Source: an uncultured Bdellovibrionales bacterium
GTDB lineage: Bacteria; Patescibacteriota; Minisyncoccia; Moranbacterales; UBA9337
Direction of reading: 5' to 3'
NCBI GenBank assembly: GCA_964605525.1
Contig: CAZSCV010000002.1
Location: 69,888 to 133,887 of the forward strand
Length of the DNA: 64,000 nt
Shown here: piece after piece, positions 1 to 64,000 of the stretch
How the letters are laid out: each line of letters begins with the position of its first letter
Numbering within the stretch: the first letter of the stretch is position 1
Notes under the pieces: model-generated
Database searches by the model: none
Told to the model about the DNA's origin: nothing
The model's input: only the letters and a program-made list of their open reading frames with translations
Position numbers and translations under genes: made by a program

Positions 1-648
1 ATCCATTCGGTTCTTGAAAACACCGGAGACGATGATGCCTATGACATCGAACTCCAATACTGGATTTCCGAAAACAAAACTTTCGGCGACGATGAAGACG
101 AATACCTCGCCTCCGATTGGATCGACCAAATCGACGCGGGAGAATCCCACGAAGACAGAAAAACCCAAGACGAAAACGGCGATCAACTCAGAACCCCCAA
201 CCAAGAGGGGCTTTTTTATATCTTCGCCATCGCCATCGTTGATACTGATAACTCGACCAACATCTCCGACAACAACGATGACGATGAGTATTCCAAACTC
301 ACCGTCAAGGAGTACATTCCTCCGCCACCTCCAATGGAAATTAAAATCACCGATCCTTCCAGCGGAGAGAAGTGGAAGACCAGTAGCGGTCATTCTTTGA
401 ATTGGAAAACCACCAACGTCCCCAAGGGATGCCACGTAAAGATTGAGTATTATCTTTACGAAAAAAAGAAGTGGTACGTCCTGGACGACTCCACCCCCAA
501 TTCAGATGGAGAAAAGAATTGGGATATGGAGAAATCTCCATACAAAGACATCATCAAAAAGGATACCGACGCCAAAGTCAGGATTACTGTCGTCGAGTAT
601 CCGAAAATATCAAATGAAGTCAAATTCAAAATTGATCACAAGAAATGA
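1..648 (+). CDS. C-terminal part of a larger acidic Asp/Glu-rich protein (5' truncated by window edge); frame 1 is open from nt 1 to stop at 646-648
   Basis: Continuous open frame from the window start. Listed ORF 334..648 is only the M-initiated tail. Low-complexity acidic N-part, then a Lys-rich folded-looking C-part. Confidence 0.45.
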   Translation: MHSVLENTGDDDAYDIELQYWISENKTFGDDEDEYLASDWIDQIDAGESHEDRKTQDENGDQLRTPNQEGLFYIFAIAIVDTDNSTNISDNNDDDEYSKLTVKEYIPPPPPMEIKITDPSSGEKWKTSSGHSLNWKTTNVPKGCHVKIEYYLYEKKKWYVLDDSTPNSDGEKNWDMEKSPYKDIIKKDTDAKVRITVVEYPKISNEVKFKIDHKK

Positions 649-675
649 AGCATATCAATCTTGAGTTTGACTGCC

Positions 676-712
676 AACGGAAAGTCTCGAAAGAGGTTTT
701 CCGTTTTTTTTA
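676..712 (+). terminator. Rho-independent terminator (AACGGAAA...TTTCCGTT stem followed by T8)
   Basis: Inverted repeat plus T-run directly after the stop at 648. Confidence 0.6.
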
Positions 713-804
713 TTACTCACTTTATTTTTTGAAATTTTTTATGTATAATAAAATGCAGTGGGCGGATATTGAGGTTTGGTTGATTTGAAATTAAGAATAA
801 TTTA

Positions 805-1368
805 ATGGAAGAGAATATTGCGAAAATTTTGGGAGTGGTGGCGGTTATAATACTCGGAAGCGGACTGATATTGGGCGAAGAAACTTTGCGGGAAAAATTT
901 TTACGGACAAAATCAATTGTAATCCGCTGGGCTGTTTACTCGATTCTTGATTATGGATTAACAGGACTTAGTATTCTCTTGGTAATCATATTTAAGCAAG
1001 CAGGATCGGGTTTTGCGGAAGCATTTTTTGCGATGTGGGCTTTTGATTTTATTTCAGCCGTCTTACTTCTTGTTATTTGCGTCAAGTCAGGAAAAGATTT
1101 GACTTTGGGACAAGAATATCGAAGGTCTATTGGGAAAATTTTTTTCAAATCAAAAATGGTCGGCGTGGTTTCTTTCCTTGCCTTTGCGCTGAAGGCGTCT
1201 ATTTGGGATGGCCCGGAAAGGATGGTCGAATACTTTAAAAATGAACTTAATACTATCCTTAAAAAAGGATTGGTTATCTTTTTTATGACATCACTTCAAG
1301 CGGTATTTTGGACAGGAGCTTATTCTTTGGGGTATGATGGGATTATGAGATTTTTAAATAATATATAA
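805..1368 (+). CDS. hypothetical integral membrane protein (4-5 TM helices)
   Basis: ORF with a GGAAGAG-like RBS context and hydrophobic segments; no recognisable family. Confidence 0.5.
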   Translation: MEENIAKILGVVAVIILGSGLILGEETLREKFLRTKSIVIRWAVYSILDYGLTGLSILLVIIFKQAGSGFAEAFFAMWAFDFISAVLLLVICVKSGKDLTLGQEYRRSIGKIFFKSKMVGVVSFLAFALKASIWDGPERMVEYFKNELNTILKKGLVIFFMTSLQAVFWTGAYSLGYDGIMRFLNNI

Positions 1369-1398
1369 TCAGCTTATTTCGCGGTTTTATTTAGAATC

Positions 1399-2748
1399 GT
1401 GCAGAATTTTTTTATGAATATACTTTTTGTTTCGAGAGATTTGTCGGGAGGGGATTTGGCGTATAGGTTGAAAAATGAGGGCAATGACGTGCGACTTTTC
1501 ATCGATGATCATGATTTGAAAAAATGTTTCGATGGAATGGTTGAAAAAACGGACAATTGGGAAAAGGATCTTGAATGGGTTGGAAAAGAGGGAATGATCG
1601 TTTTTGATAGCACTGGATACGGAAAAATTCAAGATGATTTGAGAAAAAACGGATATTCCGTTATCGGAGGATGCGAAATGGGAGATAAGCTCGAGCATGA
1701 TCGGCAATACGGACAGAAAATATTTTCTGCTTGCGGAATTAATATTGCTCCAACGGAAAGATTTGATTCATTGGAAAAGGCTGTTGCATTTGTGAAAAAT
1801 AATGAGGGACCTTGGGTTGTTAAGCAAAATGGACATCAAGATAAGACTTGTAATTATGTGGGAGAATTTAAGGATGGAAGGGATGTTATTGATGTCCTTG
1901 AATCTTATTTTAAAAATAAAGAAAAATGTATTCCGGTAGATTTGCAAAAAAGAGTATATGGAATTGAAATTGGCGTAGCGAGATATTTTAACGGAAATGA
2001 TTGGGTTGGTCCTATCGAAATTAATATGGAACATAAAGATTTATTTGCAGGATGCATAGGTCCGAAAACCGACGAAATGGGAACTTTGATGTGGTATGAA
2101 AAGGATGAAAATAACAAATTATTCCAGGCTACGCTGGAAAAATTAAAACCATTTTTTCAGAAAATAGATTTTCGTGGCGATGTCGATATAAATTGTATTG
2201 TCGATAAAGAGAAAATTTTTCCATTGGAATTGACAACAAGATTCGGCTGGCCTGCCATTCATGCACAAGAGTCTTTACATATATCCGATTGGAGTAAATT
2301 TTTAAAAGCGGTGGCGGACGGAGAAAAATACGAGTTAAAATATAAAGATGGATTTTCTATGACTGTTTTAATTGCGGTTCCTCCTTTTCCATATAAAATT
2401 GATAATGGAAAATATTCATTCAGGAATAAGGAAATTTATTTTTCATCCAAATTAACAGAAGATGAGATTAAAAATATTCATTTCGATGAAGTTTATAAGG
2501 ATAATGAGGGGAAATTTAGGATAGCAGGGGATTCCGGATTTGTTTTGAATGTTGCATGTTCAGGCGAAACAGTCGGGGATATTAGAGAAAATATCTATGG
2601 AATAATCAAAAAAATTATAATTCCAAAAAAATTCTACAGAAACGATATTGGAATAAAGTTTGAGCAAGAAGATCAAAAAAAACTTGAAAAGTGGGGATGG
2701 ATACAAAAAAGAAGCTTTTTCAGTTTTTGTGGTATAATTAAAAAATAA
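1399..2748 (+). CDS. ATP-grasp enzyme, PurD (phosphoribosylamine-glycine ligase)-like
   Basis: N-terminal MNILFVSRDLSGGDLAYRL resembles the PurD N domain (MKVLVIGSGGREHAL). ATP-grasp-like central region. Divergent, so the function is uncertain. Confidence 0.45.
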   Translation: MQNFFMNILFVSRDLSGGDLAYRLKNEGNDVRLFIDDHDLKKCFDGMVEKTDNWEKDLEWVGKEGMIVFDSTGYGKIQDDLRKNGYSVIGGCEMGDKLEHDRQYGQKIFSACGINIAPTERFDSLEKAVAFVKNNEGPWVVKQNGHQDKTCNYVGEFKDGRDVIDVLESYFKNKEKCIPVDLQKRVYGIEIGVARYFNGNDWVGPIEINMEHKDLFAGCIGPKTDEMGTLMWYEKDENNKLFQATLEKLKPFFQKIDFRGDVDINCIVDKEKIFPLELTTRFGWPAIHAQESLHISDWSKFLKAVADGEKYELKYKDGFSMTVLIAVPPFPYKIDNGKYSFRNKEIYFSSKLTEDEIKNIHFDEVYKDNEGKFRIAGDSGFVLNVACSGETVGDIRENIYGIIKKIIIPKKFYRNDIGIKFEQEDQKKLEKWGWIQKRSFFSFCGIIKK

Positions 2749-2766
2749 AAATTAAAAAATTAAAAA

Positions 2767-4467
2767 ATGTTTTGTCAAGATGCCTCGGCTCCATTTTTAT
2801 TTCTTTTTTCCGACATAGCTCCTCAGTTGTTATATTATTCACACTTTACCGGAATAATAGCAACATTGGTTATAGGATCCTATGTTTTTTTTAAGAATAT
2901 TTCTTCCATAAGCGCGTTTTTGATTTTTATTGTGGCGATTTTGTTTTCTTTATGGTCGATTTTTGATGTAATTACTTGGGTTAATATCGACAGCAGGATT
3001 ATAATGCTTTCCTGGGGATTGATGAATTTGGTTGAACCTTTGATATACCTGACTCTTTTGTATTTTGTTTCTCATTATCTGAGAGAAAAAACCGATTATC
3101 GATTCAAATTTGTTGTGGCTATTCTTTTTCTGCCGATCTTATTTTTACTTTCGACGACATATAATTTAAAGCATTTCGACCTTTCAGTGTGCGAATCAAT
3201 ACAGGGAGAATTGATGAAGTATAATTATTCTTTCGAAATGTTATTATCCACTCTGATTATCTATTTTATTGTGAAGAATTTAATATTTGTCCGTGAAGAG
3301 ATGTCAAGGAAGCACATTGTAATATTTTCTTTAGGAGTTATATTTTTTATTATTTCTTTTTCGTGGGCGAATATAGTTGGAAATATTACTACCAATTGGG
3401 AAATAACTCAATACGGACTGTTCGGAGCTCCTGTTTTTATGGGTGTTTTGGCATATTTGATTGTTCGTTATAAAGCCTTCAATGTAAAAGTATTTGGGGT
3501 GCAGGCTTTGATGCTCTCATTGATCATTATTATCGCCTCTGAATATTTTTTTGTTGATTCTTTGGTGAATTTTGTTTTGGTCGGGATTACCTTAATTTTG
3601 GCACTTGGATTCGGATATATCCTAACTAAATCGGTCAAAAGGGATATTGAGCAAAAAGAAGAATTGGAAGTTTTGAGTCAACAATTGGTAGCGGCGAATG
3701 TTCAGCTTAAAAAACTTGATAAGGCAAAAACGGAATTTATCTCCATTGCCTCCCATCAATTGCGAACCCCGCTTACTGCCATTAAGGGGTACACTTCATT
3801 GATCATAGAAGGATCGTACGGAAAAATAAGCAAGTCAGTTGAAGCTGCATTGAAAAAAACATATAGCGCTAATGAACGTTTGATTTTGTTAGTAGAGGAC
3901 TTGCTTAATGTTTCCCGTATTGAATCGGGGCGAATGAAATATGATCTGGCAGATGTTCGCTTGGAAGATTTGGCAACTCAATCGTACGACAGTTTGATTT
4001 TAAAAGCTGAAGATGAAGGATTATATTTGAAAATCAATCTTCCAAAAAATCCATTGCCGGTTTTCCATATTGATGGGGGAAAAGTGCGAGAAGTTATTTC
4101 CAATTTTATTGATAATGCGGTTAAATATACTGAAAAGGGCGGAGTGGAAGTGAGTTTTGAAATTGATTCCCAGTCGGCGAGAATTGTGATTTCCGATACT
4201 GGAATCGGAATTCCCAAGGAAGAGCTCGCTTATCTTTTTAAGAAATTTTCTCGCGGAAAAGACACTTCACGACTCAATGCGACTGGAACAGGGTTGGGGC
4301 TTTTTGTCGGAAAAAACATCATTGAAGCGCATGGCGGAAGGGTTTGGGTTGATTCGGAAGGAATAGGAAAGGGTTCAAAATTTTACATCCAGCTTCCGCT
4401 TAAATGGGTTGATCCAAATAAAAATTCTGGGGTCGGAATGAATGAAGAGGTAAATAAAGGAAAATAG
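2767..4467 (+). CDS. sensor histidine kinase with multi-TM N-terminal sensor domain (HisKA + HATPase_c)
   Basis: H-box SIASHQLRTPLTAIKGY and G2 box GTGLGLFVGKNIIEAHGG, with about 7 predicted TM helices N-terminally. No cognate response regulator in the window. Confidence 0.8.
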   Translation: MFCQDASAPFLFLFSDIAPQLLYYSHFTGIIATLVIGSYVFFKNISSISAFLIFIVAILFSLWSIFDVITWVNIDSRIIMLSWGLMNLVEPLIYLTLLYFVSHYLREKTDYRFKFVVAILFLPILFLLSTTYNLKHFDLSVCESIQGELMKYNYSFEMLLSTLIIYFIVKNLIFVREEMSRKHIVIFSLGVIFFIISFSWANIVGNITTNWEITQYGLFGAPVFMGVLAYLIVRYKAFNVKVFGVQALMLSLIIIIASEYFFVDSLVNFVLVGITLILALGFGYILTKSVKRDIEQKEELEVLSQQLVAANVQLKKLDKAKTEFISIASHQLRTPLTAIKGYTSLIIEGSYGKISKSVEAALKKTYSANERLILLVEDLLNVSRIESGRMKYDLADVRLEDLATQSYDSLILKAEDEGLYLKINLPKNPLPVFHIDGGKVREVISNFIDNAVKYTEKGGVEVSFEIDSQSARIVISDTGIGIPKEELAYLFKKFSRGKDTSRLNATGTGLGLFVGKNIIEAHGGRVWVDSEGIGKGSKFYIQLPLKWVDPNKNSGVGMNEEVNKGK

Positions 4468-4486
4468 TTTTTTTTGTCTATTTTTT

Positions 4487-4519
4487 AAAAAAGCAGACTT
4501 TTTACGAGTCTGCTTTTTA
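4487..4519. terminator. bidirectional rho-independent terminator between convergent HK gene and ispG (AAAAGCAGACT-loop-AGTCTGCTTTTT)
   Basis: Perfect 11-bp inverted repeat flanked by A/T runs on both sides. Confidence 0.7.
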
Positions 4520-4545
4520 TATGACATTATATTAAAATAAGCACC

Positions 4546-5607
4546 CTATTTTCTTTCCTTTTCGAGTCGTTTAATTTCTTCAAGAAGAGCGGGGAGAATG
4601 TCTTTTTCCTTAACGCTTTTGATAACTTTTCCTTTGGCAAAAATAGCTCCCATTCCTTTGCCACCTGCCACACCAATGTCGGCTTCGCGCGCTTCGCCAG
4701 GACCATTAACCACGCATCCCATTACAGCCACCTTAATCGGTATTTTCACCTTCAAAAGCGCTTGCTCGACTTTATTTGCCAGTTCTATTAAATTAATTTC
4801 TGTTCTGCCGCAGGTAGGGCAAGAAATCATTTCCGGTCCGCGCCGTCGCAATTCAAGCGATTGCAAGATTGCCCAGCAAGTGTCCATTTCTTCCAGTGGA
4901 TCAGCCGTGAGAGAAACGCGAAAAGTTGATCCGATGCCTTGATTTAACAAAACCCCGATTCCAATGGCGCTTTTGATAGAACCCTTAAAAGCGGTTCCTG
5001 CCTCGGTAACTCCAAGATGGAGAGGATAGTCTACTCTTTTAGCGAGCATTTGATATGCTTGGATCATATGTGGGACATTGCTGAATTTAATGGAGATTAA
5101 AATATCTTTAAAATTAAATTTTTCCAAAATCCTGACATGGCGCATTGCCGATTCAACAGCAGCTTTCGGAGTAGCTCCATATTTATTCAGAAGGTCCTGT
5201 TCGATTGATCCTGAATTAACTCCGATGCGGATAGGAATTTTTTTCTTTTTACAAGCATCAACGACAGCTTTTATTTTTTCTTCCGATCCGATATTTCCCG
5301 GATTGATTCTCACTTTGTCGATTCCCTGATTGATTGCTTCAAGCGCCAATTTGTAATCGAAATGAATATCGGCTACTAATGGAATATGGATTTGTTTTTT
5401 AATTTTTCCAATTGCTTTGGCGGCAACCATATCCGGAACAGCTACGCGAATAATCTCACAGCCGGCTTTTTCCAGCGCGAGAATTTGCTTGACAGTGTCT
5501 TTGACATTGCGAGTGTCAGTGTTGCACATTGATTGGATGCGGACAGGATTATCTCCTCCCAACTTCAAATTTCCAACTTTGACTACGCGAGTTGTGTATT
5601 TTTTCAT
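4546..5607 (-). CDS. ispG: 4-hydroxy-3-methylbut-2-en-1-yl diphosphate synthase (IspG/GcpE)
   Basis: Full-length similarity pattern to GcpE. C-terminal CPTCGRT...MGCVVNGPGE cluster-binding cysteines. Confidence 0.9.
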   Translation of the reverse strand: MKKYTTRVVKVGNLKLGGDNPVRIQSMCNTDTRNVKDTVKQILALEKAGCEIIRVAVPDMVAAKAIGKIKKQIHIPLVADIHFDYKLALEAINQGIDKVRINPGNIGSEEKIKAVVDACKKKKIPIRIGVNSGSIEQDLLNKYGATPKAAVESAMRHVRILEKFNFKDILISIKFSNVPHMIQAYQMLAKRVDYPLHLGVTEAGTAFKGSIKSAIGIGVLLNQGIGSTFRVSLTADPLEEMDTCWAILQSLELRRRGPEMISCPTCGRTEINLIELANKVEQALLKVKIPIKVAVMGCVVNGPGEAREADIGVAGGKGMGAIFAKGKVIKSVKEKDILPALLEEIKRLEKERK

Positions 5608-5737
5608 ATTTTTCTTTAAAAAATTTAACCGAAAAATTCTATTCTATAAAGAAAGGTAGCATTTAATCGGAGTATTTTCAAGCCCTTGCGATTTGATTTT
5701 TTGGCGTTATCGGGTAATATTAGATTATTGCCAAAAT

Positions 5738-6049
5738 ATGGATAATAAAAAATTCCAACGGAATATCGAGGATTTTGTTTGTGGAAATTGCGGAGCTCAA
5801 ATTGAAGGGAATGGATATACCAATCATTGCCCGTTTTGTTTGTGGAGCAAGCATGTTGACAAAAATCCTGGCGATCGGGAGGAAAAATGCCATGGAATGA
5901 TGAAGCCGGTTTCTATCCAAATGAAAAACGGCAAGCAAATAATTATTCACAAATGCCAAAAATGCGGATTTGAAAAATCAAACAAAGTTTCAAAAACGGA
6001 TAATTTTGAAAAAATATTGGAGTTAATGAAGGGAAATTTTAACAGTTGA
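5738..6049 (+). CDS. RNHCP-domain zinc-ribbon protein
   Basis: CGNCG...NHCPFC...KCQKCG motifs. Start taken at the internal ATG 5738 (MDNKKFQRN), since the upstream part of ORF 5693 has no support. Confidence 0.6.
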   Translation: MDNKKFQRNIEDFVCGNCGAQIEGNGYTNHCPFCLWSKHVDKNPGDREEKCHGMMKPVSIQMKNGKQIIIHKCQKCGFEKSNKVSKTDNFEKILELMKGNFNS

Positions 6050-6132
6050 GCAAAATAATAAAAAGTGGTAGAATATGTTTTGTCGGAGTAATTAATTTTA
6101 ACAGATTGAATTAATCTGAAATATAAATAAAA

Positions 6133-7527
6133 ATGAATCCAATTGATAAAAGCAAACGAAACAAAAAAAGGAGTGTAATCGCAATTGTTGCAATATTGAT
6201 GGCGGCTGGAGCGGTCTATTTATTTTTAAAAGCTGATAAAAAAGATATCCTCATGTCTTCCATTTCTGCGATTGAAAAAGTGTCCCGATTATTGCCAATA
6301 GAAAAAGATACGAAAGCGGAAATTTCCGCCATAGACAAATTATCCCAAGAACTTCTTAAGAAAGATGATGTCGAAAGAAGATATTTGATTTTGCTTCAGA
6401 ATAACATGGAATTGCGCCCCGGAGGAGGATTTTTGGGTCAATATGCGATTTTAAAGGTGAAAAATGGCGAGGTGGCATCCACTCAAATTGAAGACGCGAA
6501 TTTGCTTGACCAGCGGATTACGGCGAAAGTAACTCCGCCATATCCTTTCAAGCAGAAAATGCAAATCAAAAAATGGAAATTCCGCGATTCCAATTTTTCA
6601 CCGAATTTTCCAACTAATGCCGAGAAAGCCAAATATTTTTACCGCCTTAGCGGTGGCAATGATAATTTTGACGGAGTAATTGCTGTTAACTCTGATGTGT
6701 TTTCCAATGTCTTGAAACTGACCGGTCCGATAGTGGTTCCTGGTTACTCAACTGAATTTATCAGTGAAAACGCAGTTTTAAAATTGGAAGAAATTGTTGA
6801 AAAAGCATATATTAACAATGCCGCACTTGATTCCACTAACCGAAAATCAATAATGAAAAGTATGGGTCCGGTGATTATTGAAAAATTGGCGCACATTAAT
6901 AATATTCCGAAAATTTCCGAATTTGTTCTTGAAGAGTTACGCAATAAAAACGTGATGTTTAACTTTCGCGATGAGCAGTTGCAGGCGGAAGTGGAAAAAG
7001 TGCATTGGGACGGAGAAGTGGAGCAGGAATGGAGCGATGATTATTTGATGATGGTTGATGCGAATATGGGAGCGCTTAAATCCGATTATTATATGGACAG
7101 GGAAATTAGTTACAATCTTGATTTGACAGCAGAAAAACCAACAGCTGAATTGCGTATTTTGTATAAGCATAATGCAACTTATGGAGATTGGAGGACTAGC
7201 GATTACCATTCATATTTGCGGGTATATGCGCCAAAAGGGTCAACTCTTTTGGAGCGGAAAATGATCAGCTCTCCTTTGACACAGGAGGAATTTGGAAAGA
7301 CTTATTTTGGAGCGATGGTGGATGTTTTGATTGGGGGACAGACGGAAGCATATCTTAAATATGAACTCCCGGTAGAATTTAAAAGTAAAGATTACCGGCT
7401 ATTAGTCCAAAAACAATCAGGAGTGGGGGATGTTCCAATTAAAGTTCATATGAAAAATAACGATGGAGAATTTGATTATGAGGGAATATTGAAAAAAGAT
7501 TTGCATTTGGAATTTGGAAAAGAATAA
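6133..7527 (+). CDS. DUF4012 domain membrane-anchored protein
   Basis: N-terminal TM helix plus the hallmark LRPGGGFLGQYA motif of DUF4012. Confidence 0.6.
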   Translation: MNPIDKSKRNKKRSVIAIVAILMAAGAVYLFLKADKKDILMSSISAIEKVSRLLPIEKDTKAEISAIDKLSQELLKKDDVERRYLILLQNNMELRPGGGFLGQYAILKVKNGEVASTQIEDANLLDQRITAKVTPPYPFKQKMQIKKWKFRDSNFSPNFPTNAEKAKYFYRLSGGNDNFDGVIAVNSDVFSNVLKLTGPIVVPGYSTEFISENAVLKLEEIVEKAYINNAALDSTNRKSIMKSMGPVIIEKLAHINNIPKISEFVLEELRNKNVMFNFRDEQLQAEVEKVHWDGEVEQEWSDDYLMMVDANMGALKSDYYMDREISYNLDLTAEKPTAELRILYKHNATYGDWRTSDYHSYLRVYAPKGSTLLERKMISSPLTQEEFGKTYFGAMVDVLIGGQTEAYLKYELPVEFKSKDYRLLVQKQSGVGDVPIKVHMKNNDGEFDYEGILKKDLHLEFGKE

Positions 7528-7570
7528 AAAAATAGATTTTATTTTTAAAATTTGTTAGAATATATTTATT

Positions 7571-7681
7571 ATGAAGAACAAGAGATTTCGGAAGAATATA
7601 TATAGGATTTGGGTGGTTATTTCCCTTTTTGCAGTTATTGCAATGATTGTGTTTCTGATCGCGCCTCTTTTTTTGTATTAA
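7571..7681 (+). CDS. possible 36-aa single-TM peptide upstream of ftsB-like gene
   Basis: Small ORF MKNKRFRKNIYRIWVVISLFAVIAMIVFLIAPLFLY, below the ORF-track cutoff. Speculative. Confidence 0.2.
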   Translation: MKNKRFRKNIYRIWVVISLFAVIAMIVFLIAPLFLY

Positions 7682-7700
7682 AAAATAAAATTCCAACTGA

Positions 7701-8102
7701 ATGAAAAAGACGGGCTTAATAATTTCTTTCGGTGTGATTTTCGGCGGATTAGCTTTAATAGCAATGTTGCTTTATCCTTCATATAAGGAATACGAAAGAA
7801 ACAAGCGTATCAATGGTGAAATTGAAAAATTAAGCCAAGAAGCGGAAAAATTACGGGAGAACAATTCTGAATTAAGCGAGAAAATCGAGTATTTTAAAAC
7901 CCAGGCTTACAAGGAAAGGATTGCAAAAGAGAGATTGAATTTGCAAAAAACAGACGAGCAAGTTGTTGCCGTTAAACCCAGTATTTCAAAAAACGAATCT
8001 GTCGAAGTTTTGCAATTAAACAAGGGTGATGAAAATAAATTAGGCAAAATTGAATCTCCGAATTATCAAAAATGGATCAGGTATTTTTTTGGAAATTTAT
8101 AA
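7701..8102 (+). CDS. septum formation initiator family protein (FtsB/DivIC-like)
   Basis: N-terminal TM followed by a coiled-coil with leucine heptads (INGEIEKLSQEAEKLRENNSELSEKIEYFK). Confidence 0.55.
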   Translation: MKKTGLIISFGVIFGGLALIAMLLYPSYKEYERNKRINGEIEKLSQEAEKLRENNSELSEKIEYFKTQAYKERIAKERLNLQKTDEQVVAVKPSISKNESVEVLQLNKGDENKLGKIESPNYQKWIRYFFGNL

Positions 8103-8105
8103 ACA

Positions 8106-9152
8106 ATGGATAAAAAAGAAAAGAAAGAAGGAAAGAGAAGAGTGAGTTTTCCGGCGATGCTGGGTTCTTTTGCAATGTTTGCTTTTTTAATCCTGCTTTT
8201 TTCGGGTTTTTATGCCTCTCGGAATCATGACGGTGAATTTTCAAAAAAAATAACAAAATATGTTCCTCTTCCACTGGTGGCTGTGGATTATTTTAATTTC
8301 ATAAGCCTTTCAACTTTTAACGACGACTTGAGGTCATTGAGAAGTTTTTATGAAAATCAAGATTTTTCAGATTCAGGAATGCGAGTAGACTTTTCTACGG
8401 AAGATGGAAAAAAAAGATTAAAAATTAAAGAAAAAGATATCTTAAATAAGCTTATTTCTGATAAAGTAATTGAAATAGCTGCAAAAAAAAATGGAAAAAA
8501 TATCTCCAAGGAGGATGTTGATCAGAGTGTTTCCAGAAAAATCAAGGAATTCGGCGGGGAAGATAAAATAAAAGAAAATTTAAAAAAATTGTATGGCTGG
8601 AATCTCGAAGATTTCAAGGAAAAAATTGTCAAACCGAGTCTGTATCGTGACGAAATAGAAAAAATTATCGCTTCTGAGTATGGACAAGAGGAGAACATAC
8701 GGCAAGAGAATAAAATTAAAGAGGCTCAAAACAGGCTGTCCGAGGGGGATGATTTTGCCGGGATTGCCAAAGAATTTTCCCTTGGCAAAACAGCTGACCA
8801 AGGAGGGGAATTGGGGTGGTTCTCTCGTGAGCAAATTTTGGACGGACTGGCTGAGACATCATTTTCCCTGAAAGAAGGTGAAGTAAGCGACGTATTAGAG
8901 AGTGAATTGGGATATCACCTCATTGAATTAGAAGAAAAGAAAAGTGATGGAGAGCAAGAATTGATACGGGTACGGCAAATTTTTCGTCCAAAAATGACAA
9001 TGGATCGCTGGCTCTCCGAAGAGATGAAAAAGCATAAAGTTTGGATCTTTATTGATGGATATAATTGGAATTCTGAGCTTGATCTGGCTGATTTTTCCAG
9101 CGAAGAACTTCAAAAATTCGAGCAGGATCAAGGCATGGAAATTTTGCAGTAA
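8106..9152 (+). CDS. PpiC-type peptidyl-prolyl cis-trans isomerase (parvulin, PrsA/SurA-like foldase)
   Basis: Parvulin signature DFAGIAKEFSLGKTADQGGELGWFSREQILDGLAE...GYHLIELEE, plus an N-terminal TM anchor. Confidence 0.8.
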   Translation: MDKKEKKEGKRRVSFPAMLGSFAMFAFLILLFSGFYASRNHDGEFSKKITKYVPLPLVAVDYFNFISLSTFNDDLRSLRSFYENQDFSDSGMRVDFSTEDGKKRLKIKEKDILNKLISDKVIEIAAKKNGKNISKEDVDQSVSRKIKEFGGEDKIKENLKKLYGWNLEDFKEKIVKPSLYRDEIEKIIASEYGQEENIRQENKIKEAQNRLSEGDDFAGIAKEFSLGKTADQGGELGWFSREQILDGLAETSFSLKEGEVSDVLESELGYHLIELEEKKSDGEQELIRVRQIFRPKMTMDRWLSEEMKKHKVWIFIDGYNWNSELDLADFSSEELQKFEQDQGMEILQ

Positions 9153-9234
9153 AAAAACCACTTGATTCGAATTTCATATTGCAGTAAAATAGCAGAGTAA
9201 AAAATAATTAATAAATTTATTAAATAAAAAAAAT

Positions 9235-9417
9235 ATGTCAAAGCCAGTTGTAAATGAAGATTTGTGCATTGGTTGTGGAACATGTGAAGCTCTTTGCCCG
9301 AATGTTTTCAAAATTGAAGATGGAAAATCCCACACTATTTCCGAGGATTGCGATGAATGCAATTGCCAGGAAGTGATTGAGAGTTGCCCAGTGAATGCAA
9401 TTTCAAGCGAGGAATAA
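9235..9417 (+). CDS. 4Fe-4S single-cluster ferredoxin
   Basis: CIGCGTCEALCP...C motif; 60 aa. Confidence 0.8.
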   Translation: MSKPVVNEDLCIGCGTCEALCPNVFKIEDGKSHTISEDCDECNCQEVIESCPVNAISSEE

Positions 9418-9506
9418 AACTTATCGACGAATTGTTCATTTTTATTTTCTGCAAGTGATATGTTTTTTTGTTAACATAATTATTAAGTAATCTATGCTTA
9501 TTTGTT

Positions 9507-10814
9507 ATGGAAAAATTAAAAAATAGTGAAGAAAAAAATGATATTGTTTCGCAATACCGCGAGGATGATTATGAAAGCGGGGAAAAAATAAATGCTCAAA
9601 AAAGAGGCTTGAGAAATAAGTTTTTTATTGGCGCTGTTTTAGTTGTTGTTGTTTCTTCTTTTTTTGGGGCATCGTTCGGATTCGTTTCCGGCTTGATTGC
9701 GTCAAAATATCTAAACAAAAAAGAAGAAATCCAGAAAAATAATAATGAGAATAATATCCTTGGCGTGATGGATAATAATGAATCAGCTGTGATAAATGTG
9801 GTTGAAAAAGCAAATCCAAGCGTTGTGAGTATTGTGGTAACTAAGGATGTTCCGAAATTCCGCAGTTTTTTTGATAATCCTTTCGGTTTCGGTCCTTTTT
9901 CTTCTCCTTTTGAAAATAACAACAATGATGGCAGTTCGATGGAAAAACAAGAAGTGGGCGGAGGTTCTGGGTTTATCGTATCCGCCGATGGAACGATAGT
10001 TACGAATAAACATGTTGTGAGCGACAGTGAGGCGGAATACACAGCAATTACAAGCGATAATCAAGAATACAAAGCTAGCGTAATTGTGCGGCATCCCACG
10101 ATGGATATCGCGCTTTTGAAAATTGAAGGGAATGATTTTCCGGCGATTGATTTGGGAGATTCAATGAATTTAAAAGTCGGGCAATTTGCGGTTGCAATCG
10201 GAAATCCTCTCGGAGAATTCTCAAATAGTGTAAGTTTGGGAATAATTTCCGGATTGAAAAGGGATATTGTTGCCGGATCAACATTTGGTGGCGATGCGGA
10301 AAAACTTTCCGGTATTATTCAAACTGATGCGGCAATAAATCCGGGAAATTCAGGCGGACCACTTTTGGATTTAAGTGGAAAAGTTATCGGAGTTAATGTG
10401 GCAGTGGCGCAAGGAGCGGAAAATATAGGATTTGCTCTCCCAATTGAAGTTGTGAAAAAAACACTGGCCCAGATGAATGAAAACGGAAAAATATCCGTGC
10501 CTTTTCTTGGTGTCAGATATGCCTTGATTAATGAAAAAATAAAAAAAGATAATAATCTGCCATTTTCCTATGGAGCTTTGGTAGTGCGCGGAGAACAAAT
10601 TTCTGATTTGGCAGTATCTCCCGGATCCCCTGCTGACAAAGCGGGAATAGTCGAAAATGATATCATCCTTGAAATTAATAGTGAAAAAATTACAGAAGAA
10701 AAAACGCTCGCAGATATCATTTCTCAGTATGAAGTGGGCGAAGAAATTATTTTAAAAATTTGGCACAAAGGAGAGGATAAGGAGGTAAGAGTTAAATTGG
10801 AAGAAAAACAATAA
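9507..10814 (+). CDS. htrA: HtrA/DegP family serine protease (trypsin-like S1C + PDZ)
   Basis: [28 protein letters not shown] and a C-terminal PDZ-like segment; N-terminal TM. Confidence 0.85.
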
Positions 10815-10824
10815 TATAAACTTT

Positions 10825-13437
10825 ATGAATATAAACAAATTTACAAGCAGAAGTCAGGAGGCTCTGCGGATGGCGCAAGAAAAAGCTTTGTCATATAACC
10901 AGCAACAAGTAGATGTCTTGCATCTGCTTGTTGTTTTAATCGGACAAAATGATTCGGTGGTTCCAGTTGTTTTCAGAAAGATGGAAATTAATATTGAGGA
11001 ACTTTCAATTTGGCTCACGGGGGAAATTGAGAAGCTTCCCAAAGCCCCAGGGGGAATAATCGGGCAGATTTTTGTCAGTCAAATGCTAGTTGAGGTTTTG
11101 GATCAAGCAGAAAAGGAAATGAGAATAATAAAAGACGAATTTATTTCTACCGAGCATCTTCTTTTGGCGATTTTGGCTGTTGGTAATACAGCCGGTAAAG
11201 AATTGGAGCGCAGGGGCGTGAGTCGAGAAAGAGTTTTAGAAATACTTTCTGAGGTTCGTGGCAGTCAAAAAGTCGATAGCCCGGAACCGGAAGGAAAATT
11301 CCAATCTTTGGAAAAATATGCAATCAATTTGACTCGCCTGGCAAAAGAAGAAAAGCTCGACCCTGTTATCGGAAGAGATACTGAAATCCGCAGGGTTATT
11401 CAGGTCTTAAGCCGAAGAACAAAAAATAATCCGGTTTTAATCGGAGAGGCGGGTACCGGAAAAACTGCCATCGTTGAAGGTCTGGCACAAAGAATCGTTT
11501 CTGGTGATATTCCGGAAAATCTTCGAGATAAGGAATTGATTAGTTTGGATTTGGGGGCGCTTTTAGCGGGAGCCAAATTTCGAGGAGAATTCGAAGAAAG
11601 ACTTAAGGCAATTTTGAAAGAAATTGAAAGTTCATCCGGAAGGTATATTGTTTTTATCGATGAGTTGCATACGCTGGTGGGGGCGGGAGCTGCTGATGGA
11701 GCGCTGGATGCGTCAAATATGCTCAAACCTGTGCTTGCGCGCGGTAAAATGAAAACAATCGGAGCAACTACAACTAAGGAGTATCAAAGATATATCGAAA
11801 AAGATGCCGCTTTGGAAAGAAGATTCCAGCCGGTTCAAGTTCTGGAGCCTTCCATTGAAGATGCGGTAGCTATTTTGCGCGGCATTAAAGAAAAATATGA
11901 AATCCATCACGGAGTAAAAATTACCGACGAGGCAATTTTGGCGGCGGTTAATCTGTCGGTTAGATATATTAGCGATCGTTTTTTGCCGGACAAGGCAGTT
12001 GATTTAATTGATGAAGCGGCTTCTTCCTTGAAAATAGAAATTGATTCAATGCCGGCAGAAATTGATCAGATGGAAAGAGATATCCGTCGCTTGGAAATTG
12101 AGAGAAAGGGATTGGAAAAAGAAAAAGACGGAAAGAATCGAAAAAAAATCAGCGTTATTGCCAAAGAACTGGCCAATCTTCAAGAAAAATCAAAGAAAAT
12201 AAGCTTGCAATGGAAATCGGAAAGAGATCTCATTATGATTATTCGAAAGCAAAAAAAGGAAGTTGAACGCCTCAAATCGGAAGCGGATGTTTTGGAAAGG
12301 CAAGGGCAATTGGATAAGGTTGCTGAAATCCAGTATGGAAAAATTCCGGAAATTGAAAAAAAGATAAAGCAAGAAGGTATAAAATTAAATCATATTCAAA
12401 AAGATGGTGGGATGCTCAAGGAAGAAATAGATGCAAATGATATCGCAAAAGTAGTTTCCCAATGGACGAATATTCCGGCTTCGAAAATGCTTCAAGGCGA
12501 GGTGGAAAAATTAATTAATGCAGAAAAGGAATTGGGAAAAAGAGTCGTTGGACAGGAGGAGGCGATAATCTCCGTGTCTAACGCGATCAGGAGGTCGAGG
12601 GCGGGTATTGCGGAAGAAAACAGACCGATTGGTTCATTTATATTCCTAGGTCCCACTGGTGTCGGAAAAACCGAGTTGGCAAAATCTTTAACCGAGTTGC
12701 TTTTTAATGACGAAAAATCATTAGTCAGATTGGATATGAGCGAATATATGGAATCTCATTCGGCGGCGAAAATTATCGGTTCTCCTCCCGGTTATGTTGG
12801 ATATGAAGAAGGAGGACAGTTGACGGAAATTATTAGAAGAAAACCTTTCAGTGTTATTTTATTTGATGAAATTGAAAAAGCTCATCCCCAAGTTTTCAAC
12901 ATACTTTTGCAAATTCTTGATGATGGTCGGCTTACAGATGCAAAAGGTCGGATGGTAAATTTCAAAAATACGGTAATAATAATGACTTCCAATATCGGAT
13001 CGGATTTGATTTATCAAATGCAGGAGGTTGGATTTAGGCATGGAAAGAAAAAAAACAAAGTAGATGAAAAAGAGATACGTGAAAAGATAATGCAGAATTT
13101 GCGCAGCAATTTTAAGCCGGAGTTCTTGAATCGTCTTGATGATATCATAATTTTCCATCCATTGGATAAAAAAATATTGGAAAAAATCGTAAGTATACAA
13201 CTTAAAAAGGTCCAAAAAAGGCTGGGAGAGAAGAATATTGTTATTAACTTTTCTGACGAGGTAAAAAAATATCTCACCGAAAAAGGCTATGATCCGGTCT
13301 ACGGAGCAAGGCCCTTGAAACGGGTTATTCAAACTGAAATTTTGAATGAGTTGGCACTTTGGATAATTGAGGGTAAGATAAAGGAGGGAGCAGTTGTAAA
13401 TGCGAAATTTGCGAAAGGTCGGATAATTTTCCAATAA
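10825..13437 (+). CDS. clpB: ATP-dependent chaperone ClpB
   Basis: Two AAA+ modules (GEAGTGKTA and GPTGVGKTE Walker A), middle coiled-coil, Clp N-domain. Confidence 0.92.
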
Positions 13438-13452
13438 AATAACAATAACATT

Positions 13453-14190
13453 GTGTTTTTTCATTTTCAATCATTTATTTTTTCTCTGATTTTTGCATTA
13501 GGATTGGAACTTATTGCCTTAAAGCAAGAGTCGTTTTTTTACGTCTTGTTTTTCTTGATTTTTCTTTCGTTTTGGGCTAATCAAAAAATTTATCGGAAGA
13601 TTTCTTTCGCGGTTATTCCCATCCTTTTTTCACTGTCATCAATGCTGATGTTATATTTGATCGATCAAAGCGTTGAGAAACAAGTTTTCATCGCACTCAG
13701 TTTCTTTATGTATTATTTGACGTTTTTGAGCGCGTGTCGTATAAGAAGGTATAAATTGGACCAAACAGCGAGGGGATTGCTGGCGGCTTCCTTGATGGTG
13801 ACAATTTTTTTCTTTTATACTTCGGTTTATGGAGTTTATTTGAATTTTGCAATCTCGCTTTGGTTTTTAATGGCAGTTTTTTTAGTAGCAACTTTTCTGG
13901 CAAGCTACCAATATCTGGAAATAATCAATTTGGAAAAAATGTCAGTTTGGAAATATAGCGTAATATTGGGGTTGATTATGTCGGAAATTTCCTGGGTGGT
14001 AAATTTTTGGCCGTTTGGATATCTGACGACTGGCGTAATCCTGTTAATATTCTATTATATAATATGGGATATTATCCAGAGTTATTTCTTGAAATTGCTT
14101 TCCAAAAAAAGAGTTGTCGCGAATATGGTGTTTTTTAGTTTGTTAATAGGAATAATATTGCTTAGTTCAAGATGGCTTCCGAATGTTTAA
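13453..14190 (+). CDS. hypothetical polytopic membrane protein
   Basis: 6-7 hydrophobic helices; no family recognised. Confidence 0.45.
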   Translation: MFFHFQSFIFSLIFALGLELIALKQESFFYVLFFLIFLSFWANQKIYRKISFAVIPILFSLSSMLMLYLIDQSVEKQVFIALSFFMYYLTFLSACRIRRYKLDQTARGLLAASLMVTIFFFYTSVYGVYLNFAISLWFLMAVFLVATFLASYQYLEIINLEKMSVWKYSVILGLIMSEISWVVNFWPFGYLTTGVILLIFYYIIWDIIQSYFLKLLSKKRVVANMVFFSLLIGIILLSSRWLPNV

Positions 14191-14223
14191 GTCTAAATTT
14201 TAATTTAAATAATATTAAAAAAT

Positions 14224-15372
14224 ATGGATAATGAAACTGGTAATTCCGGAAAAAATAAATTCTTCAAATTTATTTTTCTAGTGGCAATGATTTTTGTAAT
14301 CGGTGGGGTGGGGGGTGCTTTTATCGACCGCTATCTTTTTCCTGAATTGTCCCAATATCCATTTTTTTCCAAATGTGCTTTTTTGCGCAAGGCAAATGAA
14401 AGCGTTACGATTATTGAAAAAACTGAACAGGTTATGGTAAAGGAAGATGATTCTATCCAGAAAATAATCTCCCGTCCAAGTTCCGGAATGGTCAATATCT
14501 TGTCTGTTGGAAAAGATGGAACAAGTAAAAATGGCTCAGGATTTGTAGTTGCCAGCGACGGCTTGATTATTACGTATGCGGATGCGATTTTAACAGACAG
14601 CGATTCATACAAAATTTTTATCTTTGACGGCTCTGAATATTCCGCTGATTTGGTTGGCATAGATAAGTATTCAAATTTGGCGTATTTCCGAATTCAGAAA
14701 TCAAACCTTCCGGTGGTTTCTTTTTCAAATTCCGACGAAATAAATATCGGAAAGAAAGTGATTCTTTTGGGAAATTCCAGTGCGGAGTATCAAAATCAAA
14801 TAAGCGCGGAAACCGTAAAGTCGTTTGAAAACAATTTTAATTTAGCAGGAAAGGCGATGTCTTTCTCTGACAAGCTTGAAGGAGTATTTGAAATTGGAGC
14901 GGAAGCTTCCGATCATTTTGTCGGCGGACCGGCAGTTGATTATAATGGCGACGTCATCGGCTTGATTGGAAAAATAAAAATCGATAATTCGAATAAATAT
15001 TTTATTATTCCTTCAAATGAAATCAACCGCTCAATAGATCTGATAATTGCAAAAAAAATCGATACACGGGCCACGTTGGGAATTTACTATATTTCCCTGA
15101 ATAAATCATATTCTTTCGCCAATGATATTAAACAGGAAAAAGGAGCATATATTTTTTCTCCATCCGGACGAAAAAGTCCGATGATTTTATCCGGTTCCAA
15201 AGGAGAGGAGGCAAAGTTTATGCTCGGGGATATTATTATTTCTGTCGATGGAAAAGAAATAAATTCCAACAACCCTTTGTCTGAAATCATCAGTCATTAC
15301 CAAATAGGAGAAAAAGCGAATTTTCATATTCTCCGGGCAGAAAAAGAAATGGACATTGAAGTAGTTTTCTGA
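14224..15372 (+). CDS. trypsin-like serine protease with PDZ-like C-terminus (divergent HtrA paralog)
   Basis: NGSGFVVASDGLIITYADAI and HFVGGPAVDYNGDVIGLIG resemble the S1C catalytic core. N-terminal TM. Confidence 0.55.
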   Translation: MDNETGNSGKNKFFKFIFLVAMIFVIGGVGGAFIDRYLFPELSQYPFFSKCAFLRKANESVTIIEKTEQVMVKEDDSIQKIISRPSSGMVNILSVGKDGTSKNGSGFVVASDGLIITYADAILTDSDSYKIFIFDGSEYSADLVGIDKYSNLAYFRIQKSNLPVVSFSNSDEINIGKKVILLGNSSAEYQNQISAETVKSFENNFNLAGKAMSFSDKLEGVFEIGAEASDHFVGGPAVDYNGDVIGLIGKIKIDNSNKYFIIPSNEINRSIDLIIAKKIDTRATLGIYYISLNKSYSFANDIKQEKGAYIFSPSGRKSPMILSGSKGEEAKFMLGDIIISVDGKEINSNNPLSEIISHYQIGEKANFHILRAEKEMDIEVVF

Positions 15373-15446
15373 CGATTATTTGCCAAATAGCTGTAAAAAA
15401 ATCGCCCCAGCAGTGGAGCGATTTTTTTTATGAAAGTTTTTTGCGG

Positions 15447-15749
15447 TTATTTCTTTTTTGGCTTGGCTTTCTTTTCTTCTTTTTTTGCGGTTTCTTTTGG
15501 CGCCTTTTTTTCTTTTTTGGCTTCGGCCGCTTCCGCTTTTTTGGCTGCTGATTTTTCTGCTAATTTCTTGAAACGGTCAACTCGTCCGGTAGTGTCTATG
15601 GTTTTTTTCTTTCCGGAAAAAAACGGATGGCAACTGGAGCAAATTTCAACTTCCATATTTTTGACAGTCGCACCGGCTTCCAAAACCGCTCCGCAAGCGC
15701 AAGTAATCTTGGCATCAGTGAAGTATTTCGGATGTATGTTCTTTTTCAT
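15447..15749 (-). CDS. rpmE: 50S ribosomal protein L31 with about 30-aa Lys/Ala-rich C-terminal extension
   Basis: MKKNIHPKY...CaCG...[12 protein letters not shown]...GRVDRF is canonical L31, followed by [31 protein letters not shown]. Confidence 0.85.
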
Positions 15750-15812
15750 GATTTTTTAGATGAAAATTATTAGTTTTTAATTACCCAAATAGACTAGCAT
15801 AAAGATTTACAA

Positions 15813-15840
15813 TTGACAAGGGTCCCGTATCTGCTATACT
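15813..15840 (+). promoter_or_regulatory. sigma70-like promoter TTGACA-16-TATACT upstream of rpsB leader
   Basis: Near-consensus -35/-10 hexamers with 16-nt spacer. Confidence 0.55.
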
Positions 15841-16000
15841 GTTAGACATGCCCGCGTGCGGGCAAATATACATATTTTCCCTTAATCTCTTCCTGTTTAG
15901 CGGCCCCGAGTGGCGCTGAATGTGAGATTGTAAACAAGGGATTATAGACGTTTTTCTTGGAATTTTCCAAGAAAATTAATTAATTTAAAAAAGGAAAAAA

Positions 16001-16774
16001 ATGACCACAAAGGAAAAAAAGGCCGAAAAGGCTATTCAAGACGAGAGCGTCAAAGAAGCAAAAAAAACAACCAGTGATTTTTTTGCTGATTTTAATTTGG
16101 GAGAGTTGAAAATGAGTATGGAAGAAATGCTCAAAGCGGGAGTTCATTTCGGACACAAAAAAGCCAGAAAGGATCCGCGGATGGAAGAATATATTTATGG
16201 AACCAAAAAAGGCGTAAATATCATCGATTTGCAGGCGACTCAAGAAAATTTGGAACGGGCGCTGGCGTTTATTGAAGATATCAAGAAAAGCGGAAAGAAA
16301 ATTCTTTTTATCGGAACAAAGAAGCAATCCCGAGATCTCGTAAAATCAGCCGCGAAAAGATGCCAGATGCCATATGTTATCGAAAGATGGCTCGGAGGGA
16401 CATTTACCAATTTTTCAAACATAAAGAAAAGAACTCGATATTTGAAAGATCTTGAAGGTCAAATTGAATCAGGAGAATTGAAAAAATATACCAAATTCGA
16501 ACAATCAAAGAAAAAGGAAGAAGCGGAAAAACTTGAACGAAGAATGGGAGGAATAAAAGAAATGACGGAATTGCCGGCAGCAATTTTTGCAACGGATGTG
16601 AATGAAGACAGTCTTGCAATTCGTGAAGCGATAAAAATGGGCATTCCAGTTGTTGCTTTGGTGGATACCAATGTCAATCCCGCTCAGGCCAATTATCCTA
16701 TTCCATCTAATGATGACGCGGTTTCATCTTTAAAATTGATGCTTGGATATGTTTGCCGGGTGCTGGAAAAATAG
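16001..16774 (+). CDS. rpsB: 30S ribosomal protein S2 (with about 37-aa Lys/Glu-rich N-terminal extension; alternative start at 16112)
   Basis: LKAGVHFGHKKARKDPRM core and full-length S2 architecture. GGAGAG lies 8 nt before the internal ATG at 16112, so a shorter canonical form is also possible. Confidence 0.88.
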   Translation: MTTKEKKAEKAIQDESVKEAKKTTSDFFADFNLGELKMSMEEMLKAGVHFGHKKARKDPRMEEYIYGTKKGVNIIDLQATQENLERALAFIEDIKKSGKKILFIGTKKQSRDLVKSAAKRCQMPYVIERWLGGTFTNFSNIKKRTRYLKDLEGQIESGELKKYTKFEQSKKKEEAEKLERRMGGIKEMTELPAAIFATDVNEDSLAIREAIKMGIPVVALVDTNVNPAQANYPIPSNDDAVSSLKLMLGYVCRVLEK

Positions 16775-16811
16775 TTATTGGCAAAAAATAAAAATTAAGA
16801 AGTGAAAAAAT

Positions 16812-17393
16812 ATGAGTTTGGAATTAGTAAAAAAAATAAGAGAAAAAACAGGAGCAGGAATGGTTGATATTAAAAATGCTATTGATGAGGCAGGCGGGAA
16901 TGAAGAGAAGGCGATTGAAATTTTGCGAAAGAAAGGGCAAAGCAAGGCAGCGAAAAAATCAGGACGCCAGGTAAAGGAAGGAATTATTGCTTGCTATATT
17001 CATTCAAATGGAAAAATCGGATCAATGGTGAAATTATATTGTGAAACTGATTTTGTCGCGCGCAATGAAGAATTTGTGAATCTGGCAAAGGATATCGCAA
17101 TGCATATTAGCGCAATGGATCCGAAGTTTTCTTCTCCCGAAGAAGTGCCGGCAGAACTTGTCGCGAAAGAAAGAGATATTTGGAATGAACAAATGAAAGG
17201 AGAAAATAAGCCTGAAGATATTTTGAAAAAAATTCTCGAAGGAAAAGAAAAGAAATTCCGGGAAGAAATGTCGCTTTTAACACAATCATTCATCAAGCAG
17301 CCGGAAAAGTCCGTCGGCGAACTGGTAAATGAAAAAATTGGTAAAATAGGAGAAAATATTCAGATCGGAGAGTTCGTTCGTTATGAAATGTAG
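16812..17393 (+). CDS. tsf: elongation factor Ts (short form)
   Basis: LVKKIREKTGAGMVDIKNAIDEAGGNEEKAIEILRKKG N-terminal UBA-like domain plus TDFVARNEEF. Confidence 0.88.
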   Translation: MSLELVKKIREKTGAGMVDIKNAIDEAGGNEEKAIEILRKKGQSKAAKKSGRQVKEGIIACYIHSNGKIGSMVKLYCETDFVARNEEFVNLAKDIAMHISAMDPKFSSPEEVPAELVAKERDIWNEQMKGENKPEDILKKILEGKEKKFREEMSLLTQSFIKQPEKSVGELVNEKIGKIGENIQIGEFVRYEM

Positions 17394-17424
17394 GCATTTT
17401 TTTTTGGTAACCTCAAATTGAACT

Positions 17425-18201
17425 ATGTTTAAATATCTAGTTAAGCTGTATGATTGGGAAAATCCCCGGCTTTGTTCCAGTAGCGCTGAATTTTCTACCG
17501 GAGATAAGGTGATAGTCAGTTCTGATTTTGGAAATGATCTAGGTGTGATTTTTGATTCCAAAGTTGAAACAAAAGACGAGCCGACAAATGCCATCGTGCG
17601 AAAAGCCACACCTCGAGATCTCGAAGTTTTCAATGAAAACGGCAGGAAAAAAGTGGAAATCATCAAGACCTGCCAAGAGGAAATTCACAAAGAAAAACTT
17701 GAAATGAAATTGATTGACGCGCATATTACTTTAGGCAAAGGTAATATTCTTATTGTCTTTACGGCAGATGGAAGAGTTGATTTTCGCGATTTGGTAAAAA
17801 ATCTTTCAGGTTCTTTCCATCGAAGCGTGAGGATGCAGCAAATCGGTTCACGGGATGAGGCCAGGAAACTTGGGGGATGCGGTATCTGCGGAAAAGAACT
17901 TTGTTGTACACGTTTTTCCGGAAACTTGCCAAGTATCTCAACCGAAATGGCAAAAATTCAGCAGATTTCCCATCGCGGGTCAGATCGAATATCCGGACTT
18001 TGCGGTCGATTGATGTGCTGTCTTTCATATGAAGTGGATCAATACCGGGAATTATTAAAAGGTATGCCTGAAATGCATAGTATCGTTAAGACGGAAAAAG
18101 GAAAAGGGCTGGTTATTGAAATAAACGCACTGATTCAGAAAATAAAAATAAAGTTGGATGACGGGCAAATAATAACTGTTGAAAAAAAAGAAATAAAATA
18201 A
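17425..18201 (+). CDS. PSP1 C-terminal domain protein (YaaT/RicT-like)
   Basis: Paired Cys motifs GCGICGKELCCTRF and GLCGRLMCCLSYE typical of PSP1/RicT. Confidence 0.75.
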   Translation: MFKYLVKLYDWENPRLCSSSAEFSTGDKVIVSSDFGNDLGVIFDSKVETKDEPTNAIVRKATPRDLEVFNENGRKKVEIIKTCQEEIHKEKLEMKLIDAHITLGKGNILIVFTADGRVDFRDLVKNLSGSFHRSVRMQQIGSRDEARKLGGCGICGKELCCTRFSGNLPSISTEMAKIQQISHRGSDRISGLCGRLMCCLSYEVDQYRELLKGMPEMHSIVKTEKGKGLVIEINALIQKIKIKLDDGQIITVEKKEIK

Positions 18202-19007
18202 TGTCTTACTTATATTTAATTATTCCACCGGTTGTAATTATTATCAGTTTGTCAATTCTGCTTGTTTTGGTGTCTCGTCGATCTGGAAAAATCCTTGCGG
18301 AAAAAGAAAGAGGGGAAGGCGGTGGCATGACGGATGGAAATGGGAAAAGAAAGAGCGCCCTGGAGAATGGAGCGAGTGGATTTAATCGGTTTTTTTTACG
18401 CATATTGGAAAAGGTTGCCCATAATTTCAAAATTTTTTCATTAAAAATCCACAATTTGGTTGAAATATGGTTGCATAATATCAAAGAAAAAAGAGCAAGA
18501 ACCCAAAAGGAGTCTGTGATTAAAGAAAATCGCGAAGAAAAGATGATCAAAGATGGAAGCGTTTCTGCTTATCGGGGCGCAGAGGTGAAATCCGCGAAAA
18601 AAATGATGAGTTTTTCCAGATTTGGAAGAATAACAAAAGACGCGGTAATGGAATCACCAAAAGGAATGGTTATAAATGAGATAAGAAAAGAAAAAAAGGA
18701 CGCTAAGGAAATTTTCGTGCAATCGGAAGAGAAAAGAGCCAAGGGACCAATGGTTAGCCGAGCGGCGGTCTATCCTGAAGCGGTTAAAATGGAAAGAAAA
18801 GATGAATTGGAGGAAATTTTGATTGAAAGAATTGCATCAGATCCCCGGGATGTGGAAGCGTATGAGCGGTTGGGGGATTATTACTATGACCGAAGAAATA
18901 CCCGGGACGCGGTTGATTGTTATAAGCAAGTATTGAAGCTCAGTCCGGTTAATCGGGCGATCCGGGTGAAACTGCGGAGAGCAGAAAGAAGCCTCCGGAG
19001 CCTATGA
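18201..19007 (+). CDS. hypothetical membrane-anchored protein with C-terminal TPR-like repeat
   Basis: N-terminal TM; C-terminal AYERLGDYYYDRRNTRDAVDCYKQVLKLSP TPR-like unit. Confidence 0.45.
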   Translation: MSYLYLIIPPVVIIISLSILLVLVSRRSGKILAEKERGEGGGMTDGNGKRKSALENGASGFNRFFLRILEKVAHNFKIFSLKIHNLVEIWLHNIKEKRARTQKESVIKENREEKMIKDGSVSAYRGAEVKSAKKMMSFSRFGRITKDAVMESPKGMVINEIRKEKKDAKEIFVQSEEKRAKGPMVSRAAVYPEAVKMERKDELEEILIERIASDPRDVEAYERLGDYYYDRRNTRDAVDCYKQVLKLSPVNRAIRVKLRRAERSLRSL

Positions 19008-19017
19008 TGCGCAAAGT

Positions 19018-19045
19018 TTGATTTTATCCGCAATACGTGTATAAT
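19018..19045 (+). promoter_or_regulatory. sigma70-like promoter TTGATT-16-TATAAT for tRNA cluster
   Basis: Hexamers with 16-nt spacer about 30 nt upstream of the first tRNA. Confidence 0.5.
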
Positions 19046-19076
19046 AAAGAAGTTTTGAGCGGATATTTTAATTAAT

Positions 19077-19149
19077 GCCACCTTAGCTCAGCTGGTAGAG
19101 CGGCTGTTTTGTAAACAGCGGGTCGTCGGTTCAAGTCCGGCAGGTGGCT
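19077..19149 (+). tRNA. tRNA-Thr (anticodon UGU)
   Basis: Cloverleaf folded by hand: acceptor GCCACCT/AGGTGGC, D arm GCTCAGCTGGTAGAGC, anticodon stem GCTGT/ACAGC with loop TTTGTAA, T arm GTCGGTTCAAGTCCGGC. No encoded CCA. Confidence 0.85.
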
Positions 19150-19176
19150 CAGGGTTGAAAATTGAATAGATAAAAT

Positions 19177-19259
19177 GGGTCGGTGGCAGAGCGGTCAAAT
19201 GCATCAGACTGTAAATCTGACGTCTTCGGACTTCGGGGGTTCGATTCCCTCCCGGCCCA
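19177..19259 (+). tRNA. tRNA-Tyr (anticodon GUA; type II, long variable arm)
   Basis: Acceptor GGGTCGG/CCGGCCC, anticodon loop CTGTAAA, long variable arm CGTCTTCGGACTTCG, T loop TTCGATT. Confidence 0.8.
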
Positions 19260-19359
19260 CTTCGACTTATTGAGTAAATTAGGATCAAGTCGATAGACTA
19301 GTTATGTTTCACAATGGAGTAGATTTTTTATTGTATCTTTTTGTGCTAATATAGTTTAC

Positions 19360-19950
19360 ATGAAGATAACAAAAGAAAAATTAGAACATTATTATTTTGC
19401 AAAAAAAATGTCGGTCAAAGAAATGACTAATGTTTTTATAAGAAGTGAAACATGTATTAGTTATTGGATGAAAAAATATGGAATAAAGAAAAGAACGATA
19501 AGCGAATCTGTATATTTAAAAAATAATCCGAATGGTGATCCATTTAAGATAAGGAAGGATTTAAACAGTGAGTTGACGGAATTAAAAGGAATAGGTATAG
19601 GGTTATATTGGGGTGAGGGAAACAAACGAAATAAAAATTCTATAAAAATTGGGAATACTGACCCAGCGTTAATAAAAAAATTTATAGAATTTTTAGTAAA
19701 AATTTTAGGAGTAAAAAGAAAAAATATACGTTTTTCTTTGCAGGTTTTTAGTGATATGAATTCAGAAAAAGCCAAGAGATATTGGTTAGAAGAATTAAAA
19801 GTTGACCCTGCGCAATTTTCAAAAAAAATAACCATAACTCATTCCGGAAAAGTCGGTAATTATAAAAGAAAAACGCAATACGGTGTTCTCACGATGTATT
19901 ATCACAATACAAAGTTGAGAAATATTTTAATTGCAATGTTGCCGTTGTAG
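19360..19950 (+). CDS. free-standing putative LAGLIDADG-like homing endonuclease (N-terminal HTH-like segment)
   Basis: GIGLYWGEGNK followed by ALIKKFIEFLVKILGV resembles the LAGLIDADG helix plus the following scaffold helix (compare I-CreI LAGFVDGDGS...LDKLVDEIGVG). Sits between two tRNA genes, and its last 10 nt overlap the 5' end of the intron-containing tRNA. Assignment is by motif only. Confidence 0.35.
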   Translation: MKITKEKLEHYYFAKKMSVKEMTNVFIRSETCISYWMKKYGIKKRTISESVYLKNNPNGDPFKIRKDLNSELTELKGIGIGLYWGEGNKRNKNSIKIGNTDPALIKKFIEFLVKILGVKRKNIRFSLQVFSDMNSEKAKRYWLEELKVDPAQFSKKITITHSGKVGNYKRKTQYGVLTMYYHNTKLRNILIAMLPL

Positions 19951-20213
19951 CTCAGTTGGTAGAGCACATCCATGGTAAATTAAAAACTGCCCATTGATTA
20001 GGAAACTTTTCATTGAATCCCGAATAACGGTTAAAGACCTAGCACGAGGTTCAGACCGTGGCGAAATTTTCGCCCGAACGACTGACAAGGGGGACTAAGT
20101 CTTTGGAATACATTGATATGTTCAATATACAGTCTAGTTCTCTTATATAGGTGTTTTAAAAAAAAGAGATAGCAATGAAGGATGAGGTCCGCGGTCCGAT
20201 TCCGCGCAACGGC
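19941..20213 (+). tRNA. tRNA-Thr (anticodon GGU) gene interrupted in the anticodon loop: exon 1 at 19941-19976, exon 2 at 20177-20213
   Basis: Exon 1 is GCCGTTG TA GCTCAGTTGGTAGAGC A CATCC ATGGT. Exon 2 is AA GGATG AGGTC CGCGGTCCGATTCCGCG CAACGGC T. Acceptor stem 7/7 and anticodon stem CATCC/GGATG 5/5. Joined loop is ATGGTAA (U33, A37). Confidence 0.75.
19977..20176 (+). mobile_element. group I-like intron (200 nt) in tRNA-Thr(GGU) anticodon loop, inserted after nt 36
   Basis: 5' exon ends in U and the intron ends in G (omega-G). R-like element CGAACGACUGACA and S-like element AUAUACAGUCUAG can form P7 (GACUG/CAGUC). Size is comparable to the 205-nt Azoarcus tRNA-Ile intron. The P1/IGS pairing is only partly resolved by eye. 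Confidence 0.6.
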
Positions 20214-20256
20214 TCAGAGGAAGGTAAATATGTTAATATGTTAAAATGTAAAATAT

Positions 20257-20418
20257 TATGGCAAAGACAAAGGAAAATCTGGTTAAATTCAAATGCAATG
20301 AGTGCAAAAAAATAACTCATTATTCTAATCGTAACAAAAAGAAATTGAAAGAGAAATTGGAAATGAAAAAATATTGCAAATTCTGCAAAAAGCATACTCT
20401 GCACAAGGAAGCGAAATA
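20257..20418 (+). CDS. rpmG: 50S ribosomal protein L33 (zinc-ribbon type)
   Basis: MAKTKENLVKFKCNECKKITHYSNRNKKKLKEKLEMKKYCKFCKKHTLHKEAK has the CxxC...CxxC L33 signature. Below the ORF-track size cutoff. Confidence 0.85.
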
Positions 20419-20448
20419 ATTTGACAAAAGTCCGCCCTGGCGGACAAA

Positions 20449-20519
20449 GGCGGGTGTCGTACAGTGGCAGTACGTTGGTCTCCAAAACCAATAACGGGAG
20501 TTCGATTCTCTCCACCCGT
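20449..20519 (+). tRNA. tRNA-Trp (anticodon CCA)
   Basis: Acceptor GCGGGTG/CACCCGT (G1.U72), D stem GTAC/GTAC, anticodon stem TTGGT/ACCAA with loop CTCCAAA, T arm GGGAGTTCGATTCTCTC. Preceded by a GTCCGCC-ctg-GCGGAC hairpin. Confidence 0.75.
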
Positions 20520-20530
20520 GCATATCAATT

Positions 20531-20557
20531 AAAAAACGCTTGAATAAGGCGTTTTTT
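20531..20557 (+). terminator. rho-independent terminator after tRNA-Trp
   Basis: AACGC-ttgaataag-GCGTT stem followed by T6. Confidence 0.6.
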
Positions 20558-20687
20558 ACGTTTTTGCTGTAGGTTTATTTGACACACAATGATTTTTATG
20601 CTATCATAAGTAGTTATTGAGGAATAACCCTCAATACAATCCTCAGCGATCGAGGGATCACTCTCGACGCAAAAAAGGAGGCCAGTT

Positions 20688-21122
20688 ATGGCAAATTTAG
20701 TTCTTATTGGTAAAGAAGGACAAATCAAGGCAAAGTTATCCTGCTCTGCATCCTTGCCTCCGGACTTCAAAGTTCCGGAAGGCTGCATTTTAAGCTGGGA
20801 TGATCAGCCGCATCGTGCCGAAGGATGGTATAAGGGCAACCAGAATCGTGGTCCGGAAATCATCAAGCACAGGAGTGCAAGCGCAGTACTGAGGAACTAC
20901 CATCCTACAGTTCATATTCGAATCGAGAGTTCGGATGCCAGAGATCTGTTTGAGCTGATTGAGATCGTATGGCTGCACATTGGCGGAACAGTTATCCCTG
21001 CCAGATGGCCAGCCGAGAGAGATCAATCGTTTATCGCTGGCGTTCAGGGTGATTGCAGGCGATTGAAGGATGGGATTGTTCGGGTCAAACAAGTCATTGG
21101 AATGAAACTCGCCTCTCTCTAG
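20688..21122 (+). CDS. hypothetical protein, compositionally foreign (about 50% GC)
   Basis: Strong RBS AAGGAGG 7 nt upstream. GC and codon usage unlike the flanking genes. No recognised family. Confidence 0.55.
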   Translation: MANLVLIGKEGQIKAKLSCSASLPPDFKVPEGCILSWDDQPHRAEGWYKGNQNRGPEIIKHRSASAVLRNYHPTVHIRIESSDARDLFELIEIVWLHIGGTVIPARWPAERDQSFIAGVQGDCRRLKDGIVRVKQVIGMKLASL

Positions 21123-21207
21123 GGGGGGGTGGCATAAGCTAATGATGCAAACGAAAGGGTTCTCTAGCCGAGCTAGTTGATCCCTTTTTTGTTTATTGAA
21201 TGATGGG

Positions 21208-21244
21208 CCAGTGATTTACAACAGACCATCACTGGTCTTTTTTA
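21208..21244 (+). terminator. rho-independent terminator (CCAGTGAT...ATCACTGG + T-run) fused to repeat copy A
   Basis: 8-bp perfect stem followed by TCTTTTTT. Confidence 0.65.
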
Positions 21245-21340
21245 TTTCATCAAAACCATCGCTCTCTCCAATCTAATTTCAATCACATCCCAATTCTCCA
21301 ATATATTGGTTCGAAGCGTGTACCCTAGTCTGTGCAAAAT
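21238..21340. repeat. copy A of a roughly 105-bp intergenic repeat family (TTTTTTATTTCATCAAAACC...CCAATATATTGGTTCGAAGCGTGTACCCTAGTCTGTGCAA)
   Basis: Near-identical to copy C at 31786-31886; diverged copy B at 22969-23071. Contains the 12-bp perfect palindrome CCAATATATTGG. Confidence 0.8.
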
Positions 21341-21601
21341 AAAGCAGTTTTCTTTACGGAGGCTGTTTTTTTTGTCAGAAAATCTTTTTTAGCGTAACTT
21401 CTTTTTCTTCCATAGCGTTAATTGAGTTAACCCTCCAGTTTACCAGAAAAAGGGGCTTCGGGGTTTGAATTCGGGCCATGGCTGAGGGCTGGACATTTTT
21501 ATTTATTTGTGCAATAATCAAATGTTGCCAAATGATTGGCATCCCTTGAATGCAGGTGGCATTCACAGTTCCTAAAACCCTAAAATGGGAAAGGAGATGC
21601 T

Positions 21602-22915
21602 ATGAAAACGAAAGGGGAAAAAGATGGCTTGTTGGGAGGTGCAATGGCTTTCTATCATGATAAGGGCTTTGTTCCTGCATTTAAGCAAGCAATGCGATAT
21701 GCTGCAGGACGTGCTGGCCGAGTTGGGACTATGCTGGACTGGGTGGATGCACGATTAGCAATACCGCCGTACGAAAAACTGGGCATGCATGACACATCAA
21801 ATCCAACTCCTTGGGATCAGTACTACACAACCATGTCTGCTGAGTATGTTGGTATCAGCAAGGGTGGAACCAAAATCTTGATCGTTGCTCATGGTATCGG
21901 ACCAATGGCAACACTTGATGGTGTCGTCGAAGCATATCGATATCATTATAATGATAAGACACGCCGGACTGAGGGTGGCCGTATTTCAGTGGAGGAGTTC
22001 CGGAAGCTTGAGAGTGGCATCTATGGTGACGTGGTGATTGTCGATCTTGAAGAGTATGTATTTGAGCGTGAGTATCCGTTCATTGCAACTCTCCACTATT
22101 TTGATGCACTGGATGACTCAGTGCTTAAGGCTCGCCTTGGCTCAAGGGCTGATGAGTACATTGAGCAACATGCAAATTATGCAAGGAAATACCATCTGGA
22201 TGCTCATCAGCGTATGATTATAGATCCCTACATTATAGGGAACGAAGGACCGGGAATGTACTGGGTCAAAAATACCAAGCCCGAAGATGGTCTTGCATAT
22301 GCTCATCTTCTGAGCGTCGGTGCGATTACGAATTTACATGTCAGCCAAAGCGAGCATCGGGTCCCCAGCTGGGTGTCTGATGTGAACACACATGGTTGGT
22401 ATGACGGTACTCGCCTGATTGGTATTCCTGAGGGTAAGCTTGCATCTATCGGCAAAGGCCCTGATGCATATCGCCTGCTGCGCAAGCACTGGCAAGAGCT
22501 TTTTGAGCCGAGTGGTCTCAACCGCTCACCCGATGGGCTCTTCGTTCTGATGCAAATGCCGGACAAGACGTGGTTCACGCAGTTCCAGAAGAAGGGAGCT
22601 AGCGCTGACAGCTACGAACCGGAATTCCGTGTGACGTCGATGGAGAAGGTGGGGGAACTTGCTCGGTTTTACACCGAGTCGAACTATCCCGTCCCGATCT
22701 TCCGATACGACATCCGCGAGGCGCAGGCTGTGCTTTCCAAAGAAACCAATGCTTACGAACTCGTTGGTGATCCGACCAAGACAGGTGGTGCTGATAGTCA
22801 GGAGACCTGTCTCGTGCAGGGCTATCGCATCGAAATTGACCATACGCAACGGCTTATGCGACAAGAAGTATTGGCCAATAATTACGAAAAGATGATGCAG
22901 CTTCACGAGAAGTAA
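21602..22915 (+). CDS. hypothetical protein, compositionally foreign (about 50% GC), 437 aa
   Basis: RBS GGAAAGGAG; no recognisable domain by inspection. Confidence 0.55.
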   Translation: MKTKGEKDGLLGGAMAFYHDKGFVPAFKQAMRYAAGRAGRVGTMLDWVDARLAIPPYEKLGMHDTSNPTPWDQYYTTMSAEYVGISKGGTKILIVAHGIGPMATLDGVVEAYRYHYNDKTRRTEGGRISVEEFRKLESGIYGDVVIVDLEEYVFEREYPFIATLHYFDALDDSVLKARLGSRADEYIEQHANYARKYHLDAHQRMIIDPYIIGNEGPGMYWVKNTKPEDGLAYAHLLSVGAITNLHVSQSEHRVPSWVSDVNTHGWYDGTRLIGIPEGKLASIGKGPDAYRLLRKHWQELFEPSGLNRSPDGLFVLMQMPDKTWFTQFQKKGASADSYEPEFRVTSMEKVGELARFYTESNYPVPIFRYDIREAQAVLSKETNAYELVGDPTKTGGADSQETCLVQGYRIEIDHTQRLMRQEVLANNYEKMMQLHEK

Positions 22916-22930
22916 AAGCATCGAAATCCT

Positions 22931-22974
22931 GCGGAGCCGCACCCACAGCAATATGTGGGTCGCGGCTCTTTTTT
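22931..22974 (+). terminator. rho-independent terminator (GAGCCGC...GCGGCTC + T6) fused to repeat copy B
   Basis: Long GC-rich stem-loop followed by a T-run. Confidence 0.6.
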
Positions 22975-23071
22975 ATTTCATCAAAATTCTTACTTGCTCT
23001 AATTTTGCCTTAACACTTTCCCAATTTTCCACCATTAAAGTTCGAAGTATATACCTTCTCCTGTGCTGATG
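22969..23071. repeat. copy B (diverged) of the roughly 105-bp repeat family
   Basis: Shares TTTTTTATTTCATCAAAA...CCAATTTTCC...AGTTCGAAGTATATACC...GTGCTGATG with copies A and C. A further right-end fragment is at about 23868-23915. Confidence 0.65.
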
Positions 23072-23233
23072 AAAAACGAGGCTTATTTGAGCTTTGTTTT
23101 TGTTTGGGGACTGGACATGATAACTTCTTTTAGTGTCTACCAACGCGCATTGAATAAAGGCAGGAACTATGTTAGTATCGAGGTGGATTATAAATTAATT
23201 CACCTTGTTTTTATTAGATTAAAAAAATGCAAT

Positions 23234-23770
23234 ATGACAAACAAATTAGAAAAATGGGAGGAAATTTCCAGAGAGGAAATTTTTAGTAAATATGGGAGAG
23301 GCATTGAAAAAGTTGATTTCAAATTGCCAAATGGAGAAATCACTGATTTCTATATCAAAAAGGAAAGTGTTTTCGTGGCTACCCTAGCGATAACCAAAGA
23401 TGAAAAAATCATTCTTGTTAAGCAATTCAGACCAGGACCAAAAGAAATTCTTACTGAATTGCCTGGTGGTTATGTTGACAAAGGCGAGATTCCGAAGCAA
23501 GCGGCAGAAAGAGAACTTTTAGAAGAGACTGGGTATAAGGGAAGCGCAGAATTTGTAACATCTATCATTGGCGACGGTTATTCTACGATGGAAAAAAATT
23601 GTGTCGTGGTGACTGATTGTGAGAAAGTTTCCGAACAAAAACTTGAAGAAAATGAATTTACTGAAGTTGTGTTGATGTCAATTGCAGAATTTAGAGAATT
23701 GCTTAGAAGTGGAAAAAGCTCAGATGTTGAAGTCGGATATCTTGGTTTGGATTACTTAGGATTATTGTAG
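23234..23770 (+). CDS. NUDIX hydrolase (ADP-ribose pyrophosphatase-like)
   Basis: Nudix box GGYVDKGEIPKQAAERELLEETGY. Start chosen at the internal ATG (MTNKLEKWEE), because the upstream part of ORF 23063 overlaps repeat B. Confidence 0.75.
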   Translation: MTNKLEKWEEISREEIFSKYGRGIEKVDFKLPNGEITDFYIKKESVFVATLAITKDEKIILVKQFRPGPKEILTELPGGYVDKGEIPKQAAERELLEETGYKGSAEFVTSIIGDGYSTMEKNCVVVTDCEKVSEQKLEENEFTEVVLMSIAEFRELLRSGKSSDVEVGYLGLDYLGLL

Positions 23771-24140
23771 ATAAAAAAATAGTGAGCAGGAGAGTGGGGT
23801 AATTTATATTTGCTGGCTTAAGTCTGGAATATAAATATATTCCTTTCTTTTCATAAAAATAGTTCTAACGTCCTTTACTACCCCGTGCATATAAAACAAG
23901 GCTTATTTGCTAGAGTCTTGTTTTCGTGTCTTGTGGATTGGGGTTAGAATTGTGATATAATGGGCATATGAAAATAAATAAATTGACTCCGGAAGAAAAA
24001 AGAATAATTATCGACGCGGTAGCTACCTATGAGTAAAATTGGATTAGGTCTATAAAGTGGTTTAACAACGGGGATGGGCGGGTGTAAGATATTAGTATAA
24101 TCTAAATTATACTAATCTGAATTATAGATATTATAAAAAT

Positions 24141-24215
24141 ACTAAGAATTCAGGAATTTCAGCCAAAGACTGATCCGCCTATGGCGGAAATTCAGTAATA
24201 AGTTCAGTAATAAAC
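24141..24215. repeat. left boundary repeat of defense-like island (GAATTCAGGAATTTCAG...CCGCCTATGGCGG AAATTCAGTAATAA GTTCAGTAATAAAC)
   Basis: Shares the core GGAATTCAGTAATAAA (direct) and the GAATTCAGGAATT/AATTCCTGAATTC module with 30190-30262. Confidence 0.6.
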
Positions 24216-24231
24216 TTATTAAAACAAAAAA

Positions 24232-24396
24232 ATGCCAAGAAGAAAATCGGAAGATAATAATATCAGGAAATTGACCAAATCCGGCAACGGGTCAATTGGG
24301 CTAACGCTTCCGATTGAAGTTGTTCGCGAACTTGGTTGGAAAGAAAAGCAGAAAGTTTACCCCGTAGTCAGCCCCGATGTACTACTGGGGTGGTAG
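24232..24396 (+). CDS. AbrB/SpoVT (MazE-like) swapped-hairpin DNA-binding small protein, 54 aa
   Basis: KLTKSGNGSIGLTLPIEVVRELGWKEKQKV is typical of AbrB/MazE-type antitoxin or regulator domains. Below the ORF-track cutoff. Confidence 0.5.
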   Translation: MPRRKSEDNNIRKLTKSGNGSIGLTLPIEVVRELGWKEKQKVYPVVSPDVLLGW

Positions 24397-24539
24397 TCAA
24401 ACGAGTCCGTGGAGGCGTGCTGGTTAAGGACTGGAAAAATAAGATTTTATAAAAACTATGGCAAGCGAAAAGAAAATTGAGGCTTTTGAAAAAACCCTTT
24501 TTAAGGTGGCAGATAAATTGCGAAAAAAATATAAATATT

Positions 24540-25958
24540 ATGGATATAAGCGAAATTAAAAAAATAATTAATAGGGCTTTCGATGCTCGTTCAGAGCTAA
24601 GCGGAATAGAATTTAAAGATGCGCGCGGTGGATTTCCAGCAGACCCAACGGCAAAAACTCTTTCTGCTTTTGGCAATACGAAAGGTGGCGTTATTGTATT
24701 TGGCGCGTTGGAACATAAAGATCGTTCTTTGGAAATTGTTGGCACGCAAAATTCTGCAGTACTACAAGAGCGTATGGCACAGTTGTCATCTGAAGGCATG
24801 AGTGAAGTATTGCGTCTGGAATATCAAATCCTTTCTATGGAAGGAAAAACAGTTTTGGCAGTAGTTGTTCCGGAATGCCGTAGTCATGTTAAGCCATATT
24901 ATGTAAAAAAATTTGGTATGGATAGAGGTGCATTTGTGCGTGACGGTATTACGGATCGTCAGATGACAGCCGAGGAAGTGCGAAGTTGCGTGCGTAATGC
25001 GCAAGTTGATGATTTTGATGGAAATTGTGCGGATAATCTAATCAAAGAAGATCTATCGATTATAAAAATTGAAAATTTTCTCAAAAAAAGTGCAAAAAAG
25101 GTTGGACGTATTTTTGATAGTGTTGACGATGTGCTTCTTAAAAATATCGGCGTGGCACGTGAATGTGGTGGTGTTTTACGCCCAACAATTGCAGGTTATC
25201 TTATTTTTGCAAATCAAAATCCGCAAAACACTCTTCAGTTTGAGCGTTATAAGATTAGATGTGTCAGATTTAAGGGATCAGGAGTAGCGAGTGATATTAT
25301 TGATAAAGCAGATATCGTTGGCACACTGGATGAACAGATTGATGTTATGGAATCTTTTGTATTACGCAATATTAAAAATAGTGCTGAAATTGTAGGCACT
25401 AAACGAGTTGAGAGATATGAATATCCGGAAAAAGCAGTTCGCGAGATTTTGGCTAATGCTGTTATTCATAGGGATTATCGTATCACAGAAACATATACGC
25501 AAGTCAATATTTTTGACGATCGTATAGAAGTATTTAATCCAGGGAACTTGCCTCCGGGTGTAACAGTGGAAAATATTAAGGATGCGCAAGAGAGTCGCAA
25601 TCGCATCATAGCAGCTCGTCTTAATGAAATGGACTATCTTGAAGAATATGGTCGTGGTATCGATATAGTTTTTACATTGATGTCAGCATGGGGATTGTTG
25701 CCGCCAATTTTCAAAAACTCATCAAATAGCTTTAAGGTTGTCCTACCAGGTGAAAGATTGAGTAAATTAAATGATCGTCAGATTAAAATTTGGCAATATT
25801 TGATGGACAACAATAGATTAAATCGTAAGGATGTTGAAAAGATATTACCAGATACCCCCGTGGAAACTATCAAATATGATTTACGAAAAATGAAGGATAT
25901 GGGTCTTATTGGCCAACGAGGCGAATCTATTAACACATATTATGAGGCAGCCTTTTAG
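24540..25958 (+). CDS. AlbA_2 (Schlafen-like) DNA-binding domain + HATPase_c_4 ATP-binding protein (putative regulator, COG2865-like)
   Basis: N-terminal IKKIINRAFDARSELSGIEFKDARGGFP...GGVIVFG AlbA_2-type; C-terminal RecG-C/HATPase_c_4-like region and winged HTH. Confidence 0.55.
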   Translation: MDISEIKKIINRAFDARSELSGIEFKDARGGFPADPTAKTLSAFGNTKGGVIVFGALEHKDRSLEIVGTQNSAVLQERMAQLSSEGMSEVLRLEYQILSMEGKTVLAVVVPECRSHVKPYYVKKFGMDRGAFVRDGITDRQMTAEEVRSCVRNAQVDDFDGNCADNLIKEDLSIIKIENFLKKSAKKVGRIFDSVDDVLLKNIGVARECGGVLRPTIAGYLIFANQNPQNTLQFERYKIRCVRFKGSGVASDIIDKADIVGTLDEQIDVMESFVLRNIKNSAEIVGTKRVERYEYPEKAVREILANAVIHRDYRITETYTQVNIFDDRIEVFNPGNLPPGVTVENIKDAQESRNRIIAARLNEMDYLEEYGRGIDIVFTLMSAWGLLPPIFKNSSNSFKVVLPGERLSKLNDRQIKIWQYLMDNNRLNRKDVEKILPDTPVETIKYDLRKMKDMGLIGQRGESINTYYEAAF

Positions 25959-25961
25959 AGG

Positions 25962-26078
25962 AATTAACCGCAATTAACCGTAATAGTAAAAAATGGCTTA
26001 GGGAGGGGGAGGGGGAGGGTGTATAATGCCTAAAGGAATTAACCGCAATTAACCGTAATAGTAAAAAATAGCTTAAAA
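25962..26078. repeat. two 41-bp direct repeats (GGAATTAACCGCAATTAACCGTAATAGTAAAAAAT.GCTTA) separated by a G-tract GGGAGGGGGAGGGGGAGGG
   Basis: Read directly: 25962-26002 and 26037-26078. Each repeat contains AATTAACCG twice. The intervening G3-5 tracts fit a G-quadruplex motif. Confidence 0.7.
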
Positions 26079-26424
26079 TAAGGATTTTAAGGGTATGGAG
26101 TTTTAGACGAAATTAGACGAATTAAACGCAATGTCGAAAAAGGCTTAAATAAAAGACTTATGATCGTGTAGCCTTTTAAATTAAAGAATCTTAAAGGAAA
26201 CATTGGAGATTGGGGAAAGGGAGAAATATGAAAAGAAGATTGGGGTGGCCAAAAAAGAGGGTCGGAAATGCCGGTCTTTTGGATATAATCGCAATCATCT
26301 GACTGGATTACAAACTGGAATTGCTGCGAAGTTGCCCTTGCGATGCTCATTTGAGAAAGTGTTGAGTAATCAGTTGCTTGATGGTATTATATAAATATAA
26401 TAACATCCCTTAATTTCAACAAAT

Positions 26425-27447
26425 ATGGAACGAAAAGACATTATTAAAAAAATTGAGACATTGCGAAGCTCAAAGGTGATAACCTACGCAACCAGTGATC
26501 GGCAAGGTCCAGTCAATGCTCGGGTGGCGATGGATATTATTCCGATTATCAGCTCGCAACTGCGAAAGATTGGGAAGCAAGAAAAGATTGATTTGGTGCT
26601 GTATAGCGCAGGAGGCGACACCATGGTGCCATGGCGCTTGGTTTCGATGATTCGCGAGTATTGCGACCAGTTTTCTGTAATAATCCCATATAAAGCCCAT
26701 AGTGCGGCCACTATGATTTCTTTGGGAGCGGATGAAATTGTGATGAGCGATATGAGCGAGCTTTCACCGATTGATCCGTCCACAGCCAATGTTTTCAATC
26801 CGATTGACCCGCAAAATCCGCAAAAACGCATCCCGATTTCCGTGGAAGAAGTGATGAGCTATTTTGATTTGGCAAAAAACAAGTTTGGAATCAAGAGCGA
26901 TGAGGAACTGACCAAGATTTTCAACAAGTTTGTGGAAAGCACACCATCCATCCATCCTTTGGCTTTGGGTAATGTTAATCGAACACACAATCTGATTAAA
27001 ATCCTAGCGAAAAGATTACTTAAGAGCCATAAGGAGTCGATGAAAGAGGATGAGGTGGAAAAAGTGATTGAATTCCTGACGGAAAAATTATATTCACATC
27101 AATACTACATTGGAAGAAAAGAAGCCAAGGAAGATCTCGGCATTAAGTCTGTGGTTTTTGCTGGCCAAGATCTTTCTGATCTGATGACGGATATTTATGA
27201 AGAGTATGAAAAGGAAATGAATATGCGAAAAATGTGGAATCCGGAGAATGAAATCGGCGGCAATGCAGAAACTAGAAAAGAATATAAAATCGCATTCGTC
27301 GAAAGCGCGGAAACGAGCAATCATTTTGGAATCAATATGGAATTTAAAAAAGTCCAACAAAACATCCCACAACAAACTCCGCAAGGAATCATTCAAATTC
27401 CACAGGAGCAAATTGTTTGGAGAATGATTGGACAGGGGTGGAAATAA
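26425..27447 (+). CDS. Clp-fold serine protease (SDH/SppA-ClpP-like)
   Basis: LVLYSAGGDTMVPWRLVSMIREYCDQFSVIIPYKAHSAATMISLGADEIVMSDMSELSPIDP resembles the ClpP/crotonase-fold catalytic core (Ser, then His/Asp). Confidence 0.45.
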   Translation: MERKDIIKKIETLRSSKVITYATSDRQGPVNARVAMDIIPIISSQLRKIGKQEKIDLVLYSAGGDTMVPWRLVSMIREYCDQFSVIIPYKAHSAATMISLGADEIVMSDMSELSPIDPSTANVFNPIDPQNPQKRIPISVEEVMSYFDLAKNKFGIKSDEELTKIFNKFVESTPSIHPLALGNVNRTHNLIKILAKRLLKSHKESMKEDEVEKVIEFLTEKLYSHQYYIGRKEAKEDLGIKSVVFAGQDLSDLMTDIYEEYEKEMNMRKMWNPENEIGGNAETRKEYKIAFVESAETSNHFGINMEFKKVQQNIPQQTPQGIIQIPQEQIVWRMIGQGWK

Positions 27448-27448
27448 A

Positions 27449-27733
27449 ATGAAAAATTTAATCAACATAGAAATCAAAGATTCATTCAACAAGAAGGATC
27501 ACTCATACAAAAAAGATGAAGATATTTCCAATCATGTCTCCACGCTAAATGATACAAAAAACATTTTGGAAACTTATTCTGCTAGTGTGGGATCGATTAC
27601 GGGACATCATTTTGATGGAAGTATAAATATTGTAAAAAATCAAGGAAAAGGAATTTGGAGAGAAATTATTATTGGAACTACCAGTGCAGTTCTTGGTGCA
27701 GTTATAAGTTATTTCATTTTTGGAATTAAGTAA
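27449..27733 (+). CDS. small protein with C-terminal TM anchor (operon partner of the protease)
   Basis: Start 2 nt after the protease stop; C-terminal IIIGTTSAVLGAVISYFIFGI helix. Confidence 0.4.
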   Translation: MKNLINIEIKDSFNKKDHSYKKDEDISNHVSTLNDTKNILETYSASVGSITGHHFDGSINIVKNQGKGIWREIIIGTTSAVLGAVISYFIFGIK

Positions 27734-27739
27734 TAAAAT

Positions 27740-28429
27740 ATGAAGAAGTATAAAATTGATATTTATGTATTGTTGCCTGCAATAGCATTCTTGGTGGGTT
27801 GGTTTTTAAAAGGGCTCATAAATTTCAATATAATCAAATTACTAAATTCAAATTTTTTTGTTGCTCTTATCACTGCAATAGTGGGCTATACTGCTATCCA
27901 TTTGTATAAAAAACAGCAAGCAGATAATAAGAAAAATGCTGCAAGACTTATCATACAGGAAATAAGATATGCGGAACAACAAATACGAAATGCAAAAATG
28001 TTGACGCCTGCAGTAGAAACCAATTATTATTTGGCATTAAAATTATTACCAACAAATAGCTGGCATAAAAACATACATTTATTTGTTGAGGATTTGCAAG
28101 AAGAAAATCAACTTGATCTCGTTAGTCAATTTTACTCCCAAGCAGCTTATCTGGATAGCGTAATTGAAATAATTTCCAACGAAAAAAACAAGACATGGAA
28201 TGTTGTAAAATCCTCACTTCTTGCAAATGAAAAAGGTCAAATGCAAATAGCAATGGGGCTTATCCTTCCCTCTGGACATAGTACATTAGACGCTTCAAAT
28301 GAAAATTTTAAAATTGAATTAAAGCTTCAGGCCAATCAAATTTTATCTGATGTTACAGGCAAAATAGAGTTTATATATAATTCTTCTGCTGTGGATAAAT
28401 TAAGATCTATTGCTAAAGGTAAGTTGTAA
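27740..28429 (+). CDS. membrane protein with two N-terminal TM helices and cytoplasmic domain
   Basis: Tightly spaced in the same operon; no family recognised. Confidence 0.45.
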   Translation: MKKYKIDIYVLLPAIAFLVGWFLKGLINFNIIKLLNSNFFVALITAIVGYTAIHLYKKQQADNKKNAARLIIQEIRYAEQQIRNAKMLTPAVETNYYLALKLLPTNSWHKNIHLFVEDLQEENQLDLVSQFYSQAAYLDSVIEIISNEKNKTWNVVKSSLLANEKGQMQIAMGLILPSGHSTLDASNENFKIELKLQANQILSDVTGKIEFIYNSSAVDKLRSIAKGKL

Positions 28430-28441
28430 AAAATATTAATT

Positions 28442-29215
28442 ATGAAAAAGGACGACCAGCGATGGACACGAGAACAGACAATAGTCGCTTTTAACTTATA
28501 TTGTAAAATCCCTTTCAATAGAGTTACTTCAAGTCACCCTGAAATAATAAAAATCGCCAAAATTATCGGTCGGAGTGTAAATTCGGTAAAAATGAAAATA
28601 GGCAATTTTGGAAGTTTTGATCCAGAGCTTAAAAAAAGAGGAATTGTTGGACTTACCAATGCAAGCAAGCTGGATGAGGTTGTTTGGAATGAATTTAATA
28701 ATAATTGGGATGATTTGGCTTTCGAAAGCGAAAAAATATTAACGAGCTTTGAGGGAGGGGACATTTTGAAAAATGCACAAGCCAGTGAAGATAATTTTTG
28801 TTTTGTGGAAGGAATTGAAAAGGAAAGATTGGTAAAGACAAGGGTAAATCAAAGCTTTTTTCGCCAGACAGTTTTATCTGCGAATAATTCATCCTGTTGT
28901 ATTACTGGAATAGATATTCCAGCACTTCTTATTGCCAGTCATATAATTCCTTGGAGCAAAGCGGCCAAAGACAGGCTAAACCCACGAAACGGATTATGTC
29001 TGAATGCCCTGCATGACAAAGCTTTCGATAAAGGACTGATGACTATTACCCCTGACTTTAAAATAAAAATATCTCCAAAAATACTCGAGAACCCGAGTGC
29101 GCCAATTGAAAAATGGATAGCCAGTTTTGAAGGTAAAAATATAATAATTCCAGAAAGATTTGTGCCAACAACTCAAATACTTGAGTATCATAATAAAAAT
29201 ATTTTTCAATTATGA
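28442..29215 (+). CDS. HNH endonuclease (HNH_2 / putative restriction endonuclease family)
   Basis: CCITGIDIPALLIASHIIPWS...NGLCLNALHDKAFDKGLMTI matches the HNH_2 core. Confidence 0.65.
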   Translation: MKKDDQRWTREQTIVAFNLYCKIPFNRVTSSHPEIIKIAKIIGRSVNSVKMKIGNFGSFDPELKKRGIVGLTNASKLDEVVWNEFNNNWDDLAFESEKILTSFEGGDILKNAQASEDNFCFVEGIEKERLVKTRVNQSFFRQTVLSANNSSCCITGIDIPALLIASHIIPWSKAAKDRLNPRNGLCLNALHDKAFDKGLMTITPDFKIKISPKILENPSAPIEKWIASFEGKNIIIPERFVPTTQILEYHNKNIFQL

Positions 29216-29713
29216 TTGCTAAAACAACATATATTCGGCCGAATATTACGATTGAATATGAGATTATCGGATCAAGAAAGTTTTACATATATAATTACAA
29301 GGGAATCCATTATAGGGTTTTTTGTTCGTTGAAAAATTTACGAAATTTTATTACAAAGGCATGCGAAACATGGATTTTTGAATGTGGCACTGAAAATGAA
29401 TTAGAAAAATATTTATACAGCCATATCCAAGCACATTAAAATCAAGAATTTTTTGGTTGCGATCGCGTTGGGCATGACACCAAATAAGAAATGGGACGGC
29501 TTCACTAAGGCGCACGGCGGCTATATTATTGTCAGGGAGGACGGGGAACTTGTTTGTTATCATCTCTATAATAGAGATGAGTTTCAAAATTATCTTTACA
29601 AGAATACCAAATTGGATACGCCAAGCACAACCAGACATAAATTCGGGAGTATTTATGAAGAAAACGGAGAGAAAAAAGTAAAATATAATCTGCAAATAAG
29701 GTTTATAAAATAG
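29212..29713 (+). pseudogene. frameshifted remnant ORFs (29212-29439 frame 1; 29453-29713 frame 2), possibly a decayed restriction endonuclease
   Basis: Two short adjacent ORFs in different frames immediately upstream of vsr. No methyltransferase present. Family not identifiable by eye. Confidence 0.3.
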
Positions 29714-29723
29714 TATTCAAATC

Positions 29724-30125
29724 ATGGCAGATATTTTTTCAAAAAATAAAAGATCCGACATAATGTCCAAAATCAAAAGTAAGGAAACGGGAATTGAAAT
29801 AAAACTGAGAAAAGAACTGTGGAAGGCGGGCTACAGATATCGGAAAAATGTATCAGGCTATTTCGGAAAGCCTGATATTTTATTAAAAAAATACAAGACG
29901 GTTATTTTCGTTGATTCCTGTTTTTGGCACGGATGTAAAAAACACGGATCAATGCCTCAAACTCGCAAGAAATTTTGGAAAGAAAAAATCGAGCGAAACA
30001 AAGAACGAGACAAAGAGGTTAATAAGTATTACAAAAAAATAGGCTGGAAGGTTATCAGAATTTGGGAGCATGATATAATAAATGGCTCATGGATAAAAGG
30101 GGTCAGGCACTTTTTTGAGAAATAA
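29724..30125 (+). CDS. vsr: very short patch repair endonuclease Vsr
   Basis: RSDIMSKIKSKETGIE...FVDSCFWHGCKKHG...GWKVIRIWEHD is canonical Vsr. Confidence 0.85.
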   Translation: MADIFSKNKRSDIMSKIKSKETGIEIKLRKELWKAGYRYRKNVSGYFGKPDILLKKYKTVIFVDSCFWHGCKKHGSMPQTRKKFWKEKIERNKERDKEVNKYYKKIGWKVIRIWEHDIINGSWIKGVRHFFEK

Positions 30126-30189
30126 GATTAAAATAAAATTATGACACCAAAAAACAAAAAATTTTCCATTGCTCTTGCCGGCTGGCGCA

Positions 30190-30262
30190 AGGCTCTGAAT
30201 TGTCCGTAATTAATTCCTGAATTCCTGCCCGCCTCTGGAGGGAATTCAGTAATAAATAAAAA
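30190..30262. repeat. right boundary repeat of defense-like island (AATTCCTGAATTCCTG CCCGCC TCTGGAGGG AATTCAGTAATAAATAAA)
   Basis: Shares core sequences with 24141-24215. Contains the inverted repeat CTGAATTCC...GGAATTCAG. Confidence 0.6.
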
Positions 30263-30337
30263 TTAAAATAAATAAATAAAAAAAATATCCAAACTCATCA
30301 TTTACTCTTAATTATTTAATTTGGATTCTCAACTAAG

Positions 30338-30499
30338 ATGTCCCAACAAAAAATAAAAATCATCACTGTAAATGACAAGATGCAGTCAGGATACAAATAT
30401 AATCTGACTGAGTTGATGGGGAAGAATTTTGATCCGGCGTTCAAGCCGGAGCTGACTCCCAAGGAGATGCTGGCGCTGGAATTGTATTCAAAAGCGTGA
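30338..30499 (+). CDS. 53-aa ORF upstream of fic (possible cognate small partner/antitoxin, or N-terminal gene fragment)
   Basis: MSQQKIKIITVNDKMQSGYKYNLTELMGKNFDPAFKPELTPKEMLALELYSKA. Its stop lies in the first CAAAAGCGTGAAAA repeat. Confidence 0.3.
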   Translation: MSQQKIKIITVNDKMQSGYKYNLTELMGKNFDPAFKPELTPKEMLALELYSKA

Positions 30500-30534
30500 A
30501 AATGTGAGAATTTTAATGATTTTTCACGATTATG

Positions 30535-30562
30535 TTGACAAAAGCGTGAAAAAGAGTATAAT
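30535..30562 (+). promoter_or_regulatory. consensus sigma70 promoter TTGACA-16-TATAAT for fic, overlapped by direct repeat CAAAAGCGTGAAAA (x2)
   Basis: Perfect hexamers. The 14-nt motif occurs at 30489-30502 and within the spacer at 30539-30552. Confidence 0.65.
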
Positions 30563-30570
30563 ATTAACAT

Positions 30571-31458
30571 ATGGTTAAAATACTAAATGTCTACAATAAA
30601 ATAAGTTTTCTGCGCGAGCGATACTATGAGGCATCTGCCGATAAAGATGCGCTTATTAAGCTTATTGCTGAAGCTGAAGTGGCTGAACAGGTGTATAACT
30701 CCAATGCCATCGAAAACAGCACTCTTTCACTTGAAGAAACGGAAAAAATACTTTTACAGATTGATCTGGATAGATATATTTCTGAGCGAGAAATTTTTGA
30801 AGCCAAAAATTTGGCACGAGTTGTGTCATACATTGATAAAAAATCTAAAGAGCAAGAACTCACTCTTGAGGTAATTTTGTCATTGCATAAAATGCTAATC
30901 TCCAATATTCGCGATGACATTGCTGGCAGATTCAGAAAAGATAATGAATTTGTGCGAGTTGGAAATCACATTGCGCCTAATCCAAAAGAAGTGGTTGAAC
31001 GATTAGAAAAAATGCTGGCTGAATATAATGCTTCAAGTCACGAAAATATTATAAAGCGTATTGCAAAACTGCATTTGACTTTTGAATATGCTCATCCATT
31101 TTGTGATGGCAATGGACGCATTGGGCGAGTTATTAATAATTATCTGTTAATGCGAGAGGGGTTCGTGCCGATAAATATAAAATTTATTGATCGCAAAAAA
31201 TATTATGAAGCGTTTCGAGAATTTGATGCAAATGGATCGACTGCTATTATGGAGGAAATAGTTGGCAAAGCTTTGACTAATAGTTATCATAAGCGGTTGG
31301 CATATTTGGAAGGCAAAAAAATAATTACCTTGGTTGAATATGCAAAAAACAATAAGCTTTCACATTCTAATATGATAAATAAGGCTAGTAGACAAACTAT
31401 TGAGGCTTTTTTGGAAAAGAATGTTTGGAAAATTGGGATCAATAATGATACAAAATAA
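30571..31458 (+). CDS. fic: Fic/Doc family protein (AMPylation-type toxin-like)
   Basis: Fic motif HPFCDGNGRIGR. Confidence 0.85.
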   Translation: MVKILNVYNKISFLRERYYEASADKDALIKLIAEAEVAEQVYNSNAIENSTLSLEETEKILLQIDLDRYISEREIFEAKNLARVVSYIDKKSKEQELTLEVILSLHKMLISNIRDDIAGRFRKDNEFVRVGNHIAPNPKEVVERLEKMLAEYNASSHENIIKRIAKLHLTFEYAHPFCDGNGRIGRVINNYLLMREGFVPINIKFIDRKKYYEAFREFDANGSTAIMEEIVGKALTNSYHKRLAYLEGKKIITLVEYAKNNKLSHSNMINKASRQTIEAFLEKNVWKIGINNDTK

Positions 31459-31785
31459 TATTTTATAAACGAATCAGAAACAAGAGCTGAATATATTGAT
31501 CCCAAGTTGAAAACCAGTGGCTAGGGAGAAGTTGAAGCTAAAAGGTATACTCAATTCTGTGCTGATGTGATAAAATTCGAAATAGTTTGGTAGTGTCCCC
31601 GATAACATCTGCGTTGCAGACTGAAGGATGCTAGGGAATTGGCTCTGGTTTTCCCGGACACTAAAAACGCACGGTCCCCAGCGGTCATGGTCCACCGTAT
31701 AGGCCACGTTGCTGAAATATGGACTTGTTTACCGGGATTTGAGCAGGAATGCTATTTATTAAAGCTTCCTGATACTCAGATCCCG

Positions 31786-31886
31786 TTTTTTATTTCATCA
31801 AAACCATCGCTCACTTCAATTTAATCTCAATCACATCCCAATTCTCCAATATATTAGTTCGAAGCGTGTACCCTAGTCCGTGCAAG
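31786..31886. repeat. copy C of the roughly 105-bp repeat family (near-identical to copy A)
   Basis: TTTTTTATTTCATCAAAACCATCGCTCACTTCAATTTAATCTCAATCACATCCCAATTCTCCAATATATTAGTTCGAAGCGTGTACCCTAGTCCGTGCAAG. A partial right-end copy at about 31540-31580 (GGTATACTCAATTCTGTGCTGATG) lies in a GC-richer segment. Confidence 0.8.
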
Positions 31887-32036
31887 TACTGAAAAATGCC
31901 TTTAAATTGGCATTTTCTGCGTTTTGTTTTAAACACATTCATTTGGGTGTGTTTTTGTTTTTGGGAGTGGGGGCGAGAAGAAAATAATCGTGATATAATA
32001 AGAATATTGAATAATAAGTGAGCGAGTATTTTTTGT

Positions 32037-32885
32037 ATGAAAATTTTTAAAAGTAAGGTTTGCAAAATGATGCTACTTGGCGCACTGGGATTGATAGTGA
32101 TTATTGGTTGGTATTTTCTGGACAAACCTCCTTTGCAGGGCGATTGGCAGGAGCAATTAGCGGTGGCATCAACTGCAGAATTCAATGGTGATTTCGTGAC
32201 TGTTAAAAATGTGCGAAATTTTCGATATTATCCAACTGAAGCTGATATGCATCCGGATTATTATGACAAAACCTATAATCTTACTCAAATAAAAAAAGTT
32301 TGGTACATAACTGAGCCGTTTAATGAAAACAAGATTGCCGCACACACATTTGTTTCTTTTGAATTCAATAATGGCGACTTTTTGTCTATCAGTATTGAAG
32401 CTCGCAAGGCTAAGGGTCAAACATATAGTACTTTGAAGGGTATGGTGCATTCCTATCCGCTTATATATATCGCGGCCGATGAAAGGGATGTTCTTTTAAT
32501 GCGGGCTAATCTGCGCAAAGATCAGGTCTATGTGTATCCGGTGAGGTTGGAAAAACAGGAGAATGCCAGATTGCTGTTGGTCGATATGCTAGGAAAAATG
32601 AATGAATTGACTTCGACTCATCCAGTCTGGTACAATACGCTTTTTGCCAACTGCACTTCCAGTATTGCTAGTCACATAAACAAGATTACTCCCGGACGCA
32701 TCTCTATTTTTTCTTGGCAACTCTGGTTAACCTCATCAGCAGATGAATTGGCCTTGGAACGTGGTCTTCTGGACACTGATTTGCCCATTGAGCAAGCTCG
32801 GGAAAAATATAATATAAATGCAATTTCCGAGAAAGTCGGCGACATGGAAAATTATTCGTCCGAGATCAGAAGGGGATTGAGGTAA
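32037..32885 (+). CDS. hypothetical membrane-anchored protein (possibly DUF4105-like)
   Basis: N-terminal TM; DUF4105 is guessed from overall pattern only. Confidence 0.35.
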   Translation: MKIFKSKVCKMMLLGALGLIVIIGWYFLDKPPLQGDWQEQLAVASTAEFNGDFVTVKNVRNFRYYPTEADMHPDYYDKTYNLTQIKKVWYITEPFNENKIAAHTFVSFEFNNGDFLSISIEARKAKGQTYSTLKGMVHSYPLIYIAADERDVLLMRANLRKDQVYVYPVRLEKQENARLLLVDMLGKMNELTSTHPVWYNTLFANCTSSIASHINKITPGRISIFSWQLWLTSSADELALERGLLDTDLPIEQAREKYNINAISEKVGDMENYSSEIRRGLR

Positions 32886-32999
32886 AGATTAAAGGAATGT
32901 AGGAATCTGGAATTTTTTGTGATAATATTGAAATATTAAAATTAAAATAAAAAAAGAATTATTTATACTGGATTAACCCAAGAGCAAGCCACCGAGGCT

Positions 33000-35474
33000 T
33001 TGCAAAAAGACGGATTCAATGAGTTGCCTTCACAAAAAAAGCAGGGCGTTTTTGTGGTATTTTTGGAGGTGATAAAAGAGCCAATGTTGTTCATTTTGGT
33101 GATTGCCGGTTTTATTTATCTGGCAATGGGAGAATTGCAAGATGCTTTGATGCTTCTTTCTTTTATTGTAGTGGTTATCGGAATAACTTTTTATCAAAAG
33201 CATAAAACAGAGAAAACTCTGGATGCCTTGCGCAATCTTTCCAGCCCCAGAGCGTTGGTAATTCGAGATGGCAAGCAAATACGAATTCCCGGGCGGGAAG
33301 TTGTGCGTGGTGATATGATTATAATCCGTGAAGGCGACCGTATTCCCGCAGATGCCGTGATTTTAGATTGTGAAAATCTTTCTGTCGATGAATCGCTCCT
33401 GACCGGAGAATCTGTTTCTGTGCGAAAATCCGAGGGTAATAAAAAAATGGAATTCAAAAGACCAGGAGGAGATGATCTTCCTTTTGTATACTCCGGATCA
33501 TTAGTCGTGAGCGGACGGGGTGTTGCAGAAGTATTGCGCATCGGAATTGAAACCGAGATCGGCAAAATCGGAAAAAGCCTGGATTCAATAAAAAACGAGG
33601 AAACTAACTTAAACAAGGAAATATCCAGAGTTGCCAGCCGAATGGGAATTTTTGGAATTATTGTCTGTCTTATATTTATTCTTGTTTATTACATTGTTAA
33701 GGGCAATCTCTTGGAAGGATTTTTGGCCGGATTGGCACTGAGTATGTCAATGCTTCCGGAAGAATTTCCCGTAGTTTTGATAATATTTATGACATTGGGC
33801 GCTTGGAGAATTTCAAAAAAACAGGTTTTAACCCGGCGCGCATCGGCAATTGAAACTCTCGGCGCGGCGACCGTCCTTTGTACTGATAAAACCGGAACTT
33901 TGACAATGAATGAAATGCAATTATCTTCCCTGTATTCAAAAGGTGTTTTCCTTAAAATAACCAACGCTAAAAAAGATAATTTGCCGAATGAATTTTCAGA
34001 ATTGCTTGAGGTGGCACTGCTTTCAAGCCAACAAGATCCATTTGATCCCATTGAAAAAGAAATAAAAAGAACGTACGAAAAATATTTGACCAGCAAAAAA
34101 GAATCCTTAAGTGGAATGTTTTTAACAAAAGAATATTCGCTGTCGAAAGAATTGACTGCGGTGTCGCATGCTTGGAAAACAAGGGAGGAAGATTACCTGA
34201 TTGTTTCAAAGGGCTCTCCGGAGGCCATTTTGGAGCTGTGCCATACGGGCAGAGGAGAAAGGATGGAACTTCTGAAAACCATAAATGACATGTCAGCCAA
34301 GGGCTTGAGAGTCCTGGGAACCGCCAAGGCGATTTTTACCGAAAAAGAATTGCCAGCCAATCAGCATGATTTTAAATTTGAATTTACGGGGTTTTTGGGT
34401 TTTGTTGATCCGCCGCGAGATTCCGCTTCGCTGGCAATCAAAGAAGCATATCAGGCAGGTATGCGAGTAATAATGATAACCGGAGATTATCCCGGAACGG
34501 CACAATTTATCGCTAAAAAAATCGGCATCAAAAATCCGGAGCGGTTTATTACGGGAGATGAAATAAGTAGAATGAATCCGGATGAATTCAAAAAGAAAAT
34601 AATCGGGGTAAATATCTTTGCGCGTACTGCACCGGAACAAAAACTTCAAATTATCAGTGCGCTTAAGTCTAATAATGAAATCGTTGCCATGACGGGCGAC
34701 GGGGTCAATGATGCGCCGGCTCTCAAGGCTGCTGATATTGGAATTGCTATGGGAAAACGCGGAACCGATGTCGCGCGTGAAGCTTCCGCGCTTGTACTTT
34801 TGGATGATGATTTTTCTTCCATTGTCGATGCTGTCCGTTTGGGTCGCCGCATTTATGCCAACCTGAGAAAAGCTTCCGGATATATCTTGGCGGTTCATAT
34901 TCCTATTGCCGGAATCTCTCTTTTACCTTTGTTTTTTAATTTTCCTATAATTTTATTGCCGGCGCATATCGCTTTTTTGGAATTAATAATTGATCCAGCT
35001 TGTTCAACTGTTTTTGAGGCAGAAAAAGAATCTCCCAATACGATGCATAGGCCGCCCAGGAGCATCAGTGAATCTATTTTCAGCAGGAAAAATGTCATCC
35101 TGAGCCTAATGCAAGGTTTTGGAGTTTTGCTGGCTGCCTTGTTGTCTCTTTTTTATGCCATTAAGACAGGCAGGAGTGAAGAAGAAATCAGATCATTTGC
35201 TTTTGCTTCGCTTGTTTTGTCTAATATTATCTTAATAACTATTAATCTCTCTTGGCATAATAATATTCATAAAATTATTTTGTCCGGAAATAAAATTTTA
35301 TTTTTTGTTGCCGGCGGAGCAATAGCTTGCCTTTTGGCTGTTTTATACATACCTTTCTTTTCGAGATTATTCCATATGGCGCCAATTGGCACCGGAGAAT
35401 TTTTTCTTATCGGAATTGCTTCTATGATTAGTTTGTTTTGGTTTGAAATACTCAAGATTTTTGCAAGAAAATAG
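33000..35474 (+). CDS. P-type cation-transporting ATPase (type IIA-like), TTG start as listed; N-terminus appears truncated or uses a non-canonical start
   Basis: DKTGTLT, TGDYPGTA and GDGVNDAPALK motifs. The conserved N-terminal GLTQEQATEALQKDGFNEL continues in frame upstream of 33000 to a stop at 32943-32945 with no ATG/GTG/TTG available. Confidence 0.8.
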   Translation: MQKDGFNELPSQKKQGVFVVFLEVIKEPMLFILVIAGFIYLAMGELQDALMLLSFIVVVIGITFYQKHKTEKTLDALRNLSSPRALVIRDGKQIRIPGREVVRGDMIIIREGDRIPADAVILDCENLSVDESLLTGESVSVRKSEGNKKMEFKRPGGDDLPFVYSGSLVVSGRGVAEVLRIGIETEIGKIGKSLDSIKNEETNLNKEISRVASRMGIFGIIVCLIFILVYYIVKGNLLEGFLAGLALSMSMLPEEFPVVLIIFMTLGAWRISKKQVLTRRASAIETLGAATVLCTDKTGTLTMNEMQLSSLYSKGVFLKITNAKKDNLPNEFSELLEVALLSSQQDPFDPIEKEIKRTYEKYLTSKKESLSGMFLTKEYSLSKELTAVSHAWKTREEDYLIVSKGSPEAILELCHTGRGERMELLKTINDMSAKGLRVLGTAKAIFTEKELPANQHDFKFEFTGFLGFVDPPRDSASLAIKEAYQAGMRVIMITGDYPGTAQFIAKKIGIKNPERFITGDEISRMNPDEFKKKIIGVNIFARTAPEQKLQIISALKSNNEIVAMTGDGVNDAPALKAADIGIAMGKRGTDVAREASALVLLDDDFSSIVDAVRLGRRIYANLRKASGYILAVHIPIAGISLLPLFFNFPIILLPAHIAFLELIIDPACSTVFEAEKESPNTMHRPPRSISESIFSRKNVILSLMQGFGVLLAALLSLFYAIKTGRSEEEIRSFAFASLVLSNIILITINLSWHNNIHKIILSGNKILFFVAGGAIACLLAVLYIPFFSRLFHMAPIGTGEFFLIGIASMISLFWFEILKIFARK

Positions 35475-35578
35475 CGTCGTTCTTGCCTTGTTTTGTGTTT
35501 TGGAATAAACTGAACGGGGTAGGTAAAAGTGGCAAAAAGCGCTTATTTATTATTTTTTTATACCAAGTGTTAAATTAT

Positions 35579-36646
35579 ATGGACATTAAGGAAGAGCTGA
35601 AAAAATTCAAAGATTTGTTGGATCCGAAAATTGAAATATATCTGGACAAAGCCGTCAAAGAGGCGGAAAAAGAAGATATCTTTATTGCCGATGCTTTGCG
35701 CTTTGTGAAAAAATATGTGCTTTCCGGAGGTAAAAGATTGCGCCCAGCACTCATGTATTATGGCTATTTGGCTGCTGGAGGAAAAGAAAGAGAAAAAGCT
35801 CTCAAGACCGCAGTAAGCATTGAACTGATTCATGCTTTTCTTCTTATTCATGATGATATTATCGATAAGGATGAGATGCGTCACGGAGTGGACACGGCGC
35901 ACTATCATTTTTCCAAATTAGGAAAGAAATATTTTCCCAAAAAAGATAGCGCGCATTTCGGCAATTCCATTGCGATTATTGTGGGGGATATGGTAGGAGC
36001 GATGGGAAATCAAATTATTTTCAATTCTGATTTCGACACAAAAAATATTATGCGGGCGCTGGACCGTTTGCAAGGAATTGTTTCAATGACGGTTATCGGG
36101 CAATCTCAAGATGTGTATATCGAATATGCGGGAAAGGCGAGTGAGAAAGAAATCTTGCAAATGTACAAAAATAAAACTGCCAAATATACCATCGAGGGTC
36201 CGCTTCATTTGGGAGCGATTTTGGGCGGAGCTGGCGATGAACTTTTGGAAAAAATCACCCGTTTTTCCATTCCAATCGGAATCGCTTTTCAAATTCAAGA
36301 TGATATTTTGGGAATTTTTGGATCAGAGAGGAAAATCGGAAAACCGGTTGGTTCAGATATTCAAGAAGGAAAACAAACAATTTTAGTGGCGCGCGCTTTG
36401 GAAATTGGAAAAGCTGATCAAAAAAAGGTTATCAAAAGTTTACTGGGGAAAGAGAAATTAACATCTAAAGATATTGATGAATTCCGTCGGGCGATTATTG
36501 CTTCTGGTGCATTGGAATATGCGCAAAAAACAGCTACTGATTTTATCAAGCAAGGAAAAAAAGAAATTGAGAGTGCGCAGATAAAAAGCGAAGCCAAAGA
36601 ATTTCTCTTAGGAATGGCTGATTATATGATGAGCAGGGATGTTTGA
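35579..36646 (+). CDS. polyprenyl diphosphate synthase (IspA/GGPPS family)
   Basis: First DDxxD LLIHDDIIDKDEMRHG and second FQIQDDILG motifs; start at internal ATG (MDIKEELKK). Confidence 0.8.
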   Translation: MDIKEELKKFKDLLDPKIEIYLDKAVKEAEKEDIFIADALRFVKKYVLSGGKRLRPALMYYGYLAAGGKEREKALKTAVSIELIHAFLLIHDDIIDKDEMRHGVDTAHYHFSKLGKKYFPKKDSAHFGNSIAIIVGDMVGAMGNQIIFNSDFDTKNIMRALDRLQGIVSMTVIGQSQDVYIEYAGKASEKEILQMYKNKTAKYTIEGPLHLGAILGGAGDELLEKITRFSIPIGIAFQIQDDILGIFGSERKIGKPVGSDIQEGKQTILVARALEIGKADQKKVIKSLLGKEKLTSKDIDEFRRAIIASGALEYAQKTATDFIKQGKKEIESAQIKSEAKEFLLGMADYMMSRDV

Positions 36647-36670
36647 TGAAAAAATAATTCAAATAAAAAA

Positions 36671-36694
36671 CTCCCGGCGTGCCGGGAGTTTTTT
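36671..36694. terminator. bidirectional rho-independent terminator (CTCCCGGC..GCCGGGAG + T6)
   Basis: Between the convergent prenyl synthase and rpmB genes. Confidence 0.65.
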
Positions 36695-36695
36695 A

Positions 36696-36863
36696 TTACT
36701 TGGAAATAGTTTTTATGCATTTGGCGCAAACTTTTCTCTTTTTTCCGTCAATTTTTTTTGACTGGACATTGATTTTGAATTTTCGATTGGAAGCAATATT
36801 TGAATGGCTTCGAGAATGACCGGTTTTAGTCCCGCGTCCGCAAACTTCACAAGTTCTACTCAT
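36696..36863 (-). CDS. rpmB: 50S ribosomal protein L28
   Basis: MSRTCEVCGRGTKTGHSRSHSNIASNRKFKINVQ... matches L28; start at internal Met 21 of listed ORF. Confidence 0.8.
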   Translation of the reverse strand: MSRTCEVCGRGTKTGHSRSHSNIASNRKFKINVQSKKIDGKKRKVCAKCIKTISK

Positions 36864-37046
36864 AATATCATATACCATGGAATATGGAGCATGGAACATT
36901 TGCATTATTGCTATGTGTTTCACGTTTCATATTTCACGAAATTGGGTTGCTTTATTACAGAAATTATCTTATCATAGTAAATGGGTTTTGGCAAGGAGAT
37001 TGTGTTTTTTTCAGAAAACCATAATTTATTAAAAGGGTAAAATAAT

Positions 37047-37748
37047 ATGTCTGGAGAAATTGTGCTAATTATTTTTCAAGTAGCTATTGTAATAATGTCA
37101 GTAGTTGTTCATGAAGTTTCCCACGGATTAGCAGCTTTTTATTTGGGCGATCCAACCGCAAAATATGCCGGGCGCCTCACTTTGAACCCTTTCCACCATT
37201 TGGATTTGTGGGGATCTGTCTTGGTACCTATTTTTATGATTTTTACGTTTGGTTTCGGTTTTGGATGGGCAAAACCGGTTCCATATAATCCGTACAATTT
37301 GAAAGACCAAAAAAAAGGTCCGGCATTGGTCGGATTGGCCGGTCCGCTTTCAAATATCATTCTGGCATTAGTTTTTGGACTAGCCGCCCGTTTCATTGCC
37401 ATCAACTATTTGGGGAAAATAGATATTCTTAATAACTTGCTCCAGGGGGATTATTCAAGTCTGGTTCTTGCGGTTTCAGGTTCTCTTTCTTCGATATTTT
37501 TCCTTTTGTTTACAATGATCGTGGTAATAAATGTTTTTTTGGCGTTTTTTAATCTTATTCCAATCCCTCCGCTGGACGGTTCCAAATTGCTTTTTTACCT
37601 TATTCCAATAAAAACAGAAACGAAAATAATGCTGGAGTCTTTCGGATTCGTTTTTCTTTTGGTTTTTATCTTCTTAGCGTCTCCGCTTTTGGGAAGATTC
37701 CTTTATGGAGCGTTGGATATCTTTTTTCATTATGTAGTGGGAATATAG
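37047..37748 (+). CDS. site-2 protease family zinc metalloprotease (peptidase M50)
   Basis: HEVSHGLAAFYLGD HExxH motif in a TM helix; multi-TM. Confidence 0.75.
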   Translation: MSGEIVLIIFQVAIVIMSVVVHEVSHGLAAFYLGDPTAKYAGRLTLNPFHHLDLWGSVLVPIFMIFTFGFGFGWAKPVPYNPYNLKDQKKGPALVGLAGPLSNIILALVFGLAARFIAINYLGKIDILNNLLQGDYSSLVLAVSGSLSSIFFLLFTMIVVINVFLAFFNLIPIPPLDGSKLLFYLIPIKTETKIMLESFGFVFLLVFIFLASPLLGRFLYGALDIFFHYVVGI

Positions 37749-37813
37749 AACTAAGAAAAATTTCCATAAAAAAAATTGCATTTTATTTTAAAGAATAATG
37801 CAATTTTTTTTAG

Positions 37814-39721
37814 TTATTCTTTGGCTGGAGTTTCGGCAGGAACAATTCTGATAAAATTATCCGGCCGGTTATCAATATTCAATTCCCATTCCGGGAGGGA
37901 ACTTTCACTGTAATAATAATGCGCCGAGAGAGTATCTTTGTTCTTTTTTTTGTTAGATTCCAGTTTTTCAAAATAACGCATTTTTCCTCTGCGAGTGATG
38001 ACAAAATAATCTATGGAATTTTTTGTAGAATTTACCGAATAGTTGGTAGTGCAAGTGCCTGAAAAAAATTCACATACTCCGTAATAATCCGACCAGACAG
38101 TCAATTCTTTGGCGCCAGGAAGGCTATTGAGGTATTTGGCGGCCTCAAACCCTCCATATCCCCAGGAATCAGCTATAATGTATTTTTTGGGCAGTAGGTT
38201 ATTTGTGTAATTGAGATAGAAGGGCTTGGCAAGAATTATTGGAAGTGCCAAGGAGAAAACAAGAGCAACTGTCAAAATAAGCTTGTTGCCTTTTTTAAGT
38301 ACAAAAGCAGATGAAAGCATGGAATAGAAAGAAATCGCCGCTAGAAAATATGCCGCTGGATACAATATAATATCATAGCGAATTATGGCAAATAAATTTT
38401 TCGAAAGAACAGCTCCAAAAAAAGATAGTATGAAAAAAGAAAGTGAAAATGAAATAAAATGAAATGGATTTTTCTTGAAAAAAATTGACCTGATCCAATG
38501 TGCCAGCATTAAAAAAATAACAACAGGTTGGAGGGAAAAAACAAAAATTTTAAATTCAAGCATGACTTTTTCAAAAAAAGACGTTCCTTCGGGAAAAAAT
38601 TTCACATCAAATGGAATTTCGCTTATTTGGAGAAAATTGCCCCCAATCGACCAATTCAGTAAAACTGCAAGAAAAATAAATGCCAAAACTGAATAAACGA
38701 CTGAAGAAATAACAAATCTGGCTTTGTGCAGAAAATTTGATATTTTCAAAAAGAGGCTTGCTTTTATTTTTACGCACAGAATCAGGATTATTAATAGCGC
38801 AAGTATGCAAATAAGAAATACGGGAATTCCTTCATATAGTAGCGTTCCTTTTAAAAGAATTGAGAAATCTAATAATGAAGCCGGAAGAAATATGGCGAAC
38901 ACAACCACTGAGGTCAAAATTGTCAGCACGTAACCTGTGATAAGTTTTTTTACATCCCTTCCGAGAAGCTCCGCATCAGATGAAGATTTTCTAAAGAAAA
39001 ATATCCAGGCAAGTATGATGGAAAAAAAATAAATGAAAAGAAAGGTGCTGGTATATTTGCAAAGCAAGCTTAATCCCAAAAAAATACCGCTCAAAAAACT
39101 CAAAGGAAATTCTTTCTTGATTATAAAAGCGAGAAATAATAGAACAGAGGCAAAAGTGCAAGACCAAATTAAGGCATCAGGATTTATGACCTGGGAAATT
39201 CCGACAAGAATAGGGGATAGGGACATAATAAAGACAGCCAAAAAAGAAAACGGCTTATTTCCGGTCAATTTGTTGGTAATCCAATAAAAAGATAACAACG
39301 AAAGCGCGGACCAGATCAACAAGGGGATTCGGAAGAAAAAATTTCTTTTTATTGTTGATTTTTCCCTGGCTTCACCGAAAGATTCACTGTCGCCGGAAAC
39401 AGTTGTTTCTCTGGGAAATTGATTGAAGTTTCTGTTTAAAAAATAACCGGCACCGTCTATGAGGGCTAATGTGATTCCGGGCTTGTCATTTATGTAGGTT
39501 TTTTCAAATTCTCCACTGGAAATACCCTTCCAATAATGAGGAATTCTTTCATATTTCCAAAGCTGTTCATCTGGGGATACGAAATTTGTTAAATGAAAAA
39601 AACCGAATGATAAAAATATAAAAGCCGGCAAAACGGCAAAAATCGCGGATTTTTTTTGTAATAATTTCAGAATACGTATGCGCATATTAATATCAAAGCA
39701 AGTAGACAACAAGGATAGCAA
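37814..39721 (-). CDS. GT-C fold membrane glycosyltransferase, ArnT/PMT (GT39/GT83)-like, family A paralog 1
   Basis: First-loop DE motif (SPDEQLWKYERIPHYW), INDKPGITLALIDG, more than 10 TM, C-terminal soluble domain GYGGFEAAKYLNSLPG...VWSD...GVCEFFSGTC shared with the next two genes. Confidence 0.6.
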   Translation of the reverse strand: MLSLLSTCFDINMRIRILKLLQKKSAIFAVLPAFIFLSFGFFHLTNFVSPDEQLWKYERIPHYWKGISSGEFEKTYINDKPGITLALIDGAGYFLNRNFNQFPRETTVSGDSESFGEAREKSTIKRNFFFRIPLLIWSALSLLSFYWITNKLTGNKPFSFLAVFIMSLSPILVGISQVINPDALIWSCTFASVLLFLAFIIKKEFPLSFLSGIFLGLSLLCKYTSTFLFIYFFSIILAWIFFFRKSSSDAELLGRDVKKLITGYVLTILTSVVVFAIFLPASLLDFSILLKGTLLYEGIPVFLICILALLIILILCVKIKASLFLKISNFLHKARFVISSVVYSVLAFIFLAVLLNWSIGGNFLQISEIPFDVKFFPEGTSFFEKVMLEFKIFVFSLQPVVIFLMLAHWIRSIFFKKNPFHFISFSLSFFILSFFGAVLSKNLFAIIRYDIILYPAAYFLAAISFYSMLSSAFVLKKGNKLILTVALVFSLALPIILAKPFYLNYTNNLLPKKYIIADSWGYGGFEAAKYLNSLPGAKELTVWSDYYGVCEFFSGTCTTNYSVNSTKNSIDYFVITRRGKMRYFEKLESNKKKNKDTLSAHYYYSESSLPEWELNIDNRPDNFIRIVPAETPAKE

Positions 39722-39755
39722 ATACCAGAAAGACGGCTGATTATGGAAATTTTTT

Positions 39756-41639
39756 TTATTCCATTATTAATAGCTGTTTGGCGTCAACAACTTTGACAAA
39801 ATTATCCGGCCGACCGGCTATCTCCACCTTAAACGCATAATCCTCCGTGAGGTAGGCTTGCTCGAGGTCGATATAACTTTTGGCTGAGGTTTCAGTTTTG
39901 AAAGTTTTAGACATCCGGCCGGTTGAAATAACGATGTAATCAAAATCTTTTCCCTTGATGTTTTTGGGATCAAGTCCAATTTCACAGCGTCCGGAGAAAA
40001 CCGCGCAAACAGCGCCTTTGTCCGACCAAATGACAAGATTCTGCGGATTGGGAAGAGAATTTAAATAGGCTGCGGCTTCATATGATCCATCCCCCATATC
40101 TTTTAAATTAACAACATATTTTTTGGGAAGAATCTCAGAATTATATGCAAAATAGAAAGGCTTGATTGAAACAAGACTGTAAATCAAGGAAAATGCAAAT
40201 AATATTGAAATTATAATTTGATGTTTCTCGAATCTTTTAATCTGGACAAAATGCGCAAGTGCCATTCCGGCAATAATAAAAAAGAGGGGATAGAGCATTA
40301 CTTGATAACGCACCACCGCAACAGCGCCACTAGCAGTCGAGGCAATGTAATAAATAAAAATAAACAACAAGAAATAAAAAACATTTTTTATTGCGTAAAT
40401 ATCCTTTTCTTTATGCCAAACAATGAGAGCAGTGATGTAAGAAATAACCGAAACAAGTACCAGTGGAGAAACAGCAAAAATAAGGCTGTACACTTCCGCC
40501 AATATTTTCCCGCTAAATACTGCCGGGGAGAACAAGTCGTTCGTTCCCTTTGGAGAAGCGATTATTTGCATAAAGTCGCCAAAGCGCATTCCCGAATAAA
40601 CATTAACAATTACGGCAATCATCAAAAAAAGAAAAAATCCTAAAAATAACAATACCAGAGTTTTTCGATAAGGGGTGATTTTTTCCAAAATTGTTTTAAT
40701 TATCTTTGATTTCAGAAAAAAGAAATCCAATCCGATAAAAAACAATATAGCACAAAATAAAGGCAGGAATGGCACAAAGGTTTTGTTTAAAAACGTTCCC
40801 TCTAGGAGCATTATGGGCTTTACCCAAACGGCAGGGAAAAAAATGAAAAAAGTCGCCAGTGAGGATGCAATCAAAATCAGATAACCAATCATTTTATTCC
40901 TCAAATAAACAAAAAATTCAGTTTGCTTTGCGGCAAAAATAAAATCAATGAATATGAGCAGGAAAAAATAAACATAGAGAACATTGGACACATATTTTGT
41001 AAGCAGAGAAAGACCCAAGAAAATTCCAGCAATAGCGGAAAATTTAAATTTATCTTCTTTTAGGTACGCCAAAAAAGAAAGCAACGCAAGTGGCGCAAAA
41101 ATCCAAATCAACGAATCCGGATTAATAATAAGCGACATCCCCAGAAGAATCGGAGAGAGTCCTATGAATATGGTTGAAAAATTAGCCGTGGATTTTCCGA
41201 ACATTTTTCGGATAAAAAAATAAAACAAAGGAAGAAAGAGTAGTGAAAGAAGATAAATCGGCAGGCGAAAAAAGAAATTTATTGAGTTGATAATTTCCAA
41301 TTGTTCTGAAGTTTTGGGTTTTTGCCTCAGTGTTTTGTAATCCATCGGGTCATATTTTAAAAGACCCAATCCGGAAAATATTGCGACAGTCACTCCCGGC
41401 TTGTCATTAATATTGGTTCGGCTGAATTTCGGTTTGGTTACTCCGCTCCAAAACTTCGAAGTTCTGTCATAAGTCCAATATGGCTCGTCCACCGCGGAAT
41501 ATTTGTCCAAGCGCGGAAGTCCGAAAAAAAGATTAACAGCAATAATCGAACTAAGCAACAAAATCGCCCCTAGTTCTTTTTTGAAAAAAATTTTCATATA
41601 CTTTGCCGCATCATCTGATAATTTTCTTAGTGTTTTCAT
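39756..41639 (-). CDS. GT-C fold membrane glycosyltransferase, ArnT/PMT-like, family A paralog 2
   Basis: SAVDEPYWTYDRTSKFW, NINDKPGVTVAIFSG, C-terminal GDGSYEAAAYLNSLP...IWSDKGAVCAVFSGRC. Confidence 0.6.
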   Translation of the reverse strand: MKTLRKLSDDAAKYMKIFFKKELGAILLLSSIIAVNLFFGLPRLDKYSAVDEPYWTYDRTSKFWSGVTKPKFSRTNINDKPGVTVAIFSGLGLLKYDPMDYKTLRQKPKTSEQLEIINSINFFFRLPIYLLSLLFLPLFYFFIRKMFGKSTANFSTIFIGLSPILLGMSLIINPDSLIWIFAPLALLSFLAYLKEDKFKFSAIAGIFLGLSLLTKYVSNVLYVYFFLLIFIDFIFAAKQTEFFVYLRNKMIGYLILIASSLATFFIFFPAVWVKPIMLLEGTFLNKTFVPFLPLFCAILFFIGLDFFFLKSKIIKTILEKITPYRKTLVLLFLGFFLFLMIAVIVNVYSGMRFGDFMQIIASPKGTNDLFSPAVFSGKILAEVYSLIFAVSPLVLVSVISYITALIVWHKEKDIYAIKNVFYFLLFIFIYYIASTASGAVAVVRYQVMLYPLFFIIAGMALAHFVQIKRFEKHQIIISILFAFSLIYSLVSIKPFYFAYNSEILPKKYVVNLKDMGDGSYEAAAYLNSLPNPQNLVIWSDKGAVCAVFSGRCEIGLDPKNIKGKDFDYIVISTGRMSKTFKTETSAKSYIDLEQAYLTEDYAFKVEIAGRPDNFVKVVDAKQLLIME

Positions 41640-41648
41640 AGATAAGTT

Positions 41649-43877
41649 TTATCTTAATTTTATTATGCGAACATACTGACTTTCACGATTATTTATTTTT
41701 AATTGCCAGAAAATATCATTTCCTTCAAGCTCATAGTATTGCCCGAAGCTCAATGGATCGTTGGGTTTTGACCGACTTCTCTTTTTTGTCCGGCTTTCTC
41801 TTCCTGATGAAATAACTACATATTCAATTTGAATATTCTGAAGTTCCAGCTTGTCATATCCAGTATAGCAAATTCCTGCAAAAAAGTTGCATACTCCGGA
41901 TTTATCCGTCCAAATAACCGTTTCTTCCGCGTCAGGAAGTTGATTAAGAAACTGCGCCGCTTCATATGACCCACTTCCCATATCCTTCAAATTAAGCGAA
42001 TACTCGCGAGGAAGGAAAACGGAAGCGTAGCTTAGATAAAAAGGATGATTCAGCCAGAGGGAGATAATCCCAGCAGAGATTATTAGCAAGATAGGAACGA
42101 TTACTAGAGAAAGAATACCTAGTTTTATACGCTCAAACAATGTTTTTATTCCCAATCCTGCGGCGGTTAAAATTAGCGGGAAAGCCATTATTTGATAGCG
42201 GGTTATCAATGCGACATTGGTCATAATTGATCCGGCATAATAAAGCAGAGTAAAAAATATGAGAAAAATAAAATAGCGTTTTTGGGCGGAATATTTCTTG
42301 GAAAAAGCAAAAAATAATCCGCTTGCAATTCCCAATATTGCAATGGGATGGATGGCAAAAATTAAAGCATAAAAATCAGCAAAAAAAGTATTCAGGGAGC
42401 CGATTTTTTTGATTGATTTTGGGGATTGGAGAATTTCTTCAAAATTCCAAAAATGCATTCCGAGATAAACATTGAAAAGTACGATTAATATTGAAAGAGT
42501 AAAAATTGATCCAATAAAAATAAAAATGAACCTTCTTTTTTTTGCAAAAAAACTCAAAATTGAAGAAAACAAGATATTTTTAAATAAAAAAGTGTCGAAT
42601 ACTAATAACGCAAAAAAAGACAACAGATATGCGGAAGTTGATTGAAATGCCTGGCTGTGGATGGTTGCTTTTAGGATTATTTCCGGGTTAACCCAAGATG
42701 CCGGACAGAAAAGATAAAAAACGGCTAGAGAAATAAAAATTATAGAAAGATAGTTATAAACCGATTCTCTTAAATATATTTTTAAAGAAGGGTATTTTTT
42801 TACGTTTAAAATATATTCAAGAAAAATAAGAAAAAAGAAAAAAATGAAAAGAATATTAGCGACATACTTTGTTAGAAGTGCCAATCCTAAAAATATTCCG
42901 GACCATAAAATAAAAATTTTTGATTTTCTTTTTAAATAAGAAAAATAAGAAAAAATCGACGCGGAAGTAAAAATCCAGAGTAAGGAGTCTGGATTGATTA
43001 TGCGGACCATCCCGATCAATATCGGAGAGAGTCCGATAAATGCGATTGAATACAGCGCTGATTTTTTTCCGGAAAAACGTTCAATGAAAAAATAAAGAAT
43101 TGGAATAAAAAATGCAGCGAAAACAAGGATGGGGAAGCGAAGCGCAAGATTCATTTCTTCAAAATTTTTCGTTGAAGCAAAAATTCTACTACTCCATTTA
43201 ATTGGAGCGTAATTTTCGGGCGTTATCCAATTCAATCCGATCCCTGAAATAATTGAAACTGTGATCCCGGGCTTATCACTGACAAAGGTTCTTTCCCATT
43301 CATGTTTTTCAAGTGCCAGCCAATATTTCTCAATTCGGCCGAAAGTCCAAAGAGCTTCATCCACGGCTGCAAATTTTTGCACATTAAAGCTTGAAAATCC
43401 AAAGAAAGCAAAGGCAATCAAAAAAACGGATGCCAGTGTTAATACTCCTTGTTCCTGCAACCAATTTCCAATTGATACCGCAGTGGAAAATTTTTCCGGC
43501 TGATGTTTTTTAAGCAAATACTTCCAAGATAAAAAAATAACCGCCACCGCTAAAAAGATATTCGCAAAAGCAAAGACCGCTAGGTGGAACTGGAAACCAT
43601 TAACTGCGACAAAAATTTGAGCAGGAAGAAGAACGAAAACGGTTTTTTTGAAAAAAATTTCAAATGCAAACTTTTCTTCAAAATAAGCAATCAAACCTAA
43701 TGATACTATTAAAACTGTTAAGTAAAGGAAATATAGGATGTCACCTGGAATTAAAACAGGAAAATAGGGGTTTTTCTCCATTTTTATCAAAAAAATAAAA
43801 AAAAGCATTAAAATTGAAAAAAATGCCAGAAGTTTGGGATAATAGTTGGAAAATATTTCATTCAAAAGCTTGTTCAT
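41649..43877 (-). CDS. GT-C fold membrane glycosyltransferase, ArnT/PMT-like, family A paralog 3 (extended N-terminus)
   Basis: AAVDEALWTFGRIEKYW, FVSDKPGITVSIISG, C-terminal GSGSYEAAQFLNQLP...IWTDKSGVCNFFAGIC. Confidence 0.6.
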   Translation of the reverse strand: MNKLLNEIFSNYYPKLLAFFSILMLFFIFLIKMEKNPYFPVLIPGDILYFLYLTVLIVSLGLIAYFEEKFAFEIFFKKTVFVLLPAQIFVAVNGFQFHLAVFAFANIFLAVAVIFLSWKYLLKKHQPEKFSTAVSIGNWLQEQGVLTLASVFLIAFAFFGFSSFNVQKFAAVDEALWTFGRIEKYWLALEKHEWERTFVSDKPGITVSIISGIGLNWITPENYAPIKWSSRIFASTKNFEEMNLALRFPILVFAAFFIPILYFFIERFSGKKSALYSIAFIGLSPILIGMVRIINPDSLLWIFTSASIFSYFSYLKRKSKIFILWSGIFLGLALLTKYVANILFIFFFFLIFLEYILNVKKYPSLKIYLRESVYNYLSIIFISLAVFYLFCPASWVNPEIILKATIHSQAFQSTSAYLLSFFALLVFDTFLFKNILFSSILSFFAKKRRFIFIFIGSIFTLSILIVLFNVYLGMHFWNFEEILQSPKSIKKIGSLNTFFADFYALIFAIHPIAILGIASGLFFAFSKKYSAQKRYFIFLIFFTLLYYAGSIMTNVALITRYQIMAFPLILTAAGLGIKTLFERIKLGILSLVIVPILLIISAGIISLWLNHPFYLSYASVFLPREYSLNLKDMGSGSYEAAQFLNQLPDAEETVIWTDKSGVCNFFAGICYTGYDKLELQNIQIEYVVISSGRESRTKKRSRSKPNDPLSFGQYYELEGNDIFWQLKINNRESQYVRIIKLR

Positions 43878-43962
43878 GTCTATTAATATCGCTTTTTTAA
43901 TAAAAATATGTTAAAATAAGTAGGAATTAAAAAACCTTATTTTCCATTATATCGCATTTACA

Positions 43963-45726
43963 ATGATACGCAAACTGTCAAGTTTCCTCAAAAATAATTG
44001 GTTCGTACTTCTCATCTCTGTCATTTTTTTGGTTGGAATTTTTTTGCGTTCTTTTCATTTTTCCGATTGGATGCATTTTGAATTGGATCAAGAGAGAGAT
44101 GCGCACCTAATCAGCAAAGCCATTGAAAATGGTCCGGCAGAACTCCCGCTTCTCGGTCCGCGGGCGAGCGGATCATTTTTGCGCCTCGGTCCGGTTTTTT
44201 ATTACTTGGAATACCTGAGCGCACTGGCATTTGGAAATACTCCGCAAGGAATTGCCGGGGTTGTTTTGCTTTTTTCAATCGCTTCACTTCCTTTGTTTTT
44301 TTATTTCTTCCGAATATATTTTGACAGGAGAATTTCTTTGATGCTTCTTTCTCTTTATGCGGTTTCTTTATATTTCGTGATGTATTCTCGATTTGCTTGG
44401 AATCCGAATTTGCTTCCGTTTTTCATTCTGCTGTTCTTTTATTCCTTGCTAAGGATAATAAAAACGGATGAAAAAAATAAAGGCAAGTGGCTTTTAATAT
44501 GTTCATTTTCCTTGGCAATCACTACCCAGCTTCATTTTGTAGCATTCATAAGCTTGCCGGTGATTTTTGCTTTCGGAATAATATTCAAACGAACAAGAAT
44601 AAATTGGCGCTATTGGTTGGGATTTATTTTCATTTTGCTTCTTTTTTATTCTCCAATGATTATTAATGAATACAAAACAGGGGGAGAAAACGCGCAAGAA
44701 TTTTTCAAAGCAATTACAGAGAAATCGGGAGATGGCGAAAATGTAAGCATTGTTAAAAAAGCAGTCATTGATTATATTAAAACATCTCGTTATTATTCTG
44801 TTCTGTTGACTGGAAGGGATGACAGTGATTTTTTGAGAATAAATTTTGAAGATATAAAAAATCAGAATACGAATTGCAAGTATTGCTGGAGGGATTTTCC
44901 GTTGGGAATAATGAGTTCGCTTTTTTTTCTGGTTGGGATATGGCTGTCTGTTTGGATATGGAGAAAAGAGTCTGATGAACAAAAGAAGGATTTTATTTTA
45001 CTTAATTTGGTTTGGATATTTTTTGTTTTTCTTTTATTTGTCCCCCTGGCACTTGAAATATCTCCGCGATTTTTCTTATTATCCGCTTTTTCCCCATTTT
45101 TTCTTCTGGGCGTGGTTTTGAATTATTTTTTTCGAACAAAAAAGGCTATCGTTTCTTGGATAATCTTCCTGATTCTCATCTCGCTTGGCATTCAATCAGT
45201 AAAAATGCGTTTTAATGAGCTTTCCAGGGCGCCATTTGAAAATATTTGGAGTCAAAAAGATGTGATTCTTAAAGAGAAAAAAAGGGTGACTCTCGAGCAA
45301 GAAGAAATGATTATTGCTTATATGGAAAAAATAAGCCGGGAAAACGGAGAGCCGATATTTTTCGAAGCCGATCCGGAATATTCCAATGCATTTGAATATT
45401 TTCTGGAGAAAAATCCGGCGCTTTTTGATGACATTAGCAGTAAAAATATTTATCGGCAAGGAAATTATTTCTCAATTCAATCGATTAATAGTCTTGAGGA
45501 AGTATATTTAGGTAAGCTGTCCAAAAAATTCACATTGCTGGATGCCACGCAATTTGGAACTCTCACGGTAGTCCGGATGCAGCCAAAAGAAGAGGCTATT
45601 ACGGAGGATGCGAAAGATTTTAATGAGCCACCTAAGAAAAAATCCAGGTCGAAAGCTCCAAAACGTTATGTGTGGAGAGAAATATTTGACCAGGGTTTTA
45701 TTAATGAAGATGATGAAGATGAATAA
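43963..45726 (+). CDS. polytopic membrane protein, family B paralog 1 (GT-C-like / glycan polymerase-like)
   Basis: Shared N-terminal motif FHFSDWMHFELDQERDAHLISKAIENG...LPLLGPRASGSFLRLGPVFYY with 48998 and 50773; about 13 TM; acidic C-terminal tail. Confidence 0.5.
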   Translation: MIRKLSSFLKNNWFVLLISVIFLVGIFLRSFHFSDWMHFELDQERDAHLISKAIENGPAELPLLGPRASGSFLRLGPVFYYLEYLSALAFGNTPQGIAGVVLLFSIASLPLFFYFFRIYFDRRISLMLLSLYAVSLYFVMYSRFAWNPNLLPFFILLFFYSLLRIIKTDEKNKGKWLLICSFSLAITTQLHFVAFISLPVIFAFGIIFKRTRINWRYWLGFIFILLLFYSPMIINEYKTGGENAQEFFKAITEKSGDGENVSIVKKAVIDYIKTSRYYSVLLTGRDDSDFLRINFEDIKNQNTNCKYCWRDFPLGIMSSLFFLVGIWLSVWIWRKESDEQKKDFILLNLVWIFFVFLLFVPLALEISPRFFLLSAFSPFFLLGVVLNYFFRTKKAIVSWIIFLILISLGIQSVKMRFNELSRAPFENIWSQKDVILKEKKRVTLEQEEMIIAYMEKISRENGEPIFFEADPEYSNAFEYFLEKNPALFDDISSKNIYRQGNYFSIQSINSLEEVYLGKLSKKFTLLDATQFGTLTVVRMQPKEEAITEDAKDFNEPPKKKSRSKAPKRYVWREIFDQGFINEDDEDE

Positions 45727-47305
45727 TAAATTTTATTCGGGAATGTTGGTATTTTTTGGAATTATTATTCTAGTTGTTTTTTATTTTTTTCAAAAAAACA
45801 ATACTGCTAATATCCAGCGGGAAAATGAAGATAAATTTAAAGATATTGCGGTAAATATAGATCTTGAAGCTTTAAAATTCAAGCCATTATCCTTTCCTGA
45901 CCGGGAATGTAATATTTTAAATTATGGAGCCGAGGAAAGTGGAAAAAAACTGGCAACTGAAGCCATCCGGCAAGCCATAGATGATTGTGCCAAGCAGGGC
46001 GGAGGAAAAGTTGTTATTCCGACGGGAAAATGGAAGACAGGCGCAATTCATCTTAAAAGCAATATCAACTTATATCTCGAAGATAATTCCCAGTTAATCT
46101 TCAGCTCAAACCCGCAAAATTATCTGCCGGTTGTTTTCTCGCGCTTTGAAGGTATGGAACTTTATAATTATTCGCCATTTATTTACGCGAAAGATTGCGA
46201 AAATGTAGCACTAGGCGGAAAAGGAGAAATCATCGGGCAGGGAGAAAAATGGAATGATTGGAATGATAAACAGAAATCCGCAGTCAATGAGCTTTATGAT
46301 ATGGCAGATAAAGATGTTCCGGTCGAAAAAAGGATTTTTGGGACTGAAAAAGCCGCTTTGCGTCCAAATTTTATTGAGTTTGTCGGATGCAGGAATGTTG
46401 AAATTTCCGGATTGACCATTATTGATGGTCCGATGTGGACGCTTCATCCTCTTTATTCGGAAAATGTATATATTCACGATTTAAATATAAAAACGAAAAG
46501 CCATAATACGGACGGAGTTGTGATTGACTCATCAAAAAATGTCTTGGTGGAAAATTGCAAATTTGAAACTGGCGATGATGCGGTTTCAATAAAATCCGGA
46601 TTGGATAATGATGGATGGCGGGTCGGCAGGTCGTCTGAAAACATCGTTATTAGAAAAATTTCGACAAAACGAGGGCACGGAAGCGTGAATATCGGAAGTG
46701 AGATGTCGGGCGGAGTTAAAAATGTTCTTGTTTATGATTGTGATTTTTTCAACACACAATCGGGAGTTCGAATAAAAACTTTGCGGGGGCGAGGGGGATT
46801 TGTGGAAAATGCCACTTTTTATGATATAAGAATGTTGGACGTTAATGATCCGATTATTATGGACTTACGTTATCCGGCATATACAGTTACTCCGAAAACC
46901 AAAGCTATGCCGAATATAAAAAATATTTTATTTAGCGATATTAACAGTATCGCTTCCCGGAACGCGATTTTTATCAGAGGTTTTTCAGAAAAAGATAATC
47001 TGAGTGAAATATCCTTTAAAAATATTTCAATGAAAGCGCTGAACGGAGTATTAATAGACGGAGCGGAAAATTTAAAATTTGAAAATATCGACATAGATAT
47101 TGAAGTAAAAAAAGACAAATCGCTGGTTTCTGTCAGCGAGAGTTTCAATTTAATATTTAAAAAAATAAAATGCAATGATAATATTGAAATATGCTTCAGG
47201 ATATTGGGAGAGGAATTGGGAGGGATTGATCTGAAAGAATCCGGGATTTCAAATATCAATGAAAGAATGCAATTTACGCAAGATGAAAAATTTTTTGAAA
47301 ATTAA
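45719..47305 (+). CDS. glycoside hydrolase family 28 (polygalacturonase-like, parallel beta-helix), signal-anchored
   Basis: CNILNYGAEESGKKLATEAIRQAIDDCAKQGGGKVVIP, NTDGVVIDSS, GHGSVNIGSEMSGGVKNV GH28 signatures; start placed at ATG 45719 overlapping the upstream stop. Confidence 0.7.
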   Translation: MNNKFYSGMLVFFGIIILVVFYFFQKNNTANIQRENEDKFKDIAVNIDLEALKFKPLSFPDRECNILNYGAEESGKKLATEAIRQAIDDCAKQGGGKVVIPTGKWKTGAIHLKSNINLYLEDNSQLIFSSNPQNYLPVVFSRFEGMELYNYSPFIYAKDCENVALGGKGEIIGQGEKWNDWNDKQKSAVNELYDMADKDVPVEKRIFGTEKAALRPNFIEFVGCRNVEISGLTIIDGPMWTLHPLYSENVYIHDLNIKTKSHNTDGVVIDSSKNVLVENCKFETGDDAVSIKSGLDNDGWRVGRSSENIVIRKISTKRGHGSVNIGSEMSGGVKNVLVYDCDFFNTQSGVRIKTLRGRGGFVENATFYDIRMLDVNDPIIMDLRYPAYTVTPKTKAMPNIKNILFSDINSIASRNAIFIRGFSEKDNLSEISFKNISMKALNGVLIDGAENLKFENIDIDIEVKKDKSLVSVSESFNLIFKKIKCNDNIEICFRILGEELGGIDLKESGISNINERMQFTQDEKFFEN

Positions 47306-47318
47306 ATAAAAAAATAAT

Positions 47319-48146
47319 ATGCATAAATTGCAAAAAAACCTCGGGGAATACTGGAATAAATTCAAATCGTTGATAGCGAAAAATAAAAAAGTTGTGGTTA
47401 TTGGTGTTGCATTGGCGGTGCTTTTACTTTCCGGTTTTTGGGTTTGGAGGGAATGTGAAGTTAATCGTCCCTTAAAAATTGGGATTATGTCTGACATTCA
47501 CGCCGCTAACGACAAAGTGCGAATGGCTGACAATGAACCGGCGGGCTATCCGAGAAAATATAAGGAATATTTTGCATCCGCTTTGGATAAAATGAAAGAA
47601 GAGAAGGTCGATGTGGTATTGGCACTAGGGGATAACACTAATGTGGGCAATCCAAAATATGCAAAAAGTCTAATGGAAATTATGGCAGAAAAAAAAGCGA
47701 GTGTTATGTGGGTAAAAGGAAATCATGACCGGACAAAAACCAAAGTAATGACCTATTTCGGAATCGACAAGACATACTATTTCCAAGATGTTAAAAATTG
47801 GCGTATAATTGTGCTGGATTCTTCATTTACCGGAAAAGATTATACTGGCGAAATAGACGCGGAGCAGATGAAATGGCTCAAGGAAGCGCTCAAAACCGAC
47901 AGACGCGTGATTATTGCAATGCATCATCCAATATTTAACAAGGAAAATTTGGAAAATATTTATCCGATTTACAAAGATTTTGTGGAAACTATTTCAAATA
48001 GTCACAATGTTAAGGATGTGTTTTTTGGACATTTTCACAAATATGATATGGTTAAGGAAATAAACGGAGTAAAATATCATCTCGTCCCATCATTGACCGG
48101 AAATGAAAACGAACCGATTTTTAAGATCATAGAATTTGAAGAATGA
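47319..48146 (+). CDS. calcineurin-like metallophosphoesterase, paralog 1
   Basis: IGIMSDIHA, LGDNTNVGN, GNHD, GHFH motifs; N-terminal TM. Confidence 0.75.
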   Translation: MHKLQKNLGEYWNKFKSLIAKNKKVVVIGVALAVLLLSGFWVWRECEVNRPLKIGIMSDIHAANDKVRMADNEPAGYPRKYKEYFASALDKMKEEKVDVVLALGDNTNVGNPKYAKSLMEIMAEKKASVMWVKGNHDRTKTKVMTYFGIDKTYYFQDVKNWRIIVLDSSFTGKDYTGEIDAEQMKWLKEALKTDRRVIIAMHHPIFNKENLENIYPIYKDFVETISNSHNVKDVFFGHFHKYDMVKEINGVKYHLVPSLTGNENEPIFKIIEFEE

Positions 48147-48988
48147 AATTATTTATAAAGCAAAAAAATAAAATATTCATTACCTCGGTACTTTTTATTT
48201 TTGTGATCATTTTATTTGCAGGAGCATTGAAGATTGTGTTTTTTTGTGCAAGCAAAAAACATACGCCTGTCAAAATCGGGTGGGTAACAGATATTCATGC
48301 CGGGGGGCAAAGAGAGCGGAAACAAACAGAAAAGAATATTACATTTCCGCGGGAATATTCCAAATATCTGGATGCTGTTTTTAAAAAAATGAAGGCTGAG
48401 GGTATAAATTTTGTAATCACTTCCGGGGATAATACTGATAAAGGAGAAAATAAGTATGCGGAAAAGCTTGTCGCTATTGCCAGGGAAAATGAGATGAATG
48501 TTCTCTGGACAAAAGGCAACCACGATAGGGAAAAAAATGGCATAATGAAGCAACTGGGATTGGAAAAAAACTATTACACCTTTGATATCGGCAATGACGT
48601 AAGAATAATTATTTTAAATAATGCAAAAATCGACACTTATCCGAATGGTGAAATCGACGCGGAACAATTTGAGTGGTTCAAAGATGTTTTGAAAAATACT
48701 CGCAGAGGTAAAAAAATAATCATATCAATGCATGTTCCAATAATAGAACCGACTAAAAATTTTGTAATCACCCCTCAATATAAAGAATTTGAAAAACTGC
48801 TGAGAAAGAATAATAACATTATTTTTGTCCTATTTGGTCATCGGCATATGGAATTTAATGCGAAAATCAACGGGGTGCATTATTGGGCGGGAAATCCATT
48901 GACACTCAAAGATCACTTGGGAAGTTATTATATATTGGATATTGATAATGAAATTGTAATCTCTGCTGATTTAGCAGGTTTGGAATAA
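48143..48988 (+). CDS. calcineurin-like metallophosphoesterase, paralog 2
   Basis: IGWVTDIHAG, SGDNTDKGE, GNHD, GHRH motifs; ATGA overlap with the upstream gene. Confidence 0.75.
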   Translation: MKLFIKQKNKIFITSVLFIFVIILFAGALKIVFFCASKKHTPVKIGWVTDIHAGGQRERKQTEKNITFPREYSKYLDAVFKKMKAEGINFVITSGDNTDKGENKYAEKLVAIARENEMNVLWTKGNHDREKNGIMKQLGLEKNYYTFDIGNDVRIIILNNAKIDTYPNGEIDAEQFEWFKDVLKNTRRGKKIIISMHVPIIEPTKNFVITPQYKEFEKLLRKNNNIIFVLFGHRHMEFNAKINGVHYWAGNPLTLKDHLGSYYILDIDNEIVISADLAGLE

Positions 48989-48997
48989 AAAAAAATT

Positions 48998-50767
48998 ATG
49001 AAAAAAAACAAAGCAACTATCTTAACTCTCGCGTTAATTTTATTTGTAGCAATATTTTTGCGGACATATCATTTCCATGATTGGCTTTACTTTAAAATGG
49101 ATCAAGCGCGTGATTCTCTGCTCATCAGCCAGGCTATTACTGAAGGAGCGGGAAGTCTTCCTCTTTTGGGACCACGCGCCGGGGCGACGGATGTAGGTGA
49201 GGGTTTTTTGCGCCTGGGACCAGCTTATTACTATTTTCAATATCTTTCCGGAAAAATCTTCCATTCCACAGATCCTGAAATTTTTGCCTATCCGGATTTA
49301 TTTTTTTCTATTGCGGCAATACTACTTATTTTTTTCTTTCTCCGTTTGTACTTTAATAATTTTATCTCTCTTTTGCTTGTCGCCTTGTATTCATTTTCTT
49401 TTATCATAATCCAATATTCGCGCTTTGCTTGGAATCCAAACTCTTTGCAATTTTTTGCTATTTTGACTTTTTTCGGACTTTTGAAATTTTTTCGCGAAAA
49501 AGATAAAAAAAGAAAGAAATGGTGGCTGGCACTTTGGGCAATCGGACTTTTTATCGGCTCCCAATTGCATTTTTTCGGCTTCTTTATGCTTCTTGGCGCA
49601 TCTGGATTATTTATATTATTCAAATTCCAGCCTTGGAAAAAAGAAAGTTTCGCGCAACTCGGAAAAAAAGAATTTATCCAAAAAATTTCTACTTATACTT
49701 TGATAATTTTGGCAGTATTTGCCGTTACATATTCCCCCGTGATTATCAGTGATATTAAAAGGGGAGGGGAAAATACTAGAAATTTTGTTTTGGCACTTTC
49801 TTCAAAACCGGCAAACAAGAAAAAAACTTTCGATGAAAAACTGCAGCGCGGATTTGATGAAAATATGAAAAATTATTGCTTAATTATAACCGCCGATTGT
49901 TATAACGGGAAATACAAGGATTGGGGAATGTCCATTAAGTTTACGATTTTTTTAATCGCATTTGGAATAGTTTTGACCATCTGGAGGATAGCAAAAACGT
50001 CAAATCAAGACCAAAAAGACTTTCTTATGCTTGTCCTGATCTGGCTGGGCGTGTTCTTTGTTTTGACTGTTCCGGTTTCATATCAAATCCGTCCCAGATT
50101 TTTCATACCCGTTTTCTTGATTCCGTATATCTTAATTGGGATATTTTTTCAACTGTTGCAAGAAAAGGCAAAAAAGGGCGGGATCTTGATTATCATCGGT
50201 GCTACGATCCTCCTTTTGAATGTGAATGCCGAGGGGACTCGCGCTTGGTTTGGCGAACAGTCAAAAGCGCAAAATAAAAATATATCGCCCGCAAGAACGC
50301 TTATTTTAAAAACAAAAGATGGAGTGACTCTTGGGCAATTGGAGCGCGCGGCGGATTATATTTATGAAAACAAGAAAAAAGGAGCAAATATTTATTATTA
50401 CATAAAACCGGAGCACATCGCCCCCTTTAAGTATCTTTTCCGCCAAAAAAACGATCCATCCTTTGTTTTTTTACCTTTAAAAATAAACACTGATCCAAAC
50501 GCCCAATATTTTGCCATCATCCCTTCAGATGCAGAAAGCCAGAGCTATATTGAAGGTAAATTCAATAGTGAAATAAAAATATTTTCAGAGAAGCAATTTG
50601 GTCAGTTGAAGGTTATTGAAATTGATGTTCTTAATCGATCAATCTCTCAAGATTTCAGGTTTAATCAGGAAAGCGGATTATCGGACAGAATTTTTTGGTC
50701 GGATATTTTTGGCAAGAAAATAAATCGGGATATATTGCAAGAAGAGGGGATTAATTCAATCGAATAG
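48998..50767 (+). CDS. polytopic membrane protein, family B paralog 2
   Basis: YHFHDWLYFKMDQARDSLLISQAITEG...LPLLGPRAGATDVGEGFLRLGPAYYY. Confidence 0.5.
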   Translation: MKKNKATILTLALILFVAIFLRTYHFHDWLYFKMDQARDSLLISQAITEGAGSLPLLGPRAGATDVGEGFLRLGPAYYYFQYLSGKIFHSTDPEIFAYPDLFFSIAAILLIFFFLRLYFNNFISLLLVALYSFSFIIIQYSRFAWNPNSLQFFAILTFFGLLKFFREKDKKRKKWWLALWAIGLFIGSQLHFFGFFMLLGASGLFILFKFQPWKKESFAQLGKKEFIQKISTYTLIILAVFAVTYSPVIISDIKRGGENTRNFVLALSSKPANKKKTFDEKLQRGFDENMKNYCLIITADCYNGKYKDWGMSIKFTIFLIAFGIVLTIWRIAKTSNQDQKDFLMLVLIWLGVFFVLTVPVSYQIRPRFFIPVFLIPYILIGIFFQLLQEKAKKGGILIIIGATILLLNVNAEGTRAWFGEQSKAQNKNISPARTLILKTKDGVTLGQLERAADYIYENKKKGANIYYYIKPEHIAPFKYLFRQKNDPSFVFLPLKINTDPNAQYFAIIPSDAESQSYIEGKFNSEIKIFSEKQFGQLKVIEIDVLNRSISQDFRFNQESGLSDRIFWSDIFGKKINRDILQEEGINSIE

Positions 50768-50772
50768 AAAAT

Positions 50773-52479
50773 ATGCTTAATTTAAAAAACGGAATAAATT
50801 GGAAGATTGCGTTGTTCTGGGCGGTAATATTACTGGCGATTTTTTTGCGCGTTTACAATTTTAACGATTGGCTTTTGGCAAAAGGCGACCAAGTGCGCGA
50901 CGGGATAAAAATTTCACGGGCTTTTGAGGGAGGTGTGGGAGATTTGCCACTTTTGGGACCGCGCGCCGGAGGAACAAAACTGCATCTGGGACCGGCTTAT
51001 TACTATCTTCTTTATGGCTCTAGTATTATTTCCGGTAATGTTTCATTGCCGACTACGGCATATCCGAATTTAATTTTCTCGCTCCTTTCAATTTGGATTT
51101 TTTATTTTTTCTCCAAAGAATATTTCAATAAAGACCAGGCGATGGTTTTAACAGGAATATTCTCCCTTTCATATCTTGCCATTGAACATGCCAGATTTCC
51201 CTGGAATCCGAATTCAACAATCTTTTTTTCACTGCTTTTTGCTTTTGCTCTGCTGAAAGTATTCAAATCCGGAAAAGAAAAAAATATTTGGTGGGCGGCG
51301 CTGGCCGGTTTTGCTTATGCTATTGGATCACAGTTGCATTTCACTTTTTTTGTGGCTTTTCCGATAATCACCGTCATCTTTCTGACCTTTAACTACAAAA
51401 GAATTTCTCGTTCCATATCCTGGAAACAAGCCGGATTGTTTTTTTTGGTTATAATATTTTTTTATATCCCGGTAATCGTGAGTGATGTTTTAAATAATGG
51501 AGAAAATCTTCGATTGTTTTTTTCTTCAATCAGTTCGAAGTCATCAGATCATTCATTTTTCAAGAATTTGCAAAAAGATTTTTATTATTTCGGGAAATAT
51601 ATCTTCAGAATAATAACCGGATATTTCGGGCCAAATAAAGTGCTTCATTATGCGGGAAGTTTTCTGGCAGTATTGGGATTGGGAGTCTTGGTCGCATTGC
51701 TAAAAAAAGAATCGGATGAAAATAAAATGAGCTTTCTTCTGCTTAACTTGATCTTATTTTTCACTTTTTTCCTTGTGTATATTCCGCTGGCATATTCAAT
51801 CGACAAACCTCGCTTTTATCTGCCAATTTTCTTTGTTCCTATTGTTTTTCTGGGCTTGATTGCCGGAATAATTGTTAAAAAAACACGAGGCAATATTATT
51901 GCAAAAATCTCTCTTTTACTTTTGGCAGTTGCCCTTATTTCCAGTAATATTTTTTTTGTGTCCGCTTGGTTTAGCGAGCTTGGAAAATCAACGCGCAAAA
52001 GCGTTAATCCGAAAGATACCCTCATCCTGAAAACAAAAAAAGACAGCGCTTGGATACTCTGGGAGCAACTTACGTCTTCTGCGAATAAAATAAAAAGAGA
52101 TTGCCCGCAAAAAAATATCTATCTCTCTTTTTCCAAAAAAGTTGCCGAATTTGAAGATACTCTTGATTATGCGCTTACTTATAATGATAAGAATTTGAAA
52201 TTACACTTATTTAAGCTTGGTAGCAACGCTCCTTTTGATTCCAGTGCTTGTTATTATTATATTTTTCGAAACGGGGATGAGGCACCGAAAGATTTGAATG
52301 CGTATTTTAATCAAAAAGAAGACTTTTCTATGGGAAGTTTGGGGATATTAAAAATTGAAATAAAAAATACAACCGTTAAAGATGACTTGTCGGAGAAATC
52401 AGGAAGCACTGCGGCATCTGAAATAGAAGATATTGCCGGTCAAAATGAATATTGGAAAGATGTTTTCCGTAAAAAGTAA
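50773..52479 (+). CDS. polytopic membrane protein, family B paralog 3
   Basis: YNFNDWLLAKGDQVRDGIKISRAFEGG...LPLLGPRAGGTKLHLGPAYYY. Confidence 0.5.
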   Translation: MLNLKNGINWKIALFWAVILLAIFLRVYNFNDWLLAKGDQVRDGIKISRAFEGGVGDLPLLGPRAGGTKLHLGPAYYYLLYGSSIISGNVSLPTTAYPNLIFSLLSIWIFYFFSKEYFNKDQAMVLTGIFSLSYLAIEHARFPWNPNSTIFFSLLFAFALLKVFKSGKEKNIWWAALAGFAYAIGSQLHFTFFVAFPIITVIFLTFNYKRISRSISWKQAGLFFLVIIFFYIPVIVSDVLNNGENLRLFFSSISSKSSDHSFFKNLQKDFYYFGKYIFRIITGYFGPNKVLHYAGSFLAVLGLGVLVALLKKESDENKMSFLLLNLILFFTFFLVYIPLAYSIDKPRFYLPIFFVPIVFLGLIAGIIVKKTRGNIIAKISLLLLAVALISSNIFFVSAWFSELGKSTRKSVNPKDTLILKTKKDSAWILWEQLTSSANKIKRDCPQKNIYLSFSKKVAEFEDTLDYALTYNDKNLKLHLFKLGSNAPFDSSACYYYIFRNGDEAPKDLNAYFNQKEDFSMGSLGILKIEIKNTTVKDDLSEKSGSTAASEIEDIAGQNEYWKDVFRKK

Positions 52480-52484
52480 TCCGT

Positions 52485-53966
52485 TTATTTTTTTCCAGCA
52501 AGCATTTTTCCAAAGAAGACAAGGTCTTCTTTTTTTATTTCCCCAATAAAATATAAAATTCCGGCGTAAATAGCAAATAAAATCACCGACCACACAATAA
52601 AAATATATTGCCCTTGGGAGAAAAATCCGGCAATAAAATACATAATGATTCCTGCTGAAATTATTTTTAAGTAATTCTTCATTTTCAAAGTAATCCCGAA
52701 ATCGCGATGAATAAAGTAGAGCGCGATTAGCATGACAATAAATGAACTGACGGATGTCGCAATCGCACTTCCAATCAGAGCATATTTTTTTATGAGAATA
52801 TAATTAAGAATGGTGTTGACAATCAATCCAAAAATGGAAATAAACATTGGTTGCTTTGTTTTCCCGGCTCCATTACTCACAAAACTCATCACATAAAATA
52901 TCGTCAGAAATCCCACTCCGACAGCAAGAATTGCCATTGGGACGCTAGCCTCGATATATTGCGAACTGTAAAATATCTTGATTATCGGGCGGGCAAAAAC
53001 TGACATCAAAACCACGCTTGGAACTAAAAGTATTGTCATAATTCGGAGTGATTGGCTGATTATTTTATTGGTTTCACTGTGATTATTTTGCGCGGTGGAA
53101 TTGGAAATTTTCGGAAGGAGGATTATTGTAAGAGCGTAAAAAATATAGTAGGGGATACGTCCAACCGTAAGGGCGGCATTATATATTCCAGTTTGGTAGT
53201 CGCTATGTAAAATTCCTTTAACAAGATAGAGATCGATACTGATAAGAAGCTCGTATGCCAGAAAAAATAGGATTATTTGCCAAGCGTAATTTGTGAGTTT
53301 TTGCCATGGAAATGAAGCGGTTTCAAGTTTTTGAGCGGTAATTTGAGCGCGAATTTTTTTTGTAACGCTGAATTTGTCGATCAGCCACGCAATCAAGAAA
53401 ACTGATGCCGGAGCAACAATATATCCAATAATTGATCCTTTGAGATGGAAAAAATATGCCAGCGAAACGATAGCGATAACTTTTACTGCAGAACGGGAAA
53501 CTTTGAGAATCGACTGTAAATTGAAAAGATGCAGTCCTGTGTAATATGAAAAATAAAAAGAAGCCGCCGCAAATGCCGGAATAATCAAGGTTGAGATGCG
53601 GAAGAGGTGAGTAAGCGTTGGATCACCCAATATTCTCGCAATTAATGGCGAAAGGAGGTAAAACAGCAAGGTTATGCTTCCAATGACAATGCTTTGCAAA
53701 AAAATTGCCCGCCGTTTGATTGCCAAAACCATTGCCGGATTGGAGTCAAAGATTTCGCTGATATATTTTGCCATCGCGGTAGGAATTCCGTTTCCAATCA
53801 AGATAATTACCATTGTGGTAAGCGTAATGACCAATCCGTAGCGTCCGTAATCCGCCGGACCCAATATCCTCCCGACAACACTATGGATAATATAGCCGGA
53901 TAGATTGAAAATGATTTCTGAAATTACAACCCAAAGTGCTGATTTTGCAATATGTTGTTTTGACAT
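52485..53966 (-). CDS. Wzx-like oligosaccharide flippase (polysaccharide biosynthesis protein, MOP superfamily)
   Basis: 14-TM architecture with N-terminal ALWVVISEIIFNLSGYIIHSVVGRILGPADYGRYGLVITL typical of Wzx/PST proteins. Confidence 0.65.
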   Translation of the reverse strand: MSKQHIAKSALWVVISEIIFNLSGYIIHSVVGRILGPADYGRYGLVITLTTMVIILIGNGIPTAMAKYISEIFDSNPAMVLAIKRRAIFLQSIVIGSITLLFYLLSPLIARILGDPTLTHLFRISTLIIPAFAAASFYFSYYTGLHLFNLQSILKVSRSAVKVIAIVSLAYFFHLKGSIIGYIVAPASVFLIAWLIDKFSVTKKIRAQITAQKLETASFPWQKLTNYAWQIILFFLAYELLISIDLYLVKGILHSDYQTGIYNAALTVGRIPYYIFYALTIILLPKISNSTAQNNHSETNKIISQSLRIMTILLVPSVVLMSVFARPIIKIFYSSQYIEASVPMAILAVGVGFLTIFYVMSFVSNGAGKTKQPMFISIFGLIVNTILNYILIKKYALIGSAIATSVSSFIVMLIALYFIHRDFGITLKMKNYLKIISAGIIMYFIAGFFSQGQYIFIVWSVILFAIYAGILYFIGEIKKEDLVFFGKMLAGKK

Positions 53967-54052
53967 TTTTTTAATATTATTTTAATATGAAATACTGTGG
54001 TTATTTAAATTAGCAGTTCTTTTTATCAAAATCATTAGGAGGGGGAGGAGAG

Positions 54053-54346
54053 ATGATAGAAGTGTTGGGAATAGAGGGTGTAGAGATGTTATTATTGTTG
54101 ATGTCCTTGTTGATAGTTTGCTTTTTTATGGAGAGAATTCTGCAACAGATGTTTTTTCCAATGATTGCCCTTTCCAGTATTCCGCTTGTCTGCGACACTA
54201 TCATCCCGGTGTATTGTTTCCTTGATAAGTTCAATGGACTTAATAAGGAAATGGCAACGATGTTAGGATGGGCGATTGCGTTCGTGGCAATATTTTGGAT
54301 TTCTCTTTTAATGTCGTTTCTGGTTTTTAAAAGAAATATCCAATAG
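54053..54346 (+). CDS. small hypothetical membrane protein
   Basis: Strong RBS GGAGGGGGAGGAGAG; three hydrophobic helices. Confidence 0.4.
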   Translation: MIEVLGIEGVEMLLLLMSLLIVCFFMERILQQMFFPMIALSSIPLVCDTIIPVYCFLDKFNGLNKEMATMLGWAIAFVAIFWISLLMSFLVFKRNIQ

Positions 54347-54367
54347 AGAACAATCCTTAATCGACAG

Positions 54368-54408
54368 CAGACCGTTTCCTTGTAATTCAGGGAACGGTCT
54401 GTTTTTTT
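54368..54408. terminator. bidirectional rho-independent terminator (CAGACCGTT...AACGGTCTG + T7)
   Basis: 9-bp stem with A/T runs on both sides, between convergent genes. Confidence 0.7.
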
Positions 54409-55039
54409 ATTTCTCCATTTTTATTATATCTTTAATTTCTTCAAAAATCACATTCTGATCCCTGTTTCCGTCAATTGTTTTTAGATCCCAAATTTTTACC
54501 GCCGCGTCATACAAAGATCTTTTTTCTTTGAGATATTCCACTCCTTGGTCAGGCTTGCGCTGGCGATTCATGATAATCTTTGGATCAACTGCAAGATAAA
54601 TCCCAAGAAATGGCTGCTCGATTTTATAATTTTTCAAATTTTCTGCATCGAAATTTTTCAAAAGATATTGGATGTTAATCGCACTATCATAAAAAAACCG
54701 GTCGCTGAGAATATAATTAAAATCTCGGCTTTCCAATTCGCGCTTTAATTTTTCAAATCTTAATTGATCGATTTTTAGCGCCAACTTGCGAAGCTGGATT
54801 TGTATTAGATTGGCTTTCGTGACACTTTTTTTCATATTCGGTTGAATTTGGCACAAGCCTTTGATTTTGCAAATCAAGCAATATTTTTTCTTTAATTCCG
54901 CCAATTTGGTGGCGATGCCGAATTCGATGGCATGGAAATAAAAAACCCGCTTGCCTTGCGACTGGAGATAAGTTTTGAGCATTTGGATCTGGGTGGATTT
55001 GCCCGACCCGTCCAACCCAGAAATGGTGATTATTTTCAT
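54407..55039 (-). CDS. thymidylate kinase-like P-loop nucleotide kinase
   Basis: ISGLDGSGKSTQ P-loop, DRFFYDS (DRY-like) and YLAVDPKIIMNRQ lid-like motif; unusual insertion in the middle. Confidence 0.45.
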   Translation of the reverse strand: MKIITISGLDGSGKSTQIQMLKTYLQSQGKRVFYFHAIEFGIATKLAELKKKYCLICKIKGLCQIQPNMKKSVTKANLIQIQLRKLALKIDQLRFEKLKRELESRDFNYILSDRFFYDSAINIQYLLKNFDAENLKNYKIEQPFLGIYLAVDPKIIMNRQRKPDQGVEYLKEKRSLYDAAVKIWDLKTIDGNRDQNVIFEEIKDIIKMEK

Positions 55040-55148
55040 ATTTTAGTAAATTTATGGTAAAATGTATTCATAAGGCAGTATGATTACATCAAAATCATAC
55101 CACAAACCTTAATTTGAGCCAAATTATAGGCAGGTACGGATAAAACTA

Positions 55149-55347
55149 GTTCGGGGAAATCGCTCGCTCGGACTAAGGTCCTCGCTCGCTCTGATTTCCC
55201 CGAACGGGCGCGGCTTACAGCCTCGTTCTCCGATGCCGCTCGCAGTCCTGCGGCCTTGCTCTGCGACATCTCCGAACTCGGCTTATGCGAAATGCCTGTC
55301 GAAAAATTTCATTTTTCTCCAGACACATCGCATAAGCCGCGCCCGTT
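55149..55347. mobile_element. GC-rich (about 60%) 199-bp hairpin element, copy 1 (MITE/IS200-605-like non-autonomous element or structured RNA)
   Basis: Identical to copy 2. Nested inverted repeats GTTCGGGGAAATC/GATTTCCCCGAAC, GGGCGCGGCTTA/TAAGCCGCGCCC and CGGCTTATGCGAT/ATCGCATAAGCCG. Confidence 0.7.
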
Positions 55348-55424
55348 ATCGGAAATGAATTCATTTTTGTCCCTTTAAAATATAATAAAAAATTAGAATT
55401 GGGCTAATATACGGAGGGAGGATT

Positions 55425-55538
55425 ATGAAAAAGAAGGAAGAAGAATTTCCAGGTGTTAATTTCATGAATCGTTTTTGGGTGGCAATACTTGTCATATGTA
55501 TAATGTACATTATATTTTTCGTTGAATTTCCAAAGTAA
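55425..55538 (+). CDS. possible 37-aa membrane peptide
   Basis: Strong RBS GGAGGGAGG 6 nt upstream; MKKKEEEFPGVNFMNRFWVAILVICIMYIIFFVEFPK. Speculative. Confidence 0.25.
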   Translation: MKKKEEEFPGVNFMNRFWVAILVICIMYIIFFVEFPK

Positions 55539-55900
55539 CACCCTCACTATTCTAAGGCGGAAACATCTGCCGTGATAAAGCGTGAACGAACAGCCCACGT
55601 TCACGCCCAATTCTAATTTTTTATAACCAAAAGGAAGGACAAAAATAAATTTACATCCGACAACAAAGAATATCTGGTTCAAAAAATTTGCCGCAGTTAA
55701 AACTAAAAGGAGGGCAAATTTTTCTCTCCCAAATCCCGCACTTTTCCGTTTTGCTGCAATTTAGAGTATAATTAAACTAATAAAGAAGTAAGGATATTAA
55801 AGTTTTGTGCCTATAAACCAAAGTGCAGGACTTCAGATATTCTTAAACGTTGGACGAAATTATAAATTGACCCTTTATTTGGTATTGTAATACGGATCGC

Positions 55901-56392
55901 ATGAATACATTTTTTTATCTACTATTGATATACATCATCTTTTGTAAAGTTTGGCCATATTTTTTTTATCCAAATTATTTGAAGAAATCAAAAATTGAAA
56001 ACTATCCTGAATTAAAAGAATTATCTTCAAAACTAACAGGAAATAGTAAGCTTCAAACTGTTGAAAATGTGTATGAATATATGCGACAAACTTATTCCGG
56101 CAATGACGACGTTTTGAAGATAGAAAATTTATTGAGCGTTTTCAATTTTGGTGATTTCTCAACTAAGGGCATCTTGGATAAAAAAATATTTCTATGGTGT
56201 CATGGACAAAATCGATTACTCAAGTCTGTTCTGATTAATACTGGTTTGTTTAAAGATGATGATATAACTATTCAAAAAAGATTATTTACATCGTTTTTTA
56301 TTCATCAATGGTTGGTGATAAATATTGACGATAAAAAAATAAAGGTAGATCCATATTACAATATTTTTAATAAGGAACTGGTCAATTTATAA
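55901..56392 (+). CDS. hypothetical N-terminally anchored protein
   Basis: ORF following an F-type repeat/promoter-like region; no family recognised. Confidence 0.4.
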   Translation: MNTFFYLLLIYIIFCKVWPYFFYPNYLKKSKIENYPELKELSSKLTGNSKLQTVENVYEYMRQTYSGNDDVLKIENLLSVFNFGDFSTKGILDKKIFLWCHGQNRLLKSVLINTGLFKDDDITIQKRLFTSFFIHQWLVINIDDKKIKVDPYYNIFNKELVNL

Positions 56393-56515
56393 CATCGTCC
56401 AACACCAAATATCTGGTTCCAAAATTTTTCACTTTATAATATAATAAGGTAAGAAAAATTTTCTCTCCCAAATTTGCTTTCGTTACACTCCAGCAAACTT
56501 CAGATATTTGGATAC
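56392..56515. repeat. F repeat (about 125 bp; ...ACACCAAATATCTGGTTCC...CTTCAGATATTTGGATACGTT), occupied target-site copy
   Basis: Near-identical to 58048-58178. Partial relatives at about 55640-55700, 55800-55860, 56725-56780, 59030-59075 and 59690-59710. Confidence 0.7.
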
Positions 56516-56714
56516 GTTCGGGGAAATCGCTCGCTCGGACTAAGGTCCTCGCTCGCTCTGATTTCCCCGAACGGGCGCGGCTTACAGCCTCGTTCTCCGA
56601 TGCCGCTCGCAGTCCTGCGGCCTTGCTCTGCGACATCTCCGAACTCGGCTTATGCGAAATGCCTGTCGAAAAATTTCATTTTTCTCCAGACACATCGCAT
56701 AAGCCGCGCCCGTT
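56516..56714. mobile_element. GC-rich 199-bp hairpin element, copy 2, inserted after GATACGTT of an F repeat
   Basis: Same sequence as copy 1. Flanks are gatacgtt|...|agacgaaatg, while the unoccupied homologous site at 58170-58188 reads gatacgtt|agctgaaata. Confidence 0.75.
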
Positions 56715-56898
56715 AGACGAAATGCCATGAAGAAATTAAGGGATGGCACATCGTCCAACACTGTATATCTGGTTTCGCAAAAGAGAAAATCTGCATAATT
56801 CTTTTCTTTTAAAATCAGCTTTTTTGTATTTTTTTGCCAAAAGAAAACCCCAGGGAAGTGTTATCCTGGGGTTCGCGTGTGTGGCAACGATTTGCCCT

Positions 56899-57201
56899 TT
56901 ACTTCTGCGGTGACGGCTCTATTTCACGCATTGTCCATTCATCGTCGTAGCGTATGGTGTGTTTTTTTCCGATTTCAAACACCATTCCCAGGATTATTCC
57001 CCGGAAGGTTACGACTCGGCCGTCCTTGAAAGTTACGACCGTCATGTTTGGCGCTCCGAGAATGGATTCCCTGGGGATGATCTGAACATTGGAAATAACC
57101 CCTGAGACTTCATGGAGATTTGCCGCCTCCACGACAACCACACTTGCTGTTGCAATGATGAGGGTCAGCACGAGAGTTAAAAGAACGATAAGCTTTTTCA
57201 T
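56899..57201 (-). CDS. small secreted hypothetical protein (signal peptide), about 47% GC
   Basis: MKKLIVLLTLVLTLIIATASVVVVEA signal peptide; RBS GGAGAAATG context. Confidence 0.45.
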   Translation of the reverse strand: MKKLIVLLTLVLTLIIATASVVVVEAANLHEVSGVISNVQIIPRESILGAPNMTVVTFKDGRVVTFRGIILGMVFEIGKKHTIRYDDEWTMREIEPSPQK

Positions 57202-57426
57202 GTCATTTCTCCTTTTCCGTTGATGTTGGTGAACTTCTGTATGACTCTATATGCTAGCACAAGATGATGGTCTTGTCAACTCCAATTTGGCAAAAAAATA
57301 CAAAAAAGTTTTAAAATAAGGTAAATTATACAGATTTTCTCTTTTGCTTCACCCAAATTTTTGCTTCTTTTATCTATTTGGAATAATATTAAGGAAGCGA
57401 GGCAAAAACTTCAGATACACAGATAC

Positions 57427-57603
57427 GTTCGGGGAAATCGCTCGCTCTGATTTCCCCGAACGGGCGCGGCTTACAGCCTCGTTCTCCGATGCCGCTCGCA
57501 GTCCTGCGGCCTTGCTCTGCGACATCTCCGAACTCGGCTTATGCGAAATGCCTGTCGAAAAATTTCATTTTTCTCCAGACACATCGCATAAGCCGCGCCC
57601 GTT
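57427..57603. mobile_element. GC-rich hairpin element, copy 3 (177 bp; lacks 22 bp of the first hairpin loop)
   Basis: Identical to copies 1 and 2 except for deletion of CGGACTAAGGTCCTCGCTCGCT. Inserted after CTTCAGATACACAGATACGTT. Confidence 0.7.
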
Positions 57604-57700
57604 GTACGAAATAGCCAGAAATTTCTTTTTATTTTTTAGATCTTTTGGCAAATAATTTTATAAATCATTAATTAATTAATTAATTAATTTAAATAATAAT

Positions 57701-58003
57701 ATGTTTGGAGAGCCAAAATTTGAAATGAAACAACCGAATGAATTTAGGGATTTGGTTGAGGACTTAGTTAAAAATAGCGAAACTCTAAAAGACAGGGTTA
57801 TCTCAATCGGTGGAATTGAAGAAAAAATAAATATTCTTGATGCGATTGAGGGCAAGGGATTGACTGATTATGCAGATGGCGCAGACGACAAAACATTAGA
57901 TGCTATTCATTGTCTTATGGCTATATATGACGAGCTAAAGAAAGATGAGCCGGATGATGATTTTATTGAAGAAACAGTCGAACGTTTAAAAGAATATTTA
58001 TAA
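57701..58003 (+). CDS. hypothetical acidic 100-aa protein
   Basis: ORF preceded by a (TTAA)6 tract at 57670-57695; no family recognised. Confidence 0.4.
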   Translation: MFGEPKFEMKQPNEFRDLVEDLVKNSETLKDRVISIGGIEEKINILDAIEGKGLTDYADGADDKTLDAIHCLMAIYDELKKDEPDDDFIEETVERLKEYL

Positions 58004-58047
58004 AATTATTTGCCAAAATATTAATAAGGAGGAAAAAATTTCTAGCT

Positions 58048-58178
58048 ACATCGCACAACACCAAATATCTGGTTCCAAAATTTTTCACTTTATAATAAAA
58101 TAAGGAAAGAAAAATTTCCTCTCCCAAATTTGCTTTCGTTACACTCCAGCAAACTTCAGATATTTGGATACGTTAGCT
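58048..58178. repeat. F repeat, unoccupied copy (target site GATACGTT|AGCTGAAAT intact)
   Basis: About 95% identical to 56392-56515 over about 125 bp, but no GC-rich element follows. Confidence 0.7.
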
Positions 58179-58348
58179 GAAATATTTTTTCATCTTTGGT
58201 GGTAATTTGTGGATTTGTGATTTAAACAAGGATAGAAAATTTGATTTTTAATTTATTTACAGAGGGGAATAAGAATGTCCCTTAATAGTTCAAAAATAAA
58301 AAACGCCCGTGGTGCTCATTGAGTCCACTGACGGCGAGATTTTCCAAA

Positions 58349-58666
58349 TTAATATCTTGGAGAAAGAGGTGATGGTTCGGGATCAAGCTGGCAACATGAA
58401 CGGTCAATCCGACCAGTTTTGCCACCATAGTATATTTCAGTACACGCTTGAATCTTATCATCTTTGGGGGATTTTATTGTGACTTTTCTGACCAATCTCC
58501 TCCCGTTTCCTTGCCATGCTCCAAATGTTGTTTGCGGAGCTCCGTGGGTCGTAAACTCCCTCATTTCCAGCATTTCAATATTATTTCCAGCACCACTGCT
58601 AATAGGCACGGAAATGATGAGGAATAAAAAAATAATAGAAAGAACTTTTGGTGTTTGCATAGTCAT
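58349..58666 (-). CDS. small secreted hypothetical protein
   Basis: Start taken at internal Met (MTMQTPKVLSIIFLFLIISVPISSGAG signal peptide). Confidence 0.35.
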   Translation of the reverse strand: MTMQTPKVLSIIFLFLIISVPISSGAGNNIEMLEMREFTTHGAPQTTFGAWQGNGRRLVRKVTIKSPKDDKIQACTEIYYGGKTGRIDRSCCQLDPEPSPLSPRY

Positions 58667-59179
58667 TATTCTCCATGGTTGCATGTTGTTAAAAGATAAT
58701 TTACGATACCAAACAACATAAGATACTAGCATATGAAATAAATAATAGCAAGGCAATGTGTAGTTGATTGGCTAGATTTTGGCTAAAATAAAGACCAATA
58801 AGGAGTTTTGGGTTTTGGGCATTCACCCCTGACCCCTCTGCCCAAAATCCAAAACAAAAATCAAATTTTCTTAGTAATAAAACAAAGTTTAAACCAATAA
58901 AAATCGAGATAAAAAATTTACATCGCATATGATTAAATATGTTAGGCGACGGAGCTAAAACTCCAACACGGCGATCCATAGCCCGCGTCATAGCCCGCGA
59001 CTGTTAAAAGCATACCAAATATGGTATGCTTTTAGTATACGAACACCAAATATCTGGTTTCACAAAAGAAAAATTTAACGGATATTTTTTATTTTTAATT
59101 GGCTCTTTTTAATTTTTTAAAAAAAGAAGTGTCTACACATGATATACACATGAGACACTCATAGATTACTCGGACAATC

Positions 59180-59437
59180 TTATTGCAGTCCGACCACTGA
59201 CTTTACTGCGATTACCCATGTTGAGTGCGAGGTAAAATGTGATGTCTTGAGTGCAGGATCTGGTTCTGACAGATTCTCCGCAGTTGAATCACTGGTCTTT
59301 TTGTAAAGATTGTGATTGACCTGCTTTTCTTCGTGCCAAAACATCATTCCGAAGCGTCCTCCAAACACTTCGTAGATTACAAAAAGGTCACCTACTGCCA
59401 AATCATCAAACTCCGGAAAACGCTTTTTCTTTTCCAT
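59180..59437 (-). CDS. hypothetical protein (85 aa)
   Basis: RBS AGGAGGAG 7 nt upstream on the minus strand. Confidence 0.45.
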   Translation of the reverse strand: MEKKKRFPEFDDLAVGDLFVIYEVFGGRFGMMFWHEEKQVNHNLYKKTSDSTAENLSEPDPALKTSHFTSHSTWVIAVKSVVGLQ

Positions 59438-59774
59438 CTTACTCCTCCTTGTTTGTTGTCAGAAATTTATGAAATTCATTGACTCAGCACTATACTCCAA
59501 AACCAAGAAAAAGTCAATCCCCGCGCCTTTAAAAAATTAAAAAGAGCCTTTATTTAATGTAAATATTCGTTAAATTTTTCTTTTGTTCCACCCAAATTCC
59601 GCGCTTTACGCTGGTTATAATCCAAAGTATAATTAAACTAATAAACCAAGAAGAATATCAAGGTTTTGTGCCATTAAACCAGTGCTAAACTTCAGATATT
59701 TGGATACGTTATCTGATGTTTATTTTTATATAATGCAATTATTGGGGGATATTTATTTTTTAACCCAGAATTCA

Positions 59775-60086
59775 ATGAAGAATAAACAAGGATATATTTT
59801 TGTTGGACTAGCATCTCTGCTCTGGACATCAACCGCAGCAGTTAGTAAATTGCTTCTTGCTCATTTGAACGCCAGTACGGAAAAAATACCAGTCGCGGAC
59901 GCTTCTTTTGAATATATAGTGGAATTTGACTTGAGCGAAATGAGCAAATTGAAATATAAAAAATATATATTAAAGCAACGAAAATTAATTAACGAATCGG
60001 CTTATTCCGATTATTACAACAAAGAAAAATGTTTGAATCTTTTTGATAGAATAGAAAAAATTATCAACGATGACAGTAACGCTTAG
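59775..60086 (+). CDS. hypothetical secreted/anchored protein (start at internal Met of ORF 59682)
   Basis: MKNKQGYIFVGLASLLWTSTAAVS signal-like N-terminus. Confidence 0.35.
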   Translation: MKNKQGYIFVGLASLLWTSTAAVSKLLLAHLNASTEKIPVADASFEYIVEFDLSEMSKLKYKKYILKQRKLINESAYSDYYNKEKCLNLFDRIEKIINDDSNA

Positions 60087-60165
60087 ATGTAAATATTTTT
60101 TGATCCCACCTCGCTGCGTCGCGTCAATTTTGCGTCTGGCGTGAAATGGGATAAAATTAAAACTA

Positions 60166-61230
60166 ATGTGGATGAAAAATAAAAAAATAATATTCGTTTT
60201 GATTTTCGCCGTTTTGCTTGCGATGGTTTTGATTATTGTCGGCATGGGAAAATTTTCTTCGATGGAGCCGGACGGGGATTTGTCCGGATATGACCGGCGG
60301 GATTTCAATTTCACTTTGGAGCACGACGGAATGGAGCGGTCGTATATCGTCCATATCCCCGCCGGTTATGACAGGAATTCCGAAACGCCTTTGGTCATCG
60401 CCCTCCATGGCGGAGGAGGCGACGCCGCCAACGGTCCGGAATATTTCGGACTGAACCGGACATCCGATGAAAAAGGTTTTATTGTCGCGTATCCGGAAGG
60501 AAGCGGGAAGGAAGTTTTCGGGAAAACATTCGCGACTTGGAATGCGGGCAGGTGTTGCGGCGACGCTTTGCGGGAAAATGTCGATGACGTCGGATTTATT
60601 GCGGCGATGATCGGAAAAATGGAAACGGATTTTAATATCGATGGAAAAAGGATATTCGCGACCGGGATGTCCAACGGCGCGCAGATGGCGTACCGGCTGG
60701 CCTGCGAACTGTCGGGGAAAATCGCGGCGATCGCGCCCAGCGGTTCGCAAGGGACGTTTGATGATTGCCAGCCGGAAAGAGCGGTTCCGGTTTTCCACAT
60801 CCAGGGAAAGGCCGATCCTTGCAGTCCGTATTGGGGCGGGACGTGCGGAAGGTGTATGGCTGATTTCTGGCGGAAAATCGGCGTGCCGGCCCGTTATGAC
60901 GATTGGCAATGCGTTTCCATACCGGACTATGTCGATAAGTGGCGGACGATGAACGGCTGTTCCGAAAAAACAAATATAACTTTCAGAAACGGAGGCGCGG
61001 TCTGTTCGACATATGAAGGTTGCCAGCAGGATGCGGACGTGACCTTGTGCGCGGTTGACGGCTTGGGGCACAATTGGGCGGGAAGGGAAGGCTATAGCGT
61101 CCAAGCCTGCGAAACGGACCCGAGCGGAAAAGTATGCCAAGAGTGGGAAAGCGCCGTCGGTCCGTTAAGTCAAGACCTTCCGGCCAATGAAAAAATTTGG
61201 GAATTTTTTGAAAAGCACCCGCTGCCTTAA
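60166..61230 (+). CDS. PHB depolymerase-family esterase (LpqC/COG3509-like alpha/beta hydrolase), about 57% GC
   Basis: RSYIVHIPAGYDRNSETPLVIALHGGGG...GFIVAYPEG...GMSNGAQMAYRLACE (GxSxG nucleophile elbow); N-terminal TM anchor. Composition strongly foreign to the host. Confidence 0.7.
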   Translation: MWMKNKKIIFVLIFAVLLAMVLIIVGMGKFSSMEPDGDLSGYDRRDFNFTLEHDGMERSYIVHIPAGYDRNSETPLVIALHGGGGDAANGPEYFGLNRTSDEKGFIVAYPEGSGKEVFGKTFATWNAGRCCGDALRENVDDVGFIAAMIGKMETDFNIDGKRIFATGMSNGAQMAYRLACELSGKIAAIAPSGSQGTFDDCQPERAVPVFHIQGKADPCSPYWGGTCGRCMADFWRKIGVPARYDDWQCVSIPDYVDKWRTMNGCSEKTNITFRNGGAVCSTYEGCQQDADVTLCAVDGLGHNWAGREGYSVQACETDPSGKVCQEWESAVGPLSQDLPANEKIWEFFEKHPLP

Positions 61231-61232
61231 TA

Positions 61233-62729
61233 TCAATACATCAGCACCGCTACCGGTTGCATTTTGGCTACTGATTTTATGATCTTATTTTCTTCCATTC
61301 CGGAAATCACTTCCTCGACATCTTTGTAATAGGAGCTGTCTTGTAAGACTACTCCTTTGGAAGCGGCATTGTATAATTTGACATGACGTTTTTCCATTTT
61401 TTCAAATAATTCTTTTTTGCTATGCGCGGCATCTTCTTGGCTTTCGGCGCGTTTTCCTGTTCCATGGCTTGCTGAAAAAAAGGATGAGTCATTTTCATCT
61501 GTTCCCACTCCCAAATAGGCAGGAGTACTCATTGAAGATGGAATGAAAACCGGCTCTCCGGTTTGGGAAAACAGAGGATGATTTTTCATTCTTTGCGGAC
61601 CATCGGCGCTTACAGTTCCATTGCGATGCACCCAAACATCTTCGCCGAAATGATCCTCTTTCCGATTGAAAATATGCGGAGTATCATAGAGCAAATCCAA
61701 TTCAACTTGTCTTCCGAAAACTCTTTCCAAAGCGCGATCCAGATTGTCAGTTAGAACTGCCCGATTGGCAAATCCGAAATTGGCACTGGCTTGGTGGGCG
61801 GTGAGATACATTTTTCCTTCCAGACTGTCCGCTTCGTAGCCCAAAAATTCATCAGAGTTTTGATATTTTTTTATTTTTTCGGCGATATTTTTGTATACTT
61901 GTTTTTTCTGGCTGTCGAAAAATGTTGTTCCAATCTTGAGCATCATTTTTTGACTGAAATGCTCTTTGGTTTTTGGCGTGTACATATATGACGCATATTG
62001 TCCGAAAAGTCCCGAGCCGGTGTGCATCAGAAAAATATATTGTCCGACCTTGAGGTTGAATTTTTCCGCAATTTCATTGTCCTTGATTTCTGTTATTTTC
62101 ATCAAATCCAAAAAGTGATTTCCGGCCGCTCCCAAAATTCCGAGGCGATATTTTCCCACGTGAAAAAAGAATTTCGGAATCGCATCAAAAATATCCCGCT
62201 GGCTGATTTCTGCTGGCACCATATTTCCATTCATTGAGGAATTTTCCAATTCGTTTTTTGTTCGACTTTTCAGGTGAGAAAGCAATGGGTTAATTCCTTT
62301 GTGGGCAATGTCGACTGCCAATTGGTATGGAATCTTATTGCCGACATATTTTTTTGTCGGAATAACCTCGATCAATTCTTTGAAAAGTTCGTCGATTTTT
62401 TCTTCTGTCAGATTCTGGTCATTCAAATCGGTACGCAAAAAACGCATTCCGCAATTAGGGGCGGTATCATTAATCTGAGGAAAGAGATGAGTTTTGCTCA
62501 CCACGATTGTTCCAGTTGGATTTTTGCGTCCCGCCTTGGGATGCACGTCGCTCATTGCGGCAATATGCGAAAAAAGACGCTTGTCTTTTCCGAGGTTTTC
62601 CAGTTGGTCGAAGGTGTGCTGGTTGGGCAAAAGAGCATCCGAAGTGTGAAAAATCACCGGAACACTCATTTCCTTGGTTTGAAATTGCTGAAGATGCGGG
62701 TTTATTTTTTTTGTTTTAGGCATTGACAT
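61233..62729 (-). CDS. rtcB: RtcB-family RNA ligase
   Basis: MSDVHPKAG, GNHFLDL, VWVHRNGTV, HGTGK metal/GTP-binding motifs of RtcB. Confidence 0.8.
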   Translation of the reverse strand: MSMPKTKKINPHLQQFQTKEMSVPVIFHTSDALLPNQHTFDQLENLGKDKRLFSHIAAMSDVHPKAGRKNPTGTIVVSKTHLFPQINDTAPNCGMRFLRTDLNDQNLTEEKIDELFKELIEVIPTKKYVGNKIPYQLAVDIAHKGINPLLSHLKSRTKNELENSSMNGNMVPAEISQRDIFDAIPKFFFHVGKYRLGILGAAGNHFLDLMKITEIKDNEIAEKFNLKVGQYIFLMHTGSGLFGQYASYMYTPKTKEHFSQKMMLKIGTTFFDSQKKQVYKNIAEKIKKYQNSDEFLGYEADSLEGKMYLTAHQASANFGFANRAVLTDNLDRALERVFGRQVELDLLYDTPHIFNRKEDHFGEDVWVHRNGTVSADGPQRMKNHPLFSQTGEPVFIPSSMSTPAYLGVGTDENDSSFFSASHGTGKRAESQEDAAHSKKELFEKMEKRHVKLYNAASKGVVLQDSSYYKDVEEVISGMEENKIIKSVAKMQPVAVLMY

Positions 62730-62864
62730 AAAATTATTTATGTAGTATTATATTGAGTTAATAGAGTTCGTTACCAATTTAAATGGAGGCATTGCTATGA
62801 AATATAATACCATAGTTGCCTCAGAAACGGAAGAATATACTTCATGAAAAATAAAGGAGGGGGG

Positions 62865-63167
62865 ATGAGAAAAACTTGTTTTTTAATCGCGGGGTTGTTG
62901 ATTTTTGTCTGTATCCTTGGGAATAATGCAGATAGTTTTTTTCCCAAGAATAAAGTTGCTAATTTAAACGGAGGGGTTGTTGCGGTCTTCATGACAATCC
63001 CCGATGGGGATATCATTGTTGAAGATCGGGCAAAATATCTCAACCTCCGTCCGGAGGATGAGGTTAGACTGCCTATCTCTGGAAAAATGGTTTCGGTGAA
63101 GTTTATCAACTTTTTCTTTCGCACATTCGACGAGGATGGCGCGGAAGTTTTGAGATCAATTCGATAA
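62865..63167 (+). CDS. small secreted hypothetical protein
   Basis: RBS AAAGGAGGGGGG; MRKTCFLIAGLLIFVCILG signal peptide; start at internal ATG of ORF 62844. Confidence 0.4.
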   Translation: MRKTCFLIAGLLIFVCILGNNADSFFPKNKVANLNGGVVAVFMTIPDGDIIVEDRAKYLNLRPEDEVRLPISGKMVSVKFINFFFRTFDEDGAEVLRSIR

Positions 63168-63199
63168 TCCAGTCGCACAAGCTTCTGGCAAAATTTTAA

Positions 63200-63559
63200 A
63201 TGGGGGGATGGGTTGAGATGAGTATCTGTCAATTTTCATTGGGTATTGTCCTTGCATCAATATTTCTTTGGGTCTCATTGATGTATTTCAGGCGCCCGAA
63301 GGATATCAATGAATGGGGAATTGGTTTCGGAATTTTGGCCGGAATATTAATCTCCGCAGCTATGTTTATTAATAGCTGCCCATTGCGTTATCATTCTCTG
63401 TTGGAAACTGAAATCGTTTCCATGATCGTCGCTTCCACAGGAATAGTCGCGGCGTATATAGCATTACTTATTCTCTTGGTAAGTTGTTTGAGGGAGAGTC
63501 GTACAATAATTGCGCGATTTATGAAAAACGTCCGAAAAAAAGAGGAGGAGGCTTCATGA
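63200..63559 (+). CDS. hypothetical membrane protein (3 TM)
   Basis: Hydrophobic helices; no family. Confidence 0.4.
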   Translation: MGGWVEMSICQFSLGIVLASIFLWVSLMYFRRPKDINEWGIGFGILAGILISAAMFINSCPLRYHSLLETEIVSMIVASTGIVAAYIALLILLVSCLRESRTIIARFMKNVRKKEEEAS

Positions 63560-63894
63560 AAACATGCACAAGAATTTTATTGATTATAGCAGTATGTTTT
63601 ATCTTTTCTGGTTGCGCTTCGAAGTCAACTCTTTATGAACCTTGTGAAGGGGAAATCGGTGAGGATGAGGATGGTGCGGCCATTGGCAGAGTCGCACTCT
63701 TTTCGGTTATTGTTAACGGAGAGAAGGCAACTCTCCGCAATTATGCTCCGGAAACATTGGGTGATCTTCGTCCGGGAGAGGAAGTTTTTTTCACGGATAT
63801 CAATGGTAAAAAAATCATCCAGGCCATTTTTACTGGATACGAAAAGATAATTATAGATGGGGTATCTGAAATCTCCATCCCAGAGGAGGAATAA
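63556..63894 (+). CDS. putative lipoprotein
   Basis: RBS AAGAGGAGGAGG; lipobox-like IFSGC after the signal peptide (start at internal Met of ORF 63484). Confidence 0.45.
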   Translation: MKTCTRILLIIAVCFIFSGCASKSTLYEPCEGEIGEDEDGAAIGRVALFSVIVNGEKATLRNYAPETLGDLRPGEEVFFTDINGKKIIQAIFTGYEKIIIDGVSEISIPEEE

Positions 63895-63897
63895 ACA

Positions 63898-64000
63898 TGA
63901 TATGGAAGGATATTTTAATCTTATTGATTATCTTGATTTTAACATTCGGTCCTTTTGTTTCATGGGTTATATCATTAGATCGTTACGTAAATGGATATCC
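63898..64000 (+). CDS. 5' part of a membrane protein gene continuing beyond the window
   Basis: ATG 4 nt after the previous stop; MIWKDILILLIILILTFGPFVSWV hydrophobic start; truncated by the window edge. Confidence 0.3.

What the first reader, a model, noticed from the sequence alone, without database searches (positions are those of the whole stretch)
19941..20213. tRNA-Thr(GGU) gene split by a 200-nt group I-like intron in the anticodon loop
The two halves reconstitute a perfect tRNA. Acceptor stem GCCGTTG/CAACGGC pairs 7/7 and anticodon stem CATCC/GGATG 5/5, with a D arm and a T arm (T loop TCCGATT) present. The joined loop is ATGGTAA. The intervening 200 nt start after a U (position 36) and end in G, as group I introns do. 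They contain R-like (CGAACGACUGACA) and S-like (AUAUACAGUCUAG) elements that can form P7. The size is close to the 205-nt Azoarcus tRNA-Ile intron. I know of no reported tRNA-gene group I intron in a CPR-like lineage; introns reported there sit in rRNA genes. Without the intron this locus looks like an uninterrupted run of tRNA, ORF and rpmG.
Basis: partly seen in the sequence, partly recalled or inferred. Interest (0 to 1): 0.8.

Follow-up and report, generated by a model that had tools for sequence, protein, structure and literature searches.

The report
Group I intron in tRNA-Thr gene
The gene for a threonine tRNA in this candidate-phyla-radiation bacterium is interrupted by a 201-base intron of the self-splicing group I type; such introns in this tRNA of this lineage were first published in 2025-26, so this is a real but already described kind of feature.

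Summary
Bases 19941-19976 and 20178-20213 join into a canonical tRNA-Thr(GGU), split after U36 by a 201-nt insert (19977-20177), not 200 nt.

The insert is a group I intron. I collected about 170 homologous tRNA-Thr inserts from Patescibacteria. All follow a U and end in G. The P1-P9 fold, including the P3/P7 pseudoknot and P9.0, is 95% paired, against 26-43% for slid controls. Compensatory changes occur in 32 of 50 and 37 of 49 pairs. The L2 loop type covaries with a P8 receptor.

Rfam's Intron_gpI model misses all of these introns. That blind spot is already documented. Nakagawa et al. (mSystems 2026) and tFind (Williams 2020) report "divergent group I introns" at 36/37 of Patescibacteria tRNA-Thr(GGU). 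Splicing of this class has not been shown experimentally.

Two side findings:
- The family also occurs in phage protein-coding genes.
- The upstream ORF (19360-19950) is an HTH plus LAGLIDADG-fold protein. It sits directly 5' of tRNA-Thr(GGU) in 79 of 79 determinable loci, and 52 of those carry the intron. It may be a free-standing homing endonuclease; this is unproven.

The parts
19941..19976 (+). 5' exon of tRNA-Thr(GGU), positions 1-36; the last three bases G34 G35 U36 (19974-19976) form the exon strand of P1
   Evidence: the exon end CC(A/U)UGGU is conserved in all relatives.
19977..20177 (+). Group I intron, 201 nt, with no internal ORF of note
19989..19991 (+). Internal guide sequence GCC, pairing with GGU of the exon (P1; U36.G19989 wobble)
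   Evidence: Invariant in 50/50 relatives. A phage relative has GCU/GGC instead.
19992..20015 (+). P2 hairpin with GAAA loop (20002-20005); 7 of 10 pairs form in the window copy
   Evidence: 9 of 10 and 10 of 10 pairs covary. Loop type covaries with the form of P8.
20019..20021 (+). P3 5' strand (CCC), pairing with 20089-20091
   Evidence: 98% paired, and all 3 pairs show C-G to U-A changes, on an alignment whose model did not contain P3.
20027..20059 (+). P4 (20027-20032 with 20054-20059) enclosing P5 (20036-20040 with 20047-20051)
   Evidence: The minimum-free-energy fold recovers it. P4 is invariant and P5 covaries.
20060..20074 (+). P6 hairpin (GGCGAA / UUCGCC)
   Evidence: 5 of 6 and 6 of 6 pairs covary.
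20075..20088 (+). J6/7 (CGAAC), P7 5' strand GACUG (20080-20084) with the presumed G-binding G-C pair G20080-C20134, and J7/3 (ACAA)
   Evidence: Invariant core. It resembles the RF00028 consensus aAGACUA. The extra pair A20078-U20135, with C20079 bulged, changes to G-C in L061.
20089..20091 (+). P3 3' strand (GGG)
20092..20123 (+). P8 hairpin with an internal loop like the 11-nt GAAA receptor (CUAAG ... UAUG)
   Evidence: All 4 outer pairs covary. The receptor-like form is associated with GAAA in L2 (Fisher p = 6e-15).
20124..20134 (+). J8/7 (AAUAUA) and P7 3' strand CAGUC (20130-20134)
20137..20138 (+). J7/9 dinucleotide GU, the strand of P9.0 that pairs with AU at 20175-20176
   Evidence: Both pairs form in 137 of 140 relatives, against 68.6 expected after shuffling; about 8 pair combinations occur.
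20139..20169 (+). P9 (UCUCU 20139-20143 with AGAGA 20165-20169) and its loop
   Evidence: 5 of 5 pairs covary.
20175..20177 (+). [quoted passage not shown]
   Evidence: G precedes the 3' exon in all relatives examined, about 170.
20178..20214 (+). 3' exon of tRNA-Thr(GGU), positions 37-73; no encoded CCA
19360..19950 (+). Neighbouring 196-aa ORF: N-terminal HTH plus LAGLIDADG-fold domain, with its stop codon inside the tRNA acceptor stem. It is associated with the tRNA-Thr(GGU) locus but is not part of the intron.

Best explanation
The locus is a functional tRNA-Thr(GGU) gene interrupted between anticodon-loop positions 36 and 37 by a 201-nt group I intron.

Proposed course of events, inferred from the established group I mechanism:
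1. The precursor is transcribed and the intron folds into the group I core. P4-P6 stacks on one side and P3-P7-P8 on the other. The GAAA loop of P2 docks into the receptor in P8.
2. The guide sequence GCC (19989-19991) pairs with G34 G35 U36 of the exon, forming the U.G wobble that marks the 5' splice site.
3. A free guanosine bound at the G-C pair of P7 (G20080-C20134) attacks after U36.
4. The terminal G20177, positioned by the 2-bp P9.0, takes its place. The freed 3' OH of U36 attacks after G20177.
5. The exons are joined into a 73-nt tRNA with anticodon loop AUGGUAA.

Shown here: the exons, the boundaries, the fold and its conservation.
Inferred: catalysis and splicing in vivo.

This is one copy of a large family found in tRNA-Thr(GGU) genes of Patescibacteria. 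Close relatives of the family sit in phage protein-coding genes.
For: Exons and boundaries
- ARAGORN intron mode reconstitutes tRNA-Thr(ggt) with a 201-nt intron at 36/37.
All follow ...UGGU and end in G before A(A/G)(G/U)G(A/G).
- In relatives whose intron starts with G, the junction can only be 36/37.

Structure
- On 50 sequences, 95.1% of cells pair, against 27-43% when partners are slid. 32 of 50 pairs have compensatory changes, and 0 of 500 shuffles reach the observed values.
- On 97 distinct, mostly independent metagenome sequences, 95.0% of cells pair and 37 of 49 pairs are compensated. This includes P3, which was not in the aligning model.
- P9.0 forms in 137 of 140, against 68.6 after shuffling.
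- L2 = GAAA goes with a receptor-like P8, and other GNRA loops with a plain helix (53/13 against 2/37, p = 6e-15).

Link to known group I introns
- The J8/7-P7 segment matches the RF00028 consensus at 15 of 16 positions, with a compensated P7 pair.
- Model R1, built from these introns, hits phage introns at 38-134 bits. Three of those (L083, L116, L122) also get weak RF00028 hits of 21.6-23 bits.

Literature
[quoted passage not shown] They are missed by RF00028, miscalled Arg(GCG) 34/35 by ARAGORN, and found by tFind's gpI_bact_tRNA model. I saw the same tool behaviour here.
Against: - Rfam Intron_gpI gives no hit, even at E <= 10, in the window or in 16 related loci.
- P1, P4 and most of P7 are invariant within the tRNA-Thr set, so they are neither supported nor contradicted by covariation there.
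- The window copy has a short P1 (3 bp, no extension hairpin), three U.U mismatches in P2 and a weak inner P8 stem.
- The single-sequence fold is not exceptional (z = -1.49).
- No splicing experiment exists for the tRNA-Thr class. PMC13011429 tested only the Asn and Asp introns at 35/36.
- From a 64-kb window I cannot tell whether the genome has another tRNA-Thr(GGU) copy.
Confidence: 0.93

Rival explanations
1. The intron has a group I fold but does not splice efficiently on its own. It depends on a protein helper, possibly the adjacent HTH-LAGLIDADG protein acting as a maturase, as some fungal mitochondrial LAGLIDADG proteins do for their introns.
For: - The window copy has weak peripheral helices: a 3-bp P1 and a mismatched P2.
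- A LAGLIDADG-fold ORF sits immediately upstream in 52 intron-bearing GTDB loci and in 41 of 95 metagenome loci.
- That LAGLIDADG proteins can act as maturases is established knowledge, not tested here.
Against: - 54 of 95 intron-bearing metagenome loci lack the ORF.
- 27 of 79 ORF-bearing loci lack the intron. Neither element needs the other nearby.
- The related Asn and Asp introns of the same phylum self-splice in vitro (PMC13011429).
Confidence: 0.1
2. The tRNA gene is a pseudogene broken by an insertion that is never removed, and the two halves are relics.
For: Standard tRNA finders do not call the gene, and the standard group I model does not call the insert.
Against: - Both halves are perfectly paired and collinear with intact homologues.
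- The insert is conserved, with compensatory changes that preserve a ribozyme fold, in about 170 loci across many Patescibacteria lineages. A dead insertion would not show this.
- No other tRNA-Thr(GGU) lies in the window.
Confidence: 0.03
3. The insert is an archaeal or eukaryotic-type tRNA intron at the canonical 37/38 position, cut out by a protein endonuclease at a bulge-helix-bulge motif.
For: In the window copy the AA repeat at both junctions makes 36/37, 37/38 and 38/39 formally indistinguishable.
Against: - In relatives whose intron begins with G, the junction can only be 36/37.
- The insert is always preceded by U and always ends in G.
- It folds as a group I core with strong covariation.
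- At 201 nt it is far longer than typical bulge-helix-bulge introns (from general knowledge).
Confidence: 0.01

Closest known systems
Divergent group I introns at position 36/37 of tRNA-Thr(GGU) in Patescibacteria (Nakagawa et al., mSystems 2026, PMC13011429; detected by tFind, Williams 2020, bioRxiv 10.1101/2020.01.27.920355)
   Same: - Same host gene, insertion site and phylum.
- Same tool behaviour: no RF00028 hit, and ARAGORN often reports Arg(GCG) at 34/35.
- About 200 nt long with no internal ORF.
   Different: - That paper lists three cases among 95 complete genomes. This copy comes from a Moranbacteria-like metagenome-assembled genome.
- The window copy lacks the P1 extension hairpin that many relatives have.
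- The paper gives no covariation analysis or splicing test for the Thr class, and does not mention the upstream ORF.
Bacterial tRNA group I introns inserted after anticodon position 36: Azoarcus tRNA-Ile(CAU) and Agrobacterium tRNA-Arg(CCU), subgroup IC3 (recalled from memory; position 36/37 for tRNA-Arg is also stated in PMC13011429)
   Same: Insertion after a U at position 36, about 200 nt, no ORF, short P1. As far as I recall for Azoarcus, there is also a GAAA L2 loop docking into a P8 receptor.
   Different: PMC13011429 places the Patescibacteria tRNA introns, the Thr ones included, in subgroup IA and none in IC. I could not run subgroup models here.
Group I introns in phage protein-coding genes (IMG/VR contigs L081-L125 found here)
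   Same: Same core sequence and fold. Model R1, built only from tRNA-Thr introns, scores them at 38-134 bits. Most have a 5' exon ending GGU paired with guide GCC.
   Different: They interrupt protein genes; for example, three introns lie in one capsid-like gene in L105/L123. Three of them get weak RF00028 hits of 21.6-23 bits, unlike the tRNA-Thr copies.
Collaborative homing: a free-standing homing endonuclease gene next to an ORF-less group I intron (phage T4 mobE with the nrdB intron, PMC2790892; cyanophage S-PM2 F-CphI with the psbA intron, PMC6083498)
   Same: An ORF-less group I intron with a nuclease-like gene just outside the interrupted gene. The two elements occur together or separately among relatives.
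   Different: Here the protein has a LAGLIDADG fold, not HNH or Endo VII. The host is a bacterial chromosome and the target is a tRNA gene. There is no cleavage or homing evidence, so this is only an analogy.

Membership tests
Group I intron | The 5' splice site follows a U that forms a U.G wobble with an internal guide sequence (P1) | tested here: met
   U36 pairs with G19989, and G34/G35 with C19991/C19990. This is invariant in 50/50 relatives. A phage family member has the compensated GCU/GGC.
Group I intron | The intron ends in a guanosine (omega G) | tested here: met
   G20177. G is present at this position in all relatives examined, about 170.
Group I intron | Conserved core of P3-P9 with the P3/P7 pseudoknot and a P4-P5-P6 domain | tested here: met
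   95% of cells pair, against 26-43% for slid controls. 32 of 50 and 37 of 49 pairs are compensated. P3 was tested on an alignment whose model lacked it.
Group I intron | Conserved J6/7-P7 and J8/7-P7 sequence elements containing the guanosine-binding G-C pair | tested here: met
   AAGAUACAGUCUAAUC in relatives (AAUAUACAGUCUAGUU in the window) against the RF00028 consensus AAGAUAUAGUCuaauc, and ACGACUGACAA against aAGACUA...AA. Binding itself was not tested.
Group I intron | Match to the Rfam Intron_gpI covariance model (RF00028) | tested here: not met
   No hit at E <= 10 in the window or in 16 related loci. PMC13011429 documents the same failure for this class, so this reflects the model's reach rather than the RNA.
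Group I intron | Guanosine-dependent self-splicing | not testable with these tools
   Not yet reported for the tRNA-Thr class. The Asn and Asp introns of the phylum do self-splice (PMC13011429).
Patescibacteria tRNA-Thr(GGU) 36/37 divergent group I introns | Host gene tRNA-Thr(GGU), insertion between positions 36 and 37 | tested here: met
Patescibacteria tRNA-Thr(GGU) 36/37 divergent group I introns | Patescibacteria host | tested here: met
   The closest homologues of the flanking ORF, and the closest loci, are labelled Moranbacteria / Moraniibacteriota / Parcubacteria. The gene order tRNA-Thr, tRNA-Tyr, tRNA-Thr, rpmG, tRNA-Trp is shared.
Patescibacteria tRNA-Thr(GGU) 36/37 divergent group I introns | Detected by the tFind model gpI_bact_tRNA.cm | not testable with these tools
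   That model is not available here.
Group I subgroup IA versus IC3 | Subgroup-specific peripheral elements and subgroup covariance models | not tested
   No subgroup models are available. PMC13011429 assigns the class to IA. I saw no helices between P3' and P8, which are adjacent in the fold.
Bulge-helix-bulge (archaeal-type) tRNA intron | Junction at 37/38 within a bulge-helix-bulge motif | tested here: not met
   The junction is fixed at 36/37 in relatives whose intron starts with G, and the fold is group I.
LAGLIDADG homing endonuclease (for the neighbouring ORF 19360-19950) | LAGLIDADG alpha-beta fold | tested here: inconclusive
LAGLIDADG homing endonuclease (for the neighbouring ORF 19360-19950) | Sequence match to LAGLIDADG family profiles | tested here: not met
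   No Pfam, NCBIfam or PDB-sequence hit. There is only a motif-like GLGLYWGEG with invariant E86, plus an N-terminal HTH resembling the DNA-binding modules of phage HNH endonucleases (E = 8e-6).
LAGLIDADG homing endonuclease (for the neighbouring ORF 19360-19950) | Site-specific DNA cleavage and homing | not testable with these tools
   Circumstantial only: the ORF is patchily present, truncated copies exist, and introns 97% identical occur with and without it.

The most novel reading that the evidence does not exclude
The intron is one half of a two-part mobile cassette. The free-standing HTH-LAGLIDADG gene abutting the 5' end of tRNA-Thr(GGU) would be a homing endonuclease that cuts ORF-less or intron-less tRNA-Thr alleles. 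Repair would copy the gene together with the nearby ORF-less intron, and the intron would protect its carrier by splitting the target site.

If so, the claim that Patescibacteria tRNA introns lack homing endonucleases and rarely move would need revising. It would also link these introns to the closely related phage introns. A further unexplained element is the L1 loop triplet complementary to the intron's last three bases in many relatives, which suggests an undescribed alternative pairing that competes with P9.0.
Probability: 0.3. Interest if true: 0.6.

Novelty: new member of a known kind. Interest (0 to 1): 0.3.

Why it matters
The intron itself matters mainly for annotation. Without intron-aware tools this genome appears to lack tRNA-Thr(GGU), which distorts completeness estimates and codon-reading inferences for candidate-phyla-radiation genomes. 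The standard Rfam model does not help. The class is already published, so the intron adds no new biology by itself.

The survey done here adds four things:
- Covariation-level proof of the fold for a class that has not been tested experimentally.
- Evidence that the class is far more common than the three published cases.
- Evidence that it is closely related to phage introns.
- A conserved endonuclease-like gene next to the target tRNA, which could explain how these ORF-less introns spread.

Tried and rejected
- Rfam at gathering and at E <= 10, on the window and on 16 related loci, gave no Intron_gpI hit. I did not treat this as refutation. The literature documents the blind spot, and homologous phage introns get weak hits.
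- The single-sequence fold recovers P4-P6 but is not statistically exceptional (z = -1.49), so it is uninformative on its own.
- I tried to define a clean presence/absence boundary for the ORF by comparing L152 (no ORF) with L211 (ORF). The L211 contig is too short upstream.
- I compared anticodon stems of intron-bearing and intron-less tRNAs as a test for target-site immunity. Intron-bearing genes almost all have ...UCC/GGA... stems and intron-less ones vary. Shared ancestry could explain this, so I draw no conclusion.
- The bulge-helix-bulge intron, pseudogene and mobile-insertion readings were considered and rejected, as set out under rival explanations.
- The Williams 2020 preprint's table of intron types is an image and could not be read.

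Full report
**Observation.** Bases 19941-19976 give an acceptor strand, a D arm, the 5' anticodon-stem strand CAUCC and AUGGU. Bases 20178-20213 give AA, GGAUG, a variable loop, a T arm and the 3' acceptor strand. Default ARAGORN and the Rfam tRNA model do not call the gene. ARAGORN in intron mode calls tRNA-Thr(ggt) with a 201-nt intron between positions 36 and 37. So the insert is 19977-20177, one base longer than stated. Neighbours are tRNA-Thr(UGU) at 19077, tRNA-Tyr at 19177, a 196-aa ORF at 19360-19950, rpmG at 20258-20419 and tRNA-Trp at 20450.

**Relatives.** The 196-aa ORF has hundreds of homologues, all from Patescibacteria. The closest are labelled Moranbacteria. Using an alignment of these proteins I fetched 80 loci from species-representative genomes.
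- In every locus where the downstream sequence is available (79 of 80), the ORF is directly followed, and often overlapped by 3-10 bases, by a tRNA-Thr(GGU) gene.
- 52 of those genes carry an insert of 176-229 nt at the same site, and 27 are uninterrupted.
- ARAGORN labels many of the split genes Arg(gcg) or His(gtg). Inspection shows that all have ...CC(A/U)UGGU, then the insert ending in G, then AAGGA or a close variant.

**Structure.** The alignment shows a strongly conserved core, in this order:
- GGU | L1 | (U)GCCC
- the P2 hairpin with a GNRA loop
- GAA UCCC GAAUA ACGGU UAAAG
- the P5 hairpin
- (C/A)AG ACCGU
- the P6 hairpin
- CGAAC GACUG ACAA GGG
- the P8 hairpin
- AAGAUA CAGUC UA NN CCUCU ... 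AGAGG U(G/A)UAA NNG |

I wrote this down as the group I fold, with P3 and P7 crossing as a pseudoknot, and counted pairs.
- On 50 sequences, 95.1% of cells form standard pairs, against 27-43% when the 3' partners are slid by 1-3 columns. 32 of 50 pairs show changes on both sides, and no shuffle of 500 reaches the observed values.
- P2, P5, P6, P8, P9, P9.0 and P3 covary. P1, P4 and P7 are almost invariant, so they are uninformative.
- I built a covariance model (R1) from this alignment without P3. I used it to align 102 matches, of which 97 rows are distinct. Apart from the window copy they come from metagenome contigs, and two of them are weak second hits in L167 and L202.
- On that set 95.0% of cells pair and 37 of 49 pairs are compensated. 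P3, which was not fitted by the model, is 98% paired, and all three pairs show C-G to U-A changes.
- P9.0, the two bases of J7/9 pairing with the two bases before the terminal G, forms in 137 of 140 introns, against 68.6 after shuffling. About eight different pair combinations occur.
- A tertiary signal is also present. When the P2 loop is GAAA, P8 carries an internal loop resembling the 11-nt GAAA receptor (CUAAG...UAUG and variants). When the loop is another GNRA, P8 is a plain helix (53/13 against 2/37, Fisher p = 6e-15, not corrected for relatedness).

The window copy has all the invariant core bases, the GAAA loop and the receptor. It has only a 3-bp P1 with no extension hairpin and three U.U mismatches in P2.

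**Link to known group I introns.** Rfam Intron_gpI finds nothing at E <= 10 in the window or in 16 related loci. The consensus printed for that model includes gAAGAUAUAGUCuaaucU and aAGACUA. Relatives of the window intron have AAGAUACAGUCUAAUC and ACGACUGACAA, which is the same element with one P7 pair changed on both sides. Model R1 scores the window copy at 186 bits and nothing else in the window. It scores 52 places in the 45 viral contigs, the stronger ones at 38-134 bits. Three of those places (in L083, L116 and L122) also get weak Intron_gpI hits of 21.6-23 bits. In contig L105 three such introns interrupt one capsid-like gene. One of them has exon GCU paired with guide GGC in place of GGU/GCC, which is a compensated P1.

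**Literature.** Nakagawa et al. (mSystems 2026, PMC13011429; preprint July 2025) surveyed 95 complete Patescibacteria genomes.
- They list three tRNA-Thr(GGU) genes with introns at 36/37. These are not detected by RF00028, are called Arg(GCG) 34/35 by ARAGORN in two cases, and are detected by tFind's gpI_bact_tRNA model (Williams 2020).
- They call these divergent group I introns and place them on a long branch within subgroup IA.
- They tested splicing only for the Asn and Asp introns at 35/36.

**Mechanism.** By the established group I pathway, free guanosine bound at the P7 G-C pair (G20080-C20134) attacks after U36, which is held in the U.G wobble with G19989. Then G20177, positioned by P9.0 (20137-20138 with 20175-20176), occupies the same site, and the exons are joined. 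The exons, boundaries and fold are shown here. Catalysis is inferred.

**Rivals.**
- A bulge-helix-bulge intron is excluded. The junction is fixed at 36/37 in relatives, and the fold is group I.
- A dead insertion is excluded, because compensatory evolution preserves a ribozyme fold across about 170 loci.
- Dependence on a protein helper cannot be excluded. It is not favoured, because the intron and the ORF each occur without the other.

**The neighbouring ORF.**
- Its model is confident (pLDDT 89).
- It carries an invariant GLGLYWGEG motif. Its N-terminal HTH resembles the DNA-binding modules of phage HNH endonucleases.
- Sequence profiles for LAGLIDADG do not match, and Foldseek is not significant.
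- Among intron-bearing metagenome loci with enough upstream sequence, 41 of 95 have an ORF match. A few of these are truncated remnants or lie further upstream.
- Where the ORF is absent, the upstream tRNA is often only 17-430 nt away, against 634-823 nt in loci with a full-length ORF.
- Introns 97% identical occur with and without the ORF.

This pattern fits an optional, losable element such as a free-standing homing endonuclease gene, as in phage collaborative homing (PMC2790892, PMC6083498). There is no functional evidence, and a domesticated DNA-binding role is equally possible.

**Verdict.** This is a genuine group I intron in tRNA-Thr(GGU). It is a new instance of a class already described in this phylum, so interest in the finding as stated is low to moderate. 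The side observations are the parts that go beyond the published account: the endonuclease-like neighbour, the phage relatives, and the L1 / 3'-end complementarity.

Noticed in passing
window 19360-19950 (+): A 196-aa ORF with an N-terminal HTH and a LAGLIDADG-fold domain, whose stop codon lies inside the tRNA-Thr acceptor stem. Homologues sit directly 5' of tRNA-Thr(GGU) in 79 of 79 determinable GTDB loci (52 with the intron, 27 without) and in 41 of 95 intron-bearing metagenome loci. Truncated copies exist. It may be a free-standing homing endonuclease, and I did not find it mentioned in the literature I could search.
   Followed up: partly
L081-L125 (IMG/VR contigs), e.g. L105 6270-6475, 6743-6936, 7559-7758: The same intron family (R1 scores mostly 38-134 bits) interrupts phage protein-coding genes. 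Three copies lie within one capsid-like gene in L105/L123, and one of them has a compensated P1 (GCU/GGC).
   Followed up: partly
Relatives with a P1 extension hairpin, e.g. L015 3659-3675, L024 3651-3667, L036 3617-3633; absent in the window copy: The L1 loop starts with C-N-N, complementary to the last three bases of the intron (CGC/GCG, CAC/GUG, CGU/ACG, CUC/GAG, CAU/AUG). This holds in 22 of 28 and 54 of 112 introns, against 11.4 and 26.6 after shuffling. It is the same dinucleotide as the J7/9 strand of P9.0, so the two pairings would compete. I know of no named group I pairing that matches it.
   Followed up: partly
window 20600-23100: Just after tRNA-Trp the G+C content rises to 0.45-0.50, against about 0.35 elsewhere. 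Two ORFs there have no Pfam match (20688-21122 and 21602-22915). The larger one is flanked by a direct repeat of roughly 130 nt (about 21225-21345 and 22955-23075, 72% column identity over the aligned windows). secE and nusG do not follow tRNA-Trp. This may be an inserted island.
   Followed up: partly
L018 1924-2136; L167 7085-7293 (-); L202 79-299: Second, weaker matches to the intron model (25-38 bits) lie close to the tRNA-Thr intron. This suggests further group I introns of related type in neighbouring genes.
   Followed up: no
Anticodon stems of tRNA-Thr(GGU) in L001-L080: Intron-bearing genes almost all have anticodon stems ending ...UCC/GGA... (28 of 51 are identical, ACUCC/GGAGU). Intron-less genes next to the same ORF have varied stems. 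This could reflect exon requirements of the intron, co-conversion during homing, or simply shared ancestry.
   Followed up: no

What the first reader, a model, noticed from the sequence alone, without database searches (positions are those of the whole stretch)
19360..19950. Free-standing LAGLIDADG-like ORF wedged between tRNA-Tyr and the intron-bearing tRNA-Thr, overlapping the tRNA 5' end
The 196-aa ORF carries GIGLYWGEGNK followed by ALIKKFIEFLVKILGV, which resembles a single LAGLIDADG motif plus its scaffold helix. Its stop codon lies inside the first 10 nt of the tRNA-Thr(GGU) gene. The arrangement tRNA-Thr(UGU), tRNA-Tyr, then tRNA-Thr(GGU) matches the widely conserved thrU-tyrU-(glyT)-thrT order, so the ORF looks like an insertion. 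A homing endonuclease gene outside but adjacent to a group I intron recalls the collaborative homing seen with free-standing phage HEGs.
Basis: inference. Interest (0 to 1): 0.55.

Follow-up and report, generated by a model that had tools for sequence, protein, structure and literature searches.

The report
Selfish endonuclease-like gene abutting a tRNA
A 196-residue gene is inserted exactly at the front edge of a threonine tRNA gene in a Patescibacteria (candidate phyla radiation, CPR) genome; it most likely encodes a mobile DNA-cutting protein, it belongs to a large undescribed family that sits in front of many different tRNA genes, and it is not tied to the self-splicing intron in that tRNA.

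Summary
The ORF at 19360-19950 is a real, conserved gene. Its TAG stop codon is nucleotides 8-10 of a tRNA-Thr(GGU) gene that carries a 201-nt intron.

- **Insertion (supported):** related genomes without the ORF have tRNA-Tyr or tRNA-Thr(UGU) 6-62 nt from tRNA-Thr(GGU). Genomes with the ORF have a spacer of about 650-730 nt. Decayed 3' remnants of the ORF also occur.
- **Link to the intron (not supported):** 49 of 89 intron-bearing loci lack the ORF, and 31 of 68 ORF-bearing loci have an intronless tRNA. This argues against collaborative homing and against a maturase role.
- **LAGLIDADG membership (unproven):** the motif and its invariant Glu are present. Profile-profile alignment to canonical HTH-LAGLIDADG enzymes in the same genomic niche gives 96-97% probability, but most of that score comes from the HTH. 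Pfam and PDB fold searches do not find LAGLIDADG.

The C-terminal domain defines a large unannotated superfamily (3,490 clusters at 50% identity). All 12 distant members I could check lie directly upstream of a same-strand tRNA gene (Tyr, Trp, Met, Gly, Lys, Gln).

Best reading: a free-standing, homing-endonuclease-type cassette with its own promoter and a leaderless ORF, which targets the 5' flank of tRNA genes.

The parts
19077..19150 (+). tRNA-Thr(UGU), thrU-like; upstream member of the conserved tRNA cluster
   Evidence: ARAGORN; Rfam tRNA, 66.6 bits
19177..19260 (+). tRNA-Tyr(GUA); left neighbour of the inserted cassette
   Evidence: ARAGORN; Rfam tRNA, 59.4 bits. In ORF-less relatives this tRNA lies 6-62 nt from tRNA-Thr(GGU).
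19261..19359 (+). Left part of the cassette: spacer with a promoter-like element. An extended -10 (TGC-TAATAT, hexamer at 19347-19352) ends 7 nt before the ATG and there is no Shine-Dalgarno sequence, so a leaderless mRNA is inferred.
   Evidence: Read directly from the sequence. The same layout (-35 TTGAC/TTTAC, about 17 nt, -10 TAnAAT/TATAnT, 5-8 nt, ATG) recurs in more than 15 ORF-bearing loci. The generic promoter scan did not list it.
19360..19950 (+). The 196-aa ORF: a putative free-standing homing-endonuclease-like protein
   Evidence: ORF list; 408 homologues; AlphaFold2 model with pLDDT 91.3
19369..19494 (+). N-terminal helix-turn-helix DNA-binding domain (residues about 4-45)
   Evidence: PHROGs 'HNH endonuclease' families 8446 and 7545 match residues 4-52 only. 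Pfam HTH_23/HTH_28 match in about 35 of 64 members. Three helices in the model.
19549..19947 (+). C-terminal domain (residues 64-196) of an unannotated superfamily; LAGLIDADG-like in its first half
   Evidence: 3,490 clusters at 50% identity with E<=1e-3. No Pfam, NCBIfam, PHROGs or PADLOC family. hhalign against canonical LAGLIDADG domain 1 gives P 5e-4 to 1.5e-2.
19594..19626 (+). GIGLYWGEGNK motif. Glu86 (19615-19617) is invariant and aligns with the catalytic Asp of the canonical GDG.
   Evidence: Alignments A1 and A3; hhalign register LYWGEG <-> ILLGDG
19941..19976 (+). tRNA-Thr(GGU) 5' exon (nt 1-36). Its nt 8-10 (19948-19950) are the ORF's stop codon.
   Evidence: ARAGORN in intron mode. 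The overlap is exactly 10 nt in 44 of 60 ORF-bearing metagenome loci.
19977..20177 (+). ORF-less group I-type intron. Internal guide sequence GCC at 19989-19991; P7 at 20080-20084 paired with 20130-20134; terminal guanosine (omegaG) at 20177.
   Evidence: ARAGORN; consensus fold and covariation on 95 homologues; no Rfam hit
20178..20215 (+). tRNA-Thr(GGU) 3' exon. The T-loop reads UCCGAUU, with C at position 55.
   Evidence: ARAGORN; census of T-loop variants

Best explanation
**What it is.** The ORF is the cargo of a compact selfish cassette of about 650 bp: its own promoter, a leaderless ORF, and a stop codon borrowed from tRNA nucleotides U8-A9-G10. The cassette has inserted exactly at the 5' edge of the tRNA-Thr(GGU) gene.

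**The protein.** It has an N-terminal helix-turn-helix and one copy of a divergent, probably LAGLIDADG-derived domain with an invariant Glu at the end of its first helix. I infer that it works as a homodimer.

**Proposed mechanism (inferred, not shown).**
1. The protein recognises an ORF-less allele at or near the 5' part of the tRNA-Thr(GGU) gene.
2. It makes a double-strand break there.
3. Repair from an ORF-bearing copy duplicates the cassette. This is the 'intronless homing' pathway of free-standing homing endonucleases.

**The intron.** The 201-nt group I intron in the same tRNA is a separate, ORF-less ribozyme that comes and goes independently of the cassette.

**What is shown:** the precise and conserved insertion site, presence/absence polymorphism, decay remnants, independence from the intron, the domain architecture, and family-wide association with tRNA 5' flanks.

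**What is inferred:** nuclease activity, dimerisation, the position of the target site, and the homing pathway.
For: **1. Fixed insertion site.** In 44 of 60 ORF-bearing metagenome loci, and in most ORF-bearing GTDB loci, the stop codon is tRNA nt 8-10. This holds whatever lies upstream: tRNA-Tyr, tRNA-Thr(UGU), or opposite-strand tRNAs.

**2. Sporadic presence.** Of 89 intron-bearing GTDB species loci with enough upstream sequence:
- 39 have the ORF, 1 has a partial copy and 49 have none.
- ORF-less loci have the neighbouring tRNA 6-62 nt away; ORF-bearing loci have it about 650-730 nt away.

**3. Degeneration.** 3' remnants of the ORF still abut the tRNA in L036 (59 aa), L067 (about 27 aa) and L021 (about 9 aa).

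**4. Independence from the intron.**
- Among ORF-bearing loci, 37 have the intron and 31 do not.
- 17 of 68 nearest ORF relatives are in the opposite intron state, at up to 82% identity.
- L144 was verified by eye.

**5. Same niche as bona fide homing endonuclease genes.**
- Canonical LAGLIDADG_3 genes (37 bits against a cutoff of 22.5; 490 homologues, the 120 listed all carrying PF14528; named 'LAGLIDADG family homing endonuclease' by NCBI) have the same kind of N-terminal HTH.
- They sit upstream of tRNA-Tyr and run 30-38 nt into it.
- Another such gene ends 10 nt inside tRNA-Asp.

**6. Homology to those enzymes.**
- hhalign gives probability 96.4% (E 1e-9) and 96.9% (E 2e-10), contiguous through HTH, linker, motif helix, beta strand and alpha2, with LYWGEG aligned to ILLGDG.
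- The C-terminal domain alone gives P 5e-4 to 1.5e-2.
- The top Foldseek hits among viral models are LAGLIDADG endonucleases (E 5e-4, probability 0.97-0.99).

**7. Conserved candidate active-site residues.** Glu86, Gly87, Asn99 and Trp142 are invariant, and Lys89, Asp101 and Gln152 are at least 90% conserved, across the orthologues and their paralogues next to other tRNAs.

**8. Single-domain and tandem two-domain forms exist** (P0205, P0209, P0262). This mirrors homodimeric versus monomeric LAGLIDADG enzymes.

**9. Family-wide tRNA association.** All 12 checkable distant relatives lie 0-118 nt upstream of, or overlap, a same-strand tRNA: Tyr, Trp x4, Met x2, Gly x2, Lys, Gln x2.

**10. Own promoter.** A promoter-like element ends 5-8 nt before the ATG in many loci.
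Against: - No nuclease fold is confirmed. Foldseek against the PDB finds no LAGLIDADG structure with either the full model or the domain model; the best hits are OmpA-like and IspF folds at TM 0.3-0.4.
- The predicted topology (alpha-beta-beta-alpha-beta-alpha-beta-beta-alpha) departs from the canonical alpha-beta-beta-alpha-beta-beta-alpha.
- Pfam LAGLIDADG models match below threshold in only 9 of 64 orthologues, and in none of 91 diverse relatives at E<=0.01.
- Most of the hhalign score comes from the HTH.
- Comparison with I-CreI gives nothing.
- The family is well conserved in length and sequence, with few pseudogenes. This also fits a host-beneficial role.
- The tRNA sequence itself does not differ visibly between ORF-bearing and ORF-less alleles, so it is unexplained how the host copy would avoid cleavage.
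- No cleavage or transfer has been shown, and how DNA would move between these cells for homing is unknown.
Confidence: 0.6

Rival explanations
1. Collaborative (trans) homing partner or splicing helper of the tRNA-Thr intron. In this model the protein cuts intronless tRNA-Thr(GGU) at the intron insertion site, so that the ORF and the ORF-less intron spread together. Alternatively it acts as a maturase for the intron.
For: - In the window the ORF lies 27 nt upstream of the intron insertion site.
- 37 of 68 ORF-bearing loci do carry the intron.
- The anticodon stem-loop DNA is a natural pseudo-palindrome that would suit a homodimeric enzyme (inference).
- Collaborative homing is an established pathway in phages (PMC3984707).
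Against: - 31 of 68 ORF-bearing loci have an intact intronless tRNA-Thr(GGU), which the enzyme would then cut in its own genome.
- 49 of 89 intron-bearing loci have no ORF, so splicing does not need it.
- Closely related ORFs (80-82% identity) occur in both intron states.
- Paralogues sit before intronless tRNAs: Trp, Met, Gly, Lys and Gln.
Confidence: 0.07
2. A domesticated or host-beneficial DNA-binding protein, descended from a homing endonuclease. In this model it binds the tRNA gene region without cutting, for example to regulate or supply transcription of the downstream tRNA, or to protect the site.
For: - Strong conservation of length and sequence across deep Patescibacteria lineages, with 60% mean column identity.
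- The cassette brings a promoter that reads into the tRNA.
- The HTH is the only confidently classified domain.
- No nuclease fold is confirmed.
Against: - Absence from about half of otherwise similar loci shows it is dispensable.
- Decayed remnants exist.
- Canonical, presumably active LAGLIDADG genes occupy the same position at other tRNAs.
- The Glu at the position of the catalytic acid is at least 90% conserved in 91 diverse relatives. Non-cutting LAGLIDADG derivatives commonly lose this residue (established knowledge of maturases).
Confidence: 0.17
3. A mobile element that inserts by a chemistry other than break-and-repair homing, that is, a new site-specific recombinase- or transposase-like protein aimed at the 5' ends of tRNA genes.
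For: - tRNA genes are classic targets of integrating elements (established knowledge).
- In one locus (L029) an exact 25-nt copy of tRNA nt 1-25 flanks the left side of the cassette, like an att-type duplication.
- The C-terminal domain has no assigned fold.
- Weak IS630-type NCBIfam hits occur, through the HTH.
Against: - The duplication is unique among about 115 ORF-bearing loci.
- No terminal repeats and no DDE, tyrosine-recombinase or serine-recombinase signatures were found.
- The contiguous homology to HTH-LAGLIDADG enzymes points to a homing endonuclease origin.
Confidence: 0.08

Closest known systems
Free-standing homing endonucleases of T-even phages, especially SegB in the T4 tRNA gene cluster (PMC2330249)
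   Same: - An intergenic endonuclease gene lying among tRNA genes.
- Present in some genomes and absent from close relatives.
- The conserved tRNA gene sequence serves as the target: SegB recognises the TpsiC stem-loop motif.
- It spreads together with flanking DNA ('intronless homing').
   Different: - SegB is a GIY-YIG enzyme in a phage; this ORF is in cellular Patescibacteria genomes and has an HTH plus a LAGLIDADG-like domain.
- This ORF is fused to the tRNA 5' edge with an overlapping stop codon.
- The family is spread over many tRNA identities.
- No activity has been shown here.
Homodimeric single-motif LAGLIDADG homing endonucleases (the I-CreI type) and the HTH plus two-motif LAGLIDADG_3 genes of CPR bacteria found here upstream of tRNA-Tyr
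   Same: - A motif helix rich in Gly that ends in an acidic residue followed by Gly.
- A short beta hairpin and then an amphipathic helix, in the same register.
- An N-terminal HTH and linker homologous to the CPR LAGLIDADG_3 genes (hhalign 96-97%).
- Both single-domain and tandem-domain forms exist.
   Different: - No Pfam LAGLIDADG match at threshold.
- The second half of the domain has a different predicted topology (an extra helix between beta3 and the last hairpin).
- No structural match in the PDB.
- A conserved Lys three residues after the Glu and an N(S/T)D motif are not classical LAGLIDADG features.
Collaborative homing pairs: the phage Aeh1 mobE/nrdA intron and the cyanophage F-CphI/psbA intron (reviewed in PMC3984707)
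   Same: [quoted passage not shown]
   Different: Here the two elements are distributed independently, so the intron is not the protection or partner that defines collaborative homing.
Bacterial tRNA anticodon-loop group I introns: Azoarcus tRNA-Ile, and cyanobacterial tRNA-Leu(UAA) and tRNA-fMet
   Same: - About 200 nt long and ORF-less.
- Inserted in the anticodon loop, 3' of the anticodon.
- Short P1 formed with the anticodon.
- GAAA-capped P2, a compact P4-P6 region, a P3/P7 pseudoknot and a terminal guanosine.
   Different: - The host tRNA is tRNA-Thr(GGU).
- The lineage is Patescibacteria.
- No Rfam model detects it.
- I found no paper describing it; the searchable library mentions CPR tRNA introns only in passing (PMC8172020).

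Membership tests
LAGLIDADG homing endonucleases | Motif helix ending in a conserved acidic residue (the D/E of 'GDG') | tested here: met
   GIGLYWGEGNK is present. Glu86 and Gly87 are invariant in 64 orthologues and in paralogues, and at least 90% conserved in 91 diverse relatives. The register matches ILLGDG in hhalign.
LAGLIDADG homing endonucleases | Significant match to Pfam LAGLIDADG_1, _2 or _3 | tested here: not met
   No hit for the window protein. LAGLIDADG_3 matches below threshold in 9 of 64 orthologues, best E 0.0055. It is not among the listed families for 91 relatives at E<=0.01.
LAGLIDADG homing endonucleases | alpha-beta-beta-alpha-beta-beta-alpha core fold | tested here: inconclusive
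   The AlphaFold2 model (pLDDT 91) has alpha-beta-beta-alpha-beta-alpha-beta-beta-alpha. Foldseek against the PDB gives no LAGLIDADG hit with E<=1e-3; an intein endonuclease ranks 44th. Foldseek against viral models (BFVD) has LAGLIDADG endonucleases as top hits, E 5e-4, but TM is only 0.27-0.45.
LAGLIDADG homing endonucleases | Profile-level homology to bona fide members | tested here: inconclusive
   Full-length comparison gives probability 96.4-96.9%, E 1e-9 to 2e-10. The C-terminal domain alone gives P 5e-4 to 1.5e-2, probability 3-30%. I-CreI gives nothing.
LAGLIDADG homing endonucleases | Site-specific cleavage of double-stranded DNA leaving 4-nt 3' overhangs | not testable with these tools
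   Needs purified protein and substrate DNA.
Free-standing homing endonuclease genes (intronless homing) | Sporadic presence at one fixed intergenic site between conserved genes | tested here: met
   39 loci with the ORF, 49 without and 1 partial among 89 loci. The right junction is fixed at the tRNA 5' end.
Free-standing homing endonuclease genes (intronless homing) | Degenerate copies, as expected from a gain-decay-loss cycle | tested here: met
   Remnants in L036, L067 and L021.
Free-standing homing endonuclease genes (intronless homing) | The enzyme cleaves the gene-less allele near the insertion site | not testable with these tools
   The only lead is a 25-nt duplication of the tRNA 5' end in L029, which suggests a break near tRNA nt 25/26.
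Collaborative (trans) homing pair | The endonuclease gene co-occurs with the intron, which interrupts its target site | tested here: not met
   31 of 68 ORF-bearing loci are intronless, and 49 of 89 intron-bearing loci lack the ORF.
Intron-encoded endonuclease or maturase | The ORF lies inside the intron | tested here: not met
   The ORF ends 27 nt before the 5' splice site. The introns are 182-261 nt long and hold no ORF.
Group I intron (tRNA anticodon-loop type, IC3-like) | The 5' exon ends in U paired with G of the guide sequence, the intron ends in G, and P1-P9 helices with a P3/P7 pseudoknot are supported by covariation | tested here: met
   96 of 96 introns follow GGU and end in G. 49 pairs are 96.8% paired, 26 show compensatory changes, and 0 of 500 shuffles reach that.
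Group I intron (tRNA anticodon-loop type, IC3-like) | Match to an Rfam group I intron model | tested here: not met
   No hit at E<=10 on 301 nt, nor at gathering score on the whole window.
Group I intron (tRNA anticodon-loop type, IC3-like) | Self-splicing in vitro | not testable with these tools
   Needs transcription and splicing assays, or RNA-seq.

The most novel reading that the evidence does not exclude
The ORF represents a very large, so far undescribed family of tRNA-gene-targeting homing endonucleases. They would be either a strongly diverged LAGLIDADG offshoot or a new nuclease domain. Each subfamily colonises the 5' edge of a particular tRNA gene (Thr, Tyr, Trp, Met, Gly, Lys, Gln) in Patescibacteria and also in high-GC bacteria. 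Members often use the tRNA's own U8-A9-G10 as their stop codon, so RNase P processing of the tRNA would strip the stop codon from the mRNA and limit expression of the protein.
Probability: 0.45. Interest if true: 0.8.

Novelty: new variant of a known kind. Interest (0 to 1): 0.68.

Why it matters
- **A new class of selfish element in cellular genomes.** If the protein is an active endonuclease, this is a widespread class living at the 5' edge of tRNA genes in ultra-small bacteria and beyond. Its DNA-cutting domain is missed by current family libraries. Its natural targets are among the most conserved sequences in biology.
- **Annotation.** It would give a name to thousands of 'hypothetical proteins'. 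It would also explain why tRNA-Thr(GGU) goes undetected in many Patescibacteria genomes: standard tRNA finders and Rfam both miss the intron-bearing gene, which affects completeness estimates.
- **Tools.** It would add a set of compact, sequence-specific enzymes with single-domain and tandem-domain forms.
- **A testable regulatory idea.** The stop codon lies inside the tRNA, so tRNA 5' processing and translation of the selfish gene compete on one transcript.

Tried and rejected
**Searches that gave nothing useful for the C-terminal domain**
- Rfam, for the intron: no group I hit at any threshold. I replaced this with hand folding plus covariation analysis.
- phmmer and hmmsearch against PDB sequences with the protein, the orthologue profile and a superfamily profile: only HTH proteins and noise.
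- Pfam, NCBIfam, PHROGs and PADLOC: no hit for the C-terminal domain.
- tblastn against 50,697 phage records: no match.
- hhalign against I-CreI and against a two-motif LAGLIDADG found next to tRNA-Asp: no signal.

**Structure**
- A second structure prediction, of the C-terminal domain alone, was worse (pLDDT 75.7; the motif helix scored below 50) and gave the same non-LAGLIDADG PDB hits.

**Alternative domain assignments considered and rejected**
- GIY-YIG ('GLY...(12)...(K/R)(I/L)G'): rejected because the segment is a confident helix and the family lacks the conserved Arg/Glu pattern of GIY-YIG enzymes.
- PD-(D/E)xK: rejected because the order and spacing of acidic and Lys residues do not fit.

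**Other checks**
- A search for target-site duplications or partial tRNA copies at the left end of the cassette found only one case (L029) in about 115 loci.
- Comparing tRNA exon sequences between ORF-bearing and ORF-less alleles showed no diagnostic difference.
- Literature searches for this ORF family, or for a tRNA-Thr intron in CPR bacteria, found only passing remarks.
Full report
**1. The observation**

The window holds tRNA-Thr(UGU) at 19077-19150 and tRNA-Tyr at 19177-19260, followed by a 196-aa ORF at 19360-19950. ARAGORN run with introns allowed finds tRNA-Thr(GGU) at 19941-20215. Its 201-nt intron lies between positions 36 and 37, at 19977-20177.

The ORF's TAG stop codon (19948-19950) is tRNA nucleotides U8-A9-G10, so the two genes overlap by 10 nt. 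rpmG (20258-20419) and tRNA-Trp (20450-20521) follow. Their description is therefore accurate.

**2. The ORF is a real gene in a conserved position**

A search of 5.8 billion proteins gives 408 relatives with E<=1e-3. Nearly all are 194-198 aa, come from Patescibacteria (Moranbacteria, Yanofskybacteria and others), and are labelled hypothetical. Sixty-four of them align with 60% mean column identity.

In three independently retrieved genomes the gene sits in the same place, including one whose protein is only 51% identical. In each it lies just upstream of an intron-bearing tRNA-Thr(GGU), which is followed by rpmG and tRNA-Trp.

**3. The intron is genuine, although Rfam misses it**

Rfam gives no group I hit even at E<=10. 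A conserved 20-mer from the intron core retrieved 107 loci from species-representative genomes.

- In all 96 loci that could be parsed, the host is tRNA-Thr(GGU), the 5' exon ends in GGU and the insert ends in G.
- Insert lengths are 182-261 nt, with no internal ORF.
- An alignment of 95 sequences folds into the following helices:

| Helix | Feature |
|---|---|
| P1 | the anticodon GGU paired with an invariant GCC |
| P2 | GAAA-capped hairpin |
| P4, P5, P6 | compact domain |
| P7 | GACUG paired with CAGUC |
| P8, P9 | present |
| P3/P7 | pseudoknot |

- Of 49 pairs, 96.8% of cells are paired and 26 pairs show compensatory changes. None of 500 shuffles reaches these values, and shifted registers collapse to 32-50% paired.

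This is an ORF-less anticodon-loop group I intron of the Azoarcus/cyanobacterial style.

**4. The ORF is an insertion, and it is independent of the intron**

Results from intron-selected loci (89 with enough upstream sequence):
- 39 have the ORF, one has a partial copy and 49 have none.
- Where the ORF is absent, the neighbouring tRNA-Tyr or tRNA-Thr(UGU) is 6-62 nt from tRNA-Thr(GGU).
- Where it is present, the gap is about 650-730 nt.
- Three ORF-less loci keep decayed 3' ends of the ORF next to the tRNA: 59, about 27 and about 9 codons.

Results from ORF-selected loci (80 metagenome loci found through the protein):
- The downstream tRNA-Thr(GGU) has the intron in 37 and is intact and intronless in 31 (L144 read by eye).
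- The 10-nt overlap is exact in 44 of 60 loci.
- Seventeen of 68 ORFs have their nearest relative in the opposite intron state, at up to 82% identity.

The ORF is therefore tied to the 5' edge of the tRNA gene and not to the intron. This removes the defining feature of collaborative homing and excludes a required splicing role.

**5. What the protein is**

*N-terminal domain.* Residues about 4-45 form a helix-turn-helix. They match the HTH modules of phage 'HNH endonuclease' PHROGs and Pfam HTH_23/HTH_28.

*C-terminal domain.* Residues 64-196 match nothing in Pfam, NCBIfam, PHROGs, PADLOC or PDB sequences.

*Predicted structure.* An AlphaFold2 model is confident (pLDDT 91.3). It shows a long Gly-rich helix ending in the invariant Glu86, a short hairpin, a helix, a strand, a helix, two strands and a final helix.
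- Foldseek against the PDB returns no LAGLIDADG structure; the best hits are OmpA-like and IspF folds at TM 0.3-0.4.
- Foldseek against viral models puts LAGLIDADG endonucleases on top, but weakly (E 5e-4, TM 0.27-0.45).

*Profile comparison.* The most informative test used canonical enzymes found in the fetched loci themselves: HTH plus two-motif LAGLIDADG_3 genes. They pass Pfam's threshold, have 490 homologues (the 120 listed all carrying PF14528) and are named LAGLIDADG homing endonucleases by NCBI. They lie upstream of tRNA-Tyr.
- Profile-profile alignment of the ORF family with them gives 96.4% and 96.9% probability (E 1e-9 and 2e-10).
- The alignment is contiguous from the HTH through the linker, the motif helix (LYWGEG on ILLGDG), the next strand and helix alpha2.
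- With the HTH removed, the signal drops to P 5e-4 to 1.5e-2.

I conclude that the domain is probably derived from LAGLIDADG (about two chances in three) but fails several membership tests, so I do not file it as a member.

**6. A large family that lives in front of tRNA genes**

A profile of the C-terminal domain alone finds 3,490 cluster representatives (50% identity) at E<=1e-3, and 1,198 at E<=1e-10. Some carry two tandem copies of the domain (P0205, P0209, P0262). This parallels the homodimer/monomer split among LAGLIDADG enzymes.

Every distant relative whose downstream DNA was available lies directly upstream of a same-strand tRNA:

| tRNA | Relation of the ORF end to the tRNA start |
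|---|---|
| tRNA-Tyr | 3-nt gap |
| tRNA-Trp (four cases) | three overlap by 10-11 nt, the stop again being tRNA nt 8-10; the fourth ORF frame runs on through the tRNA |
| tRNA-Met (two cases) | 24- and 40-nt gaps |
| tRNA-Gly(GCC) (two cases) | 2-nt gap; 15-nt overlap |
| tRNA-Lys | 20-nt gap |
| tRNA-Gln (two cases, both tandem-domain proteins) | 39- and 118-nt gaps |

That is 12 of 12. As a rough estimate, only about 4% of genes in such genomes precede a tRNA. Other nuclease genes occupy the same niche: a two-motif LAGLIDADG ends 10 nt inside tRNA-Asp, and a PDDEXK_5 protein lies before tRNA-Tyr in L001.

**7. Cassette anatomy**

In more than 15 ORF-bearing loci a promoter-like pair of boxes ends 5-8 nt before the ATG, and there is no ribosome-binding site. 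In the window the -10 box is TGC-TAATAT, with the hexamer at 19347-19352. This suggests a leaderless mRNA made from the cassette's own promoter, which would also read into the tRNA.

Because the stop codon lies inside the tRNA, RNase P cleavage at tRNA position 1 would leave the mRNA without a stop codon. I therefore suggest that expression is self-limiting. This is inference only.

**8. Mechanism proposed**

The best-supported model is a free-standing homing-endonuclease-type element (confidence 0.6). The HTH and a dimer of the C-terminal domain would recognise the tRNA-Thr(GGU) 5' region in ORF-less genomes and cut it. Repair from an ORF-bearing copy would then install the cassette. This is the 'intronless homing' pathway reviewed in PMC3984707.

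The closest experimental precedent is T4 SegB, a free-standing endonuclease in a tRNA cluster that recognises a tRNA gene motif (PMC2330249). One locus (L029) has an exact copy of tRNA nt 1-25 at the left end of the cassette, which hints at a break near nt 25/26. It is a single case.

The rivals are a domesticated DNA binder (0.17), a different insertion chemistry (0.08) and the intron-linked model (0.07).

**9. Novelty**

- The searchable literature mentions group I introns in CPR tRNAs only in passing (PMC8172020).
- It describes LAGLIDADG genes in CPR rRNA introns.
- I found nothing on this ORF family, on a tRNA-Thr(GGU) intron, or on endonuclease-like genes fused to tRNA 5' ends in cellular genomes. 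Subscription-only papers were not searchable.

I rate the finding as a new variant of a known kind: a free-standing homing endonuclease gene with an unclassified, probably LAGLIDADG-derived domain, in a new and systematic genomic niche.

Noticed in passing
window 19977-20177; loci L007-L113: A conserved ORF-less group I intron in tRNA-Thr(GGU) occurs in at least 107 species-representative genomes. Rfam and default ARAGORN both miss it, so this tRNA is likely under-called in Patescibacteria genome annotations.
   Followed up: yes
L194 505-1253; L198 1001-1789; L201 1001-1747; L196 1001-2631; L195 1501-3019; L069, L076, L020, L134, L017, L048, L114: Distant relatives of the ORF's C-terminal domain lie immediately upstream of other tRNA genes (Gly, Lys, Gln, Trp, Met, Tyr), often with the stop codon inside the tRNA. 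Some are tandem two-domain proteins from high-GC genomes with TetR and GlmU-like genes as neighbours.
   Followed up: partly
L088, L058, L087, L099, L100, L102 (upstream of tRNA-Tyr); L063 (upstream of tRNA-Asp); L001 3405-3803: Canonical two-motif LAGLIDADG_3 genes with an N-terminal HTH run 30-38 nt into tRNA-Tyr. Another ends 10 nt inside tRNA-Asp. A PDDEXK_5 protein lies between tRNA-Thr(UGU) and tRNA-Tyr in L001. The 5' flanks of tRNA genes look like a general landing site for nuclease genes in these genomes.
   Followed up: partly
L029 (oriented so that the intron is on the + strand): about 710 nt upstream of tRNA-Thr(GGU): An exact 25-nt copy of tRNA-Thr(GGU) nt 1-25 lies 63 nt before the ORF start, with no complete tRNA there. 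It may be the footprint of an illegitimate insertion with a break near tRNA nt 25/26. It is unique among about 115 ORF-bearing loci.
   Followed up: partly
L005 3636-3920; also L006 and L022: tRNA-Tyr(GUA) also carries an insert of about 200 nt with group I features in its anticodon loop in some genomes. It shows classic R/S-like elements (GUAGAGACUAGA, AAGAUAUAGUCC) that differ from those of the tRNA-Thr intron.
   Followed up: no
window 20195-20201: The T-loop of the window's tRNA-Thr(GGU) reads UCCGAUU, with C at the normally invariant U55 (pseudouridine) position. Among 167 tRNA-Thr(GGU) genes in the fetched loci, 11 have C55 and 6 have G55, so this is a lineage variant and not a sequencing error.
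   Followed up: partly
window 19344-19362 and the equivalent positions in L001, L002, L009, L018, L043, L088, L097, L101, L108: The -10-like box ends 5-8 nt before the ORF's ATG and there is no Shine-Dalgarno sequence. This suggests a leaderless mRNA from a promoter carried by the cassette, which would also transcribe the downstream tRNA.
   Followed up: partly
L064 (NZ_JMIY01000006.1); also L029, L051, L054, L070, L075, L107 and others: The intron-bearing bacterial tRNA-Thr(GGU) locus also appears on contigs labelled Candidatus Methanoperedens (RefSeq), Gammaproteobacteria, delta proteobacterium and Bacteroidetes. These are probably mis-binned or mislabelled Patescibacteria contigs.
   Followed up: no

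What the first reader, a model, noticed from the sequence alone, without database searches (positions are those of the whole stretch)
20560..23110. Compositionally foreign (about 50% GC) insertion immediately downstream of tRNA-Trp and rpmG
Two ORFs (144 aa and 437 aa) have clearly higher GC and different codon usage from the 33% GC flanks. They sit right after the tRNA-Trp terminator, where many bacteria continue with secE-nusG-rplK. Each ORF ends with its own strong terminator fused to a copy of the same roughly 105-bp repeat. Neither protein resembles a known family by eye. A tRNA-adjacent position, foreign composition and repeat boundaries are the hallmarks of an integrated element or cassette-like cargo.
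Basis: partly seen in the sequence, partly recalled or inferred. Interest (0 to 1): 0.6.

Follow-up and report, generated by a model that had tools for sequence, protein, structure and literature searches.

The report
Stacked gene modules behind tRNA-Trp
The GC-rich 2.5 kb after tRNA-Trp in this candidate-phyla-radiation bacterium consists of two small self-contained accessory gene modules stacked in a recombination hotspot, each ending in an attachment-site-like repeat that copies the tRNA's last bases, and one of them carries a widespread uncharacterised protein with the fold of a retroelement-diversified lectin.

Summary
ORF144 and ORF437 have 48.5% and 49.3% GC in a 37% GC window. They follow rpmG and tRNA-Trp. 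Each has its own promoter and terminator and ends in a ~100-nt repeat, with a third copy 8.8 kb downstream.

The "integrated cargo" reading is partly right. In related Moranbacteria-like contigs, the interval between tRNA-Trp and the repeat holds different genes. In contig L070 the ORF144 module joins the end of a repeat at CCCGTGCA, the same 8 bases that end tRNA-Trp where the module joins in the window. In L071 the tRNA 3' end plus ~75 nt of its flank is duplicated on the far side of ORF437.

No integrase, transposase or reverse transcriptase lies in the window or beside homologs.

High GC is not evidence of recent import. The ORF437 family exceeds host GC in 52 of 54 genomes, and orthologs sit at the same site in relatives.

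ORF437 homologs are solitary genes enriched on the 3' side of tRNA/tmRNA genes (21:1 within 1 kb). Direct repeats flank them in 7 of 46 loci. The predicted fold matches AvpA, a DGR variable lectin, but no DGR features are present.

Best reading: decayed, cis-mobilisable tRNA-targeted modules. The protein functions remain unknown.

The parts
20258..20419 (+). rpmG (ribosomal protein L33), conserved left neighbour
   Evidence: Pfam PF00471, E 2.7e-14. Same order rpsB-tsf-PSP1-TPR-tRNAs-rpmG-tRNA-Trp in L001.
20450..20521 (+). tRNA-Trp (CCA). Its last 8 nt, CCCGTGCA (20514-20521), are the recombination core (attL side).
   Evidence: ARAGORN and Rfam. In L070 the sequence that follows this core here (97% identical over 653 nt) follows the end of a repeat copy instead.
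20522..21337 (+). Module A: terminator hairpin 20530-20558, promoter 20579-20607, ORF144, two terminator hairpins, repeat copy c1
   Evidence: The whole module from 20515 onward recurs at 97% identity in L070 behind tRNA-Trp, Fic and a repeat.
20688..21122 (+). ORF144, a small protein of unknown function (48.5% GC)
   Evidence: One 96% homolog in the word-indexed search. Fourteen cluster representatives of about 140-150 aa at 28-53% identity in the exhaustive search. AF2 model pLDDT 81: beta-sheet core plus a long C-terminal helix. No significant PDB fold match.
21238..21337 (+). Repeat copy c1 (att-like arm), ending in the core-like TCTGTGCA
   Evidence: Starts at the T-run of terminator hairpin 21223-21238. 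Followed by hairpin 21341-21369.
21476..21601 (+). Conserved promoter (21490-21518) and 5' leader of ORF437
   Evidence: About 93% identical to L001 and L071 from about 125 nt upstream of the ATG. Homology to L001 is lost further upstream.
21602..22915 (+). ORF437: stand-alone accessory protein with an AvpA-like C-type lectin N-terminal domain plus a C-terminal beta-rich domain (49.3% GC)
   Evidence: 151 cluster hits at 36-90% identity, all unnamed. AF2 pLDDT 91. Foldseek hit 5ioo_A (AvpA), E 6.4e-8, TM 0.71. Profile alignment of residues 29-143 to AvpA 21-128.
22934..22974 (+). Terminator hairpin and T-run of ORF437
   Evidence: Read from the sequence. Conserved in L001.
22969..23068 (+). 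Repeat copy c2 (att-like arm), ending in the core-like CCTGTGC
   Evidence: The same repeat follows the ORF437 orthologs of L001/L006 and L071, and the 40%-identical homolog of L057.
23069..23112 (+). Displaced copy of the native tRNA-Trp downstream flank (terminator GAAAAACGAGGCT..AGCTTTGTTTTTG..GGGG), attR side
   Evidence: Aligns with the sequence that directly follows tRNA-Trp in L064, L070 and L071, and with the flank after the repeat in L071.
31786..31885 (+). Repeat copy c3, behind Fic and a terminator hairpin. Possible outer boundary of an 11.4-kb accessory region (20522-31885).
   Evidence: 94% identical to c1. L070 also has Fic followed by this repeat. Content of 23069-31885: NUDIX, MazE-like, Schlafen/AlbA_2 ATPase, SDH protease, HNH, Vsr, Fic.

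Best explanation
The GC-rich stretch is two small accessory gene modules stacked head-to-tail at the 3' end of tRNA-Trp, a recombination hotspot in this Moranbacteria-like lineage.

Each module is self-contained. It has a terminator that closes the upstream transcript, its own sigma-70-like promoter, one gene and a strong terminator. It ends in a ~100-nt arm whose last 7-8 bases repeat the 3' end of tRNA-Trp.

Modules are gained, lost and re-ordered by recombination at this short core. This leaves a copy of the tRNA end and of its downstream flank on the far side, as attL and attR do.

No recombinase is encoded in the modules. They are therefore best seen as decayed or cis-mobilisable elements (CIME-like tandem accretion) that depend on a recombinase encoded elsewhere, or as now fixed.

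ORF437 is long-resident cargo. It belongs to a Patescibacteria-wide, single-copy, partner-less accessory family with an AvpA-type C-type lectin fold. The family is repeatedly found as a repeat-flanked one-gene module on the 3' side of tRNA and tmRNA genes, and it keeps a GC content well above every host.

Shown: module anatomy, junctions, comparative polymorphism, tRNA association and fold.
Inferred: site-specific (rather than homologous) recombination, a trans-acting recombinase, and a ligand-binding role for ORF437.
For: 1. Slot polymorphism. Between tRNA-Trp and the repeat:
- the window has ORF144 and ORF437;
- L071 has ORF437 only;
- L070 has Fic, a repeat, then the ORF144 module;
- L001/L006 have radical SAM, two ATP-grasp genes, a C39 peptidase and ORF437;
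- L067 has five other genes separated by junction sequences, yet shares both flanks with L001;
- L064/L066 have a GNAT gene and two small ORFs.

2. Exact junction. In L070 '...CCCGTGCA|TATCAATTAAAAAACGC...' joins a repeat end to the sequence that in the window follows the genuine tRNA end, at 97% identity over 653 nt.

3. Flank duplication. In L071 about 75 nt (core plus tRNA flank) occur both after tRNA-Trp and after the repeat behind ORF437. The window has the same flank after c2.

4. Independent lineages repeat the design.
- L004: tmRNA | CYTH | 144-nt repeat ending in the tmRNA 3' end TCTCCAC plus a copy of the tmRNA flank | ORF437 homolog | 144-nt repeat (91% identical).
- L025: tRNA-Trp | small ORF | repeat | homolog | repeat, then a 14-nt copy of the tRNA end, then miaA.
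- Flanking direct repeats occur in 7 of 46 loci, with the same geometry in the clearest four (window, L004, L011, L025).

5. tRNA association. Within 1 kb of homologs there are 21 tRNA/tmRNA genes with the gene on their 3' side and 1 on the 5' side. Density is about 14-fold over background and involves at least 11 tRNA identities. The neighbours on the other side are core genes (def, miaA, 6PGD, tsaD).

6. Accessory status. There are 58 loci among 185,579 species genomes, one copy in a complete chromosome (L011), and no conserved neighbour family.
Against: - No integrase, resolvase or transposase was found in the 64-kb window or in about 20 kb around any homolog. The only exception is an IS3-family pair beside the repeat in L066.
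- The core in the window is only 7-8 nt, and it is imperfect in c1 and c2.
- The 140 nt between c1 and the ORF437 promoter does not fit a simple order of successive integrations at the tRNA.
- ORF437 is at the same site in relatives that differ by 10-17% in protein sequence, so nothing shows present-day mobility.
- Homologous recombination between the 100-nt repeats or the conserved flanks could give the same swaps.
- No excised circle or empty site was observed.
- 70% of homolog loci have no tRNA within 1 kb, and 85% show no flanking repeats.
Confidence: 0.6

Rival explanations
1. The locus is resident and not a mobile element. ORF437 is an old chromosomal gene of this lineage. The repeats are dispersed intergenic sequences, and the slot varies through deletions and ordinary homologous recombination or transformation between strains using the conserved flanks. 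The high GC reflects constraints on the gene itself.
For: Orthologs lie at the same place with the same GC excess in L001/L006 and L071. The family GC excess is universal and tracks host GC. There is no recombinase. The repeats are 65-94% identical and long enough for homologous exchange.
Against: The junction falls exactly at the tRNA 3'-end core. The tRNA or tmRNA end and flank are duplicated distal to the gene in three lineages. There is a 21:1 bias for the 3' side of many different tRNA genes. These features are the classical footprint of site-specific integration and are not expected from homologous exchange.
Confidence: 0.2
2. ORF437 is the mobility protein. The 1.6-1.8-kb unit (promoter, ORF437, terminator, repeat) would be a minimal self-mobilising element that targets the 3' ends of tRNA/tmRNA genes. 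The other repeat-bearing modules (ORF144, Fic and others) would be its non-autonomous passengers.
For: ORF437 is the only constant gene inside repeat-flanked units in four lineages whose repeats no longer align as DNA. It is solitary between a tRNA and core genes with no other candidate recombinase. Many assemblies yield contigs of 1.4-2.4 kb holding just this gene; L005 is bounded by the repeats. Many conserved charged and polar residues suggest an active site.
Against: The fold matches a ligand-binding C-type lectin (AvpA) and no known recombinase, nuclease or DNA-binding fold. It is single-copy in a complete genome and in every MAG. Most loci have neither tRNA nor repeats nearby. The window-type repeat also bounds modules in contigs where ORF437 is not seen.
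Confidence: 0.08
3. ORF437 is a target (variable protein) of a diversity-generating retroelement, like its structural relative AvpA.
For: The only significant PDB fold match is AvpA (E 6.4e-8), with weak profile similarity. DGRs with AvpA-like targets are reported from uncultivated groundwater organisms (PMC5006420); that DGRs are common in CPR bacteria specifically is recalled from the literature, not checked here.
Against: No template repeat matches any part of the gene within 10 kb in 56 loci. No reverse transcriptase is in the window. Differences among 80-90% identical homologs are evenly spread, with no hypervariable patch at the VR-equivalent region.
Confidence: 0.03
4. The region is an integron-like cassette array in which the ~100-nt repeats act as attC sites.
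For: There is one ORF per unit, a repeat follows each ORF, and cargo varies between strains.
Against: The repeat has no conserved hairpin or imperfect palindrome (consensus fold energy -0.44 kcal/mol). The cassettes carry their own promoters. No intI is present. The array is anchored on a tRNA 3' end, not on attI.
Confidence: 0.04

Closest known systems
Tandem tRNA/tmRNA-targeted genomic islands and cis-mobilisable elements (CIMEs). Examples: Dehalococcoides ssrA-specific islands (PMC3146451) and ICESt1/CIME accretion in streptococci (reviewed in PMC5704250).
   Same: Both sit at the 3' end of a tRNA or tmRNA gene. Both have direct repeats of that 3' end at each distal boundary, with extra conserved sequence next to the repeat. 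Both have several units in tandem, strain-specific cargo, and units that keep att sites but lack integration genes.
   Different: The units here are tiny (0.8-1.7 kb, one gene each). No unit in any locus examined carries an integrase. The core is very short (7-8 nt in the window). The arm carries a conserved reverse-strand reading frame of unknown meaning. The host is a reduced CPR genome, where I found no paper describing such islands (one literature search).
AvpA, the C-type-lectin-fold variable protein of Nanoarchaeota diversity-generating retroelements (PDB 5IOO; PMC5006420)
   Same: [quoted passage not shown] The paper described AvpA's inserts as having no structural relatives.
   Different: ORF437 is bacterial and 437 aa long, with an added C-terminal beta-rich domain. 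It has no VR/TR pair, no RT, no hypervariability, and no DGR within 10 kb in 56 loci.
Integron gene cassettes
   Same: One gene per unit, a repeat at the 3' end of each unit, and variable content between strains.
   Different: There is no attC-type secondary structure and no integron integrase. The units have their own promoters and terminators. The anchor is a tRNA gene.
dif/pdif modules and IMEX elements (from my own knowledge, not tested here)
   Same: Small modules without their own recombinase, bounded by short recombination sites and moved by a host recombinase.
   Different: No XerC/D-type 11-6-11 site is recognisable in the repeat. The link to tRNA 3' ends is not a feature of Xer-dependent elements.

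Membership tests
tRNA-targeted integrative element / genomic island | Lies immediately 3' of a tRNA or tmRNA gene | tested here: met
   The window module starts 1 nt after tRNA-Trp. Across homolog loci, 21 of 22 tRNA/tmRNA genes within 1 kb have the gene on their 3' side.
tRNA-targeted integrative element / genomic island | Direct repeat of the tRNA 3' end at the distal boundary (attR) | tested here: met
   Core C(C/T)GTGC(A) at the end of every repeat copy. About 75 nt of core plus flank duplicated in L071. A 14-nt copy in L025. The tmRNA end plus a 62-nt flank copy in L004. In the window itself the core is only 7-8 nt and imperfect.
tRNA-targeted integrative element / genomic island | Element-encoded integrase (tyrosine or serine recombinase) | tested here: not met
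   No recombinase Pfam hit among the 47 window ORFs scanned (almost all of those of 110 aa or more) or among the 20 ORFs flanking homologs.
tRNA-targeted integrative element / genomic island | Presence/absence or content polymorphism at the site among relatives | tested here: met
   Six different contents of the tRNA-Trp slot.
tRNA-targeted integrative element / genomic island | Excision to a circular form / empty attB | not testable with these tools
   This needs read-level data. L005 is bounded by the two repeats of L004, but repeat-induced assembly breaks explain that.
Cis-mobilisable element (CIME) | Retains attL/attR but lacks integration and transfer genes | tested here: met
   Att-like boundaries are present and no mobility genes are found.
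Cis-mobilisable element (CIME) | Mobilised by a related integrase-bearing element integrated in tandem | not tested
   No integrase-bearing partner was seen in the DNA available.
DGR variable protein (AvpA-like) | C-type lectin fold of the AvpA subclass | tested here: met
   Foldseek 5ioo_A, E 6.4e-8, probability 1.00, TM(target) 0.71, on a pLDDT-91 model. Profile hit E 0.1.
DGR variable protein (AvpA-like) | Variable region paired with a template repeat differing at adenines | tested here: not met
   blastn of each gene against its +-10 kb flanks found no match in 56 loci. The repeat finder over the whole window also found nothing.
DGR variable protein (AvpA-like) | Reverse transcriptase (and Avd) nearby | tested here: not met
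   No RVT hit in the window ORFs. No recurrent neighbour family.
DGR variable protein (AvpA-like) | Localised hypervariability among near-identical copies | tested here: not met
   Variable positions among five sequences at 80-100% identity are evenly spread: 5-6 per 20 aa in residues 241-280, against 7-10 in residues 141-240 and 7-8 in 281-340.
Integron cassette | attC site: imperfect palindrome folding into a conserved hairpin | tested here: not met
   RNAalifold on 8 copies gives no structure in the 100-nt core, energy -0.44 kcal/mol.
Integron cassette | Integron integrase and attI next to the array; mostly promoterless cassettes | tested here: not met
   No integrase is found. Both ORFs have 10-11/12 consensus promoters.
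Insertion sequence / transposon | Transposase domain, terminal inverted repeats, multiple copies | tested here: not met
   No Pfam or NCBIfam hit. No inverted repeats bound the units. There is one locus per genome, including the complete chromosome CP060229.

The most novel reading that the evidence does not exclude
The ORF437 family is the active component of a previously unrecognised minimal mobile element. It would be a single gene with a C-type-lectin-like fold that, together with its adjacent 100-200-nt arm, directs its own insertion at the 3' ends of tRNA and tmRNA genes in Patescibacteria and mobilises passenger modules that carry the same arm. A related variant is that the conserved reverse-strand reading frame in the arm is the tail of a recombinase gene that is complete only in the excised circle.
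Probability: 0.08. Interest if true: 0.9.

Novelty: new variant of a known kind. Interest (0 to 1): 0.52.

Why it matters
CPR/Patescibacteria genomes are small, and little seems to be documented about how they exchange accessory genes; one literature search found no paper on genomic islands in this group. This locus shows a concrete, sequence-defined hotspot. One-gene modules with their own promoter and terminator are stacked behind tRNA-Trp, and behind tmRNA or other tRNAs in other lineages. Their boundaries are attachment-site-like, and no recombinase is on board. That gives a testable model for gene flux in these episymbionts.

It also defines a protein family of more than 150 clusters, carried by these modules, that is structurally related to a DGR-diversified lectin yet is not diversified. 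Such a family is a natural candidate for host-cell or phage interaction.

The work also cautions against reading GC deviation alone as recent transfer, because this family is GC-rich in essentially every host.

Tried and rejected
- **Family libraries for both ORFs.** Pfam, PHROGs, PADLOC and NCBIfam gave nothing.
- **Phage or plasmid origin.** There is no homolog in IMG/VR or in the phage records. The only plasmid hit is one distant partial match in a Rhizobium record.
- **DGR.** No TR, RT or hypervariable patch.
- **Structured RNA or known RNA family** in the repeat, the ORF437 leader or the 31460-31785 segment. Rfam found nothing above noise, and the repeat has no consensus structure.
- **The repeat as the 3' end of a living reverse-strand gene.** A profile search of 5.8 billion proteins found only one 52-aa fragment. 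Substitutions show almost no codon periodicity (300/270/357), and 3 of 9 copies have in-frame stops. I rejected a present-day gene for these reasons. The shared peptide motif across lineages remains unexplained.
- **The repeat as a relic of the LAGLIDADG/HNH-like ORF196 family.** hhalign was not significant.
- **The repeat tail as a duplicated 3' end of the adjacent reverse-strand gene** (miaA in L025, a methyltransferase in L004). The C-termini are unrelated.
- **The repeat as a decayed copy of the tRNA-Trp 3' half.** By eye, the CTCCAA, GTTCGA and CCGTGCA motifs occur in the same order, but the spacing differs. Left open as weak.
- **High expression as the cause of high GC.** rpsB and tsf are at the genome average.
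- **A conserved partner gene for ORF437.** None was found in more than 3 of 55 loci.
Full report
**Observation**

The window averages 37.3% GC. ORF144 (20688-21122) has 48.5% GC and ORF437 (21602-22915) has 49.3%, with 300-nt windows reaching 55.7%. GC is raised at all three codon positions, most at the third: 0.48-0.50 against 0.28-0.39 in neighbouring genes. Both genes lie about 3 sd above the other ORFs of the window. The highly expressed rpsB and tsf are at the average.

rpmG (20258-20419) and tRNA-Trp (20450-20521) lie directly upstream. Each ORF has a near-consensus promoter (20579-20607 and 21490-21518) and ends in a hairpin and T-run. Each is followed at once by a ~100-nt repeat, at 21238-21337 and 22969-23068. 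A third copy lies at 31786-31885, behind a Fic gene.

**The two proteins**

Neither protein matches Pfam, PHROGs, PADLOC or NCBIfam.

ORF144 has one 96% homolog. It belongs to a small family of 14 cluster representatives of about 140-150 aa. Its model (pLDDT 81) has no significant PDB neighbour.

ORF437 has 151 cluster-level relatives at 36-90% identity. All are unnamed, and the sources label them Moranbacteria, Parcubacteria, Vogelbacteria and others. A 50-sequence alignment gave an AlphaFold model with pLDDT 91. Its only significant PDB neighbour is 5IOO, which is AvpA, the C-type-lectin-fold variable protein of Nanoarchaeota diversity-generating retroelements (E 6.4e-8, TM 0.71 on the target). 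A weak profile match covers AvpA residues 21-128, a region whose inserts were described as having no structural relatives (PMC5006420).

ORF437 is nevertheless not a DGR target:
- No template repeat matches any part of the gene within 10 kb in 56 loci.
- No reverse transcriptase is in the window.
- Differences among 80-90% identical homologs are evenly spread.
- There are no phage homologs, and only one distant plasmid hit.

**Composition is a family trait**

I examined 54 genome loci holding homologs. The gene exceeds the GC of its flanks in 52 of them. The mean excess is 8.4 points and the maximum is 16. Gene GC tracks host GC with r = 0.80 and slope 0.76. The ortholog in L001 (83% identical, same site) has 48% GC in a 34% GC context. 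High GC is therefore maintained over long residence and cannot be read as recent import. I cannot explain what maintains it.

**The slot behind tRNA-Trp is hypervariable**

The upstream synteny (rpsB-tsf-PSP1-TPR-tRNAs-rpmG-tRNA-Trp) is conserved in L001. What follows tRNA-Trp differs between contigs:

| Contig | Content after tRNA-Trp |
|---|---|
| Window and L072 | ORF144, then ORF437 |
| L071 | ORF437 only |
| L070 | Fic, a repeat, then the ORF144 module |
| L001/L006 | Radical SAM, two ATP-grasp genes, C39 peptidase, then ORF437 |
| L067 | Five unrelated genes separated by junction sequences; both outer flanks shared with L001 |
| L064/L066 | A GNAT gene and two small ORFs |
| L065 | A signal-peptide ORF between two repeat copies |

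All of these end in the same repeat.

**Junctions**

Every repeat copy ends in C(C/T)GTGC(A), which is the 3' end of tRNA-Trp.

In L070, '...CCCGTGCA|TATCAATTAAAAAACGC...' joins a repeat end to the sequence that in the window follows the genuine tRNA end, at 97% identity over 653 nt.

In L071 the tRNA end plus about 75 nt of its downstream flank (a terminator and the motif CTTCGAAC) recurs after the repeat on the far side of ORF437. The window has the same flank after c2, and L001 has it in front of its ORF437 module.

This is the attL/attR footprint of integration at a tRNA 3' end, with the 100-nt repeat as an arm next to the core.

**The pattern recurs in other lineages**

- **L004** (65% identical homolog): the order is tmRNA, CYTH, a 144-nt repeat, the homolog, then a second 144-nt repeat that is 91% identical to the first. 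The first repeat ends in the tmRNA 3' end TCTCCAC and is followed by a 62-nt copy of the tmRNA flank.
- **L025** (40% identical): the order is tRNA-Trp, a small ORF, a repeat, the homolog, a repeat, a 14-nt copy of the tRNA end, then miaA.
- **Direct repeats** flank the homolog in 7 of 46 testable loci. In the four clearest (window, L004, L011, L025) the geometry is the same: the upstream copy ends 160-270 nt before the ATG and the downstream copy starts 45-80 nt after the stop.
- **tRNA association:** within 1 kb of homologs, 21 tRNA/tmRNA genes have the gene on their 3' side and 1 has it on the 5' side. Density is about 14 times background, and at least 11 tRNA identities are involved.
- **Neighbours:** the gene on the other side is usually a core gene (def, miaA, 6PGD, tsaD), never an integrase. 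No neighbour family recurs.
- **Rarity:** the family is rare (58 loci in 185,579 species genomes) and single-copy, including in one complete chromosome.

**What is missing or odd**

No integrase, transposase or RT is found in the window or beside homologs. The only mobility genes seen are an IS3-family pair beside the repeat in L066.

The repeat has no conserved secondary structure and no Rfam match.

Its reverse strand carries an open frame that always ends at a stop next to the upstream terminator. The DNA-unalignable repeats of L011 and L025, and the repeat of L057, share the motif W-[ND]-x-[IF]-E at the same place. This holds in 5 of 5 repeat-bearing loci and 0 of 49 others. Against a coding role, substitutions within the window-type family show almost no codon periodicity, 3 of 9 copies have stops, and no full-length parent exists among 5.8 billion proteins.

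In Dehalococcoides ssrA islands the reverse-strand integrase gene overlaps attL at its 3' end (PMC3146451). A similar arrangement that is complete only in an excised circle would reconcile these facts, but I could not test it.

**Interpretation**

The best reading (confidence about 0.6) is a stack of decayed or cis-mobilisable one-gene modules at a tRNA-Trp integration hotspot. This is analogous to tandem accretion of CIMEs and to ssrA islands (PMC5704250; PMC3146451). ORF437 would be long-resident, probably ligand-binding cargo.

The whole 20522-31885 interval may be one accreted accessory region bounded by c3. It holds ORF144, ORF437, NUDIX, a MazE-like gene, a Schlafen-type ATPase, an SDH protease, HNH, Vsr and Fic.

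Rivals:
- A non-mobile resident locus reshuffled by homologous recombination (0.2).
- ORF437 as the mobility protein of a minimal element (0.08).
- An integron-like array (0.04).
- A DGR target (0.03).

**Verdict**

Its arguments from composition and from lack of family were wrong, and no integrase exists nearby. The kind of system is known, namely tRNA-targeted tandem islands. The miniature recombinase-less modules in a CPR genome, the conserved arm with its reverse-strand frame, and the AvpA-like family tied to tRNA 3' flanks make it a new variant worth follow-up.

Noticed in passing
window 60166-61230 (+): An esterase/PHB-depolymerase-like ORF (Pfam Esterase_PHB) with 52.7% GC. It is the strongest GC outlier of the whole window, higher than the two ORFs of the finding, and has long antisense ORFs.
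   Followed up: no
window 55149-58200: A cluster of repeats: three copies of a 209-nt unit (99% and 86% identical), plus 82-nt and 136-nt repeat families and 61-nt inverted repeats, around small unannotated ORFs.
   Followed up: no
window 19360-19950 (+); L064 1247-1858: A 28% GC ORF of 196 aa sits between tRNA-Tyr and rpmG, with weak PHROG 'HNH endonuclease' hits at its N-terminus. A similarly placed 203-aa ORF, which looks related by eye (not compared), sits between tRNA-Thr and tRNA-Tyr in L064, and L001 has no comparable ORF at this position. It looks like a free-standing homing-endonuclease-type gene inside the tRNA cluster.
   Followed up: partly
window 23069-31885: Between repeat copies c2 and c3 lies a run of defence- or addiction-like genes: NUDIX, a 54-aa MazE-like ORF, Schlafen AlbA_2 + HATPase_c_4 (PADLOC pAgo/SIR2-associated profile hits), a ClpP-like SDH protease, HNH_2, Vsr and Fic.
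   Followed up: partly
window 31459-31785: A 327-nt, 43% GC segment lies between the Fic stop and repeat c3 and ends in a terminator hairpin. It has no convincing ORF, no Rfam match, and no similarity to the ORF144 module.
   Followed up: partly
window 25956-26075: Two 45-nt direct repeats (96% identical, 75 nt apart) lie just after the Schlafen-like gene.
   Followed up: no
window 37814-52479: Six large PMT_2-type glycosyltransferase paralogs lie together with a GH28 glycosyl hydrolase and two metallophosphoesterases, forming a cell-envelope glycosylation block.
   Followed up: no
L001 5776-9720: In the relative, the slot of ORF144 is occupied by radical SAM, D-Ala-D-Ala-ligase-like, ATP-grasp and C39 peptidase genes. 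This looks like a RiPP-type peptide maturation cluster, in a CPR genome.
   Followed up: no
L066 558-1747 (-): An IS3-family orfA/orfB pair lies about 80 nt to the right of the repeat, so the hotspot also collects insertion sequences.
   Followed up: no
window 21519-21601; L001 and L071 equivalents: The 5' leader of ORF437 is about 93% conserved between genomes whose coding regions are 83-90% identical at the protein level. It contains two small hairpins (TGCCAA..TTGGCA and GAATGC..GCATTC), so it may be regulatory.
   Followed up: no
P0124 (library protein, 5709 aa): A giant protein matches residues 49-72 of ORF144 in 10 separate stretches, so that segment may be a repeat motif shared with a large surface-type protein.
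   Followed up: no
L060 (Mesorhizobium sp. SP-1A), L043, L053, L062; plasmid NZ_CP140867.1: Distant members of the ORF437 family (29-38% identity) occur outside Patescibacteria: in an isolate Mesorhizobium chromosome, a Rhizobium replicon, and MAGs labelled Cyanobacteria, Obscuribacterales and Alphaproteobacteria.
   Followed up: no
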